DNA from: Moniliella sp. 'wahieum'
Lineage: Eukaryota
Direction: 5' to 3'
Assembly: GCA_003971905.1 (NCBI GenBank)
Contig: RSEE01000105.1
Location: 124,001-188,000, forward strand
Length of the DNA stretch: 64,000 nucleotides
A program made the translations under genes and the position numbers. Under the pieces are notes generated by a model. That model saw nothing but the letters and a program-made list of their open reading frames with translations. It did not search any database and was not told the origin of the DNA. Shown one piece after another: positions 1 to 64,000 of this stretch; positions within the stretch are counted from its first letter, which is position 1; the number at the start of each line of letters is the position of its first letter.

Positions 1-288
1 CCCACAAGAAAGAGCCCGTAATGGGGGGTTCACAGTTCACAGTTCACACATCAGAGCCTGCGCGCCAAACACAAAACAACTGGAAGTTATGGGAGGGAGA
101 CATGTGTGCATATTTCAATCGAGGAAGACCAGGGGGAAACAAGGCATAGGGGGGGGCAAATGGACAAGTGAGGAAGAAACCTCCGAACAAAAAAGGGAGG
201 AAAGGATATGGCCTAAAGTACAGATGAACTAGAAGTAAAAGGAGAAGCAAGGGGAGGCAAAAGGGGAGGACGGTAGAGGGAACGCGAT

Positions 289-1423
289 CTAAAGCTTGGA
301 CGGGACACGCCGCACAGGTTCGGCCGCCTTGGGGGTCCAAATGTCCTCTGGGTCCGTGCCGTAAGGCGTCATCTGCTCCAGTGCATTGGCAAACACATTG
401 TCCACCAAGCTCTTGAGTGCACGCAGCTCATCAAAGTCGACCGTCGGTGCCTTGAGCCCGCCGCGACGGCCATAGGCATCCTCAATGGACTTGCGCCGCT
501 GCCCGAGCATCGACTTGTACTCCCCCAAGGTCTGCTGGACCAGGTCGAGACGCGAGACGAGGTACTGGTCGTAGAGCTCAAAGTTGTTGGAGCAGTTGCG
601 GATGTTACGGAGGTTGGTAATGTCCTCGGTCGGCCGCTTGGGACGGAAAGAGGTGACCATGGTGATGCGTTCAAACGCATTGTCGCAAGGCAAGGCAGCG
701 TGGTTAATGTACCCACCCTGCATCAGCACACACGATCCCAAGTTGGGACCGATCGCCTTGATCGCCTCGCCATCGCCACGGCGAATCTCCGTTTCACCAC
801 CGACCATGCCTTCACATCGGACAGCATCAGCACGCACACCCAAGGGTAAGCGTCACGGTGGTAGCCCACCACGGGCGCCGTCTTCTCCCCGTTCTTGGAT
901 GCACCGACACGTGCGACTTGGCAAACGGATCGGCGAAGAAAGGGTGTTGATGTACTCGCGACGGTCCCAGCCAGCCGGGACTTGGATGTTGGTGTGGCCC
1001 AGCTCGTAATCAAACACTGGCACCAGCTCTTCTCCGGCAGCTTCGGCAAGCGCAGCCAGGGTAGCCGGGTTGGTCCAAAGTCGTACACGAACTTGGATGC
1101 TTCCGGCGCCATACCGCGCAACTGCGCATGCGGCCCAGCAAGGGTAGACTGCATCATGTGGTGGTCGAGCACGTGGGGTTGGAGGATGGCTGACGCATCG
1201 CCTTCACGCCCTCGTACGAGGCCAGGGGGAAAGGGCCAGCACAGCCCATAGAGACGGGGCCTTGAGACCAGCCAGCGCCAGTTGGTTCATCGTTTGGCGC
1301 TCCTGGTCAAGTGGCTTGGTGTACTGCAAGTGCACGGCAGGGTGAGTGAAGGTTGGCCTCACCGGCCGGGACCGTACACAGGCGCGGCGGAGTAGCGGGC
1401 TGCTGTTGAACAAGAGCGTCCAT
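289..1423 (-). CDS. Fungal Fe(II)/2-oxoglutarate dioxygenase-like protein (frameshifted in assembly)
   Basis: Joined frames give VVGYHRDAYPWVCVLMLSD...MVGGET...GSCVLMQGGYINHAALP...ERITMVTSFRP, i.e. HxD...H...RxTxxxS of the DSBH/2OG fold. ATG at 1423 (MDALVQQQP), stop at 289. Confidence 0.62.
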
Positions 1424-2669
1424 GGCGGAGATTGTGGTGGAAGAAGGGTGCAAGGAGGGAGAGGGAGGTGGAGAAGTGGGCTTAGGCGGCGTGGTGTGGT
1501 AGATAGGTTGTCGACGAGGCAAGAGTGCGTACCGTTTATCCAAGTAGGTGCCTCGGGATAGGCATCAACCTGCGCTGGGGTGGATTATACACTGGCCAGT
1601 TACGCGCTGTCGCTTAGATTAATTGGCCGGGGACAAAGGAACAAGACTGGCGCAGTTCGGTGCTCAGCGTGTAGTGAATGCGGCAGGGGGGCAGTGTATG
1701 CGCGCGGCGACAGCACGGTTGCTGGGAAGCGCTGTGCCGCATCCAGACGCGGACAGACTGGCGCTGTGCGTGGGGGTAGCGAGCAGCGCTGAGGCTCGGC
1801 TGGGAGGCGCAGCAGTAAGGAGTAAGGAGTAAGGATTGGGCTGCGAGGAGAGGCGTGTGATGTGATGCGTGTGATGGAGGCTGCCTTAGCGCGTATGGCT
1901 GCTCCAAGCAGTGTGGGCAAGCGCGTATATGGGCGAGGTCTGACGTAACGGACGCCCCACTCAGCCACTCCGCCGCGCTAACCATCCCGATTAAATCGAG
2001 ATGCACTGGCTGAGTCGACCCGCGGCAACCCGTCCTCGAACTACGCCTCCGTGTCTCGCTTGGCCCGCACAAGGCCGCACACACCGCGTCTGAGATCTCA
2101 TTAATCCTATCGATTCACAGGCAACGTTACCAAGCCACAACCTTTTGGACGCCTCCATTAGTCGTTTTTTCGAGAATACGGGCGCTTAGCGCTTACCAGT
2201 TACGGCGTACTAGCGCCAATTAAAGTATTACCCCACCAGTACATTTATTTTGACGACCAAGAGGGCTCCTCTCTGGTACTCTCCGGTATGGTTATTGTGC
2301 TGAGGCCATATTGCACAGCTTGGGTAACCGCCCCGCCGTCGGAGTCGCTAGTATCATTGATCATTGGGCGGAAAAGCAGCGGAAAGATCTCTCTTGACAG
2401 AGAGAAGAGCATAATTATACGCGCGCGGTGCCAGTAGGCGCTGGGGTATAGAAAGCCCCATCCTGTCGCGTAATTATGATTGCAGGAAAACGACCAAGGG
2501 ATATTAAACAAAAGGAAGCGGTCCGAAGGTTGGCTTCCGCAGCTACGACAGGGGAAGAGTCAGCAGTGGACGCTACTCTGACGGACATGATCATGTGCAA
2601 GCAGGAGGGTGTCCCAAACCAATAGTATAATGCACGAGGAGACCACCGGGCCTACGGCCCGGTCTGCTG

Positions 2670-2770
2670 TGTCGCCACCTTAGCCACCGTTCCCCGGTCC
2701 ACCGTCGCCACCGTAGCCACCGTTCCACCGGCCACCGTTCCACGCTGGAACCCTTCCACGCTGGAAAGAC
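2670..2770. repeat. Degenerate CCACCG(T) short-repeat cluster
   Basis: gtcgccacct tagccaccgt ... tccaccgtcgccaccgtagccaccgttccaccggccaccgttcc. A related inverted copy lies at about 8528-8560. Confidence 0.55.
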
Positions 2771-2954
2771 GAAATAATATCACCGATACGCGCTGGTGGG
2801 TGGCTGGGGACGTGGCACGGGGCATGCTGATGTAAAAGTGCAGCGCTGAGCAATTTTGCGTATGACATTGGGATGGTGGGTAGGGAGCCACGGAATCGTT
2901 TCAGAGACAGATTCCGGATGAGGTAGGTTTCATGCCCAGCATGAGCGGTCCCCT

Positions 2955-3200
2955 GCCTGATGATGGGGGTCGCCGTGGGGCTTTTAAGGGATACCATCCC
3001 TTGGATCGGAAAGGTCGATTCACGGGATGTTATTCGTGCTTGGGCTTGTTGGTGAATCATAACGGGGCTAGTAGGGACAGGGAGAGGCCTCTCGGAGCAG
3101 AAACGGCTGCTGCTTGTGTGACAACACTTGCATAGGCTCGGGCTTGGGTAGCAGTGACGTGTCTCAAGTCATCAGTACTCTCGCGGACAGGAAACGAAGC
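2955..3200 (+). mobile_element. Degenerate fragment of the LTR-like repeat family
   Basis: ttaagggataccatcccttgg...cttgggcttgttggtg...tagggacagggagaggcctctcgg...ggcttggg..gcagt..cgtgtct aligns with about 4185-4370. Confidence 0.65.
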
Positions 3201-3688
3201 AGGGGAGGTGACACCGCTGCCCAAACTTGGACTGGAGTGGGAACCAGAATTGGAAAGATGGCGAGACCGCAAGATGCGAAACTGGAAGATCCACGGATTG
3301 GATTGTGGATCCGAAAGCTAGTATATAGTCATCGCTAGTCACGCGCTTCATGGCCACACAGGCATATTGGCGCGCTGGCATCATCGCTAGCTGACCGGCA
3401 CTTTCCTATTTCCTCTCGTGGCACGGCGCGAAATCCCACCAAGTCGAGAACCGCTTCCGTCTCAGAGAAAATACGCATGTGTGGATGTACGAGAGACAGT
3501 GTTAGTAGGGGGGTAGAAGATGCAAGTGAAAGACTCAACGTCATGTCAACAGTTTCTGTAGTTCGAGACGAGCATTACGCTCATACCTCCTGTGGTTCGT
3601 TATTGCGCAGGGGACCACCACAAATCGCGAGGACGATTTCTGGATTCAATAAAAGCGGGAGCTGTGGATAACCCCACAGATATCCAAG

Positions 3689-3769
3689 GGATGGCTGGCG
3701 CAATGGTAGCGCGTCTGACTACGATGAAAAGTAATCAGGAGGTTGCAGGTTCGACCCCTGCGTCGTTCG
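3689..3769 (+). tRNA. tRNA-Arg(ACG) with 9-nt intron (3725-3733)
   Basis: Acceptor stem GGATGGC/GTCGTTC, D-arm TGGCGCAATGGTAGCGC, anticodon arm TCTGA-CT-ACG-A[tgaaaagta]A-TCAGG, T-arm GCAGG-TTCGACC-CCTGC. Length is 72 nt after splicing. Confidence 0.9.
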
Positions 3770-3791
3770 ATCCGACACGCTTTGGGTCCCA

Positions 3792-3797
3792 TTTTTT
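3792..3797 (+). terminator. RNA polymerase III oligo-T terminator
   Basis: T6 tract 23 nt downstream of the tRNA 3' end. Confidence 0.65.
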
Positions 3798-4144
3798 GGT
3801 GGTATAGGTCCATTCGCCACGCGTCGCGTGCCAATAACACGGGCGCGTGTGAAAAATTGAAATATGGGTATAGCTTTGCATCTCTGACAGGTTATTCCTC
3901 GCTGAAGAATTGAACGAGACAGCGTGTGCTGGAGTTTTTGTACGGCACAGTATCTTTCTCCTATCAATCTTGGCTTCCGTTGCGGCCATATCAAAGTAGA
4001 ATCAATTAGCATGGCAGTGGATCTGCTTGTTCTGCACCATTGACCATCGATATGAGAGCTGGTCAGCCTCCTGTGTGCTTGTTGTTTCCTGTTTCCTACA
4101 TGCATGTTCGCCACAGCTCGTTAATAATCCAAAACGACAAGCAC

Positions 4145-6418
4145 TGTCATAGGCGGGGCGCCGCCAGGGGGCCCGCCCCGGGGGGGTTTAAGGGGTACAA
4201 TCCCTTGGGGTCCTAAGGACGACTCACGGTAGTTACGGGCTTGGGCTGGTTGGTGGGTCCGCTGCGGAGCTAGGGACAAGGAGAGGCCTCTCGGCGTATA
4301 GCAGAGGCGGCTGCAAGTGTGGCAAGGCTGCGCAGCACCGGCTTGGGCGGCAGTAGCGTGTCTGAAGCCTTCGGGCTCAGGGAAGGGGAAGGCAGCAGAG
4401 GACCGATGCTGCTAGACTGAGGCTGGGCTGAGACTGGGAGCGGCGTGGCGAAGGACAGTATCACACGCGGCTTAACTGGGCGGGACCGAGGCGCGGCACG
4501 AGGAGGGCTCACGCGGACTAGGTGAACTGAGTACTGAGTACTGAGTGCTGAGGACGAGGACGAGGGCTGGCGATCTACGCCGGGAGTCGAAAGGCGACTA
4601 AGAGCGGGAGGAGTTGCCTGTACTGAATCAATTGGCGAGGAGAAGCGGGCAGGGGGTGAAGGGGTGAACAGGCGAGGAGGCAAGGGTGGAGGACAAGGCG
4701 AAAGACAAGAGGACAAGGGGACAAGGTTGACGAAGATGGACCGTGGGGGAAAGCCACGAACCATTCCTAACAGGCAGGGGGACTAAAAGGGAAACAAGGC
4801 AACAGAGGGAGAAAGGGGAACAGGGGAGAACAGGGGACAGGTGCCGCACGGACAGCCTAGAAAGGTAAGGGAAACAGGCATGGGGCGACTAACGTCGCTA
4901 TCAGACACAGAGAAGTAAGATCAACAAGCACGGGGCGACTAGCGTCGCAAGAAACACAACGGGGGGAGCGGAGAACGACGAAACTGAGAGGTTCTCAATT
5001 CACTGAGGCGGAAGACGAGAAGGCGACTATTGTCGCTGGATACGTAGACTTGATAATCGCGCTGGCAGTCGAGCCAGCCACGCGGTGGACTTGGAAAAAG
5101 ACTTGGGAGCGGGCTCTTTGATCAGATAGAGCAGACAGGCCTCAGCTTGCAAATCGGATCAGGTCGGATCCGAACCATTGACCAACTGGGACGGGGTTAG
5201 GATGCCAGCGAAAGGCGCACGCCGGCGCCGCCGGGCTTGCCATCCCGCCTTGGCCCGTGACAAGCACGGACATGTGCGCTCCCGCAGGGTACGCAGAAAA
5301 ACGAGGACAAGAACCTTTTGATATGTAGTCGAAGATGAAGCTAAGGTACATGGATGCAACGTTAAAGGATGCGTGCGGGGTTGATGCGCGCTGTTGGCGC
5401 TGAAATAGATGCAACGGCTGTTGTGCAACTCAATACCGGGGGTAACGACACTACGGTGATGCAGACAGGGTGGGTTGTACGACTAAAAGTGCTCCGGCAT
5501 CGACACACGGGGAGGGGAAAAGGCGAGAAAGAAATAAGCTGGACAGGCATACTATTGGTGGCTGGTGTAGCCCCGCTCTGTTATCGACTAGATACCACTG
5601 CTCAAGCTGTGCCACAAAGACGCATCGTACGTCTGTTACTGCCCGCCGACCATCGTGGCAGAATAGCATCCACTGCTTTGTGACGGGGGGTGGCTGGCTC
5701 CCCAGGCGGAGACCTTCCCTGCCCATCGGAGACGGTACTCACGGAGGACTGAACGCGTTTCAGATCCAAAGTCCAAGGCTCACTGGCGTGAACGAAGGAG
5801 GGTCGTGAGTGATGCTTTGCGGTGCGTCGAGCAGAGCCTGAGCAGCGGTCTGCAAGCAGAGGTTGCGTGTGTAGGGGCTGACGCGAAAGCGGTGTGCTCC
5901 GATGGGCGAGGGAGGGCGAGCGATCTGAGCGAGAGGTGTTCCTTCTAAAATTGGAGAGCCCAGAAGAAGGGTAAAGGGGAAAGAATGGTCGGCGGCTTGG
6001 GCCATCATCATTGGATCTAAGAACAGGCAGGTTTTATGGAGAGAGAGGGAGCAAGGCCAGACCAAGAGGTCTACAGAGTAAAAGGGGAAACGAGTCAAAT
6101 GGAAGGAAAGAGGACCAAGCGCGAGAGCGACGAGGCGAGAGACGAGACGAGGGTCAAGGGCAAAATGGACCCGAGGCGAGAAAGGAGGCGAGAAACCGAG
6201 TCAAGAAACCATGTGTTGTTTTGGATTTTCGACGAGCGCGAGCGGAGAAACCAAGATAGTTGTGGGTTTTGTTGATAGGAAGACGATCCGAGTCAAGATA
6301 GCGAAAGAGAAGAAAACGAGTCGAGATAGACGAGATAGGGAAAGAAGCCGAGAAGCGATAGAGACGATAAGGAAGTGGGGGCGGTTGTACAAGGTGGCTC
6401 AGACGTCGCCCCGTGACA
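4145..6418 (+). mobile_element. LTR-like / non-autonomous element, about 2.3 kb
   Basis: Begins TGTCATAGGCGGGGCG and ends CGCCCCGTGACA (TG...CA, imperfect terminal inverted repeat). Its first ~700 bp match five other places in the window. No gag/pol ORF or clean target-site duplication was seen. Confidence 0.6.
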
Positions 6419-6496
6419 CACTTGTTATGACAACCATCAAGGAATCTAGAATCTTGCGCGTAGCGGCGGTAATGTTCTCTGTACTCAAGATACTGC

Positions 6497-7957
6497 TCAA
6501 AAGCCCAGATTGATCGATCCTACCCCAGCCGACAGCTCCGCATGAGCGGGAAGATATCTACCTTCGGGCGAGTTGAGTGGGTGTGAGGTAAAAAAGACAG
6601 AGCCCGTATAGCTCTCACCCGGTACAACGCTCTGGTGGTTCAACGACCAGTCGCGCTCGCCCCGATTATGCCTCCACGAAAGGTTCACTGAGCCCGTCTT
6701 GGCTGTTGCCTTGACCAGCCCGGCGAAAGACTCATTGTACGTCACATTCACTGAGCCCACATCGGAATGGATCTGGGATGACCAATCCTGTGCCAAAGTG
6801 CCAGTGGGGTCCCGCCTTTCGCGCCCAAACTTGTCTTTGAAGGTAATCTGAACTTGTCCCGTATGCGCCACAGCGCCTACCTACACTTTTAACCATTTAT
6901 CTTCCCAGAAGCTCACGGGCGTTCCATGGCCAAGTATGATCGAACCGTTGTCCGTATCGACGGAGAGATGATTGGCCACGACTTGTCCGTGCACCTCGAT
7001 CGTTCCCAGGTTGGACACGAGCTTGGCAATGGGTGCATAGATCGAGGCGAGGCCAATGCTGCCTTTGTCGAACAAGAACTGAGCCGAGACAATGGAATGC
7101 ATGGCGTTTCCGTTGATTGACCCCAGTTTGGACTCAATCACCATATTCCGTGCGTTGAGGGCTTGCTGGAACAAAAGCGAGCCCGTCTCGGACACGATAC
7201 GTATATATTTAGCCGTAGGATTGACTCCCGTGAAAGTAACGCTACCGACCGTTGCATGAACGTCGATCACGTCTGCAGTAACCCCAGATCGGCTGAGGAG
7301 ACCGAGCCTTCATCTGAAAGGATATCGAGGGTGCCTAGCGCCCCCTCGGCACGGGGAGACGCGCCTTGACCGTAGCTGCGATCTTGGGCTTGAGCGCAGG
7401 GAAAGAAGTATGCGGGTCCGAGTAAACCCCAATCCTAATCCAACCCTTTTGGGTTTGCAGCCGCACCACCCGCAGCTCCTCCTCCAGCGTCGCCTCCGTA
7501 TCCGCCCACGCTTCAACGTCCACAAAGGTCTTACCGGACCAGCCTGTTCCGGGTCCCGTTCCGACCATGTCAATGTTCGTTGTGTGTCGCTTACCAAGAG
7601 AATGGATAGACAGCCCCTTGCTCGTCTTGTCGGAGGGGAGCAGCTCAAAGGTGGCCCTGCGCACAACGGGCTGGTGGGGCCAGAAACCCTTGCGCTCAAT
7701 AGGGCTCCAGGAGGCTTCGGAAACGAGAATGCCCTCGGACGCAGGTACGTCGCTTGGCAGCGGACGCGTTGCTGTCGAAATTGAGCATGATGTGTGCAGA
7801 GTAGTGATGGTGGGAGGGATGATCGTGACGAGCCCATGCCGGTTAAATGTGGATCGCTGCCACCAACCCAAGCCGAGGACCTCAGAAACACGTGGATGCG
7901 GCAACGTGCGACTCGCTGCTGTCAAATATCAGCCTCCGCATCGCGTGGCGCGTCCAT
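6497..7957 (-). CDS. DUF4097 / putative adhesin-like beta-strand repeat protein (frameshifted)
   Basis: Three consecutive minus-strand ORFs carry about 10 xxG[ST][IVL] turns: ATVGSV, SETGSL, SKLGSI, FDKGSI, SNLGTI, TDNGSI, SDVGSV, AKTGSV, AGVGSI. The start (ATG at 7957) is inferred. Confidence 0.62.
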
Positions 7958-8972
7958 ATCAATGGGAACCAGCCGGCTGGCCTCAGGGTTCACTCTTTCA
8001 TTATTCCAACGGGGCCATCTGTGCGCTCAGTGAGCTGAGCCGCTGAAGGATAACATTGTTAGAGGGTAGTGGTAGGATTCTCCTGCACGGCCTTCAATGG
8101 ATCGGTGACGCTCGCTTAGCCGGAAACCATGGAATATTGAACGATGTCGATGATTGACCTGATCGCAAGATACCGCGACATGGTTGGCATCGGGCTTCCA
8201 AAGCCAGGTACCAGGTACGATCAGCCCCGGTACGTGGCCTGAACGGCCTGAGGCCTGACGCCTGACGCGGCCTGACGCTTGAAAAGGTTGAACACGTTGA
8301 ACGTTGAACATGAGTCCGTCGGTATAACCGGTAACCACAGGAGCCGGCAATAAAACACGTAAAACCTCCGCATCCGGATGATGCTCATCGATCATCACGC
8401 ATCGTGTATCATGCATCATGCACCCAGTGACGTCATAGGGCAGCTTGGCGTTGCTTATTGAAGCTATTGGAGCTTGAAGCTTGAAGAACAACAGAGCAAC
8501 TATAATGCTTGTGACGCGGGCATGCTGCGACGGTGGAACGGTGGCCCAGGTGGCGACGGGATGGAGCGGGAGACGAGCTGGGGAAAGGGTTGTATGGAAC
8601 GGTGAAGGAGGGGGCAAAGATGGTCGCAGATCGTCGCCATCAGCACGAGAACAGAGGCTGCACAGACCGGGGGCCGCGTAAGCCCGGGGGGTCCCTTCCC
8701 GTAATACGTAAATTGGATTGCACTGCCCATTCATGCCTTGGCCCAACAGGTGACTCGTCAGTGACGGACGACGCCTGCGGAAGACTGCGCAGACGAAGAG
8801 ACAGAATGGGAGATCGCCACCGTTTCCCATCAACCTCACTATATATTTTTCCTCTCTCTCTCGTCTCTATCTTGGGGGTCTATATATCTCTCTCATCGCC
8901 CACGCCCCCATCCATTTACATGCCACCCCCCTCCACCATTCTGCCCCCAATCACTTGGACCCGCAGCCGCCC

Positions 8973-9932
8973 ATGAGCAACTCCGGTTCTGATTCTCAGC
9001 ATCACCATGCGTCGCTGACATGGCTGGCATGTACGCCGTCCCCCAAACACTTTATCTGTTCTCCACAGTGTCCAAACCTGCTGCTAACTCTCGCTGCATT
9101 ACACTTCGTCAGATCTGTTTATCCCCCGATGTGGTTGGCGCTATTTGGAATGTTCGCGTGGATTTGGACCTGTTCGAATTGGTGGGAAGATCTCCCTCCA
9201 AGAGGGCCAATTAGAATAAGCTGGGGCGGATGGTGGAGCAATATGCCGTCTATTGTTTCACCACTAAGGAGAATGGTACGTCGGAGACGTCCACATCCTC
9301 TTCCAGCAGGGAAGAGAAGGCCGACAAGTACTAACACACCCCCTTTTTATATTTCTTCTCTGCTGTTGTGTTATGATCCCCAGACGACAAATGTCGGCTC
9401 GTTCCTCGCCAATCCCCGCCTAATGCACAAGCGCAAATCCAGCCTCCCTTCGCCTGACGATGAGGAGAGCAATCCCCAACCAACTATTCCAGGCTCTGCC
9501 GCCAATCCTTCCGTGCTCACCACCTTTTTCAAGTGGAAGAAACCCGCTTATTTTTCCCACATGCGGAACCAACCTCCATCTGGCGCTACCTCAGAGTCAG
9601 CGCTGCTTCACTCAGACTCGGGCAAGAGGCGCAATCGAACCATCCGTTCTCTCTTTACCGCCCATGTCCATTCCTCTCCGATCCCCCCGCATCTTAAAGT
9701 AGCGGACGAGCCGCCGCAACTGCCTCACATCCATGAACTGTTGCAGCGCCCATTGCAAGTCACGGAGTCCTCCATTCCCCCGCTCCCGCCGGCGTACATG
9801 CCTCACACGTTGCCACCCTATGTTCCCCGGACTTCTTCTCCACCCCCGCCACCAACGTATGACCCCTACCCCGTTGCGTCATCGTCCTACGCCCCTCGGA
9901 CGTCGACTTCGGCTTCTTCTGCGTCACTTTAG
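8973..9932 (+). CDS. Orphan Pro/Ser-rich protein, paralog A (probable introns)
   Basis: Two GTACG...CTAAC...CAG intron signatures. Shares KW(K/R)xPAYFSH and HxKVxxxPPQLP..EL..L.VTE....PAY with the ORF at 11199-11675. Confidence 0.5.
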   Translation: MSNSGSDSQHHHASLTWLACTPSPKHFICSPQCPNLLLTLAALHFVRSVYPPMWLALFGMFAWIWTCSNWWEDLPPRGPIRISWGGWWSNMPSIVSPLRRMVRRRRPHPLPAGKRRPTSTNTPPFYISSLLLCYDPQTTNVGSFLANPRLMHKRKSSLPSPDDEESNPQPTIPGSAANPSVLTTFFKWKKPAYFSHMRNQPPSGATSESALLHSDSGKRRNRTIRSLFTAHVHSSPIPPHLKVADEPPQLPHIHELLQRPLQVTESSIPPLPPAYMPHTLPPYVPRTSSPPPPPTYDPYPVASSSYAPRTSTSASSASL

Positions 9933-10828
9933 ACCACTGATGACTCGCCAATCTGTGGGCATCCCAACGAGACTAGCCAACCCCATCAGGCAGATGATGT
10001 GGTATTTATACGCATGCTCCTCATCTCTCTCTCCATATCATGTGCAAACTCGCAGTATGAAAAAAATAGGTATAGGATGCACAATGCGTCGTCTTCAATT
10101 CAGACTTTTGGAAGGTAATTATAGCATCCATCACAGATCAACGACATATATCAACAACATATATATGGCCTTGTATCAGTGGCTCGGTCCGGTATAACTT
10201 TCTACCGGGCCCCGGTTCGTATACGTACTGTTCATACCGCAGATCTCAGTGATCTCACCATTTGTACTCTCGGAATAATAAACGACTGGCACAAATATCT
10301 AAATGTAGTTAAACATACACGAAAAAAGCTTCCTTGTTCCTGCATCCTGTCGTACTTCCCTTTGAATAGTCCCTGTCTCTGTCCACATGATGCCTGATGC
10401 ATGATCGCCTCTGAAAAGCTATGCAATGAAACCAGTAAACTGCGTGACGAGTATCGTCTTGGCAATAAACGCCGAGACCCTTGATCCCATCGCGCTGTGG
10501 CGTCGCGACCAGGGACACACAGGGGCGATAACTATCCCATTAATTTGTGGCACTGCGGCCGCCGTCTCTTTCTCCTGCATGCGGCGGGCAGCCCACTTGT
10601 CGTCCCCCAAAGCGCGATATATATACGACGACACGCGATACCCCCCAATGGGTACATGTGCTCATCGTCGCTGGACTTGCGTATATCGACACCTTTTTCG
10701 ATCGAAAAGCGCATTCCCCCTCCTTTCCACCTACCACCTCACTAGCGCCAACACACCCGACTTACTTCCCGTGCTCGCATCCACGCATACCTCTGTTCTA
10801 CTTTGTGTGCTTTTCCCCTTCCTTTCAC

Positions 10829-11675
10829 ATGAATGCGCCCCTGTTCCCGCGGGACGGCACCGGCCATCATGCAAAAAAAGGCAAAGACAATAGCTGGTGG
10901 CCCCTCCTCTTAAGTACGTCGTTCTCCTACCTTTTACTGCGCATCTCTCCCCATCTCATCTTCCTACTAACCACAACACACCTTCAATATCTCGAGAACA
11001 GTCCCTATCGTCCCAATTACTGGGGGAGTACGGGGGAGTACTGGGAACGTTATTAGCCATGCTGTGCATGACCGCGCGCCCTCGTCTCAGCATATGGATG
11101 CGCAGAAAGTGGAGAAGGATGACTACATTGTTTCGCCAAAGGGTGAGATTAATATCCTCCACTGTGCCTTCCCCACCTCCAGTTGATATGATCGAAGATT
11201 GACCACCAGCGCCCCAATCTCTTTTTGGTTTGTTTGTCTCTGGCCTAAACACGATCGCCCCACCCAGCCCAAGTACAATTTTTCCGGCCTTGGAGAGCCT
11301 GACGAAGACGTGGAGAGCAACCCCCGGTCATCCACCCACACTGTCTCCTCCATTCCTATGGCCCCCATCTCCAAATGGAGGCCTGCCTACTTTTCCCACG
11401 TGCCACGTAAATCCTCCTCTGCGACCGCCACCTCGGACCAGACGCTCGCCATCGACGCCATCTGGGGTAAGGTGCTCAGTCCTACCGCCTCCACCACCAC
11501 CGCCTATTCCCATACCTCTTCGCTCTCCTCCCACGTTAAGGTAGAGGGAAACCCGCCCCAACTGCCTCAGCTGCAGGAGCTTCCAGAGCTGACGTTGCCA
11601 GTAACGGAACCCACCCTTGCCACGCCCGAGCCTGCATATACCTCCCACCCCTGGCTCCGCCCCCTTCCCCCCTGA
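10829..11675 (+). CDS. Orphan Pro/Ser-rich protein, paralog B (probable introns)
   Basis: MNAPLFPRDG...WWPLLL is followed by a GTACGT...CTAAC...CAG intron. The C-terminal exon is homologous to paralog A (KWRPAYFSH, HVKVEGNPPQLPQLQEL, PEPAY). Confidence 0.5.
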
Positions 11676-12109
11676 CCTCTACACCCCGCAGTCTATACAC
11701 GTCCCCCGCGGACTCGCCTGTCTGGCTGCCTGCCCGCACAGAGAACCCAGAACCCAGTTGACCTCGCGCTGCGCGCGCTTCGCTCTCTGCTCTTTTGACG
11801 TGGGACGAATTTGGACGATACCCTAGCTCCGGACCCAGCCAACCAAAAGGGATCCTGGATATACCCGGTTTCCCTTTCCCTTTTCCCTTTCGCTTGCGCC
11901 CCCCCCACCCCCCACAACGTGATTATGTAGCAAGCAAGTAGGATGAGCAATGCGCTGTCACAGCACAATCTTTTAGCACGTAGCATCTTACGGCTTGGCG
12001 ACCGGATCAGGGACTCCAGTGTCCCGTGTGCGACCCTCTCCTCCTTTTCCAGGCCTGCGAGGAGCAGCATGGAAATCGATGCTGCGTGTCCAGTTGGTCC
12101 GCGCCACAC

Positions 12110-12550
12110 TTACTTCTGGTAGCTCCACACGTTGCGCAGGACTGCATTCCAAGCCAACAAACCGAGTCAGTACACCTGGCTGACCCACATCGGGGTGATC
12201 ACGGGGAAAAGAAAGAACGCCCGTCGCGCCCGCAAATCGCCCCGCCGCGCTCACGCCCTTTGTCCTTTGTAGGGGAGAGCGCCAAGAAAGAGAGAGTAGG
12301 AAAGAACATAGAACGTACGACCCTCCTGAGTGGCAAGACGGTTGATCGAGTCGTCACTCTCGCCCGACTTGCGGACAAAGCCCGAGATGGCAAACACCGT
12401 CGAAGCACCGGGGATCGCACGGCCCTCCTCGTCCACGTCGGCGACGGCGATCTGGACCGAAGCGTGGTCCTTGGCCTGGAGGATGCGGCCCGTGGCGGCA
12501 CACTTCCGGGGGACGTAGAGGTCCACGAGCTGGTGCTTGTCGTTTTCCAT
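12110..12550 (-). CDS. RPS21: 40S ribosomal protein S21 (eS21); intron 12142-12318
   Basis: [34 protein letters not shown]...[15 protein letters not shown] | [10 protein letters not shown]. Intron has a GTACGT donor, CTGAC branch point and CAG acceptor. Confidence 0.96.
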
Positions 12551-12720
12551 TCTGGCAGGTAAAGCGGAAGAGGTAGGGTGAGAGACGAGAGACGAGCGGC
12601 AGACGGGGCAGCGAGCCAGGTGGTGCGTTGGGCCGTCCAGGGGATGGGTGCGAGGGGGGAAATTCATTGCGCCAGTTGCGACACGCAGCTGTCAGGCACA
12701 GGGGTAGTATACGGCCCATC

Positions 12721-12760
12721 AACCCTATTTATATTTGGAAATGGCTGCGGCACGTGACGT
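12721..12760 (-). promoter_or_regulatory. RPS21 promoter: telobox, TATA and E-box
   Basis: AACCCTA at 12721, TATAAATA on the minus strand at about 12726-12733, CACGTGAC at 12751. Confidence 0.5.
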
Positions 12761-13656
12761 GCCCTCTCTGATTGGCCTTTTCTTTGGTTGTCTGCCTGAA
12801 GTCCTCAGCCCGAGGTGTCGGACTGTGCGCGCTAGCAAGGGACACGTGAGCCCGGCGGTGGGATCCGTGCACACGCATGCGGCCACGACGCTTAGAACTA
12901 CCGGGTTGGGAAGCACATCCGCACGCAGTTGGGCCACCCAGCCAAAGAGGTGGTGGGTGACGACAGGGAATGATTAATGGGGCGTAATCTAGTGATCGGT
13001 GATCGACAATCGACAATGTCATGATCAGAACGGCGTATAGCTGAAGGCACCAACTCAGTTGTCTGCCCCAGACCGATTATCGCGTCCATCCCCTTCTTTG
13101 GTAGTACACCGGCCCTGGCGCTCGGCACAGCAAGGCACCCATTGTTACGCCATGTCCCTACTTCCACATCACCTGTCTAAACCACAACAGCACACAGAAC
13201 ATGATAGCGTGGGTGGGGGGCTACATAAAAGAGTTCATTTAGTACATCCGCCCACACCCGCTACATCCCTGGTCGCGCGGCTGCTGGGTTGTGGAATGCA
13301 CCCATTTCCCATCTCTGTTCCAGGCTTTCGGGCGGCTCGAACATATGTCCAACTCCTGGCCACATCAGGTAAAAACACGGGCTTTTCCTAATGTAACTAC
13401 ATACTGCATCTCACTTTTTCAGACCGGCGCTCGTCGCCCCTTTCCTTGGTACCCTCTCTGCCCTTCTCCAAAGCAAAAGAAGAAGGAGCTGATGCCCAAA
13501 ATACGCAAAACAGACATAGATGGCGCGACATGTGATTAAGTCTCGATATGGTACACTGCGGAACCGCTGGGCGACGGATGGCTGCTGGCTGCTATGCAGT
13601 TGAGCAGCAGAGCGCGCGGGGGGGGGGGGGTATAATACGAAGCTACGCGTTCCACC

Positions 13657-14821
13657 CTAAGCGCTGTACTTGGTCCAGCCAATCGGGCTGGAGGAGCGGG
13701 ACGGGGTTGGGGTCGGGACGGAGGGAGATGCACGCGCCCGGGTCCAAAGGCGGGGGGGGAAGTGGTCGAGCGTGACGCAACTAGGTCCAGCCGGACAGAG
13801 TTGCAACACCATCTCGTGCGGGAGCACCAGTGGGCGACAGGATAACGTTGTGGGGCTCAGTGCGATCACCGTCACTGCCGGAAGACTAGGATGGACTAAG
13901 GGTCCCCGCCCCCACTGCTTCTTCGTCCGACGCCAGTCCGACCCGGACCCCGCACGCGTGAAAGTGCGTGACCAAGCGCCCGTTGGCATAGAGCGTTATC
14001 CTGCCGGCCCGCCGACCTGTCCTGCCCCCCCCGCGGGACGCAAGCGCACAACATTCGATCGTCACGCCTCGTACGAGCGGGAAGGTGGTGTGCGGGGCAG
14101 TGGAGAGCGTGGCCTGCGTCCGCCGTCGAAAGGGGAAGAAGGTTGTGCCAGACTGATGCAGCAGGGGGAGGAGGGAGGTAGGCCAGTGGCCCTTGGGTGG
14201 CAAGGTAAGGATGGGTGGGACGGAGGCGGGGAAAAGATGCAATGCCCGGCCCAGAGCGCCGGGCAGGACACACCACTTCCACTTCCACCTCTGTCTCCAC
14301 CTCGGTCCCCTTGACATAGGCCTCTGTCCGGCTAGCTATCCCCGCATCCGTACGCGCGTCGGGCGGGAGGAAGAGAGTTGGTACCTGTTCCTATGCAGCT
14401 CGTCTACCACTTCTCGTACTTGCTCCGCCCGCTTGCCCCCGCGCGGAGGCACAACCAACACCCGACGGACCGGACAGCGCACACGTACCCGCCTCGTCTT
14501 GCCACCGCCGACGGGATACGGCGAGAGCGTACTCCCTCGCCAGGATTGTGCCCGTGTGGGACACAGGGCATACCGACGCACAGCTGTAGCACTGGGTGGG
14601 GTCGAGGGGGCGTGGGGCTGGCTGAGGAGGGGTGGGGGGAGAGGCGCATTGCGGTGGTGTGGGAGTGGGAGCGGGGGGCTGGACGGCGAGCCACCGTTGG
14701 TCCTGGCGGGGGGGACGGGGGACTGGGGTAAGAGCGCGAGCGGATGGAGGCTGTGGTGGGCTATGTGGAAGGAGAGGAGAAGGTGTGGTGCCGAAGGTGG
14801 AGGAGCAGCTGCGTTGTCCAT
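13657..14821 (-). CDS. Hypothetical Pro-rich protein (uncertain)
   Basis: Chain of overlapping minus-strand ORFs starting MDNAAAPPPS. No recognisable domain. Confidence 0.22.
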
Positions 14822-15513
14822 GCCCTGATCAACTGATTAGCGTGAGTTGGTGGTGATGATTGCGTCATGATTAAGATTATCGATGATCCATTTAGCCGCA
14901 CGTCGCAAGTGGGCTCAGGCTCAGGCCTCCGCGGGGCTCAGCCTCTCAGCAAGGCTCGTGCTGAGACCGAGACGCTGAGGCAGGTTGTGCTCTTGTGTTT
15001 GTGCTCAGACCAGGGCCTCAGATCGATCAGACCTCAGATCTCCGGTGTAACTGATGTAAATCATGGGACGTGTAGACGCAGCGAGTTGGAAGCGGCAGTG
15101 GCCTCGCGTGCGCTCGACTAGTACCTCCACTACCTCGGTATCCATCCGTCACACCCATTCTCTCTCTTGGGTCGTGCTATCCAACTCTCTTTTCATGATT
15201 CTTGTCTCGCGTCTCCCCCCCCCACCGCTTGTTCCTCCCACATCTCTTTCTGCACGTGCGCCTCCTCCTGGGGGTGCCATATATCTTAGGTTACTGAGCC
15301 GTGCGCTCGCAATCTTCCCCTCGGACGACGTGTGTGTGGTGCCGCCGTGGCTAGTGAGGAGTGACAGTGAGGAGTGGTAGTGAGGAGGAGGCAGTGACGA
15401 GTGGCAGCAACGAGGCCAGCGAGTTGCACGAGCCCATGGAGCAGGGGCATGCCTGGCATACCTGACTTGCACCCCCGGCGATCCATGATCGATCCACGAC
15501 GCCGGGCACCCGA

Positions 15514-15645
15514 TCACGTGGCACGCGGAGTGCGAGCCGGACCAACCCTACGCACTAGGTTTATTGCGGAATGGACCAAAATTGACGCTGTCCCGCACCC
15601 GGGCCCTGTGGGGGACAGGTGTGGGGGTGTAGCCTGTGTAGGGTT
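15514..15645 (+). promoter_or_regulatory. RPS4 promoter: E-box and teloboxes
   Basis: TCACGTG at 15514, AACCCTA at 15544, TAGGGTT at 15639. Confidence 0.45.
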
Positions 15646-15808
15646 GGGCCCACCACGCTGGAGCGCGTGGGCTGCTAGCTCGGTGCGGCGGCCTGGGCTC
15701 TGCGTCGTCACCCCAACTCTTTCCCAAGCAAGCAAGGTACGTGCTTGGGTGCGGCGGTGCGGCAGGTGCGGGTGGGTGGAACGGCGAGCTGACAGGCGTG
15801 CTGGGCAG

Positions 15809-16598
15809 ATGGTCCGTGGTCCTCGCAAGCATCTCAAGCGGCTCGCAGCGCCGTCGGCTGGATGCTGGACAAGCTGGGTGGGGTGTACGCGCCGCGGCCC
15901 AGCACGGGTCCGCACAAGTTGCGCGAGAGTTTGCCGATGGTGGTGTTGCTGCGGAACCGGTTGAAGTATGCGCTGAATGGGCGGGAAGTCAACACGAGGT
16001 GCAGCAACGCCTGATCAAGGTGGAAACAAGGTGCGCACCGACATTACCTTCCCCACGGGCTTTATGGACGTGATTAGTATGAAAAGTCGGGCGAGTACTT
16101 CCGTATCCTCTACGACGTCAAGGGCCGCTTTGTCGTCCACCGCATCACGCAGCCGAAGAAGCAAGTTACAAGTTGCTCAAGGTGAAGCGCGCTGAGCTCG
16201 GCCCGCGCGGCGTGCCCCACATTGTCACCCACGACGGCGTACCATCCGCTACCCCGACCCTGAAGTCAAGGCTGGCGACTCGATCAAGTTCAACTTGGTC
16301 GAGAACAAGTTGGAGGAGGGGTGGTCAAGTTCCAGCAGGGCGCTTCGGTCATTGCCACGGGCGGTCGTAACCAGGGCCGTGGGTGGCGTGATTGTCGGCC
16401 GTGACTCGCACCTGGTGGATTTGACATTGTGCATGTGCGCGACCCATTGGCCGCGAATTCTCCACCAGTATCGGTAACATTTTGTTACGGCACCGATGGC
16501 CAGCACTGGATTTCCCTCCCGCGCGGGGTGGCATCAAGCTCACCATCACTGAGGAGCGCGACCAGCGCCGCGCCCAGCGCGAGGCGGCGGCCAACTAA
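15809..16598 (+). CDS. RPS4: 40S ribosomal protein S4 (eS4), many assembly frameshifts
   Basis: [57 protein letters not shown]...[12 protein letters not shown]...[10 protein letters not shown]...[17 protein letters not shown]...*. Confidence 0.95.
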
Positions 16599-17229
16599 GT
16601 GCCTGCCTGCTTTCTTTCCTTGCCTTGGGGGGCGTGTGCGGGGCAGCGTCCGCCGGGCAGAGGTAGGATAGGGAATGGGAATTGGGAGGGGGGGACGTTA
16701 CCTTGGTTCCGTTTTTGTCCGAATTGGTGCGGGCAAGAGCGGGAATCGAGGTGCACTCTTGCTTGCCTTGTTTGCGGTCTTCCCCTTTTGTCCTCTGTTC
16801 CTTACTGATGGGAGCGGTAAAAAAACCCTTGGATTCTTGGTGCTTGTTTGGTTCTGTGTACATCTACCTTTCCCGCTGTCCTGCCCGCCCTCCGTCCCCT
16901 CCCCCGCTCCATTTGACTCCTGGCCCGACCATAGGCCACACCCCAATAAAGAAACAAAGCCCTCATGCCTGCCGACGTGTGCTGCCGTGCTCGCTCCCCA
17001 TCTATGTTGTGCAATGAGCGTTCCGGACGAATAGAATCCCCCCCCTTCTTCGTAGGCGAACATGGCCCTTGACTGGGCCGGACCAGTTCGCGCTTCAGTG
17101 CCTCGGGACGCACACATGATGATAATGGAGACACGGTTAGATTGAGATGGCATGGCAGATGATGCATGATGCATGATCGATCATTGCAACGGCTATGAAC
17201 ATGTGGGACCGTTGAACATTGTCGACGGT

Positions 17230-18129
17230 TCACGTCGATTTGGTGGGTGGAGCAGGTGGCTCTCGTGGTCAGGGCGGGCTTGTGGTCGGCCGTGTTCTTC
17301 TCTGATTGGGGTTGCGTTTGGGATTCCGGGCTGGGGGAGGTATCGTGGGTGTGGGACTTGTGTTTTTCAGCCAAAGCAGCGGCCTGTTGATGCGCTTTGG
17401 TCCCGGCCTGCTCCACGCCATGCTCGACGGCATCGACAGCGGCGGTGGCAGCGCCGTTGGCCAAGTCGGAGAGTTGGTACCAAAAGTTACCCTTGTGCGC
17501 GCTAGCGCCGTGCGACTCGCCCTTCTCGGCGGTGTGCGCAGACTCGGAGGGAGGATCGGACGTCGCTGGCTCCGTGGGCGGCTTCGTCGCGGAGCTGGGG
17601 GGTCGGTGGCGCTCGAGGACATTAGGCGCAGAGGCGGGCTGGTCGTGCGTGGTAATGGGGGGTTGGACGTTGAGGTCTCAAGCGCGATACCGTGGAGGGG
17701 CACAGGAAGCACGTGTGATTCAAGGACAAGGAACGTACTGCTGTAGAGGGGGGGCAGGCACAGGCAGAGGCGCAACCGGCTGTCGGGAGCGCTGGCAGAT
17801 CGAAGGGAAACGAGGTTGGCTCCGCCTGGGGTTGGGTGGTGGTTGGTGTTGAGAGGCAGGTGCGGTGGGCGCAAGCGCTGCTGGGCCCTCTACGCTTCAA
17901 GCTTCACGTTGCGTGGCGTGCTGACGGATGGGTTAGGGGGGCCAGACGGGCTGCGCATGGCGCTAGCCTGCTCCTCCTGTCTCCTATCGACTATCCCCAT
18001 CCCCCTCCTCGCTCCCACCGCCACACGGGCCGTGCGCGGGTGGTGAGTCAGCCATGCGGCGTTGTGGCTGGCCTGCTGTTGCGTGCCGTGTCCATCATGC
18101 GGCCTGTCTGATGTAAGTGGGATGAGCAT
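17230..18129 (-). CDS. Hypothetical small hydrophilic protein, divergent from INO80
   Basis: Coding-like frame ...KGNFWYQLSDLANGAATAAVDAVEHGVEQAGTKAHQQAAALAEKHK... with a GTACGT donor near 17738. Boundaries are uncertain. Confidence 0.33.
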
Positions 18130-18738
18130 GAACCCATCATCCTCATCGGCAGGAAGAGTGAGTGCGGCCCCAGCGCCTCAGCCTGAGGACGCAGTCTGAG
18201 GACGCAGTCTGAAGACTCAGCCTCAGACGGTCAGCAGACGACGCCAGCGCTGAGGCTGCGCTCGCCTAAAGGCGTAAAAAACGGGACCGGCTGGGATTCG
18301 AACCGGGGCGAGGGGGTGCACGTGTGACAGTCAGCACGTGACTGGGGTGTGACATGTGACAGGCGACGCGAAGGGCAGCGAAGGAATGCGCTCAGGTAAT
18401 CCATCCGATTGGACGCCAGCCGACGTGGAGGAGCATGCACGGGGGAGGATGCGTGCATGCCGGCGCCCCCGCCCCCGCCGCTGACCTCAGCCAGCCACAC
18501 CAGGCGGACCACCGTCGCCATCGCCACCGCCACGCCTCCATTGCCATTTCCTGCCATCCCGCCACCACCATCCTCACCGCCATCCCCACCGTCACCCCCC
18601 CCATCCCTCCCCCCCTCAGCATTCACCCCCCCTCGCCCCCCCCCGCCCCCCCTGCCCTTGCCTTTCTCCTCCTGCCGCTGACCCCCTCCCCCTCCATCCC
18701 CCCCGCCCCCCCCCCGTTCGCCCGCCCCCCCTCTCCTC

Positions 18739-21700
18739 ATGGCATCGCGTCCCTGCTCAACGACCGCCCGCCGTCCCCCCCCAAGCGCAGCGCACCCTAC
18801 TCGCCCTCCCCCGCCTCCCACCCCGCCACGCGTCCTGCCCCCTGCCCCACCCCCCTCGCCCACCAGCCCTCCTCTGCCGAGCCCCCCTCTGCCGAGCCCA
18901 CGCCCGCCGAGCCCGAGCCCGAGCCTGAGCCTGAGCCCGACCAGACCCTGCCCGACCAGACCATGCCCGACCAGACCAATCCCGACCAGCCACCCCCGAG
19001 TCCAAGCCGGCGCCCCGACTGCGCTTGACGCGCAAGAGTCGCCCCTCCCACAAGGCCGACCGGCCCAAGCCCAGCGAGCCCCGTCGGCCAAGGCGCCCAA
19101 AGAAACCAAGCCCAAGGCGGAAAAGGCCAAGGCAGACAAGTCCAAGAGTGACAAGTCCAAGAGTGACAAGTCCAAGAGTGACAAGTCCAAGGCGGACAAG
19201 TCCAAGCAAGCTGGCGACAAGACCGCGGACGCGGCTGCTGCCCTGCCGCGGCTCCGTCCAAGCGCTCGCACAAGCGCCGCGTCGAGGACGGTCCTGAAGA
19301 CAAGCGCAAACGCGCCCGCACCGAGGAAGAGCCCGACCTGGAGGCGCCCGAGAACGTGGCGTTGTGGGCGCCCGCGTTGGAACGCTACCGTTCCCAGGCC
19401 TACCTTCGTCGCGATGCTGTCGATGCGGCGTATGGGATGCTAGAGGACGAAGGGGACGAGCGGACGTTGTCGGCGCTGGCAGCGGCGTACACGACGCGAT
19501 ACAAGGCGGTGGTCCGGCAGGCCGAGCGTCGTCTCCGTGCCGAGCGGGCCAAGCAACAAGAAGCACGCCAGCAACGAGAGCGTCGTCGTGCCCGTCGTCG
19601 CAAGGAAGAGGAACGAGAGCATGCGGACCGAGTCGCGCGCCAGGCCAAGGCTCGTCGTCAGCAGCGAGAACAACAGATTGACCAAGAAATTTGGGAAACG
19701 CTCCATCCGCCTCCGCGCGCCCCTGTGCGGGAGGAAGAGTCGGACGATGACGCGCCCCTCGCCTCGCGTTTCTTCTCGGTCGATTCGCCCCGCTTGACCA
19801 AGAGCAAGCAAAGGGAGGAAGAAGTGTTTGTGCCGAGCGGCTTGGCCACCCCGAGGAGGAGCCCACCTACGACCAGGACGGGTACCGGATCCTCACCTCG
19901 GCCCGTGCTGCCGCCCTCGACGCGTCGCACCGCAAGATTTGGACCGGCTCGCGAAGCGGGACGTGCCGAAAATGTTGCGCGTGGTGCAGATGGGCCAAGC
20001 GAACCGGTCGGCGTATTGGCGTCGAATCAGCGTCGTGGTGCAGCGGGAGGCAAAGCGGGTCGCCAAGCAAGCCAAGACAGTCAAGGACGTTCAGACGCGC
20101 GGCCGGCGTGCGATGCGCGAAGTGTTGCTCTTCTGGCGTAAAAACGAGAAGGAGGAACGAGAACTTCGCAAGGCCGCCGAGAAGGCCGCGGCAGAGAAGG
20201 CACGTCAAGATGAGGAACGAAGGGAGGCTCAGCGCCAGGCGCGCAAACTTAACTTCCTCATCACTCAGACCGAACTTTACTCCCACTTTGTCGGATCCAA
20301 GCTCAAGACGGAGCAGTCGGAGCAATCTGCCGACACGACCTCTGTTGCCGCCCCCCGTCTTCTTCCCGCCCTCATCACACGAACTGCCCCCTTCGGGCGA
20401 GGCGAGTTGGAAGCGATTGATTTTGACGAGGAGGACGAGACGAACCTACGAGCGCATGCGGCTCGCAATGCGCAAGCCGCCGTGACGGCGGCGAAAGAAA
20501 AAGCGCAAGCGTTTGATCACCAGGCAGCGCAAGAGCGCCGTGCCCACGAGGCAGCCGGAGCAGCGTCAGCTTCTGGCCAGGGCGAGGCGAGCAAGCAGCT
20601 GGACGATTTGAACTTTATGGACCCGTCAGGCATGGGCGAGGTGACAGTGGCGCAACCCAAGATGCTCACCTGCGAACTGAAGGAGTACCAGCTCAAAGGG
20701 CTCAATTGGCTCGCCAACTTGTACGAGCAGGGCATCAATGGTATCTTGGCCGACGAGATGGGCTTGGGCAAGACGGTGCAAAGCATCAGCCTGATGGCCT
20801 ACCTTGCTGAAGTGCACGACATTTGGGGACCTTTCCTCGTCATCTCTCCTTCCTCGACCTTGCACAATTGGCAGCAGGAGATCACCAAGTTTGTGCCCCA
20901 GCTCAAGGTGCTTCCCTACTGGGGCAGCGTCAAGGACCGTACCGTGCTCCGCAAGTTTTTCAGCAAGAACTCCATTTACACCCGCGACGCCCCTTTTCAC
21001 GTCTTGGTCACCTCCTACCAACTGGCCGTGTCGGATGAGAAGTACCTCAACCGGGTCAAGTGGCAGTACATGGTTCTGGACGAAGCGCAAGCCATCAAGT
21101 CCTCCTCGTCGGCGCGGTGGAAGACGTTGCTGGGGTTCAACTGCCGCAACCGCTTGTTGCTGACGGGCACGCCCGTGCAGAACAGCATGCAAGAGCTTTG
21201 GGCGTTGCTTCACTTTATCATGCCCTCGCTCTTTGACAATCACGACGAGTTTTCTGAATGGTTCTCGCGTGACATTGAGGCCAATGCGGAAAACAAGGGT
21301 GCGCTCAACGAGCACCAGCTCCACCGTCTCCACATGATCCTCAAGCCGTTCATGCTGCGTCGTGTCAAGAAGAATGTGCAGAACCAGCTCGGGGAGAAGG
21401 TGGAGGTGGACCTGTTGTGCGACATGTCCACGCGGCAACGGCAGATGTACAATGCGCTCAAGGAGCGCGTGTCCATCACTGAACTCGTCCGTGCCGGCGC
21501 GGCAGATTCGGACCAAGGTCTGAAGAGCTTGATGAACTTGGTCATGCAGTTCCGCAAGGTGTGCAACCACCCGGAGCTATTTGAGCGTGCGGACGTACGC
21601 ACTCCGTTCGCCTTTGCGCAGGTGCCCCACTCGGCCCAATCCTTGGCGCGCGAAGGCGATTCGCTCGACTTGTCCTTTTCCGCACGCAATCCCATCTCGC

Positions 21701-23614
21701 TCTCGCTGCCGCGCTTGTTGCTCGACTCGCTGCCGACGGTGGCAGGGTGGAACAACCGGCACGGATTTGACACGCGGTACCGCGACACACTGCTAAATGT
21801 TTGGCGCCAGCCGAACCTTGTGGAAAACAAGGACGTGATGAGCAGCTTGGCGTGGGCGGGCCTGAGTGCGGTCGATGCTGAAGCGGCATTCCATGCTCCA
21901 ATGGCTTCCGCCTTCTTGGCCGCTCGCACGCGCGAAGCCCACTGGGACCAGTACGGCACACTTCTGCTCGATCGGGACTTTATTGCGGCGCATGCGCCGC
22001 GGCCACAGGGACGCGTGACCACGCCTTTGCCCTACTCGGGCTCTGACGCATGGTCCAACCCTGTGCTGCAAGACGCTGGCTTGCCTCCGCTCGACCAAAT
22101 CTCCGCCCTTGCCGCACAACTGCACCCGTTCGCCAGCCCGCACAAGCGCGTGATTGTTCCCGCTGCCATTGCGCCACCGGTGGAGGTAGTGGCATCAGAT
22201 GCGCACCTCAAGTTGTCCCTTCCCAGTGTGGATGGGCTGGACGCTCTTTCGCATACTGTGCTGTACGGTCTGCCGCCGCCCGTGGTGGACGATGCGCGTG
22301 CGCTGGCCCATGTGCGCGGGGAAACGGGACTGTTTGCCCCCCTACCACCATCGTACCCTGGCACAGCTGCGTTATCTCGCCGTCTGCCGTCTCTGGCGCC
22401 AAGGGGTTGTGGGGCAGCACCCCGGCCGCGTCGTTGCCCAGCTCGGGGGTACAGATGCCGTCGATGGAACGGCTGATCCACGATTCGTCCAAGTTGGCCC
22501 GGTTGGACCAACTCTTACGCCAGCTCAAGGCGGGCGGGCACCGTGTCCTGATTTATTTCCAAATGACCCGCATGATCGATCTCATGGAAGAGTACCTCGT
22601 CTCGCGCCAGTACAAGTACCTCCGCCTCGATGGCGCGTCCAAGATCTCGGATCGTAGGGATATGGTCATGGACTGGCAAACTAAGTACGTACCCTACCAC
22701 TCACTCTCCTTTGCTCTTACCTTCTCTTCCCGGCCTTTCTCTCTAGCCCCGACATCTAACTAACTGTATTTTTTGTTATTTGTTTTTTTTGTTTTTTGTT
22801 TGCTTGGTTCCAGGCCCGAGCTGTTCATCTTTCTCTCTCCACGCGTGCGGGCGGGCTGGGCATCACGTTGACTGCGGCAGATACGGTGATCCTGTACGAG
22901 AGCGACTGGAACCCGTCAAACGACAGCCAGGCCATGGACCGTGCGCACCGGCTTGGCCAGACGAAACAAGTGACGGTCTACCGTCTGATCACTAAGGGTA
23001 CGATTGACGAGCGAATTGTCAAGTTGGCTCGGAGCAAGAAGGCGGTGCAGGATATGGTGGTGGGCAGTCACCCTGCGCCTGGGACCGGTGCTTCGTCCAG
23101 TGGCGATGCGCCCGGCGGGCAGGACATTGTCAATTTGCTCTTGGACGACGACGAGATGGCACAGGCCATGGCACGTCGTAAACAAGATGCTGGTGCATCT
23201 TTGGCCACCACCACGACCACGACCAGTTCCAGTTCCCCACGTGCCTCTTCCTCCACCCCAACGGACCAACCGGTCTCGCACCGCGACAGTGTGCGCGCTA
23301 AGAAACGCGCGTTGAAAGCGTCTGCCTCCGCATCTGTACCGGCCGCTCCGGCACCCGATCTCTGGGCCCTCGACGAAGACGAAGACGATTTCTTGGTGCC
23401 AAACCGCCGCCGCCGGCCGTGGAGCCTACGCCGCCCACTTCCACGACCAAACGGTCAGGGAAAAGGCTACCAAAGCAACTACTACACCCACTGCGCCCGC
23501 GCCAAAAAGGCCCCGCCGAAAAAGAAACGCTTGTCGAAATCGTCCCCGTTGGCCAAACCCTCGGAACCTTCCACCTCCGCATCCAGCCCCGTGAGCACAG
23601 AGCGAGAGCTCTGA
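18739..23614 (+). CDS. INO80: Chromatin-remodelling ATPase INO80; intron 22685-22813
   Basis: DBINO segment ([14 protein letters not shown]...[19 protein letters not shown]), SNF2 motifs [21 protein letters not shown] and [19 protein letters not shown], split-ATPase insertion, HELICc [18 protein letters not shown]...[11 protein letters not shown]. Confidence 0.96.
19135..19206 (+). repeat. 15-bp coding tandem repeat (GACAAGTCCAAGAGT) encoding DKSKS x4-5
   Basis: gacaagtccaagagt x3 plus gacaagtccaaggcg and gacaagtccaag in the INO80 N-terminus. Confidence 0.85.
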
Positions 23615-24220
23615 GCGTGCTAGCACACTCGGCTGGGACGCGAGCGGGGGGAGAGAGCGAGGTGGTACCCAGGTGGCAAGCCAACAGTCGTGGCGCGGAG
23701 TGCGGGGAAGACACAGGGGGCTACTCGATCGGATGCATGGCTGTTTTGCTTTGGGATGGATTCATGAGGAGAAGGAGGAGGAGGGGGGGTTGTGTTCCCG
23801 CACCGACTGAGCAAGGCAGACTTGTACGTACTAGTAGGACTGTGCGTTTGTTTCTTCGCAAGTAGGCAGGACAGGAGCGCTGAGCGAGCCGAGCCAGCGC
23901 CCGTCGCGTTCAATTCGTTCAATGGGATGAGGGTAGGGATGCACGCGAGAGGAGTGGCTAGGGCGAGTGACGAGGGGTCGGTGGGTGGAGGGGCGGGCGT
24001 GCAAGGCTGTGGAGCTCTCTGCTGCTACGGGGCTACAGGTTGCAGGTTAAGTATTGAAGGCTAGCACTACCGTGTGCGCAACCAGTCTGCCAGGCCGCTG
24101 TTCCTGTTACAGATTCCGTGGTACGGTGCACACACAAATTAGATCGATCGATTCAGAGGGCATAGGCTGATTATCGAGATGATCGGGCACGAGAAGGGGA
24201 GTGGCAGTGGCAGTGGCCGC

Positions 24221-24289
24221 GCAGAGCAGAGCAGAGCAGAGCAGAGCAGAGCAAGCGAGCAGAGCAAGTCAAGCAGAGCAGAGCAGAGC
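24221..24289 (+). repeat. (GCAGA)n pentanucleotide microsatellite
   Basis: Interrupted runs of gcaga in the KGD1 3' region. Confidence 0.85.
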
Positions 24290-24354
24290 AAACAGCGATC
24301 CAAAAGCAAGAGCAAAAGGGAAGACGACCAAAGCCAGCAAGCAGGTGCCAATGA

Positions 24355-27300
24355 TTACTCGGCCAGGGCCGGGTCAAACGCATCGTGCAGCAAGTTCTCC
24401 AGTTCGCGAAGATGATGTTTCTTGATGCCGGTCGCGACTGAGGCCGAGGGAGGGCGCGAAGCGCACTTGGCAAACGTGTTGCGGTGGTGCTGCGAGTGGC
24501 AGGCGGCAGTACGCAGCCGCGGACCAACGTAGAACCAACATCCATTGTTCAGTGGTTCCTCCTGCACCCACGCCAGGTCCGCATTCGGGTACTTGTCCAA
24601 GTGCGGCGTCAACTCGTCGTACGGGAAGGGCGAAATCTGTTCCAACCGACTGATCGCCACATCGTTCCGGCCCAAGTCGCGACGACGCTTCAGTAGCTCA
24701 TAGTACACCTGCCCCGTGCAAATAATGTGCCGCGTGATCTGCTCGGGCGGCAGCAGCGCATCTTGGCCTTCAGTCTGGTGCGGCTCGGCAATGTATTTTT
24801 GGAACCCACCGGCACCGGGAAGGAAGTCGGCCACCTCGGAACGCGCCATCGGGTGACGCAGGAGCGACTTGGACATAAAGTGGATCAAGGGCTTGCGGAA
24901 ATCACGGTGCACTTGCCGCCGCAGCACATGGAAGTAGTTAGCCGGGGTGGTGGTGTAGACCAGCTGCATGTTGCAGTCTTGGTGTTGCCGGTTCATCTCT
25001 GCCTCGGTAGGGAAGTGGAACGGATTGTCGTCGCAGAGTTGGAGGAAGCGCTCGATACGCGCCGAGGAATGTTCAGGTCCTTGACCATCGTATCCATGAG
25101 GCAAACTCAGTACCAAACCCGTGCGTTGGAGCCACTTGCGCTCCCCGGAGGCAATGAACTGGTCAATGATGCACTGCGCATTGTTGGCAAAATCGCCAAA
25201 CTGCGCTTCCCACATCGTCAAGTTCTTGGGATCGACCAACGAGTAGCCCAGCTCGAACCCCAGCGCACCGTATTCCGACAGCGACGAGTTGCACACCTCA
25301 AACGTGGCCTGGTGCGCGTCGACATGCTCAAGCGGAGTATAGGTCCGTTCGGTCTTTTGGTCATGGAGCACAGCATGACGCTGCGAAAAGGTACCACGCT
25401 CCACGTCTTGGCCACCAACACGAACGTAATACCCTTCCTTGACAAGCGAGCCAAATGCCAAGGCTTCTCCTGTGGACATGTCGATTCCCTTGCCCGTCTC
25501 GATCGTCTTGGCGCGGTTGCGAAGGATACGAGCCAAGTTGCTGTGAACGGTGAAATCGTCAGGATAAGAGGACACTGTCTTGCCAATGTGCTCGACAAGC
25601 GCTTCGCTGATCCCAGTCTCCTTGTGGTCCAGGATCTTCTCCTTGAGCTCCTTGGGCGAGGGGAAACCCTCCCAGGCGGAAGAGAGCCATTCGCGCTCAC
25701 CGGGATTGTAGTCCTTGGCTTTGACCGCCGACTGCTCCAGCAAACCCCACACCCACTTGCCATGCTCGTCCACCTGCTGCTGGGTAAAGGTTCCTTCCTT
25801 GACCAGTTCCTGAGCATAGAGCGTGAGCGTAGTGGGCTTCTTGGCGATCGCCTCGTACATGCGCGGCTGGGTGAACGAAGGTTGGTCCGTCTCGTTGTGC
25901 CCGTAGCGACGGTAACACACCAAGTCATCATCACCACATCCTTCTTGAACTTGTACCGCCAGTCGGCCGCCAACTGGCAGACAAACGTGACGGCCTCCGT
26001 GTCGTCGCCATTGACATGGAAGATGGGGGCGTCAATGGCCTTGGCCAAGTCCGAAGGGTAAGGCGTCGAGCGCGCAAAGCGCGGGTCGGTAGTAAACCCA
26101 ATCTGGTTGTTGACAATAATGTGGATCGTGCCGCCAGTCGAGTAGTTGGGCAAATTGTACATGCCCATCGTCTCGTACACCACGCCCTGCCCGGCAAACG
26201 CAGCATCGCCATGCAACAAAAGAGCCACCGAGGACTTGTGTTCCTTGTCCCCGGCAAAGTCCTGCAGCGCACGTGTCTTGCCCGTCACCACCGGGTCCTC
26301 CGCTTCCAAGTGCGACGGGTTGGCCACCAGCGACAGAGCCACCTTGCGACCCGAAGGGGTCGGACGGATGTAATTGGCACCCAAGTGGTACTTGACGTCT
26401 CCGCCGCCATCCGAGCCATCGTCGGCACCCTTGAACTGGTTCAGGATCCCCTCGACCGGACGACGAATCACGTTGGCAATCACGTTGAGACGACCACGAT
26501 GGGGCATGCCAATCGTCACGTTGCTGGCGCCGTGTTCGACAATGCGATCAATGAGCGCTTTGATACCAGGAATCAGCGACTCGCCGCCCTCGAGACCAAA
26601 GCGTTTGTCCGTCGGGAACTTGCTAGCGATGAAGCGCTCAAAGTTGTCGGACCACATGAGGCGGTCGAGAATCTGCTTCTTTTGGTCGGGCGAGTACTTG
26701 TACGGCTCGGGGCACTCGATGCGTTCGCGCAGCCAGTCGCACCGGCTGCGGTCGGGAATGTGCATGTACTGGTACCCAATGTGGCCGCAGTACACTTTTT
26801 TGCACGTATCAATCAACTCGCCAATCGTCATCTCCTTGGTCGTGGTGGCGAAATGAGGGAGCAGACCCGATCCCAGAGACACCTTCTTGCTCATGTCGGC
26901 CGGGGTAAAGCCATAGTACTCGAGCGTCAGCTCTTCGGGCACCTTGTTGCGGGGCGCAATGCCCAGCGGGTCCAAGTCGGCCAGACGGTGGCCCCGGACC
27001 TGGAACGCACGGACCAGCAGCTGGACCTGGCGAGCAGAGGCACAAGCACATGCGAGAGGACACGTCAGCAGCAGCGCCCAGCGGGACGGGCGGAGCAAGG
27101 GCACCAGCGAAAAAAAGCGACGTACCTTGAGCGTGTCATCGACCTGCACGGCGGTCGAGGGCCCGAGCGGGGCCTGGATCAGCGAAGCGTCGCTGAGCAT
27201 GGGCGGGGCGTGACGGCGTGCTGGGAGGGCAGGCCCTTGTCGAGGCCCGAGAAGTAGGCGTTCCAGCTGGCGTGGACGCTGGCGGGGTCCTGGCGCCACT

Positions 27301-27486
27301 GGCGGTACATCTCGTCGACGTAGTAGCCGTTGTTGGAGCTGAGGAACTTGTCGTTGGCCGACGGCGGGTCGGCGGGCGCGGCGAGGCGGACGCGGGTGGA
27401 GGAGGCGAGCGTGCGGAGGTGCGGCGGGAGACGCGCAGACACGCGCATGCGCGCGGGCACAGCCGCCGTGCGCAGAGAGGGAGCAT
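24355..27486 (-). CDS. KGD1: 2-oxoglutarate dehydrogenase E1, mitochondrial; intron 27027-27125
   Basis: CCACCATG start and Arg/Ser-rich presequence. Motifs [95 protein letters not shown]. Confidence 0.97.
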
Positions 27487-28484
27487 GGTGGACGCAGAAA
27501 ACGAAACGAGCGGCCAGATACGACCGACGAATATACGAGGCCGCGTCCGCCGTCTGCATCACCCACCACGCGCAGCGCCGCCATTGCGTCACACCCGCCC
27601 GACACTGCCCCCCGGCCCACCCGCCCGCGCTTCGGCCCGCTGCTCACCGGTCAGCGTCAGCTCCGATTTGTGCCGCCCACACGGGGCCCGTGCGCGACCT
27701 CGGGGCGCAGCGGGGGGGCGCTGTCCTGCGCGTCGCCCGGTCATCACGCGCTACAGTCCCCGCGTGCCCGGTATGTTCTGGCGGTAGGGTTAGGGTTATC
27801 TCTGTGTTCGTTTTGCGCAGTGCTCGGCTGCTGAGTTGAGAAGACTCGCTCCTCCCATGTCACACCTACCATGACACACATGACATGTCCCGCTTCACCC
27901 AGCATCGCTCCTGGCTTTGGCATCGCACTTGCTTCGCGTAAGACCGGAGGAACCCAAGGGGTTGGGCGATGAACCTCTGCAAACGTAGAGCAATGCAATC
28001 GCGGTGGTGGTGGTTGGGTCTAAGCCCTGTAACACACCTAGAGGAGACAGGGGTTCCAACAAGCCTGAGTATCGACCTGGAGGCTTCGGAGGTCAAATCA
28101 GGGACAAAGGGTGATAATCGATAAGGCGCTTTGGCCTATGTACGGGACGGCCATTGTTTGGTGATCCTCCGGTTGTGGCACTGACGCAGTGGCACCGATC
28201 CCCCACGCGCCCTGGGTTCCTCTCGAGCACGCACCTCACGGGGGAATCTATGTGCCTGTAACTACTCTCTCTTACATACTGGCTGGATTTTTCGCAGCTC
28301 CGACGACTGTGGAGATGAGTGCGCAGACAGAGTTGCTGCGGCGATTGCCGAGTGGCGCAGCGGGGCGCTTTTTTGGGAGGCGCCCACTCCAAAGCACAGT
28401 TGGGTTATATAGTAGCCTCCCATACGTGCGCTGCCTCGCCACCACTCCCTTCGGGCCCACCACCATCCCCGCTGTGTTTGCAGC

Positions 28485-30879
28485 ATGCTAGCGCGTCTGC
28501 CGTTTGAAATCCTCCTCCAGATCGTCGTTAGCGGCGCACTCAATCCGCGCGACCTGCTTAGCCTTGCCTCCACATGCAAGCGTGCGTCCTCCTGCTGCCA
28601 CAGCGGCCGATGGCACAGCGACCGAGCACGCAAAGCTGACATGGCCCTTTCCCCACAGACCTTCATGCGACACTGGATACAGAGCTGATCTGGCAGAGGC
28701 TCGCGCCACGTCTCCTTCCCATTTGCCCCCACGCATCAGTGGCAGGCGCCGCGCGGCGCTTGGGGTTTGACATCGTCCCCCAAACATGGAAAGGACTGCT
28801 CGTAGCAGCCGAGCTGGTCGAAGAGCAATTTGGATATACTCTCGATGGCCAGGCGTTCACCCCTGTCACCAATCCAGCTCCTTTGGCCGATACCGTACCA
28901 AAAGCCTTCATCGACACGAGGCCTGCGAGTGCAACCAGTCGTCATGATTATCGTGCCGATGACAACGTTGCTTTCAAGCAAGCCCCTCCGTAATGGTGGA
29001 GCACAAAAGACGGCTTTCGGCATGTCACTTCCAAAACGCTCGGTTTCGTAGCGACAAACAGTGGCGCCCCCAATCGGAGGAGGAGAAGCTTGCGTCGTTC
29101 GACCGCATGCCATGTAAAGTCAACCTACGCACCATCACTTGTTGGCCTCCAGGCATTATATGGGCTTACGAAGCGTCTCCTGCATCGTTCTTTATCGGGG
29201 GAGACTTTCATAACGATCTTATCCTACTTTTGTTCTACCGTGTTGACGGGGATGCCGGTGATGGTGCGTATGTGGTCTCCGTTCACCGCGCCACCAGTCC
29301 GCTGGATATCGATATGGAATACAGTGATGAATCATTATGTTGGGTTCATGAGCATGACATTGTCATGCCCTGTGCATCAATTCCTACCCGTGATCACCCT
29401 CTCATCGTCTTGGATGGGTCTACACTTCGGCTTTTGTAAGTCCAACCCTGCCCCCAATTTTCGCATTGTCCTTGGCATCTGATCGATTTCATCATCGTTT
29501 CTCCACCATATCCATCAGAGACATTGATGGCCAACAGAAGTGGTTTTCCGAGTATGCCATATCAACGGGAGAGCCTGCATGCCGGACGGTCCTGGATGCA
29601 CCACAAGACGATTCCTTGGCGCGTCGCTCGCTCAATAATCCTCTCCCGTTTAAAGTCGATTCAGGCTTTCTGTTTGTGTCGTGCAAGAGAGAGCTGTTCG
29701 TTTTTAACCGTGGATCGGGCGCCCGCGTTGGTCACTATCCGAAATGATGCAAAACGGATCAGGTTACTGCTCCAATATGGTACACCTTTCTATTGGTGGG
29801 ACTGGTTCGCCTCTGGACAAACCCTGTTTACAGGACGCGGTAAGCATCCTTTCCCATTGCCTTGTTTTTGAGAACAACAAACTAAATGACCTTTCCTTGC
29901 GCTTCAGGATCCACCTGACTGGTGCTTCGATTGGGGAAGCGATGGTAACATCATTATCTCTTCACTAGAAGTGTTCCCTGCCTCGGACAGTTTTTGCTTT
30001 CTCCTGCACACGCCTCGTGACTGTTCGCCTGTTCCCTCCTATCTCTGTATATTGAAGGGCTATCGCCATGCCTTTACCGGGACCGTCCACACCCACCCAG
30101 CTTGGTTTGTCACGGTCAACTTGGGATGCATTACTACTCCGGGTCCAACCATCCCTCCGACTCTCAACTATGACGGCCGCTTTATGTACCAGACAATCTC
30201 CGACGGCTGGTCATACAAAGTGGACTCTGTCCTGCCAGGTGAGAAGGTCACCATTGAGAACAAACCCGTCCAACCAAAGCCCATTCCGTCAACCCCAACT
30301 TGCGTTGTCTACTGTGGTCCTCGGCTGCGCCTTGGATGCCTCAGGTTGGTCCTTGTTGACTGGAAGTATGCTCGTCTTCCCCATGAAATTCGGTTGACAG
30401 ACATGCCCCTTCGACCGATCCGGGTCGATACGCCAACACCGATGGTCTTGGGTCCTGATCTCATTGTCCCTGATGTCTCCCAGATTGAGAAGGGCAAAGA
30501 CAAGAATCAAAACCAAAGTGGGAATAACAGCGTCCGAGATCCCATGGTTTCTACCCATTCGTCCACTCCCAACCCGCACCCGGAATTCTTCTCGTACAAC
30601 AACAGCTCTACTTCCTTTATTGAGACGGGCAGTATCCTCTTCTCCACAGGGGCATTCTTTGCATTGAAACTATTCGTATGGTACGGGAATTTACCCTCCT
30701 TCTCGCTTTCACCAATTATATTGGAATTGGGGTGCCAAGGCCCGCCAATGGCTCCAAACCCACTGATTCCATCCCATTTGGGACCTTCAACATCCTCACA
30801 GCCTGGATTGGCTCCCTTTCGCTCCACACACCTCATTTCCCTTGCCGCATTTCCGACAGGTAAAAGACCCATCTATTAA
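28485..30879 (+). CDS. F-box protein, copy 1 (introns; 3' end truncated)
   Basis: N-terminal MLARLPFEILLQIVVSGALNPRDLLSLASTCKR matches the F-box consensus LP.EIL..I...L...DL..L..TCK. GTAAG introns at about 29437-29518 and 29839-29907. TATA (ttatatag) lies about 80 bp upstream. Confidence 0.68.
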
Positions 30880-30885
30880 TCCCTC

Positions 30886-31505
30886 AGTCGCGCGCCTGCG
30901 GCGACCAACCCCGCGTTTGACGGGTCTTCCTTGTTACACCCCTTCTTGTAACCCTTTCCCTTGTGATCTTGCCCGTACCCCTGGTTGATGGGGATCCTTT
31001 CCCCCACCTTCCATTCTCGTCATCTCTCGTCCACCCTCAGTATCCTCGTCCTTTCACACCTATCCTGTCCTAACCCTGCCCGTTTTCCAGCTAGAATGAT
31101 CCACTTGACAGTCAGCCACCTCTTGTTAGCGTTCTACTTCTCCTACGACCTCGTCCTCCAGCAATCCGTTAGTCCAGTCGCGCGAGCCCTCCGCTAGCCG
31201 CGTCGATTTCCAGCCTCAATCCAGTCTCAGTTGAGGCAGTCTTTGTCCGCCGCTGCTTCCTCCCATCCCTAAGTCCCGGAGGCTTCAGACATGTTACTAC
31301 AGCCCAAGCCGGTGCAGACGCAGTCTTGCTACACGAGCAGCCGCCCCACCAGAGTCCTCTCCTCGTCCCTAGCTACTGTATGCGCGGATTCACCAACTAG
31401 CCCAAACCCGAAACTACCGTGAGTCGACCTACCGTCGCCTAAGGGATGGCACCCCGAAACCCCGGGCGAGCCCCCTCGCGGGGCTGCCCCGTGAGACATG
31501 TGACA
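30886..31505 (-). mobile_element. LTR-like repeat fragment
   Basis: Reverse complement of about 4145-4850 (ctcctcgtccctagct, cccgaaactaccgtgagtcg, aagggat..acccc). Ends ...CCCCGTGAGACATGTGACA. Confidence 0.72.
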
Positions 31506-31717
31506 GGAAGTGTGCGCGCGATCATGTAACTGCTGAGCGCACCTCGGCCCAGCCCTCAGACTGGGATTTGAAAAACGTCTCTGTGCCTCAGGCACACCCG
31601 AGCACGCCACCGTCCCGTCGGGTGGAACCGCGCGAAGATATGCAGCTGTCCCTCTTCCGGTCTACCCCCCTCGCCACAATTCCTTTTGTTGGCTATATCA
31701 ACTCGGACATATAATAG

Positions 31718-32303
31718 ACGAAGAAGTGCTATCGGATGATATTATTAGTGCCTTCACAGCCTTCGTAGCCTTCGCTTGCTTCGTCTGCTTAGGGTTAGCA
31801 CTGGAGAAGCAGGTATCTGCACCCTAGTTGACCGGTAGAGTGGGGCGCCCCCCCCCCGTAGAAAGGCAGGGGTTTCAGGATGAAGGATGAGATCTGAGAT
31901 CTGATACGACGGAGAATCTCTCCTTTCTATCTCGGAGGGTGGACAAGAATCTGCCAACAACACTATTGCTCGCCGACCTGCACGTGACGGGTGATGGGTG
32001 GAGAGCCGCGAGGAGAAGCCTTTTATTGGGGCGTGAAGCTTGATTGAAGCTTGAAGCCAAGGCGGCTGCCCCAAGGCTGCGTATGCGCCGGCTTGGGGGT
32101 AGCAATGCTAGTAACGTGTCTGAAGCCTCAGGGGCTGATGGACGGATAAAGAGAGACAAGGGAGATGGAGGGAGCAGGGCATGCGCAGCGGCCTGCGAGC
32201 GTCACCGTGCTGGGGCTCCCTGGCACTACCCTCCAACCGAAGCAAGCGAAGACTGCGAAGGCTGCGAAAGCACTAAGAAGATCATCCGATAGCACTTGCT
32301 CGT
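31718..32303. mobile_element. MITE/foldback-like element with ~66-bp inverted repeats
   Basis: 31718-31783 is the reverse complement of 32238-32303 (about 58/66 identical by eye). The interior contains an LTR-family fragment at about 32056-32150. Confidence 0.65.
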
Positions 32304-32470
32304 ATATGATGTGGAGCCGCTGCGGCGATCGCCAAGTGGCGCAGCGGGGCGCTTTTTTGGTATAGCCGCCCACTCCGCTCCACGGTTGGGTTATATAGTA
32401 GCCTTCCATGCATGCGCTGCCTCGCCACCACTCCCTTCAGGCCCACCACCATCCCCGCTGTGCTTGCAGC

Positions 32471-34929
32471 ATGCTAGCGCGTCTGCCGTTGAAGGTCCTC
32501 CTCCGAATCGTCGTCAGCGGCGCACTCAGTCCGCGCGACCTGCTCAGCATCGCCTCCACATGCAAGCGTGCGTATCTCTGCCGCCAGGCACAGCGACCGC
32601 GCAACGCTGACATGGCCCTTTACCCACAGACCTTCATGCGACACTAGATACTGAGCCGACCTGGAATTGGCTCGCGTCACGTCTCCTTCCTATTTGCCCC
32701 CAGGCATCACTGGCTGACGCCGCGCGGGACCTGGGGTTTGATATTGTCCCCCAAACATGGAAAGGACTGCTCGTGGCGGCCGAGCTGCTCGAAGAGCAAT
32801 TTGGATATACTCTCGAGGGCAAGGCGATCACCCCTCTCACTGACCCTGCTCCTTTGGCCGATACCGTACCACAAGTCTTCATCGACAGCAGGCCTGAGAG
32901 TGCAACCAGTCGTAATGAGTATCGTGGCGATCACAACGTCGATTTCAAGCAAGTCCCCTGGGTATTGGCGGAGCACAAGAGACGACATTCGTCGTGTGAC
33001 TTTCAAAACCCTCGGTTTCGCAGCAACAAAGCGTGGTGGCTGCTAAAGCAGTTGGGGCGGGAGCAGCGTGCGTGGTTAGACCGCATGCCATGTAAGGTCA
33101 GCTTGGATACCATCACATGTTCGCCTCCAAGATATGGTCTTACGAGGCGTCTCCTGAATCATGCTTTATGGGGGGAGACTTTCATAACGACCTTATCCTA
33201 CTTTTGTTCTACCAAGTTGGCGCGGATGCCGGCGAAGGTGCGTATGTGGTCTCCCTTCACCGCGCCACCAGGCCGCTGCATATCGATATGGAAAACAGTG
33301 ATGAATCATTATGTTGGGTTCATGAGCATGACATTGTCATGCCCTGTGCATCAATTCCTACCCATGACCACCCTTTCATCGTCTTGGATGGGTCTACACT
33401 TCGGTTTTTGTAAGTCCAACCCTGCCCCATTTTTCGAAATGCTCTTGGCATCTGACCGATTTCATCATCGTTTCTGCATCATATCCAGAGACATTGAGGG
33501 CCGACAGAAGTGGTTTTCCGAGTATGCCATATCAACGGGAAAACCTACATGCCGGACGGTTCTGGATGCACCACAAGTCGATTCCTTGGCGCATCACTCT
33601 CTCAATAATCGCCCCTTTCAAGTCGATTCAGACTTTCTGTTTGTGTTATGCAAGAGAGAGCTATTCGTTTGTGACCGTGTATCGGGCGGTCGCCTTTGGT
33701 CACTATCCGAAATGATGCAAAACGGATCAGGTTACTGCTCCAATATGGTACACCTTTCTATTGGTGGGACTGGTTCGCCTCTGGACAAACCCTGTTTACA
33801 GGACGCGGTAAGCATCCGTTCCCATTGCCTTGTTTTCGGGACCAAAAAACTAAATGATTTTTCTTTGCGCTTCAGGATCCACCTGACTGGTGCTTCGATT
33901 GGGGAAGCGATGGTAACATCATTATCTCTTCACTAGAAGTGTTCCCTGCCTCGGAGAGTTTTTGCTTTCTCCTGCGCACGTCTCGTGACTGTTCGCCTGT
34001 TCCCTCCTATCTCTGTATATTGAAGGGCTATCGCCATGCCTTTACCGGGGACGTCCATACCCACCCAGCTTGGTTTGTCACGGTCAACTTGGGATGCATT
34101 ACTACTCCGGGTCCAATCATCCCTCCGACTCTCAACTATGACAGTCGCTTCATGTACCAGACAATCTCCGACGGCTGGTCATACAAAGTGGACTCTGTCC
34201 TGCCAGGCGAGATGGTCGCCATTGAGAACAAACCCGTCCAACCAAAGCCCATTCCGTCAAGCAGAACTTGTGTCATCTACAGTGGTCCTCGGCTGCGCCT
34301 TGGATGCCTCAGGTTGGTCCTTGTTGACTGGAAGCATGCTCGTCTTCCCAATGAAATTCGGTTGACAGACATGCCCCTTCGACCGATCCGGGTCGATACG
34401 CCAACACCGATGGTCTTGGGACCTGATCTCATTGTCCCTGATATTTCCCAAATTGAGAAGGACAAAGACAAGAATCAAAACCAAAGTGGGAACAACAGCG
34501 TCCGAGATCCCATGGTTTCCACCGATTCGTCCACTCCCAATCCACACCCGGAATTCTTCTCGTACAAAAACACCTCCACTTCCTTAATTGAGATGGGCAG
34601 TATCCTCTTCTCCACAGGGGCGTTTTTGGCATTGAGAGACATTTCATGTGATTCGAGAATGTACCCTCCTTCTCGCTTTCACCAATTATATTGGGATTGG
34701 GGTGCCAAGGCCCGCCGATGGCTCCAAACCCACTGATTCCATCCCATTTGGGACCTTCAACATCCTCACAGCCTGGACTGTGCTTCCCTTTCGGTCCTCA
34801 CGCCTCATTTCCCTTGCCGCATTTCCGACAGGTAAGACCCATCGAATCCACCGGTGGTATGCGTTGGCAGGAAAAGGGGAAAGTGTTATACGGGCTGCGG
34901 CGGACCCGATGGTCGGATCCAAACGCTGA
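32471..34929 (+). CDS. F-box protein, copy 2 (introns)
   Basis: MLARLPLKVLLRIVVSGALSPRDLLSIASTCKR, collinear with copy 1, with an extra 3' segment ending ...PMVGSKR*. Confidence 0.68.
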
Positions 34930-35099
34930 CGCCCACCTGCTCCGCACATGCCCTGTAGAGCGTGCTCCGCAGGCCAACCAAGTGTGACATGTGATGATGG
35001 TTGGCTAAATAGGTGTCGTGGTCCGAAGGGCCATGCGTCCGCGCAACATCCGCGCGACCGTCGCCCTCCGCCCAACCGAGCTTCCACCTCTGTCTCCGT

Positions 35100-35710
35100 T
35101 TCCTTTCCTTTCTCGGTCGCGCCTGCGGCGACCAACCCCGCCTTCGACGTGTCTTCCTTTCTGCAGACCTTCTTGTATCCGTTTCCCTTTTGATCATGCC
35201 CCCCCCCCTGGTTGTGGGGGATCTTTTCTCCCACCTTTCACTCTCGTCATCTCTCGTCCACCATCTACCCGTCATTTCCCGCCTATCCTGTCCGACCCCT
35301 GCCCGTTTTCCAGCCAATTGATCCAGTACATGATGCCTCCTCTTGTTAGCGTCCGACTTCTCCTTCGACCTCGTCCTCTTGCCATCCGTCAGTCCACAGT
35401 CGCGCGAGCCCTCCTCTAGCCGCGTCGATTTCCAGTCTCTTTCCAGTCTCTTTCCAGTCTCAGTTGAGGCAGTCTTTGTCCGCCGCTGCTTCCTCCCATC
35501 CCTAAGTCCCGGAGGCTTCAGGCTTGTTACTCCAGCCCAAGCCGGTGCAGACGCAGTCTTGCCACACGAGGAGCCGCCCCACCAGAGGCCTCTCCTCGGC
35601 CCTAGCTACTGTACGCTCGGATTCACCAACTAGCCCAAGCCCGAAACTACCGTGAGTCGACCTACCGTCGCCGAAGGGATCGTACCCCGAAACCCCTGGG
35701 CGGGCCCCCT
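35100..35710 (-). mobile_element. LTR-like repeat fragment
   Basis: Near-identical to 30886-31476 and homologous to about 4165-4870. The terminus is replaced by (GAGTTCT/GAGTTCC) repeats. Confidence 0.72.
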
Positions 35711-36639
35711 TATGAGTTCTGAGTTCTGAGTTCCGAGTTCCGAGTTTTCTATGCGATCGAAACGCGTACAAGGGATGGTATCATCGAGGACAATATATCA
35801 GGGATGGCTAGCGGCTCCCAACAAATTGGATTAGGCGGCGCACGAAAGCTATAGGCGGTGCGCACACAGATGCGTGAAAAAGTTCGCAACATTTTAATGA
35901 CCTGAATTGTAGTACAGGCTGCCTAGGCGCCTCTTTCCGCATGAGGCCTGAGGCTCAGGCTCAAACGCATGCGTTCCTGCCGCCTGAGGTTCAGGCCTGG
36001 GGTCCCGAGGCTTGAAGCTTGAAGCTCTTAAGGCTCCCGATCTTAAGCTTCAGGCTTCAAGAATTTCAAGCCACAACAAGTCTATTAGTCTCAGATCTCA
36101 GATATCAGAAACTCAGTAGACTCACACGCGGACTCATCGGTCAGGAAGGCTGACCCACCACACCGAGCCTCAAGCTCCTCTCGGCCGCAGAAGCTTGAAC
36201 TTCAAGCCTCAATATCGCACTATCTCAATCTTCAATCTTCAAGGCTATCATGTGGATCAGGCATCTCATACAGCACAGTGCATCAGCCTCTGAATCAAAA
36301 TCAGGGAAAAGAGAAGAGAAGTATAAGGCCTAAGGGTTAGGCCATGCACCATGCTTTGTCGACGAGCGATCGCTTGAGGCATGGATGTATGATGCATGAT
36401 ATGCGATGTATGACGCGTGACGCGTGACGGGTGCCGCTGTCGGAGCCGCGCAACAAAACATTTCCGGGACGAGGCGCAAGGGTGTGTGGGACTCTTGAGA
36501 TTGATGTCGGCGAGGCCGGAGGGCATATGCCATGTGACATATGACATGTGACATGTGAGGCCTGAGAGACCCGGAGAGCCCAGGGTGGGGGCGGGAGAGG
36601 GAGCTCAGCCGGTCAATATAAGTCAACGGCGGGTCAGCC

Positions 36640-36689
36640 CTTGTCAACCCTTGTCAACCCTTGTCAACCACGTCAACCACGTCAACCAC
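36640..36689 (+). repeat. Short tandem repeat (CTTGTCAACC)x3 then (ACGTCAACC)x2
   Basis: Read directly from the sequence. Confidence 0.85.
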
Positions 36690-38344
36690 ATCTCGAACTC
36701 AACACACAAGTTTTGAGTCCAATGTTCAACCACTAACCGCTCCGCCTGGACGGATAAACGTTAAACGTAGCAACAGTAAACTGCTTGGAAGGACGCGGAG
36801 GATTCAAGTCAGTGTGTGGTTCCCGAGGAGCCTACTGTTCATGAGGCTGTGACATGTGATGGTAGAGAGCAGCGTCGTTAACCGCGTTAACGTCATTAAT
36901 GCCATTAAGCATTAGCGCGTCTGCGTCTCTGTTGATGCATGATGTACCTCTCCGTATAAGCCACAATTTGGTTCTATAGTCGATCCTATACAAGCCGAAA
37001 GGGCATGCGCTTATGGCGCTTATATGAGCCAAAAGCGGATGGGATAGGCGATTATAGAGAAGCCAGAGTAGTGACATTTATACTAGCGGTTATTATAGCA
37101 ATAATGCTTCGTTCGTGCCTTGGTTACAAAACGGAGAGAGGGCAGCGGGAAGAGCACAGAACAGAACAACATGACCGTCGATGAGATCGGTGGACTGTAG
37201 CTGGTTCTATATTTAGCAAAAGTGCGAAGCAGAGACGAACGAGTACACACGGTACTGCGAGCAGCCTAAGATCAAACTGCTGACTGTGTTGACTGCTGAA
37301 CGCTGGAATCAACCTCTGAGGATTCAACCTGAGTGCGCAGCCAGCCCAGAGCAAGTTTTGAAAATTGGCATTGAAGCTTGAAGGTATACCTCAAGCGGGA
37401 ACGAGAACAAAAAGAAAGAGATTATGCGCGCACGGGGAGTGGCTATCGAGTGGCTTTTGTTGTAACTAATCAGCAGTTCTAGTCACTAATCACAGGTCAC
37501 TGCATCTTCAAGCTTCACAGCTAACCCTCTCTTCTGTACTCAGTGTACTCAGTACTCACTGCATGTAATCACGTCCTCTCAGATCTCAGATCTCACGCGT
37601 CACACCAGCGACATGGCCACAAAACACCTGCAACCCCACCCTGGAGGAAGAGGAGGGCACATCAAACATCTGCCTCAAGCTTCAAGGGGGTCTCTCAGGG
37701 TCTCGATCTGTAGCACCCTCCGGCCTCCCGCGTCCCGTCGCCGTCAACGCGTCTCAACGTGTCAACTTTAAACCCCTCAAGGTGGTGACAGATCTGAGGC
37801 TCAGATCTGAGGGATCTGAGGTCCAAAAGACCTAAGAAGTTCGAGATCTGACTGGAGAGTGACTAGTGACTAGCGACTAGTGACTCCCCCCGGCGATGAT
37901 GTCGATGATGAGAGTCAAGCTGATTGGTTGAGCTTAGTCGAGCTTCAAGCTCCAAGTGACGAGTACTAACTACAGTGATCCCCCCAGTTAGTACGTTATA
38001 CGGCAGCCATTTCATTGACGGAGCTTAAGGCTGGGACAGGGGAACGCTACGCCTAAACCGACCCGTTCATTTTGCGCGTGTTACTTGGCAGCGCCACCAT
38101 GCTAGGGAACCAGGGGGATCGCCAGGATATCAGGAACTCTGGTGCTCGCTATCCGGTCCCATACCCGAGGTATAGCGCGTGTGAACACGGATGAACGTGG
38201 TAGACTTCCGAGCTATAAACAAAACACTGTCGACTTGAAGTGCTTGAGGTTCTACGCCGCGGTATCTACGCCCTTTACATGTTACGCGTTGCACGTCTTG
38301 AGGAGATATTCTCAGCTCTGGCAGTACTTGTCCTCCACTTCTTC

Positions 38345-38626
38345 TACCCGTCCCTACGCCCCAGAGGTTTCAGTCACGTTACTACGGCCCAAGCCGGTGC
38401 ATATACGCTGCCTTGCACACGTGTGCCATCAGTGTAGCCACCTAGGCTTGACGACTTTAGGGCTTGGCTCCCAGAGGCCTCTCTCTCCTCGTCCTTAGCT
38501 CCTCTCAGATCCACCATCTAGCCCAAGCCCGAAACTACCGTGAGTCGACCTATAGTCTCCGAAGGTATTGTACCCTATAACCCTGGGCGAGCCCCTTCTT
38601 GGGGCCCGTCTCCGTGACATGTGACA
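38345..38626 (-). mobile_element. LTR-like repeat fragment (terminal part)
   Basis: gttactacggcccaagccggtgca...agaggcctctct...ctagcccaagcccgaaactaccgtgagtcgacct...ccctgggcgagcccct...ccGTGACA matches the 31.2-31.5 kb and 35.5-35.7 kb copies. Confidence 0.75.
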
Positions 38627-38980
38627 TTGAAGCAGGGGAAAGAACGGAAGGGATGGCTTCAGTGCAGATCAAGAATGGTAAAGGATGGAACGGTACAATG
38701 AGGAGCGTATAGATAGTAAGCAAGGCAGCACCATTGGTAGTTACTACTATACATTCCTGGCCGACGGCTTGTCGCCGTGACCACACGATAAAAAGGGAAG
38801 GTTCAAGTGACGTAACTAGTGATTACTGTACTGTTACTACGCGCAAGCGGGGCGAAAAAGGCGCGAAGGCTCATACTGGCGTCGTAGGAACTGAGAGAGT
38901 CTACGCGCCGGACTGCACTTGCCAAATTAAGTACGAACGACACCGCTTGGGCGAACCGGGTGGCGTCGTAAACACGCGTA

Positions 38981-39035
38981 TAACGCACAACTCGTAACGC
39001 ACAACTCTTACGCACAACTCGGAACGCAGAACTCG
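38981..39035 (+). repeat. 12/13-bp tandem repeat (AACGCACAACTCG)x4
   Basis: taacgcacaactcgtaacgcacaactcttacgcacaactcggaacgcagaactcg. Confidence 0.8.
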
Positions 39036-42000
39036 TCACGCGGATGATAATCGATAATCGATAAATCGATAATCCAAGGCAGACAATCCCAAACGCATTC
39101 ACTTCTTGGCAGATCCATTTCGCACTCGGTTGTAACGTACCATACTCTGACTAGTACTCAGTCTGAGTAACTCAGTACCGAGGAGTGCTCACCTGCTCAC
39201 CGGTCACTCAGTCTGAGATCTGAGGTCTGAGGACGACTGAGCGCACGCCTCTCCGCCTCAGCGCTCAGTCCGAAATTGAAACTGAATATCCAGATGGTAA
39301 GACCAAGGTCGGAGAGACGCCACACCCCCGACACGCGTCGGGTAATCTGGCAGCCCTCACGATCTCAGATCTGGAGATATCCAGCGTCCAGATGGCTGAG
39401 GGGCAGGTCCACACGTACGTACATTCCCAGTATTCAGATTGAGATTGAGATTGAGCTATTGAGTCTACATACTCAGCACTCCATACTGCGTAGTGCCTCT
39501 CCACTGAATCAGTAACCGGTAACCGGTAACCGCCTATAGTGGGGCCAAGGTCAGATCTCAGCCTGAGGCTCAAGCCTCAGGCCCTCAGGCCTCAGGCCGG
39601 GCAAGCGGGTCAAGCTTCAAGCCAAGGGACCAGCGGCTCAGCCAGAGCGCTCACACGGAGCACCGCGCGCCCTCAGTCTGAGTACTCAGCGCGTCAGCCG
39701 CTCCGGCTGAGCCCTAGTAAACCCTTGAGCCCCCCACGGGCGAGGTACGGGCATCCATGCATCATGCATCATGCATCATGCATCGAAGAATTCGATCCCC
39801 AAGCTCCCTGGCCAGCAGCTTGAAGCGTTACACGTTACACGTTGTTAAGCCTTTTGGAAGCGCAGCCACAGGATGTCGGATCGTCGAATCGCACAGCACA
39901 ACAGTACTGTGGTACTACCGAGCACTGGATCTTGAATCCTGAGGATTCAGTCCGAGGCCTGAGCGCCTGAGCGCCTGAGCCTGAATATTGATTGCAATGA
40001 ATCCTGCGGAATGCTATGCGCGCCCCCACCATCCACACATCCACAACAATTTATCCGCCACGCTCTTGGGGGCGCAGGCGTCCTGCCCGTCTCTAGCTGG
40101 TTCAGCCAAGCCGTCGGAGTGGGTGGTGAGCCGTGGCGCGTGACCGGTAACACCGGGCCGGAACCGCGCAGTAACGCGTAACGGGTGAAGTGAACCTTGA
40201 GTCTCGCGTATTGACCTCATGGCCTCATCGATCATCGGACGAACGAAGAGCTATGCAAGTGGATGCAAGACGCGCACAGCTACGGTCGTTTGAGGTGGAG
40301 CCCATGCAATACATAGACCCACCGGAGCAACTACAGGACAATACCTCGGTGCTCGTACTTGTACTCAGGTGAGTGAGTACTCAGCGCCATAAAAATGGGG
40401 TGTGTTTGGCGTGTGTGTGCGCTGATTGGGTGGGTGTGTAATGAAATGGATCAAACGAGCGTGGGGGTGGGATGCCAGGTGCCTAGCGCCAACAAACACA
40501 GCTAGGTGCAAGCCAACAGGGGCTTGGATGGGCAGGTGCGGCGGAGGGCGGAGAGTGGGCGAATGTGTGGTGGCGGAAACCCCGCTGGTGGAGGAGTGGG
40601 CGCTGGAAGGCGAGGCGCGTGGCGAGTGCTACGTATCGAGGCCGGATAAAAAAAAGCAGAGCGAGGGGGCAGTGGCGGGGTGGGTGGGCGAGGGACGGCG
40701 CCTTGTTTCTGGCTATGCTGTGCGTATGCGATGCTGGGGGGTAGGGTTAGGTGTGTGAAACGATGCGCGTGATGCAATGCACTGCGATGCATAGGCCGCC
40801 CCCAAGCCAGAGCAGCCATCATGCATCATGCATCAGTGCTCGGTGCTGCATTCTGCGCGCCCCCCACACGGCAGTGTGTGGCGCAGGGGGTGTGTGCCTT
40901 GCGACGGCGACAACAAAAGTCCCATGCAGGCGGAATGCATACGGCTGCTGCTGTCCGCTCGGGTGGGATGGATGCCTCTGCACGAGGGGACCCTAACCCC
41001 CTCCCACGCTGTCCCACGTCGCTTCCGTCCTGCGCAGGGCCTGCGCCTGCCATGCACCATGCCAGATCCGCGCGGGGCCGAGGCTGGCGCGTTGTCGGCC
41101 TACGTACCCCCTCCGCATCGGACAGCTGGAGTGGGCATGTGCTGCGCTGCCTTTGCCACAGCACGCCCTAGTCTGTCTCGATCGCTGGGCTGCGCTCGGC
41201 TGCGCTCGGAGGCACTGGGATCGATGATCGATCGGGCTGCGTCGGGTGTCGCAGAGGATGGGTGATCTGAGACACACGCCATACTATGGCGGGTACGCGC
41301 TGCGCTAACCATCTGTGTATGTATAGGTGTATTGCATAGCATCCTCCATCTTGCACCCGTCCCGAGGCGGCGGGCGCCATCTCGGGCACGGGCGATGTGT
41401 GCGGCCTGCACCCCGGCGACCCCAGATAAAACCCTGGCACACGCGTCTGCGGGCGTGGGGCGGACCCTCCCATCACCCTCCCTCTGCTCCTCCACCCTGG
41501 TCTTCTCGCTTCCGCCCGCTGGGTCCCGTGCCCTGCCCTCCGCTCCGCCCCCTCGACCCTTCCTTCCCTCCGCTCTGCTCCACCTCCATCGCAGCTCATC
41601 CCCTCCCTCCCCTCGTCGTACGTGTTACCCCTTCCGTCCCCCATCCACACCGACAGCCCACAGCCCACGCGGGGGGCAGTCGTGCCTCTGGCCAGCACAC
41701 CTCCTCCAACCGCTAGTCACTACCTTGCCACTACTACCTTCACCAGTCCAGTGCGCCGCCGCACCGTCGTTCTGTGCTCTTGCCGTCGCAATCGACCCAC
41801 TGGCTCTCCTCCGCCTGATCCGTCGTCCCGCCGCCCACAACACAACTCCGTCGGCGCCCCACCGATCGCCGACGGTCCGATCCCACACCCCACTTCACAT
41901 CCGTACTCAGTAGTACTCAATACTCAGTACTCCGTGCCGCCACCCGAATCACAGCTGGGCAGCCGGACGCTGGCCATGTCCTTAGCGTTGGCCCACGTGC

Positions 42001-42506
42001 CCCCCCGCCTCGCCCCCCGCTTTTCCTTGTCACATGTCACATCCATTTCGGGTGCTATCCCAGCTCCGTCTCCTTGTATCCGTTACTGACTTGCGCTCCT
42101 TCGTTTTTTGCCCTCTCTGTGCGCTGCGTCACATTAATTGCACTGCTCATTTCCGGGGCTACCGTCATGTCCGCGACTGTCCTGCTGCGATGTTGACCGT
42201 CACGTTTACCGCCGACCATGCATCATCATCACCATCAACATCAACATCATGATCCTCATCGTCATCATCATCATTGTGGTCCCGCCCTCTTCAGGCGCCA
42301 GGTGCTGGTAGTTCAGCTCAGCTCGCCCCCCCAGGTTCAGGTGGATTGAACGGCGCTTTCCTGCTGTGTTGACCTGATCTGTTTAAGTCCAAGTGGGAAT
42401 TCGGAAAGGACCCTTCTTCACCCATCATATTTCGCCTCGCCCCCGACAACCCCCCTCCCCCTCCTCCCTCTAGCGTTACCTGTTCTACCTCCCACGGCGG
42501 CCATCC

Positions 42507-45333
42507 ATGCCTCGTCTCGATCCTACTGCCGCCGATATTGTGATCGATGAACGGCTTCCTCCTTTGCCAGCGCTTCCGCGAGCGGGATCGACCACTGTGC
42601 CCAGCACGCTTGAACGTGCTGCTCCTACCGCCTCGCGTCGCTCTGGTCCCGAATGGCGCCGGCAGCCCGGCCCATCGTTTGTCAATGGTCCGGGAAATCT
42701 GACTTCGGGTCACATTCCCCAGTTCAATAAGGCCGGCGCGCCACCTGCGTCTTCGTACCCCCCAACATCACGTAGTGCTGGGGCAGGGTCCGCAGGTCTG
42801 CATCCCTACCTCCCTCCTTTATGCCTATGGACCAAGCCAAGCCAGCTCGGATGCCCTTGCGACAATCTACAATGGGGGCACCGCTGCATCCAAGCATGTC
42901 TCCTGATACGCCCAAGTTTGGTGCGTTTGCCTCGCATCGGACTGGCGGGGCGTATGCGCCGTCGTCTTCCCCCGACGATCCAAGTCGGCGCGGCGAGAAT
43001 GGAATGAGCTTTGCTCCTCTGCGCTCGCACTCTGGTTCGGCAGCCGCTTCGGGTTCGGAATTCTCTTCCCTTCATTCGGCCCCTTTTCCCATCCCGGCCT
43101 TGCCCCCGCCCCCGCCTCAAATCCAGACGGGGAGCGTGGGAATGCTGAGCTTGCACGACGAACGTATTTTGGCACCGTTCCTAAAACCGCGGGCCAAGCG
43201 GCGCCGTGACCACGAAGCAGGGCATACTTCTACTTCTACCAAATCCCGCCCGTCCGTCGACCACACTGATTCCCTCGGTGGCTCGCCCGAGGGCGACGGG
43301 GATGTGAAACCACACCTCGAAAGTGAGGATACTACGAAACCTGCTCTTTCCTCGGAATCGCCAGATGTGCCCACGGCGGAGAACACACTACCCGACTCGT
43401 CGGCTACCAAGCGCAAACGTCCCCCCCCCGCGGTCCAGCGAACGTCCTGGCCCCGTCATGATCGATGGCAAAAAACGATACCCCTGTGGCTCGTGTACAC
43501 TTACGTTTAGCACCAGTGGTCATGCCGCCCGGCACAGTCGGATTCATCGTGGTACGTTACATGTCCCTGTGCGCGCTTGGTTGGTTTTTTTTTTCACGTT
43601 GGGCCTCTGTCCTCGTGGCGGATCGATCCAATTTACCGCTCTAGCCATCGGGATGCGATTGGCTGGCTGCTGACCATTGTGCTTTGCGTCGTACTTTGCG
43701 TCGTGCTTTTCGTTCTCTGGACCTGCTAGGTTCGCGGCCGTACGTGTGCACTTTTCCCGGCTGCGGCAACCGTTTTTCGCGCCAAGACAATAGCTTGCAG
43801 CACTACAAGACGCATGTGAGCGCGTCGCGCAATTCACGCGACAATGAGCTAGGGTACTTGCTCAAGTCGGCCGCGGAGATCGCGCAGGAGGACCGGTACA
43901 TTGCGTTGGGCAAGAAAGCCTTGTTGGACGGTACGGCGATTGCGGTGATGCACGACGTGTTTGACAGCAAGGGTCGGCGGACGGGGGAGAAACTAGTGCG
44001 GTCCGTAGGCGCCGACTTGTCCACCGCTTGCCTCGGTCTAAGAATGACCCTACGCCACCGGCGCATGTACTGCAAACGGTGGAACAGCAGGCGGCCAGTG
44101 CGAATCAACAAGGTCCACACTCGGTAGGCGCAACCGCTCTCGAGGCACAGGCACGCCAAGATTCTCCTCTGCTTCTGCTTCTGCTTCTTTCCGCCCCGGT
44201 GCGATGGCCGACCCCATGGCTCCCATGTCCGACTCGACCCGGCTCGGCGCGGCTTTGGGACCGACGATGGCCGCGGGCGGATTGTAGGTGCACCAGTGAC
44301 TTCGTCCATTGGTGATCCGAGCGGCGGAGGAGGGGGCGGTGGTCTGCCCCCACGCACCGTGCCTACTCCATGTCGACGGCAGGTCCAGGCCCAGGGCCGG
44401 GCACGACCGCCAGCGCGGGCTATGGCGCCATGCCTTCCAATCCCGTTTCCGTGTTTGCCGACCCTTCGCTCGGCCCCGTTTCCACGGCGACGAGTGGGAC
44501 AGCGTCGGGTGCTGATGGTGTGCCGGCCCAGTTTGGCCCTTCGACCCCGACCGTGTTCCCTCGTGCGAGCACGAGCACGAGCACGTCGAGTAGCAGTGTG
44601 ACGGGCCGTGTGATGCCGGTCGGCATGGCGGCTGTCTCGCCTACCAATATGGGTGGCTACGGCCCGTCTGCCTCTACCTCTACCTCGCACCTCGCACGCG
44701 CGCTCCTCAGCGTCCTACCCCCCTCGTGGGCACACAGATATGGGCACCACAGTCTCCAGCCACTCGCCTACGACCGCATCGGAGATGACTGTCATGTCCC
44801 GCCCGGGCCCAGGGGGCACCAGCACCAGCACCAGTACCGGCACTACCTTTGGCCCGAGCATGTCGTCTGCCCCGCCCACCACATCTACATCCACATCCAC
44901 CACCCTGCTCCCGCCTTCGCCGATGATCAACCCGGGTGCATCTATGTACGTGTCGGGCCCGTCGGGCGCAGTAGGTGCGCAAGGGCTCGAGTATGGTTCG
45001 TGGGACGCGCGCACACGCACCCAGTTCAGCACAGGTATTATCCTTCGTACGCACAAGCACAAGCCAAGCACAAGCACAGGCACAAGCACAGGCACAGGCA
45101 CAGACACAGACACAGACACAAGCGCCAGGACAAGCGCCGGGGCAAGCTACGTGGCGCGCGCCCGGACCAGGACCGAACCAGGCTATGGCCTACCACGCTT
45201 CGGGCTACGCTCCGTCCGGCGGGTCTTACTACCAAGCGTCGCCTTCGTACGCCATGACGTCGGCGCCAGGTGCGGGTGCACCGGCGCAGCCTGCTCCAGC
45301 CTGGCGCCTGCGCAACGAAGCGCGTACAATTAA
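42507..45333 (+). CDS. Two-finger C2H2 transcription factor, Nrg1-like; intron 43552-43729
   Basis: KRYPCGSCTLTFSTSGHAARHSRIHRG|SRPYVCTFPGCGNRFSRQDNSLQHYKTH carries the TSGH/RQDN signatures of Nrg1-type fingers. Low-complexity flanks include a QA repeat. Both ends are approximate. Confidence 0.82.
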
Positions 45334-46810
45334 TGAGCCGTTGAGTATCTTATCGGTCACGGTACATGGTACATGTACAGGGTACTACTACTACTATACT
45401 TTGCCTGCAGTGCGCCTTGGGGTACCTTAGTTCGCCGTTTGGGCCCTGTAGGTTGTGCCCTGTAGCGTTGTGCCCTGGTGGCGCTTGGTTCTTGGCTTCT
45501 TGGCTCTTGGCTGCTGTTTGCCTAGACTCCGACTCTCTCGAGAGGTGCAGTGCAGTGCAGTGGGTGGCACGTTTCATCTCTTTTTCACGACGGATACGTT
45601 TCCTCTGTTCTTCAAGTACGAGCGATCCTTGGCTCTTTCCTGTACCACCCCCGTCGCCGCTTCCTCTTAGTAGGCGCCACAGTTCTTTTTCTCCTTCGTT
45701 CCTCGTTCCTCGTTCCTTGGCCCTCGGCCGTCATTGTTCGTTGTTCATTCTTCGCCACCGACTATATCCATGAGGCGAGGCCCGCAAGGCCCAGGCTACC
45801 TTCCGTTGCTTCCCGTTGCTCATGATGCCCTGCTTCGATGTGCGTTTTCTCTCTCCCTCTCTCTTTCCCTCTTTCTTTCTTTCTTTCTTTCTTCTTTCTT
45901 TCTTTCTTTCTTTCCCCCCTCGCCATCGCCCCTAATCGCCCTAATCGCCCCCAACCGCCCACCACCTATCCGTGTTCTTGTTGGTTCCGACACACACTTG
46001 ACGATGCCTTGCTGCCAATGCCCCCCCCCCCCCATCCGACCGCTTTCCCCGCCCCATTCCTCTCTCCTGCGCTGATGGGGTAGCTCCTCGGACGCCTCGA
46101 TGAATCCCATTTGCGTTTTAGGTCTTTGGGGTCCCTATTGTCCCTTTGGCTTTTTTGTGGTTTTTGGTCCATTTGGTCCATTTGGTCCATTTGGACCTTT
46201 CACCCGCGCTCTTACCTTCCCTGCCCTTCCCTGCCCTTGCCACACTGGTGCCATTCCATCCGCTCTCTGCCCCCGCTTGATACATGTTACGCACGTTCCG
46301 CCGCGGTCGCAGTACCCAGCCAGCCGGTCGCTCTGGCTTCGATGGTCCCCAATGCCGGTCCCCGTTGCCGGTCCCCAATTCCGGTCCTCATTGCCGGTCA
46401 CCGCCAATGTCGGTCATCCCTTGCTTTTTTTGGATGCCCTCTCTACTATCTGCTCCCTCGCCCTCACGGCGAAGGTCCCGCGGTCCCGTTCTCTCTATTC
46501 TTTGTGTTCCCTTTGCCTTTATCTTTTCTTTTCTTTTCTTTTCTTTTTTCCTTTTCTCCTTTTCCTTCCGCTTTTCTTTTCTTTTTCTTGTGCCTATGTC
46601 TTTGTCATTGCCTTTGCCTCTTCCTTTCCCTCTCCGCCTCTGTTGCCAGGATCGATCTCTTGGGCGGATGGGCAATGCGGATTGCTCGCCTATGCTAGTT
46701 GGGAGTTGGGAGGGTGCGGTAGGATGTGGATAGTGCGCTGAGCCCGGGCCGAGGGCTGGGACAGCAGGGGAAACGTATCGCACGTCCGGTCGCGCTCAGG
46801 CTCAATCCGG

Positions 46811-46858
46811 AGAAGGAGGAGAAGAAGGAGAAGGAGAAGGAGAAGGAGAAGGAGAAGA
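46811..46858 (+). repeat. (GAGAAG)n microsatellite
   Basis: Read directly from the sequence. Confidence 0.85.
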
Positions 46859-47970
46859 GGTTGAGGAGGATCCATAGTAGGCACATAGGGAATGTGTGGA
46901 TTAGCAGTCGTCAGCAATATGTCATCCTGTGGTCTCATGAACATTCCCAACCAAAAGTATGCCAGCGTCCCCTCCCCCCCGTGCCGCATTGGATTGTGCA
47001 ACGCGCATCAACACCTGTAACCAGTTGCATACCAGCCTGGAACCGCGCCCCGTGGGCGTGACGCAGAAGCGGAGGGAAGTGGGGAGTACATTAATCCTTG
47101 CCCAGGCTGGCGTCCTACCTCGCATTGAGGATGCCCCCACGATGAAGGTCGTGATGCATACTATTAGTAGTCATGATGATCGATGACTGAACCGAGGCCA
47201 TCCCAGGACACACCCGAGACCAGTAGACCGGACTGGCCTCATCGACCCACAAGGGGGACGCTCTTCCTCTACCGAGAGCAGGATCACCGTCTCCCACCAG
47301 CGTGGTACTGGTCCGAGTCGCCGGGGCAAACTAAGGCGCCCAACCCGGTTGCTACCGCGGTCCATCCTGCTACGTCACGGACGGCAGCGAGTGGGGGGCG
47401 GCAACCGGTCTACGCAGGGGCGGCTGCAACCTGAGCTAGGGAACAGCAGGAGGGGGGGGGGGGTCGAACTTTCATCTTGTATCGCAACACAATCCTAGTG
47501 CCGTCCCAGTGCACCGAGACGCTATCAGTGGTATGTCCTGGCCGTGGCCTGCTCTCTGGGTGGCACTACAATCTGGGAGTCCATGTTGGTCCGCATTCCC
47601 CACTGCGGGCGGATGTACGATGTACAGCGGGGCGTAGTGCTGAGACGGGATGCACCGTAGGGTGGGGGCAGGCGACGCGCCCAGTGACTGACCAAGTCGA
47701 GCTCAGTGCCCCTCGTACTTCTCACAAGCCCCAAAGGCACGACAAAGCCAGGGTAGGTACGTCCCCGTTCCCGTGGGCAGCACCTCACGAATACAACTGG
47801 GGGGTGCGGAGAAGATGCATTCCTGTCTTTCCTGCTCCGGAGGCAAGTCAATCGATTGTCGTTTCCGTATACGGGGCGAGGAAGGGCAACGGGGATGGGA
47901 TGCGGAGAAAAGACGTGCATCAGGCCCCAGGGTGGCCTGTGCTTGCCAAGAAAAGGCATCGTATCATTCA

Positions 47971-49076
<1,106 letters not shown>

Positions 49077-49107
49077 CTAGTTCTAATACACTTTAAGTCC
49101 CCACTTA

Positions 49108-50727
49108 TCAGACGCCGGAGGGAGTGGCAAGTCCATAGCCGAGCGCAAGGCTTGACACCAAGCCTTCGAGCAAATGGATCTGCTGGTCAGCCTGGTGTAA
49201 GTACTCTTGGCGAGAGTAAATGTCCAGAGCAAGGTCTCGTTGCATTCCCAGCGGGGCCATCCGCACCGACTCGAGCTCTAAAGTAGTGGGCCCCTGTTCC
49301 TGTTCTTCCTGTGGTGATCCCTGTTCTCGTTCTGGCTCCTGCATGACTTCAACGCCCCCAAGGGGCCCATGACGCTTCCCAGTCGACGGGTTGTGTATTG
49401 GCTCCTTCTCATTCCCTGCAGTCATGTTGAACGAGGCGTCCGTCAGAGGGGGCGATGAGAATGACTGATGCGTAGGAGCAGTCCCAGCCGTACCGCAGTC
49501 CTCCTGACGCGATGTGGGAGTGTCTGTCGTCTTGAGAAAAGAAGGATGGGGATGAGATTGAAGTTGAAGCAACAAGCTGACCTCAGATTCATCTGCGTCC
49601 GTGTCGTAGGACTGCGGAACGGGGAGGCGGAGGCCCTCAAATCTAGAAGGGGAGCTACGTTCGTGGACGCGAAACAAGGAGGAGGAAGCTGAATTTGAAT
49701 GAGCCCTATCGGACCCAATGGGGGGTAAGTTCTTGTGGAGAGTAAAGGACCGAGCTTGGAGGGAACGATGGAGCGGCTCAGCAGGAGTGGCGGAACCCAA
49801 GGACAAGCGAGGATGTTGGTGACCCTCGGCCTTGCCCAAGCGCGCAGCAGCCGCTTGCTCCACGATCGATTGCCAATCATCAGCGCCATACGCTTCCGCC
49901 AATGCGTACCCCCCGTCGTCCAAAGCCGTTTGCAACAACCCAATTTCGATCATTAGGCGCTCGTTGTCTTTTTGCGTGGCAGTCAAGATGCGCTCTTGGT
50001 TGCAAAACTCGTCCTCGGCCACATCCAGTGCTTCTTGGTTGCGACGTTGCTCTTCTTGCAACAACAAGAGATGCATACGCTCGGTTTCCTGTTGTTCGAT
50101 CTGAAATGCTTGCTCCCTAGCTTGGACCAGCTAGGCAAAGGGGAGAGTGTTAGTCTCACACTGCATGCCCCGAGAATCCTCAAGCGACAACGTTACCTGT
50201 AGGGCTTTCTTGTAGTCGTTGGTATGCGCATGTTTCTGATCTTTGAGGGCTCGGATGAGGCGCCGAACGAGGTCCGAGTCCGTCTTTCTTTCCACCTCCA
50301 ACTCTTCCCACCACGACGGCCGGTCGAGGTCGTGCAGTGTGTCGAGTGCAGATGGAAGAGGAGAGGCAAGCAGGCTATTGCTGCGCCCTCGCCCACGGCG
50401 TAGAGCCGTACCCATCACGGCGCCTGCCCCGCCCAGGGCAGGCTTGGGTGGTGAGGGAAGAAGATACGGGGCTTGATGGGACTGGCGAGGCTGCGCTTGG
50501 AACGAGGGACAGCCGTGAAGAGCACGGCGGAGCGCCGATGCATGCGGGACCGGATGGCACGGGCAGGTGTTGCGGGTGCGCGCGAGCGGGACGTGCTGGC
50601 GGGTTGTGCTGGAGTCATAGTGGCGGGGAGGGGTGTCAGCGGAGAGTGGGGAGGTGGTGGGACGGGGCCAGGGGCCAGAGGTCAGGGGCCAGGGGCGAGC
50701 GACGGACAAGCGAGGACTTCCAATCAT
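49108..50727 (-). CDS. Hypothetical coiled-coil protein; intron about 50131-50196
   Basis: Two long ORFs joined by GTAACG...CTAAC...TAG. Heptad-like stretch EQQETERMHLLLLQEEQRRNQEALDVAEDEFCNQERILTATQKDNERLMIEIGLLQ. Confidence 0.55.
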
Positions 50728-51839
50728 TAGTCAAACCACTCGGACACGCGTGTTCAACGCAACGTTGGGCGCTGGTCTTGGGCCGCGTGGGCTGCGCTAA
50801 GGCGCACGTGACCCAAGCGAATATCCTAGCTGGTTGCCATCGTCTCTTCCTATAGGGCTACGGGCACTGCGCTTCGCCTACAGATTCGCTTCATGTATCG
50901 CGCATCTCCTGTTCCATGTCCAGCCCTGCTCCTCTACCGGCCCCCTAATACAGCTCACAAAGCAGATGATGGTGCCCCGTCAGAAGCTCCTCGATGGGTA
51001 CATGATGGCGTGCTGCTTGGCCCCCGAGGGCGGAGGGGGCTATTGGAACCTGAGCATTGGTGCAAACAAGCACCTGTCGTCGTGATGGAAGGGCCGAAAC
51101 GGTGAGGACTGTCGAGCGATGGGGTGGCTCGCCCAGGGTAAGGCCAGTGGCGGGGGCGATGAGCATGTGGGTAGACACATGATGGGATCATTTAGGAAGC
51201 AGCGTTATCGTTAATAGTATGTTCCAACGACATATTAGAGGTACAGGTGATGGGGCTGTGGTTGAGCGCTCGGCTGAGCAGTTTATCGAGAGACCGAATG
51301 TGAAGAGATGCGTGAACATTTAATAGGATGAACGTCTTTACGAGTGATTCTCTCCTGCGTAGACGGACTGTACCTCTCCCAAGGGAAGTTACCCCGGGGA
51401 TGCACACACCGTAATGAGGTAGTGGAGGAAAACGTGTGCTGTGGTATTCCACAGAGACTGCACTATCGTCGTCGTTTTGGATTGACTGCAAGTACACTAT
51501 GCACACCAGTGGCCTCTCCCTCTGTTTGGTGCTTGTGGGCTCTGTTCTCTGCTTGCTCTGCCTCGCTGGCGCCGAACGTCCAGACAGGCCGCAGGCAATC
51601 GCTTGAGGACGAGCGTATTTAGTGTGGCGGTGGCGATCGCTTAGGGGCCACGCTCACTAAGGTTGTTGCAAAAAGCAATCATGGACCCCGTGTCGTCCGC
51701 TCCGACACAGGAGTGCACTGCACCGACACCTGACAGCGCATCAGAATGGTGGCATCGGCCTTTTGGTCGCCGGTGGCCAGCTCAGCCAGGGCTCAGCCGA
51801 AGCCCGCACTGCTTCATGACACATGTCGTGCCCCAGTCT

Positions 51840-54800
51840 CATGTGGCATGCGACATGTGACATGGGATGCATGATGTGGCATGTCACCATGTCACCTGCC
51901 ACGTGGATCCTAGATCTCGTGCTACGTTGTGCTACCCCCTCGATGTGGCTATGCCGATCCAAATATGCTTGAAGCTTGAAGCTTGACGCGTGACGGACAG
52001 CCATCCTGCGCATCCTGGGCGTCCGGGGGCGTTGGATGTTGTGACATTTGGCACTTGACAAGCACGGCATGTGGCTCTCGTGTTGTCCAGGTTTGTTCCT
52101 GCTGGTCCCTGCTGGTCCCTGTTGCACCCGGCCGCTAAGCGCACGGTTGCCCGGGTACCCCTCCTTGGCGCACAGCCCCAGGGAGTCCCAGCGCTTGCCA
52201 GAAGCGCCAACAGGTAACCTGGCTAACAAAAACGTCCCTCCGAGCTTCCCCATGTCTTCGGCATACCATGGGAATATCAACTGACACAGTGCCGACAGCT
52301 TGGTCGGATGCATGATGCATGATGGATCTGATATCGGCGTGCATCGAGTACCGAGTATCCGAGCATCGAGCAGCATTGGCATTGGGCGGTGATGTGACTG
52401 GTGACTCAATCACCAATGATTAATGACGCGGACGAGCGTGTGATATTATCTCCTGGCTACCCTGCGAGGAGGGAAGCACGTTGCAGCGGGCGAGGAAAAG
52501 TGAGTGACATGCATGTGACATGTGACATGTGAATGTGATCAGTTCGATGGGTGGCATTATTTGCATGAATTGCATTATTCGTAACGCGCAACGTGCACCG
52601 CGGGATTGTCGGGATTAATGATTGCACGTTTCACCCAACCGGCAAGGGTTTCGAATGCCATGTTTTGAGAATGCAATGGCAGCTTGCAGCACGCAGTGCT
52701 CTTATTGGGCGGTGCAATGCATCCGTGCCGTAGAACGGTTAGCGTTACTATGTTTACAGTTACTAGTGTTACCTTTTAAACGTTCCTAGATACTAATGGT
52801 ATTTTTACGCTTTCACGCAAACAAACACCTTTCAGATGTGCCGATGAGATCGATAAGCCTGAGGACTCTTAGATCTTATCGATTCACGCGCCCCAAACTA
52901 CAGCAACAACCCATTTATTATCTCTTTGTGGCACAATAACTTTGGTCTTTTGTTTGCGCGGCAGCAGCCGTTCTATCAATGCAACCCGCGTAGTACAAGT
53001 GACTTTCGGTGTCCATGTCATATAGTGCATGGCGCATTATTCAGCAAGACCAAAACATCCCAGAAGAGAGGCCATCTTCTGGCAGCTACACGAGAGAAGC
53101 CCCAACCGATCCTAAAAGTTCGTACCCTATACCTTCCCGGTGCCTGTTGCCCTTCCCAGGAGAGGGAGGGCTAGCTCCATCCACTATTGACTACACCGTT
53201 GAGATATTAGATCAGAGCGAACTGTGTTGAGAGAGAGTCATATATCGTCGGTGACGCGGTGACGTTTTGCGAAAAAAAGGATTGATGAGTCGATCGATTG
53301 ATGGATGGCATTCACTTTTTGCGATTGTAATAGACCGCACATGAGATGTGTGGATGCCACACACCTGTGTAGTCCGGGTGGGCAAAACAAAGATATCTAT
53401 ATGTATCGCACGGCAGGAAAGCTCTGATTGACACGTTGAACGTTGACGCGTTGACGTATCGCCGGTCCGGCGAGGACGTATTTGAGACACAAAACAGAGC
53501 TGCCAACGCTCAAAGGTGCGTCGAGGAGAGACCATTGCATGACCTCCCCGACCACTGCAGGAACATTAGGACAGTGTTCCTGATCGATGGTCGCTGCTCC
53601 ACAGGCTCCGCATATGTTTCAGCTGTAGAACACGCACTTAATCTGGGTACTCGAGGCTCAGATCTCAGACTTGAATGATCTGACTTGTAGATGACAGTTA
53701 AATGCATTACACACACATGCGCTCCAGTGGAGGCTAGGGAATAGTCTTGTCCTCTTCATCAGGAGGGAACATCGGAAGGTATATGAACCGACACGAGGGG
53801 AACCGGGCTTGAGCTATCGGCCACACACTTGAGGCACCTTGGCCTGTATATGGACCTCTGCCTCTGTAGATCCACAGGCTCTTATCGTACCCCCTCTTCG
53901 GAACGGAGTCCTGAGTTCAGTACTGAGGGTTCTAACTGAGAACTGATGACTGATGTACAACTGCCTGAGGCCTCAGCCTGAGGTATAATCGATAATCGGT
54001 AAATGTTTCCTGAAAAATGCACACCTGAGTTCTGAGATGGCGCTTCCACTTGCGAGGCAGTTCATGCATCATGCTTCATGGGACTGCGACAATGCCCAGA
54101 TCGATCATCGATCATCGGTCATTCTTTGACATCTGTCAGTGATGCATGATGCATGATGCGTTTCGAACTGCAGCTGTCGCACGTCGAATGTCACAGGTCA
54201 CATGCATCACGCGTCATTCATCATGCATCATGCATGTCAGTGTACTCAGCGTCAGCGTCAGCGGGGGCCCGGCACTGTACACGTCCAAATGGCACACATG
54301 CTGAACAGGCAAATGCTTGTGACATGGATCACGCAGCATGCTGATCGATGCATGACCGGTGATTTCCCGATGCATGACGGCGCTGCAAACAACCATGTCT
54401 CACACCAACAAACATGCCGGCGCCACACGCCACCCCTTAGCCACCGGTCACTCACGCGGAACCATGAGCCTTTCAGCCCAACGTTCAACACCAGAGCTGA
54501 GCTGAGGTGGCCGGTGGACGTACCGCGTAATAACATTGTGCTGAATTTGGAATTTGCACGCGCCAGAGCGGACAGCGTGGGCTCCCCTTTGGTCTACCCG
54601 GCTGTGCCCTCCGTCCAGTGCCCACTATCACTAGTCCCTGGAGGGCTGGAGTGCATGTGGACTGCGTACCGAACGCATCAATTTGCAAGGACGGCGCTAA
54701 TCGCTAATCACTTGGTAGTCACTACTCAGTCGCCATTATTCCTGGGGTACCAGCCATTGGTACATAAGTGTTTTTGGTTACGAATAGCAAGGAACATATG

Positions 54801-57570
54801 AACGTTGAACCGGTCAACCTGCCAGCAAACGTCAAACACCAGTACTCGCATCAGTGCATCAGCGTCGTGACATGTCACATGTCACACGCCACGCGCGTCA
54901 CCTATCTCATTTCCAAGCGCAGGTGGGCAGTGCTGTGCAACCCTTCGAGTCCGACCCGCGCCTGGCAGTTCAAGTTGAACGTTGAACGCTGACCGGTGAT
55001 GGGTTGAATTGACGTTTAACGCTAACGTGTAACGTGTAACGCTTACCGGGTACCATTATACCATTGCCATTGCCATTGCCATTGCCATTGCCATTGCCAT
55101 TGCCATTGCCATTGCCATTGCCAATTCCAATCGCATTCACATGCGTTGTGAAAGAAAAGCCCAGGGCGCAGAATTCGTGGCGTGAAACATGTACCAGCGC
55201 GTAACCGGGTAAAACCCGATCATCGATCATCGATAATCGACAACCCCCTTCTCTCCCCATTTTCCATGCGAGGCGCGGCCAATTACTTCGAGCTGCAAGC
55301 TACAAGCTCCAATATTCTAATAACACTCATGTGTGCGGTGCACGATGCTGTTGGCGGGGCGAGGGGGGGGGGGTCGCCGGTGGAGTATGTTGCCAGGCAG
55401 CAATGAATTGAATGGCTGCCCTTTTGAAGTACTGTACTATAGCCTCTCCACTTGTGATGGGTGACGACCTGTTAGATCTTAGATTAGCGCTTAGCCTGGC
55501 AGTCCTTCCTACCGCGTCTCCTTGATGACTATGATGTCTCCGATCGCCTCTCTTCTCGAGTACTTGACCGGTAACCGGTGACCCGCCTTGTCGCTCTTCG
55601 GCTCTAAGGTCGTTACCGCGTTACCGTCCAAAACGCTTTGTGTGTATCCGGATCCCGGTTCCCGTTTCCAAGCGTCGATCAACACACACTCTATGCTCGA
55701 GCCGGCCTCGAGGGGAGCGAGGCGCAGAAAAGGGCCCAGGGTGTTAGGCTCAAATTGTCAGATCTCATATCTCAGAAGATCTCACAGCCAGATTCTCATA
55801 TCTCAGATCTCAGACTTCTGCTGAGATATAGCGCCTACAAGGCTGAGGACCTATCGGGCTGCATTCCATACATACTGTCAGCGCGACAGCGCGTGTCGGA
55901 TCTCAGCGCTTCAGCGCACCGCCTCAGCCAACTTATATTACCGTCCCGCCACACAGTCGGTCCAACGTTCAACGTCATCAACGTTATTGATGATCGATTA
56001 TCATGCATCACGTATCAGCGTTTCACGTTGAACGACGTTGGGATCTGGGGCCAGAAAGCTCTGACTGAACTGAGCGTTTGCTGAGCAGCCCGAGCAGGGC
56101 TGGGCGCTCCGGCTCAGCACATCCAATATCCACCATGCGCAAGGAAGAGAATGCGAAATGCACCGCGCACTGCCAAGCTGGGACAGGAGCATGAAGCACA
56201 TCATGCGAGTTGTGACATGTGACAGGGTGCATGTGACATGTGACAGGGGGCTTGTTGACATTGACATATGCGACATGCGACTGACAGGATGGGACTCGCA
56301 TGGCGGGTGACGGTCACTGTGACATATGACGTGTGGCATAGATACCGAGTGCAGAATGCGGTATAGTCGGAAGAAAAGGTGGAAAGGGCTGGTAGGAAAA
56401 AAAGCGCTCTGCAAGCTGCAAGATTCATGGGTCGATCATCGATCATTCAACAAAAATGCATCTTTCGTGTGTGCGGCCGTTGGGACAGCGCCACCTCAGG
56501 CCTCTTAGATCTTAGATCTCTTAGATCTTACTCTCAGGCTGAGGATGCGCTGAGCGGCTGAGGAGCGCCGAGCTGGACCGAGATTGGATATTGATACGTC
56601 TCTGAGATCTGAGATCTGATGGCGTGTCACTGTGACATGTGACAGCGCGGGGGGACGGCGAGACGTGGAAGGATGCGGATGGCACATCTTCCCGTCACGC
56701 CCCAGCGCGTCAGTATTCAATATTCAATGCTTGTCCACGAGCAACGTGCAACGTGCATGTCACGTCAACGCGTCACCAGCCACACTAACGCACAGAATAA
56801 TGCCATCCACCGATCAGCCAGGATCATGCAGTACGTCAGTTCTTCGGTTCAGCGCTCAGCGACGCTCAGTGCATTCAGCACATTTAGTCCTCAGTTACTA
56901 GTTACTAGGGACTAGTCACTCGGTATGGAGTGGGTCAGCGTAGGACGTTCAACGTTCAACGTTCAAGCTTCCTCCGCGTCTACGTTTTTGCGTTCGGCGT
57001 ATACGTTCAGCACATGCAATTGAGCATGTTGATCGCGATGATGCACATGCATGCTGGATGTATCGAGTATCGGTCATCATGCATCAAGCTTCCAATGGAT
57101 CCAGTTGAGTTATCGATTATCGATAAATCGCGGTAACTGATCGAGGCTTTTTGTTCACCGTGTTCGATTCACACGACGGCAATACCATACGGTCCATCCG
57201 TGCTCGCCGTTCGCAGTAATACTCTTCGTACTCAGCTTGAAGGCTGAGTGTCACATGTCACAACGTCACGCGTCGTGCGCGTCATGCGTCAAAGCGCCAT
57301 GCCACATGCACATATTCACATGGCACCCGTCACACGTTGACACACAATGTCAACATGTCAATCGCGTCACCGGTTCCACCGTTCGACGTTCACCAAAAAT
57401 GTCACCCAAAAAGGGTTCGCTGGGGCGCTGGACCGCTGCAGCCTGGGGGCTGTGGTGGGGTGGGTACGTATCCCCGACACCGATCACCGATCATCGATCA
57501 TCGACCACCGCATGCAGCGTGCTATCAATTCAGGACAGCAGCTGAATCACCGGCATCACGCGTCATGCAT
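51840..57570. repeat. Second dense field of 7-bp-phased TNA-N4-TNA micro-arrays
   Basis: 51970 TGA-AGCT-TGA-AGCT-TGA-CGCG-TGA; about 52515 TGA-CATG-TGA-CATG-TGA; 54868 TGA-CATG-TCA-CATG-TCA; 55565 TGA-CCGG-TAA-CCGG-TGA; about 56603 TGA-GATC-TGA-GATC-TGA; 56949 TCA-ACGT-TCA-ACGT-TCA; 57110 TTA-TCGA-TTA-TCGA-TAA. Confidence 0.9.
55061..55123 (+). repeat. (CCATTG)10 hexanucleotide microsatellite
   Basis: Read directly from the sequence. Confidence 0.92.
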
Positions 57571-58110
57571 GCTGCACAGGCAATACGAATAGCATGAAAC
57601 CAAACACAACCGAGACAGCAGTGCGATGCTGCAGCCTCTCCCCCCGGCCGGCTGTGAGACACGGGCTGTGCAGCTGCCAGCCCCGATTGCCAGCTGCTCG
57701 GCTGAAACTCTGGCAACAAATTTGCACGGCACCCATATATATCTACCCATCCCATTCTTGCCCCACATCCTCCATCTTCCCTGTTGCGCCCCCCCACCCC
57801 CACCCCCGTCCCTCCACCCACCATCTCTGTCCACTTGTCTTTCTTCCAGCCGATCGCTCTGCCGCCTGCGCTGCACGCCCCCCCATCTCGCTCTACCTTG
57901 GACCTATGACACCTGTGGTATCTCTTGCAGTGCGTTTCAGCCCCGGACGCGCAAGTCCCCCTTCTCTGTTTGCTAACGTTTCTGCCTTTACTGCCGCTGC
58001 CATATCTTCTACCTTTTTCCCGCCAGGCCACGCCCGCCCCCCACAAGTCCGTTTATTGTCGACGCCGCCGGTCCCCGTCGCGCTCCCTCACCCCCCACCC
58101 TTTTGCCCGG

Positions 58111-59573
58111 ATGACCATGCCTGCTCCCAAAGACACTGCCAGCCGCTTTGCCCCGCCTTGGCAGTCACTCGGCACCCCTTCTACTGTTCCGCATCGCCCC
58201 CGCCTGCCCCACGGGCCGATCAAATTGGCAGGGTCCGACTCCCCCCACCCCTCTCTCATCGGCGCCAGGATCCAACCTTGCCAACCAAGGGGAATACATT
58301 GGCCAAGAGCGAGCGTTCCCCCCCGCGCTTGCCTGGAATCTCCTACATTGACCAATTCTTGCCTTCCAACTACTTTAGCCAGCGGCCCTCTGAGGCCGAC
58401 ATGGCCCGGGCCGAATCCGAGTCAACTGCGCCGGACGAGAACGGGCGGTCGCTCGCTCCTTTGCCCCTGCCTCTCGCTCTTCCTCCGAGGTGAGATGGGA
58501 AGGGCAAGGGTTAGGTCGCTGGGGGGCAAGGGGGGGAAGCCATTCCTTGCCCAACTTACCCTCTCGCACCAGCTCCAGCTCGAATGGATCGAGTACCAAC
58601 CCTCCACCATCAACGTACCTTACTTGCTCTCTCCCGAAACCACCACCAGCACAATCACCAAGCCCACTACCGCCGCAGCCCCCCGGCCTCCTCTCGCCTC
58701 TCACCTCACTCATCTTGCACCCCCTCTAGACTGGGGCGCAGTGAGCTTCCTCCCTACGCTCCAGGTCGTACCTTGCCCCCTCTTCTCTTCTTCTTCGGCT
58801 TCTGCCTCTGCCTCTGGTGCGCGGTACTACCCTACGCCATCGTACGACCGATTCAGAGGCACCTCTCATGAAGCAGGCTACACACGTCGATTGTCCGAGA
58901 CGAGCTATGGGGCACGCTCGATGCGAGGGGTGTACCCGTGTCACCCTATGGCGGCGAAGCTGGCTCTGGCTACGCATCCAAGGAAGGCGGTGCCTACCCC
59001 GACGCGGTCCATGGTCCCACCCGAACCCCTCACCCGCTTCTTCTGTACGACAAGCATCCTCTTCGCCGCCCGCGTCGGCTCGGTATTCCCTCGGCGTCGA
59101 CTTGGGCGTCAGCACACGACACCATCCCTACTTCGTCCTGCTAGCCCGGCCCGACCACGACGACGCAGCGAGCATCTGTTGTCGACGTGCATGGACGATG
59201 CTGGCTTGCCGGCTCGGGGGGGGCAGGGACCGAGGTGCCACCTACCCCCACCCCTGGTTCCTGGCCTCCCGTGGCCCCACCTCCGTCTCGGTCTCGGCCT
59301 CGGTCTCCCCCGTGGGTACGGGTGCGGGCGTAGGAGCGCCGCGCACGCGCCCTCCAAGCGGCGCGGCAAGTTGCCCAAAGAAGTGACGGACTTTTTGCGC
59401 ACTTGGCTGTTGGACCATGTGGATCACCCGTATCCCACCGAGGAAGAGAAACGCCAGTTGTGCGAGGCGACGCACCTGTCGATGAACCAGATCTCAATTG
59501 GTTTATCAATGCGCGCCGACGCATCCTCACCCCATTGAGCCGAGCGCCTCGGGCGAACAGGCTTGAAGCTTGA
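58111..59573 (+). CDS. TALE/KN-class homeodomain transcription factor (Cup9/Tos8-like); probable intron about 58490-58570
   Basis: KRRGKLPKEVTDFLRTWLLDHVDHPYPTEEEKRQLCEATHLSMNQIS[frameshift]NWFINARRRIL. The PYP insertion marks the TALE class. Stop TGA at 59571-59573 in the corrected frame. Confidence 0.87.
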
Positions 59574-60737
59574 AGCTTGATCTATCTATATCTTCTATGG
59601 CGAGCCATTCGTGCGTCTGTGAACCTACCTGTTCCTCTAGCATCTGTTTTTGTCATCTCAGTCCAGCACCCAACATCTCCCGCTCTCAGATCTCTTGCCG
59701 GCGGTTAATCTATACTATGAGAGAGATGGACCAGTGGCCGAATGCGCATGCACGCAGTTGGTAGCGCCATGCGAGGGTAGAGGGGGGGATGCGGCTCGGT
59801 GGGCGGGGGGCCGAGGGAGGGCGAGACAGAGGCGGTGGAGATGGAGATGGAGATGGTGGCGAGACGACAGTAGGGTTGCGAGGTCAGGCCTGCCTCAGGG
59901 GCGGTGGGGCAGCGGCGGGTGCGACAGGCGAAGATTAATTACACTACGTCCACTGCGTGTGGAGAGAGTGGGGTGACATTGGCAATCGCACGGCTGGCAG
60001 CCGCTGCGCCTGGTGTGGGTGCGCCTGCCGTGCCGCTGGACGCAGTGGTGCGTACGCCCCCCCGCGAGTTAGCAGCACGACGCACCGTGGGGCGCTGTGG
60101 TTCATGCAATGCCCGCGTGGGACCAGCCCCGCCTTGAGTAGGCGCGTAACGCGTAAGTCTGCAGACCAGCTGCGGCTCAGGGGCTTTGGCCGCCTGTGCT
60201 GGCCCCGCAATCCGGACTGCCAGCGTCCTGCGCTGCTCCACGCGTCTCCTGGCGCCCTGCCCGCTCCCTCGCCCCCCCACTCGTGACGTCACTGCCCCCC
60301 CTGGCTGGGCTCTCGACAGGGGTGTAGACAACACGGCCTCCGGCGCACGACGGGCGCCGACGGAGAGTGCCCGTTGCTGCTCGCCCGCCTCGGCCCGTGG
60401 TCAAGCTTCAAGCTTCAAGGCTGCGTGGAGGGCCCATCGGCCATCCCTCTCCGCGGTGAGACGCAGGCGGGGCATCCAGATGCCGACGTTTCAGCCCACG
60501 CACGTACAGCCACCCCCCCCCCCCGGCTCCCCCAACGCGAACCCCTCTCCCCAATCGTATCATCATCCTACTGTACGCGGTACGCTTCCCAGCCGCCGCG
60601 CTCTGCTCCCTCCGCCACTTTCACACCCCTCCTTCTGCCCCGCATTGGCCCCACACCCACTCTATAAGCGCCTGCGACCGGCCCCCATAAGCACGTGGCC
60701 AGCATACGAGCCTTCTCTGCTCTCTCCCTCCATCACC

Positions 60738-63555
60738 ATGCGCAACGAGATCAAGCAACTCGTCGACGTGCCTCTCGGCGACGGCCGGCCGTCGTCCCTC
60801 TTTTCTTCTTCCCTCTCCCTCCCGCATCCCATTCTGACCCATATAAGTGCTGTGCTGGCCAACACAGGAAACCTCACGCCGCAACAGGACACCCAGTTGC
60901 GGCAGCTATGGGCCGCGTACTTTGACTGGGTCGCCAATGCGTCCGGTTCGGCGAGAAGGCCGGCACAGCAGCTACGACAACCCTAGCTGATCCCGATGGC
61001 TCTGCTCCCAAGGGAGCCGCCAAATCCGACGAGGAGAACGAGGCGGCAAAGATCTTGCAGGAACGCAAGAACCTCGAGGCGCTGGTGGACACGTATGGTC
61101 CCGAGGCAATCCGACGCTCGCTCTGGGAGTTTATCCAGATGGACAATCCGGATGCGCTGTGCTCCGGTTCATGCGCGCGCGCAAGTGGGACAACCACCGT
61201 GCCATGGGCATGCTGGCCGGCTGCCTCAAGTGGCGCCTGGACAATGACGTCCAAGGATTGGTCTCCAACGGCGATTTGGGCAACAGCAAGACTATCCCCA
61301 AGTTTCTCGAACAGCAGACAGCGCTCAAAACGTACGCCATGGGCACGGCCATCAAGGCTGAACCCATCATCTACATTCATGTCGGTCGGCACTTTACCAA
61401 GGGCCAGCCACCGACTCGATGAACAAGTTTGTCATCTTTGTCATGGAAACCGTTCGCACCCTCATGGTACCCCCCGGCGACAAGGTTTGCATTATCTTCT
61501 CGCTAAAGGACTTTGGCATCAAAAAGTACGTTTGAACCCTCTGTCTCCTCCAGCCGCTCCCTCCCTCTTCCCTTTCTTTGATCTTGCCCATCTTCTTGGC
61601 TCGCCTGGATCGGACCCTGAAAACGACTGACGATTGTCCCTCCGCAGTATGGATTGGCACTGCATTCTGTTTATTGTGCAGTGTCTCGAGGCGTTTTACC
61701 CCGAGTGCTTGCGGGTCATGTACGTGCAAAACGCACCTTGGATCTTCTCTGGTATCTGGCGCATCCTTTCCCCCATGCTGGACCCCGTTGTGCGCTCCAA
61801 AATCAAGTTTGTCCGCACTGTCGCCGACGTTAGTGACAACATCCCTCCCGAACGCTACATCTCCGTCTTGGGCGGCAAAAACAAACAAGAGTTTCAATTC
61901 GTATGCCCCCGGATGAGAACGACAAGATTCGCGATACCAAGGTCAAGCCTGGGTTGGTGAAACGCTACGACGATTTGTCGCATGCATTTGAGCAAGCGAC
62001 GAAGCGCTGGATCGAGACCGAGGGAAAAGAGTACGTCCATCATCTCTTGGTGGTGCAGTGGGGGGGGGGTAGCTAACGTACTGCAATCGTACTTACTTTA
62101 TTGTCCCTTTGCCTGTGTAGCGCATCGGTGGGTGGAAGAACGGGCGTGCTGTTCCGCAAACTGCGCGTGGCCTACTTTGAGATGGAACCGTACGTCCGTG
62201 GTGGCAACCCCTACACTCGCACTGGCGTTAAGGACTCGTATGGCCGAGTGTGCTGGACGTACGTGATTGATGGGGTGGTGCGCAACACTTGGTAGGGCGC
62301 GGCCAATGCGCCCCGGCGTTGCGCCGCGAAATTTACGAGATGCAAGTCTTGCACCACCCTGTGGACCAGGTGGTTGCGAAGAGCAAAGCGGCAGAGAATG
62401 CGCGGGATTGGGTGGGCCTCTATGGTGACCCAGCAATTGCTGCCGAGGTGGAGGGCGAAGAGGAAGTGCCTGAATGGAGACCCCGGCGTGTTGATGGCGT
62501 CGAGATGGACTTCACAGCTGTCCCAGGCACTGAATCTGACGCGACAGACCCACCTTCTCGCACCGAGGTAGCCCACAAGGCACACGCACACTAAGAAGAG
62601 TCATCGTCGGTCCCATAAGAAGCACCACTCTGTCTCCTCTCCTCACTCCCCCCGCTCACAAGCCCGTGTCCGACTGGACCGAGACGGACGATCGACTCAC
62701 CTCGGAATCTGTTTCGTCTGAAGCGCATCATGGCTGGGAGTCTCCACCGTCCCCACTGACGGTGGCTTGACCGACCCTTCAACCAAGTCCGCTCTCCCGT
62801 CCCGCCAGCGCAGTGGCAAACTCAAGCCCAAACAAAAGGAACCCAAAAAGGCGACACAGTCCTCGTTCCAAAACGGTGACAGCTCAGACGAAGATGTGTT
62901 TCACGATGCGTTGGAGCCCGACGAGGCTTCGATGGCAATGGCGCGCAAGTATCAGCTGGCAACGTTGGAGGGCGCCTTGGCCGAATCCAAGTCCCGGTCG
63001 CGCTCCCATCAGCGTAGAACGTGGGCCCGTGGACCGAGCGTGTTTGATGAGCCCCAACACCCCGAATCGCACACCAAACCGCTTCCGCAACATCGTTCCT
63101 ACGTTGTGCAGCGCGCTATCACCGACCCTGTCGACTCGATTCGTGCCGTGTCCGGACGGGGGATCGGCCACCAGCTGGGATGGGTTTCCGTCAGGCGAGG
63201 CGAGTGACGCGTACTCTGGCCACCGGGGGTACTACAGTTCGGGCCGTTCCGGCCGCTCTGTCGTTGCTCTCTCTGGTCGGTCGGGCGGTCGGGCGCGGAA
63301 CGGAACGGTCGGAACCTACAGGGTATGGTATGGGGCGTACACCAACTACAACTACAACCCCGGTCCTCTTTCCTTCTGGGGACGAGCGCGTGGGCAAGGG
63401 GTCCGGTCGTCAGGCTGCTGTCGGCAAGGGGGCTACGCATGAGCAGCAGCAGCTATGCCTGGTCGACCGACGAGGATTCTAACTTTGGCCCCCACACTCC
63501 AACAAGCACGGCCGTCGCGGAGGCAGCATTCGTCGTGCTGCAGCAACCTGTTTAG
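60738..63555 (+). CDS. Sec14/CRAL-TRIO lipid-transfer protein (Csr1/Sfh-like) with long C-terminal extension; 3' end uncertain
   Basis: DNPDA.LRFMRARKWD...AMGML..CLKWR (CRAL_TRIO_N), then IIFSLKDFG.KN|MDW...LEAFYPECL...NAPWIFSGIWRILSPMLDPVVRSKIKF. GTACGT introns near 61527 and 62031. Confidence 0.85.
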
Positions 63556-64000
63556 CCGCAAGAAGTAAGTGGGAGGGGCAGGTTTGGACCATCATCTCAT
63601 CCCAACCGACTTGGGTCGAGAATGCTTCTCGACAACCCACACCCTTCTGCCTCCTCTTCTCTTATCCGCGATCTCCGTGTCGTGCTTCTACGATCTTCTC
63701 ATTTTCCTTGACGAACCCAATTGCTCGTACGAACTCACAGCAGCTTTTTTGCATGCTACGACGATACACCTTCTGATATCCTACCTGTGATGCTGATGCC
63801 CTTTTCAAACTGTGTTCCCTGTGGCCCTTGACGCTCCATTTTCCTTTCCATTTTCCATTTCCTCTGGCCTGCTGCGTGGTTGTCCCGTTCTCTACTGCCG
63901 TCAGGTTTCTTTCTAGTTACCAGTTGTCCCCCCGCGAACACTCTCTCGTTTGGTTGGACCGAGCCCCCCATTGGGCTTTGAGCGCGCGTTGCAGCTTCCA

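Follow-up and report, generated by a model that had tools for sequence, protein, structure and literature searches.

The non-coding DNA of the window, the whole 64-kb stretch analyzed here, carries a lattice in which T-N-A triplets recur every 7 bp and are mostly joined by palindromic tetramers. We tentatively interpret this lattice as a set of lineage-specific mutational scars and not as function, and hold this preferred reading with less than even confidence: a 7-bp staggered break centered on T-N-A would have been repaired with a flank-templated 4-nt palindrome resembling P nucleotides, and the arrays would have grown by re-cutting or slippage.

Observed sequence rules and their statistics

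Expected counts of TNA-Nk-TNA were obtained from 100 third-order Markov sequences. Against this background, the whole 64-kb window contains 257 TNA-N4-TNA links where 96 were expected (z 16), and the region 35712-40200 contains 67 where 23 were expected (z ~7-9); an echo appears at k = 11. The lag-7 identity in this region is 0.321, compared with only 0.22-0.28 at lags 1-6 and 8-13. Across the window, the 4-nt spacer is perfectly palindromic in 132 of the 257 links (6.4 expected) and takes 14 of the 16 possible palindromic forms; no palindrome excess was found for spacers of 2, 6 or 8 nt. A previous sequence-only reading of this DNA had described a 7-bp TNA-N4-TNA lattice with mostly palindromic spacers and had listed nine examples with their coordinates; the lattice and the palindromy are confirmed by these counts, and all nine examples are present.

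The middle base N is identical on both sides of 115 palindromic links (1.8 expected) and complementary in 9; of the 115, 95 have G or C in this position. The module xyTNAy'x'xyTNA occurs 136 times in the whole window against an expectation of 0.4. Sorted by inner base, modules of the form S-N-S'-S-N-z' with a 3-nt arm number 136 for T, 2 for A, 3 for C and 1 for G; with arms of 2, 4 or 5 nt the module is at background level in the window (0-1 for arms of 4-5 nt). Exact period-7 arrays of at least two copies plus 3 nt number 37 (0 expected), and the same criterion gives 1, 3 and 3 arrays at periods 8, 9 and 10. A rotation of the unit is a perfect odd palindrome in 40 of the 70 exact period-7 runs of at least 15 nt, and the core is T-N-A in 39 of these 40. 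The period-7 excess is specific to TNA, which is borne by 48 of 60 non-low-complexity arrays (40 palindromic); the corresponding array numbers at periods 8, 9 and 10 are 5, 5 and 3.

The arrays are also related to their flanks. In 77 of 98 arrays (12% by chance), the period runs on for at least 2 nt into one or both flanks, and (2,0)/(0,2) is the most frequent boundary class, with 23 of the 98. At four sites (17160, 36535, 37579 and 51970), different palindromic spacers lie on one TNA register. At all four, the last TNA is followed by the base with which the new spacer begins; at 51970 the match extends to both bases.

None of the 132 palindromic links falls in the 14,071 bases scored as coding (22% of the window), in agreement with the earlier statement that the lattice is essentially absent from conserved coding sequences. 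The claim that it fills non-coding DNA is overstated, because perfect lattice covers 7.7% of the region concerned, rising to 14.9% when one mismatch is allowed; for both gene-poor tracts (Table 1) the values are ~8% and 15-16%, with a scar density of 13-14 per kb. The lattice does lie at 35712-40200, where the sequence-only reading had placed it, but a second tract at ~51.8-57.6 kb, directly upstream of a TALE homeobox gene, is equally rich. The occurrences it reported in short intergenic spaces are present at 8245-8486, 17159, 18348, 31888 and 60401; the one at 28-48 is a non-palindromic repeat. The array at 35713..35746 sits exactly at the end of a 4-kb tandem duplication.

Table 1. Tracts and arrays of the lattice, in window coordinates (P4, palindromic tetramer)
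Feature	Position	Strand	Remarks
Gene-poor tract 1	35712..40260	.	30 separate perfect TNA-P4-TNA segments; 7.7% perfect, 14.9% with one mismatch
(TGAGTTC)x4.9	35713..35746	.	Bears TNA; arms one mismatch from palindrome
(CTTGAAG) array	36010..36026	.	Spacer AGCT
(TCTCAGA)x2	36089..36103	.	Spacer GATC
(CGTGACG) array	36411..36429	.	Spacer CGCG; 19 nt; form TNA(P4 TNA)2 + 2 nt
Mixed lattice, single TGA register	36535..36565	.	Spacers cata, CATG, CATG, GGCC
Mixed lattice, single TCA register	37577..37602	.	Spacers GATC, GATC, then CGCG
(AGTGACT)x4	37858..37885	.	Spacer CTAG; 90% matches
(GATAATC)x4	39046..39074	.	Spacer TCGA; TAA core
(GGTAACC)x3	39512..39532	.	Spacer CCGG
Decayed (CCTCAGG)x6	39557..39598	.	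Spacer GGCC; 76% matches
(CATCATG)x4	39756..39784	.	Spacer TGCA; 29 nt, the longest exact array in the window
Gene-poor tract 2	51840..57620	.	7.6% perfect lattice, 16% with one mismatch
Mixed lattice in tract 2	51967-51995	.	AGCT, AGCT, CGCG, then CG
Short spacer with six palindromic links	8245..8486	.	Units CCTGAGG, GTTGAAC, CATCATG, CTTGAAG
(CATGATG)x2.7, then TCGA link	17159..17177	.	
TGTGACA x2	18348..18361	.	Exact double heptamer
(TCTGAGA) array	31888..31904	.	Between both copies of the duplicated gene
(CTTGAAG)x2.9	59561..59580	.	
(CTTCAAG)x2.7	60401..60419	.	
(GTTCACA)3	28-48	.	Non-palindromic

A proposed break-and-hairpin repair and its alternatives

The sequence-only reading had offered three causes, and one of them, a break at TNA followed by hairpin or fold-back repair, fits best with the fixed geometry, the copied N and the flank match, but no agent was found in the window. 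Judging from the sequence rules, a dimeric transposase-type enzyme would make a 7-bp staggered break centered on T-N-A in a target nnTNAnn. The agent may be a cut-and-paste element that has 7-bp target-site duplications and excises via flanking-DNA hairpins, or a nuclease derived from such an element. After excision of the element, both copies of the 7-bp site would stay, and each flank hairpin would be opened 2 nt from its tip to give a 4-nt self-complementary overhang. If one overhang were retained and the other trimmed, a site xyTNAcd would become xyTNA-y'x'xy-TNAcd or its mirror image, with a net gain of 7 bp and two T-N-A triplets of the same N joined by a flank-templated 4-nt palindrome. 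The perfect palindromic heptamer of the scar would be a better symmetric target, and the site would therefore be hit again or undergo replication slippage, growing in steps of 7, before the arrays decayed by point mutation.

The fixed geometry, with an arm of 3 and T as the only inner base, supports the break-repair reading, and the excess of identical over complementary middle bases points to direct copying of this base. Since isolated xyTNAy'x' heptamers show no excess (127, with 143 expected), the palindrome probably arises together with the duplication. Minimal TNA-P4-TNA 10-mers are found 9 times (0.9 expected) and P4-TNA-P4 11-mers once (0.5 expected), suggesting that TNA is what was duplicated, with P4 as filler, and the extension of 77 of the 98 arrays into their flanks suggests that this filler was templated there. 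Among broken spacers, 29 are palindromic only in the inner and 21 only in the outer positions, a balance which is predicted by the decay of full palindromes and does not suggest 1-nt P additions. As in hairpin-type excision footprints, there is one fixed duplication length (7) and a flank-templated palindromic junction; the heterogeneous junctions of such footprints, with variable P length and nibbling, are not seen.

This near-invariance of the full 4-nt palindrome counts against our reading, as real end-joining footprints are heterogeneous. Two further outcomes expected under the hairpin model are at background level: trimming of both overhangs (+3; k = 0, 128 against 127) and retention of both (+11; k = 8, 109 against 100). 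The rarity of plain TNA-centered 7-bp duplications (TNA is present at all in 7 of 29 non-palindromic two-copy arrays) and the 11 of 98 arrays without a flank match also count against our reading. The hAT nick falls one nucleotide into the flank, so that its junction would differ from the one seen here, and the density of scars far exceeds any transposon-footprint density known to us. No transposase domain was detected with Pfam in 68 ORFs of the 64-kb window (20 of at least 200 aa and 48 of at least 130 aa), and a search of the window for elements with terminal inverted repeats and a TNA-centered 3-, 5- or 7-bp duplication returned only lattice arrays pairing mutually. Because neither a transposon nor a nuclease was found, we infer the break and its repair rather than demonstrate them. 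Metagenome scans found no relative, and none of 227 loci (1.2 Mb) had many spacer types at the density of the window. A bolder version, in which a resident hairpin-forming transposase with a 7-bp stagger, domesticated or mobile, repeatedly writes TNA-centered palindromic modules into open non-coding DNA, so that intergenic DNA grows by templated insertions that improve their own target, seems to us doubtful but credible.

Another of the three causes offered earlier is the expansion of multi-register hairpins by slippage. Replication slippage acting on chance palindromic heptamers through multi-register fold-back would need no special enzyme and agrees with the dominance of 2-4-unit arrays with identical spacers (neighboring spacers share one palindrome in 21 cases and have two different ones in 4), with 14-mers in several phases [(0,4) 6, (1,3) 3, (2,2) 4], with the predicted folding of all listed units and with the roughly geometric fall-off of array lengths. 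Slippage may lengthen arrays, but the rule is not accounted for by hairpin stability alone: of the four core types, TNA gives the weakest predicted hairpins (mean MFE for three units, −3.2 kcal/mol; CNG, −5.2; GNC, −5.6). Longer arms are predicted to be more stable per nucleotide, and better folding would be expected from 9-nt units. Enrichment is nevertheless confined to arm 3 with inner T (136 against 0-3), and A-N-T cores, which are as AT-rich as T-N-A, show none in the window. Hairpin-driven expansion should favor the most stable units, and slippage satellites should have arbitrary units and a spread of lengths; here TNA is carried by 48 of the 60 arrays. About 45 seed heptamers are expected by chance in the two tracts, as estimated from the TNA frequency, fewer than the arrays there, and slippage leaves unexplained both the one-sided class of isolated 12-mers xyTNAy'x'xyTNA (n = 31) and the appearance of further palindromic spacers on a register already present. 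We consider it an unlikely origin of the lattice.

IS1031, IS5 and PIF/Harbinger elements characteristically duplicate the triplet T-N-A or TWA, and the Tc1 footprint TA-CATG-TA is a formal analogue of TNA-P4-TNA. Tc1-like footprints of elements duplicating 3 bp (IS5, PIF/Harbinger type), consisting of TNA, two terminal bases from each inverted-repeat end and TNA, would agree with the enrichment of minimal TNA-P4-TNA but not P4-TNA-P4. However, such footprints should have few, flank-independent spacer types, whereas 14 of 16 palindromic tetramers would require many families with differing termini, and the spacer-flank correlation (77 of 98 arrays) is not explained by termini. Most same-N links have G or C as N, whereas Harbinger favors A or T, and no such element occurs in the window. 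This origin is quite improbable. Arrays under selection as DNA-binding sites, proposed earlier for a dimeric factor, or arrays with another function (insulators, origins, transcript punctuation) would be consistent with the confinement of the lattice to non-coding DNA, with the location of the densest tract upstream of the TALE homeobox gene and with the recurrence of a few units (CATSATG, TGTSACA, CTTSAAG, GATSATC, TCTSAGA and GTTSAAC) that form most arrays. In a transcription-factor site cluster, though, single sites should be enriched and non-contacted bases free, whereas single sites are at background here (127 against 143) and many arrays are visibly decaying. T and A alone are invariant (~4 bits per 7 bp), and a reader of these two bases would need neither a copied N nor a palindromic spacer, for which direct-repeat half-sites have no role. 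Since selection leaves the copied middle base unexplained, we disfavor binding sites and give function a very low probability. An assembly or base-calling artifact is next to negligible, given 98 short arrays (≤29 nt) with 14 spacer types and unique flanks, absent from coding DNA and following a rule that matches no known error mode.

Significance and comparison with known systems

If the scar reading is true, a few kilobases of spacer DNA record one enzymatic reaction, with its stagger length, target triplet and hairpin-opening position, and reveal a way in which mutation shapes, and may also be expanding, the intergenic DNA of a fungal group to which crop smuts and skin yeasts belong. So strict a signature can be searched for genome-wide and tracked in mutation-accumulation lines, and it may lead to the responsible nuclease, a possible candidate tool enzyme. 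If the enzyme is resident, this would be a previously undescribed mutational mechanism whose signature is precise enough to assay it; if the arrays are instead selected, they would be a new class of cis-element. The Ustilago intergenic (ATTCGTG/GAATCAC)n repeats named in the sequence-only reading would also fit TNA-N4-TNA, and the window itself comes from a Ustilaginomycotina-like basidiomycete. Published tables put tandem repeats at 4-7% of the tabulated smut genomes and 11% of that of Pseudozyma flocculosa, but do not dissect them (PMC4824034).

The closest likeness is to the footprints of hairpin-forming transposons. In hAT, Transib, MULE and RAG systems, flank hairpins are opened by host enzymes to give footprints, and in these footprints and the P-nucleotides of V(D)J coding joints, as proposed for the lattice, both target copies are kept, the junction palindrome is flank-templated and the cut stagger fixes the step length (PMC5499845). 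The lattice differs in its 7-bp TNA-centered step, its near-invariant full 4-nt palindrome and its tandem scars at 13-14 per kb, with no element found in the window. Transposases with a 7-bp stagger exist in Basidiomycota: the hAT7 families and Kyakuja have 7-bp target-site duplications (PMC12730594), and the superfamily to which hAT7 belongs forms flank hairpins. Both hAT7 and Kyakuja are described, however, in Pucciniomycotina and Agaricomycotina and not in Ustilaginomycotina, the group this window resembles, and the main-text description gives neither a T-N-A target preference nor footprints (PMC12730594).

Bacterial intergenic heptamer repeats, such as cyanobacterial STRR, GGGAATC in Xanthomonas and Nostoc and TAACTGA in Beggiatoaceae, share the 7-nt period, the intergenic location and an unstable copy number, but are described with one or a few units per genome, in long or opposed arrays forming long hairpins, and in the cited descriptions follow no rule of T-N-A with palindromic tetramers (PMC4692102, PMC4679880). 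Like the lattice, IS5, IS1031 and PIF/Harbinger elements have a symmetric T-N-A target triplet, but their duplication is 3 bp and not 7 bp, and flank-matched palindromic fillers are not accounted for. These elements mostly excise precisely. Ordinary micro- and minisatellites are also tandem arrays whose unit number probably changes by slippage; the lattice differs from them in that only one period and one inner base are enriched and in its palindromic units.

A period of 7 nt carried by T-N-A triplets

Between 35712 and 40200, sequence identity at lag 7 is 0.321, compared with 0.22-0.28 at neighboring lags. When two exact copies plus 3 nt or more are required, the window holds 37 period-7 arrays, 20 third-order Markov sequences hold none, and the same criterion gives 1, 3, and 3 arrays for periods 8, 9, and 10. 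A perfect odd-palindrome rotation, xyzNz'y'x', is present in 40 of the 70 exact period-7 runs of at least 15 nt, with T..A as the inner pair in 39 of the 40. When 10 low-complexity units are left out, TNA occurs in 48 of 60 period-7 arrays, and the remaining 12 are about the number predicted from neighboring periods (17, 5, and 5 for periods 5, 8, and 9); the excess at period 7 thus belongs to TNA.

The sequence-only reading had described TNA triplets separated mostly by palindromic 4-mers, and its coordinates and spacer examples are correct throughout. Counted against a Markov background, TNA-Nk-TNA is maximal at k = 4, with 67 such links in 35712-40200 (23 expected) and 257 in the window (96 expected), and has an echo at k = 11. 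The spacer is perfectly palindromic in 132 of the 257 links, where 6.4 were expected, and 14 of the 16 possible palindromic tetramers are used. A palindromic spacer goes together with the same N in 115 links (1.8 expected) and with complementary N in only 9; of the 115, 95 have G or C as N. Spacers of 2, 6, or 8 nt between TNAs show no palindrome excess in the window. The signature of this lattice is real and highly non-random.

The palindrome arrives together with the periodicity, and xyTNAy'x' heptamers (xy being any dinucleotide and y'x' its reverse complement) are not enriched outside a period-7 context (127 versus 143 expected). The geometry is fixed: the arm is 3 nt long and its inner base is T. 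With both strands counted, the module S-N-S'-S-N-z' (S, arm; S', its reverse complement) of this geometry occurs 136 times against 0.4 expected; the same module with inner A, C, or G occurs just 2, 3, and 1 times, and arms of 1, 2, 4, or 5 nt are at background level. Minimal TNA-P4-TNA 10-mers, where P4 is a palindromic tetramer, number 9 (0.9 expected) and minimal P4-TNA-P4 11-mers 1 (0.5 expected). TNA is thus the repeated element and the tetramer the filler.

The filler is linked to the flanking sequence. Pooling the links gave 98 arrays, of which 81 hold a single perfect link and 17 hold two. The period extends by at least 2 nt on at least one side in 77 arrays (12% by chance), while 11 show no continuation into the flank. 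The commonest boundary class, with 23 arrays, continues by exactly two bases to one side only, and the neighboring classes (0,1), (0,3), and (0,4) hold 7, 10, and 7; this mode is suggestive, being significant but not overwhelming. It corresponds to xyTNA-y'x'xy-TNA, a 5-nt direct repeat with the reverse complement of its first two bases between the copies. This form accounts for 31 isolated 12-mers, and array length peaks at 12 and 19 nt. At four sites (17160, 36535, 37579, and 51970) one TNA register carries differing palindromic spacers. The array at the last of these, AGCT-TGA-AGCT-TGA-CGCG-TGA-CG (51967-51995), has as its new spacer a palindrome formed from the dinucleotide just after the array; at the other three, the first of the two post-array bases matches the new spacer. 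Adjacent palindromic heptamers share their arms in 43 pairs and differ in 1. Broken spacers are palindromic in the inner pair only in 29 cases and in the outer pair only in 21 (about 5 expected for each), and this balance fits the decay of full palindromes.

Distribution and genomic setting

None of the 132 palindromic links falls within the 14,071 bases scored as coding by a simple codon model, which is conservative and misses some genes, and the avoidance of coding DNA noted earlier is thereby upheld. The links cluster in two gene-poor tracts (36-41 kb and 51-58 kb), where their density reaches 13-14 per kb. Coverage by perfect lattice is 7.7% in tract 1, 7.6% in tract 2, and 0.6% in the rest of the window, and with one mismatch it is 14.9% and 16% in tracts 1 and 2, so the description of a lattice that fills non-coding DNA was overstated. 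Tract 2 also contains a hexamer array whose repeat type differs from the lattice, as well as inverted CATGATG/CATCATG arrays around about 60 bp with a flanking direct repeat, GTCAG; the layout of the latter may be MITE-like, yet could be a chance pairing of arrays.

Features of the window
Feature	Position	Strand	Remarks
tRNA gene	3689-3769		Rfam match, 47.5 bits
~260-nt element	4178-4378	minus
~260-nt element	31225-31480
~260-nt element	35458-35713
~260-nt element	38310-38605
~260-nt element, partial	32072-32152		inverted piece
INO80	19.8-23.6 kb		DBINO and SNF2 domains
2-Oxoglutarate dehydrogenase E1	24.4-27.6 kb
Tandem duplication, copy 1	28340-31475
Tandem duplication, copy 2	32320-35708
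Insertion in copy 2	34841-35096		257 bp
Duplicated protein	33858-34736		lineage specific
Tract 1	35712-40260		gene-poor
TRAPP subunit	48.2-49.1 kb
Tract 2	51840-57620		gene-poor
Inverted arrays	54136-54241
(CCATTG)n array	55049-55136		~12 copies
TALE homeobox protein	57910-59538 (57.9-59.5 kb)	plus	Homeobox_KN domain

A gene that belongs to no known family lies in an approximately 4-kb tandem duplication, whose copies share 88-96% identity; an insertion is present in copy 2. The homology stops at 31475/35708, exactly where the lattice-rich tract 1 starts. Nothing after copy 2 corresponds to the spacer that follows copy 1, and this leaves no paralogous spacer to polarize heptamer changes. Four to five copies of a conserved element, about 260 nt long, share 75-97% identity and invariant blocks; Rfam gave no match to it at thresholds as loose as E = 1. 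A heptamer array directly follows three of the copies. The element could be a small RNA gene, a SINE- or MITE-like repeat, or a shared 3' gene end.

Judged by protein matches, the source is a Ustilaginomycotina-like basidiomycete: the nearest matches listed for a dehydrogenase fragment come from Ceraceosorus guamensis (75% identity), Tilletia horrida (72%), Pseudozyma hubeiensis (72%), and Malassezia (68-69%), and none of those listed is a close named relative. The TALE ORF lies immediately downstream of tract 2 and may be a mating-type HD gene, in which case the lattice tracts could sit in a recombination-poor MAT region. The tRNA gene, for which ARAGORN gives no anticodon, is 81 nt long and probably contains an intron.

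Searches beyond the window

A metagenome scan for relatives through the lineage-specific duplicated protein gave 81 pattern matches, none of them a relative. Scanning metagenomes for (TGTSACA)3 gave at least 120 stretches with no many-spacer lattice among the matches listed, and scans of prokaryote genomes for (CATSATG)3 (82 stretches) and of viral contigs for (CTTSAAG)3 (25 stretches) gave seeded arrays only. Among the matches listed for at least 227 loci (1.2 Mb of metagenome, prokaryote, and viral sequence), none has many spacer types at the window-wide density of 1.8 links per kb. The 82 prokaryotic matches include eight loci of a Nitrospirae MAG (L121, L132, L138, L140, L154, L163, L175, and L184), six of a Muribaculaceae MAG (L128, L136, L141, L173, L174, and L182), and four of an Anaerolineae MAG (L122, L146, L147, and L197). 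The metagenome contig L003 (GC 45%) carries, at 935-1801 beside an ORF-like region, a 900-bp satellite of alternating CATGTGA/CAGTTGA heptamers; this is one long array, whereas the window has many short ones.

The signature is apparently undescribed. Full-text literature searches by keyword and by exact array strings (14-mers and 12-mers) found no description of the lattice, and a term search of two tandem-repeat surveys (PMC3152781, PMC12699852) found no mention. Tandem repeats make up 4-7% of the tabulated smut genomes and 11% in Pseudozyma flocculosa, and are given there undissected (PMC4824034); the pattern may thus be both widespread and overlooked.

Possible origins of the lattice

An artefact is scarcely credible, given that the 98 short arrays use 14 different spacers, lie in unique flanks, and avoid coding DNA. 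A selected function is very unlikely. The arrays had been proposed as sites for a dimeric factor, but a protein reading T and A every 7 bp needs neither the copied N nor the palindromic spacer and should leave single sites enriched, which isolated heptamers are not; a binding factor is thus unlikely to underlie the lattice. We consider slippage of chance palindromes unlikely as well. Hairpin slippage, as suggested earlier, may add length to arrays, but hairpin stability is not the source of the rule, since TNA cores give the weakest three-unit folds (mean of -3.2 kcal/mol with DNA parameters, versus -3.4 for ANT, -5.2 for CNG, and -5.6 for GNC), folding per base is better for units of 9 nt than for those of 7 nt, and A-N-T cores are equally AT-rich yet not enriched. 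A 3-bp TNA duplication combined with element termini is decidedly unlikely. A 4-bp palindromic duplication with a T-S-A footprint was ruled out, as P4-TNA-P4 is not enriched, and so was a model with P-nucleotides at both ends, which predicts adjacent palindromic heptamers with unlike arms, seen in just 1 pair against 43 with like arms.

The reading that we favor, close to the hairpin break and repair at TNA proposed from sequence alone, is that the lattice is the scar of a hairpin-type break process with a 7-bp stagger. A fixed step, a symmetric triplet, a directly copied center, and a flank-templated palindromic junction are the marks expected of a staggered break made by a dimer, with subsequent hairpin opening. 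With a 7-bp stagger centered on T-N-A, both xyTNAcd copies would stay once the element has left, and a flank hairpin opened 2 nt from its tip would give a 4-nt self-complementary overhang. Retention of one overhang and trimming of the other would lengthen the site by a net 7 bp, to xyTNA-y'x'xy-TNAcd or its mirror image. Such a scar would hold a perfect palindromic heptamer and be a better symmetric target, and whole units could therefore be added by re-cutting or slippage; a hit on the last, non-palindromic unit would give a new spacer in the same register (compare 51970).

Several results count against the break-scar reading. No transposase domain was found in the 68 window ORFs scanned, and a search of the window for TIR elements with a TNA-centered duplication gave only arrays pairing with arrays. 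The outcomes expected from trimming both overhangs or keeping both stay at background level, there are few plain 7-bp duplications centered on TNA, and the density of scars is extraordinary. The hAT nick lies one base into the flank, which predicts a junction other than that of the lattice. Considering these points together with the uniform junctions, we therefore regard a break scar as possible rather than probable.

Known systems offer precedent for this reading: 7-bp duplications are made by the hAT7 families of rust fungi and by Kyakuja of Laccaria (PMC12730594). Flanking DNA is hairpinned by hAT, Transib, MULE, and RAG, after which host enzymes open the hairpins and end joining leaves footprints (PMC5499845). 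The junctions of known excision footprints are far less uniform than those of the lattice.
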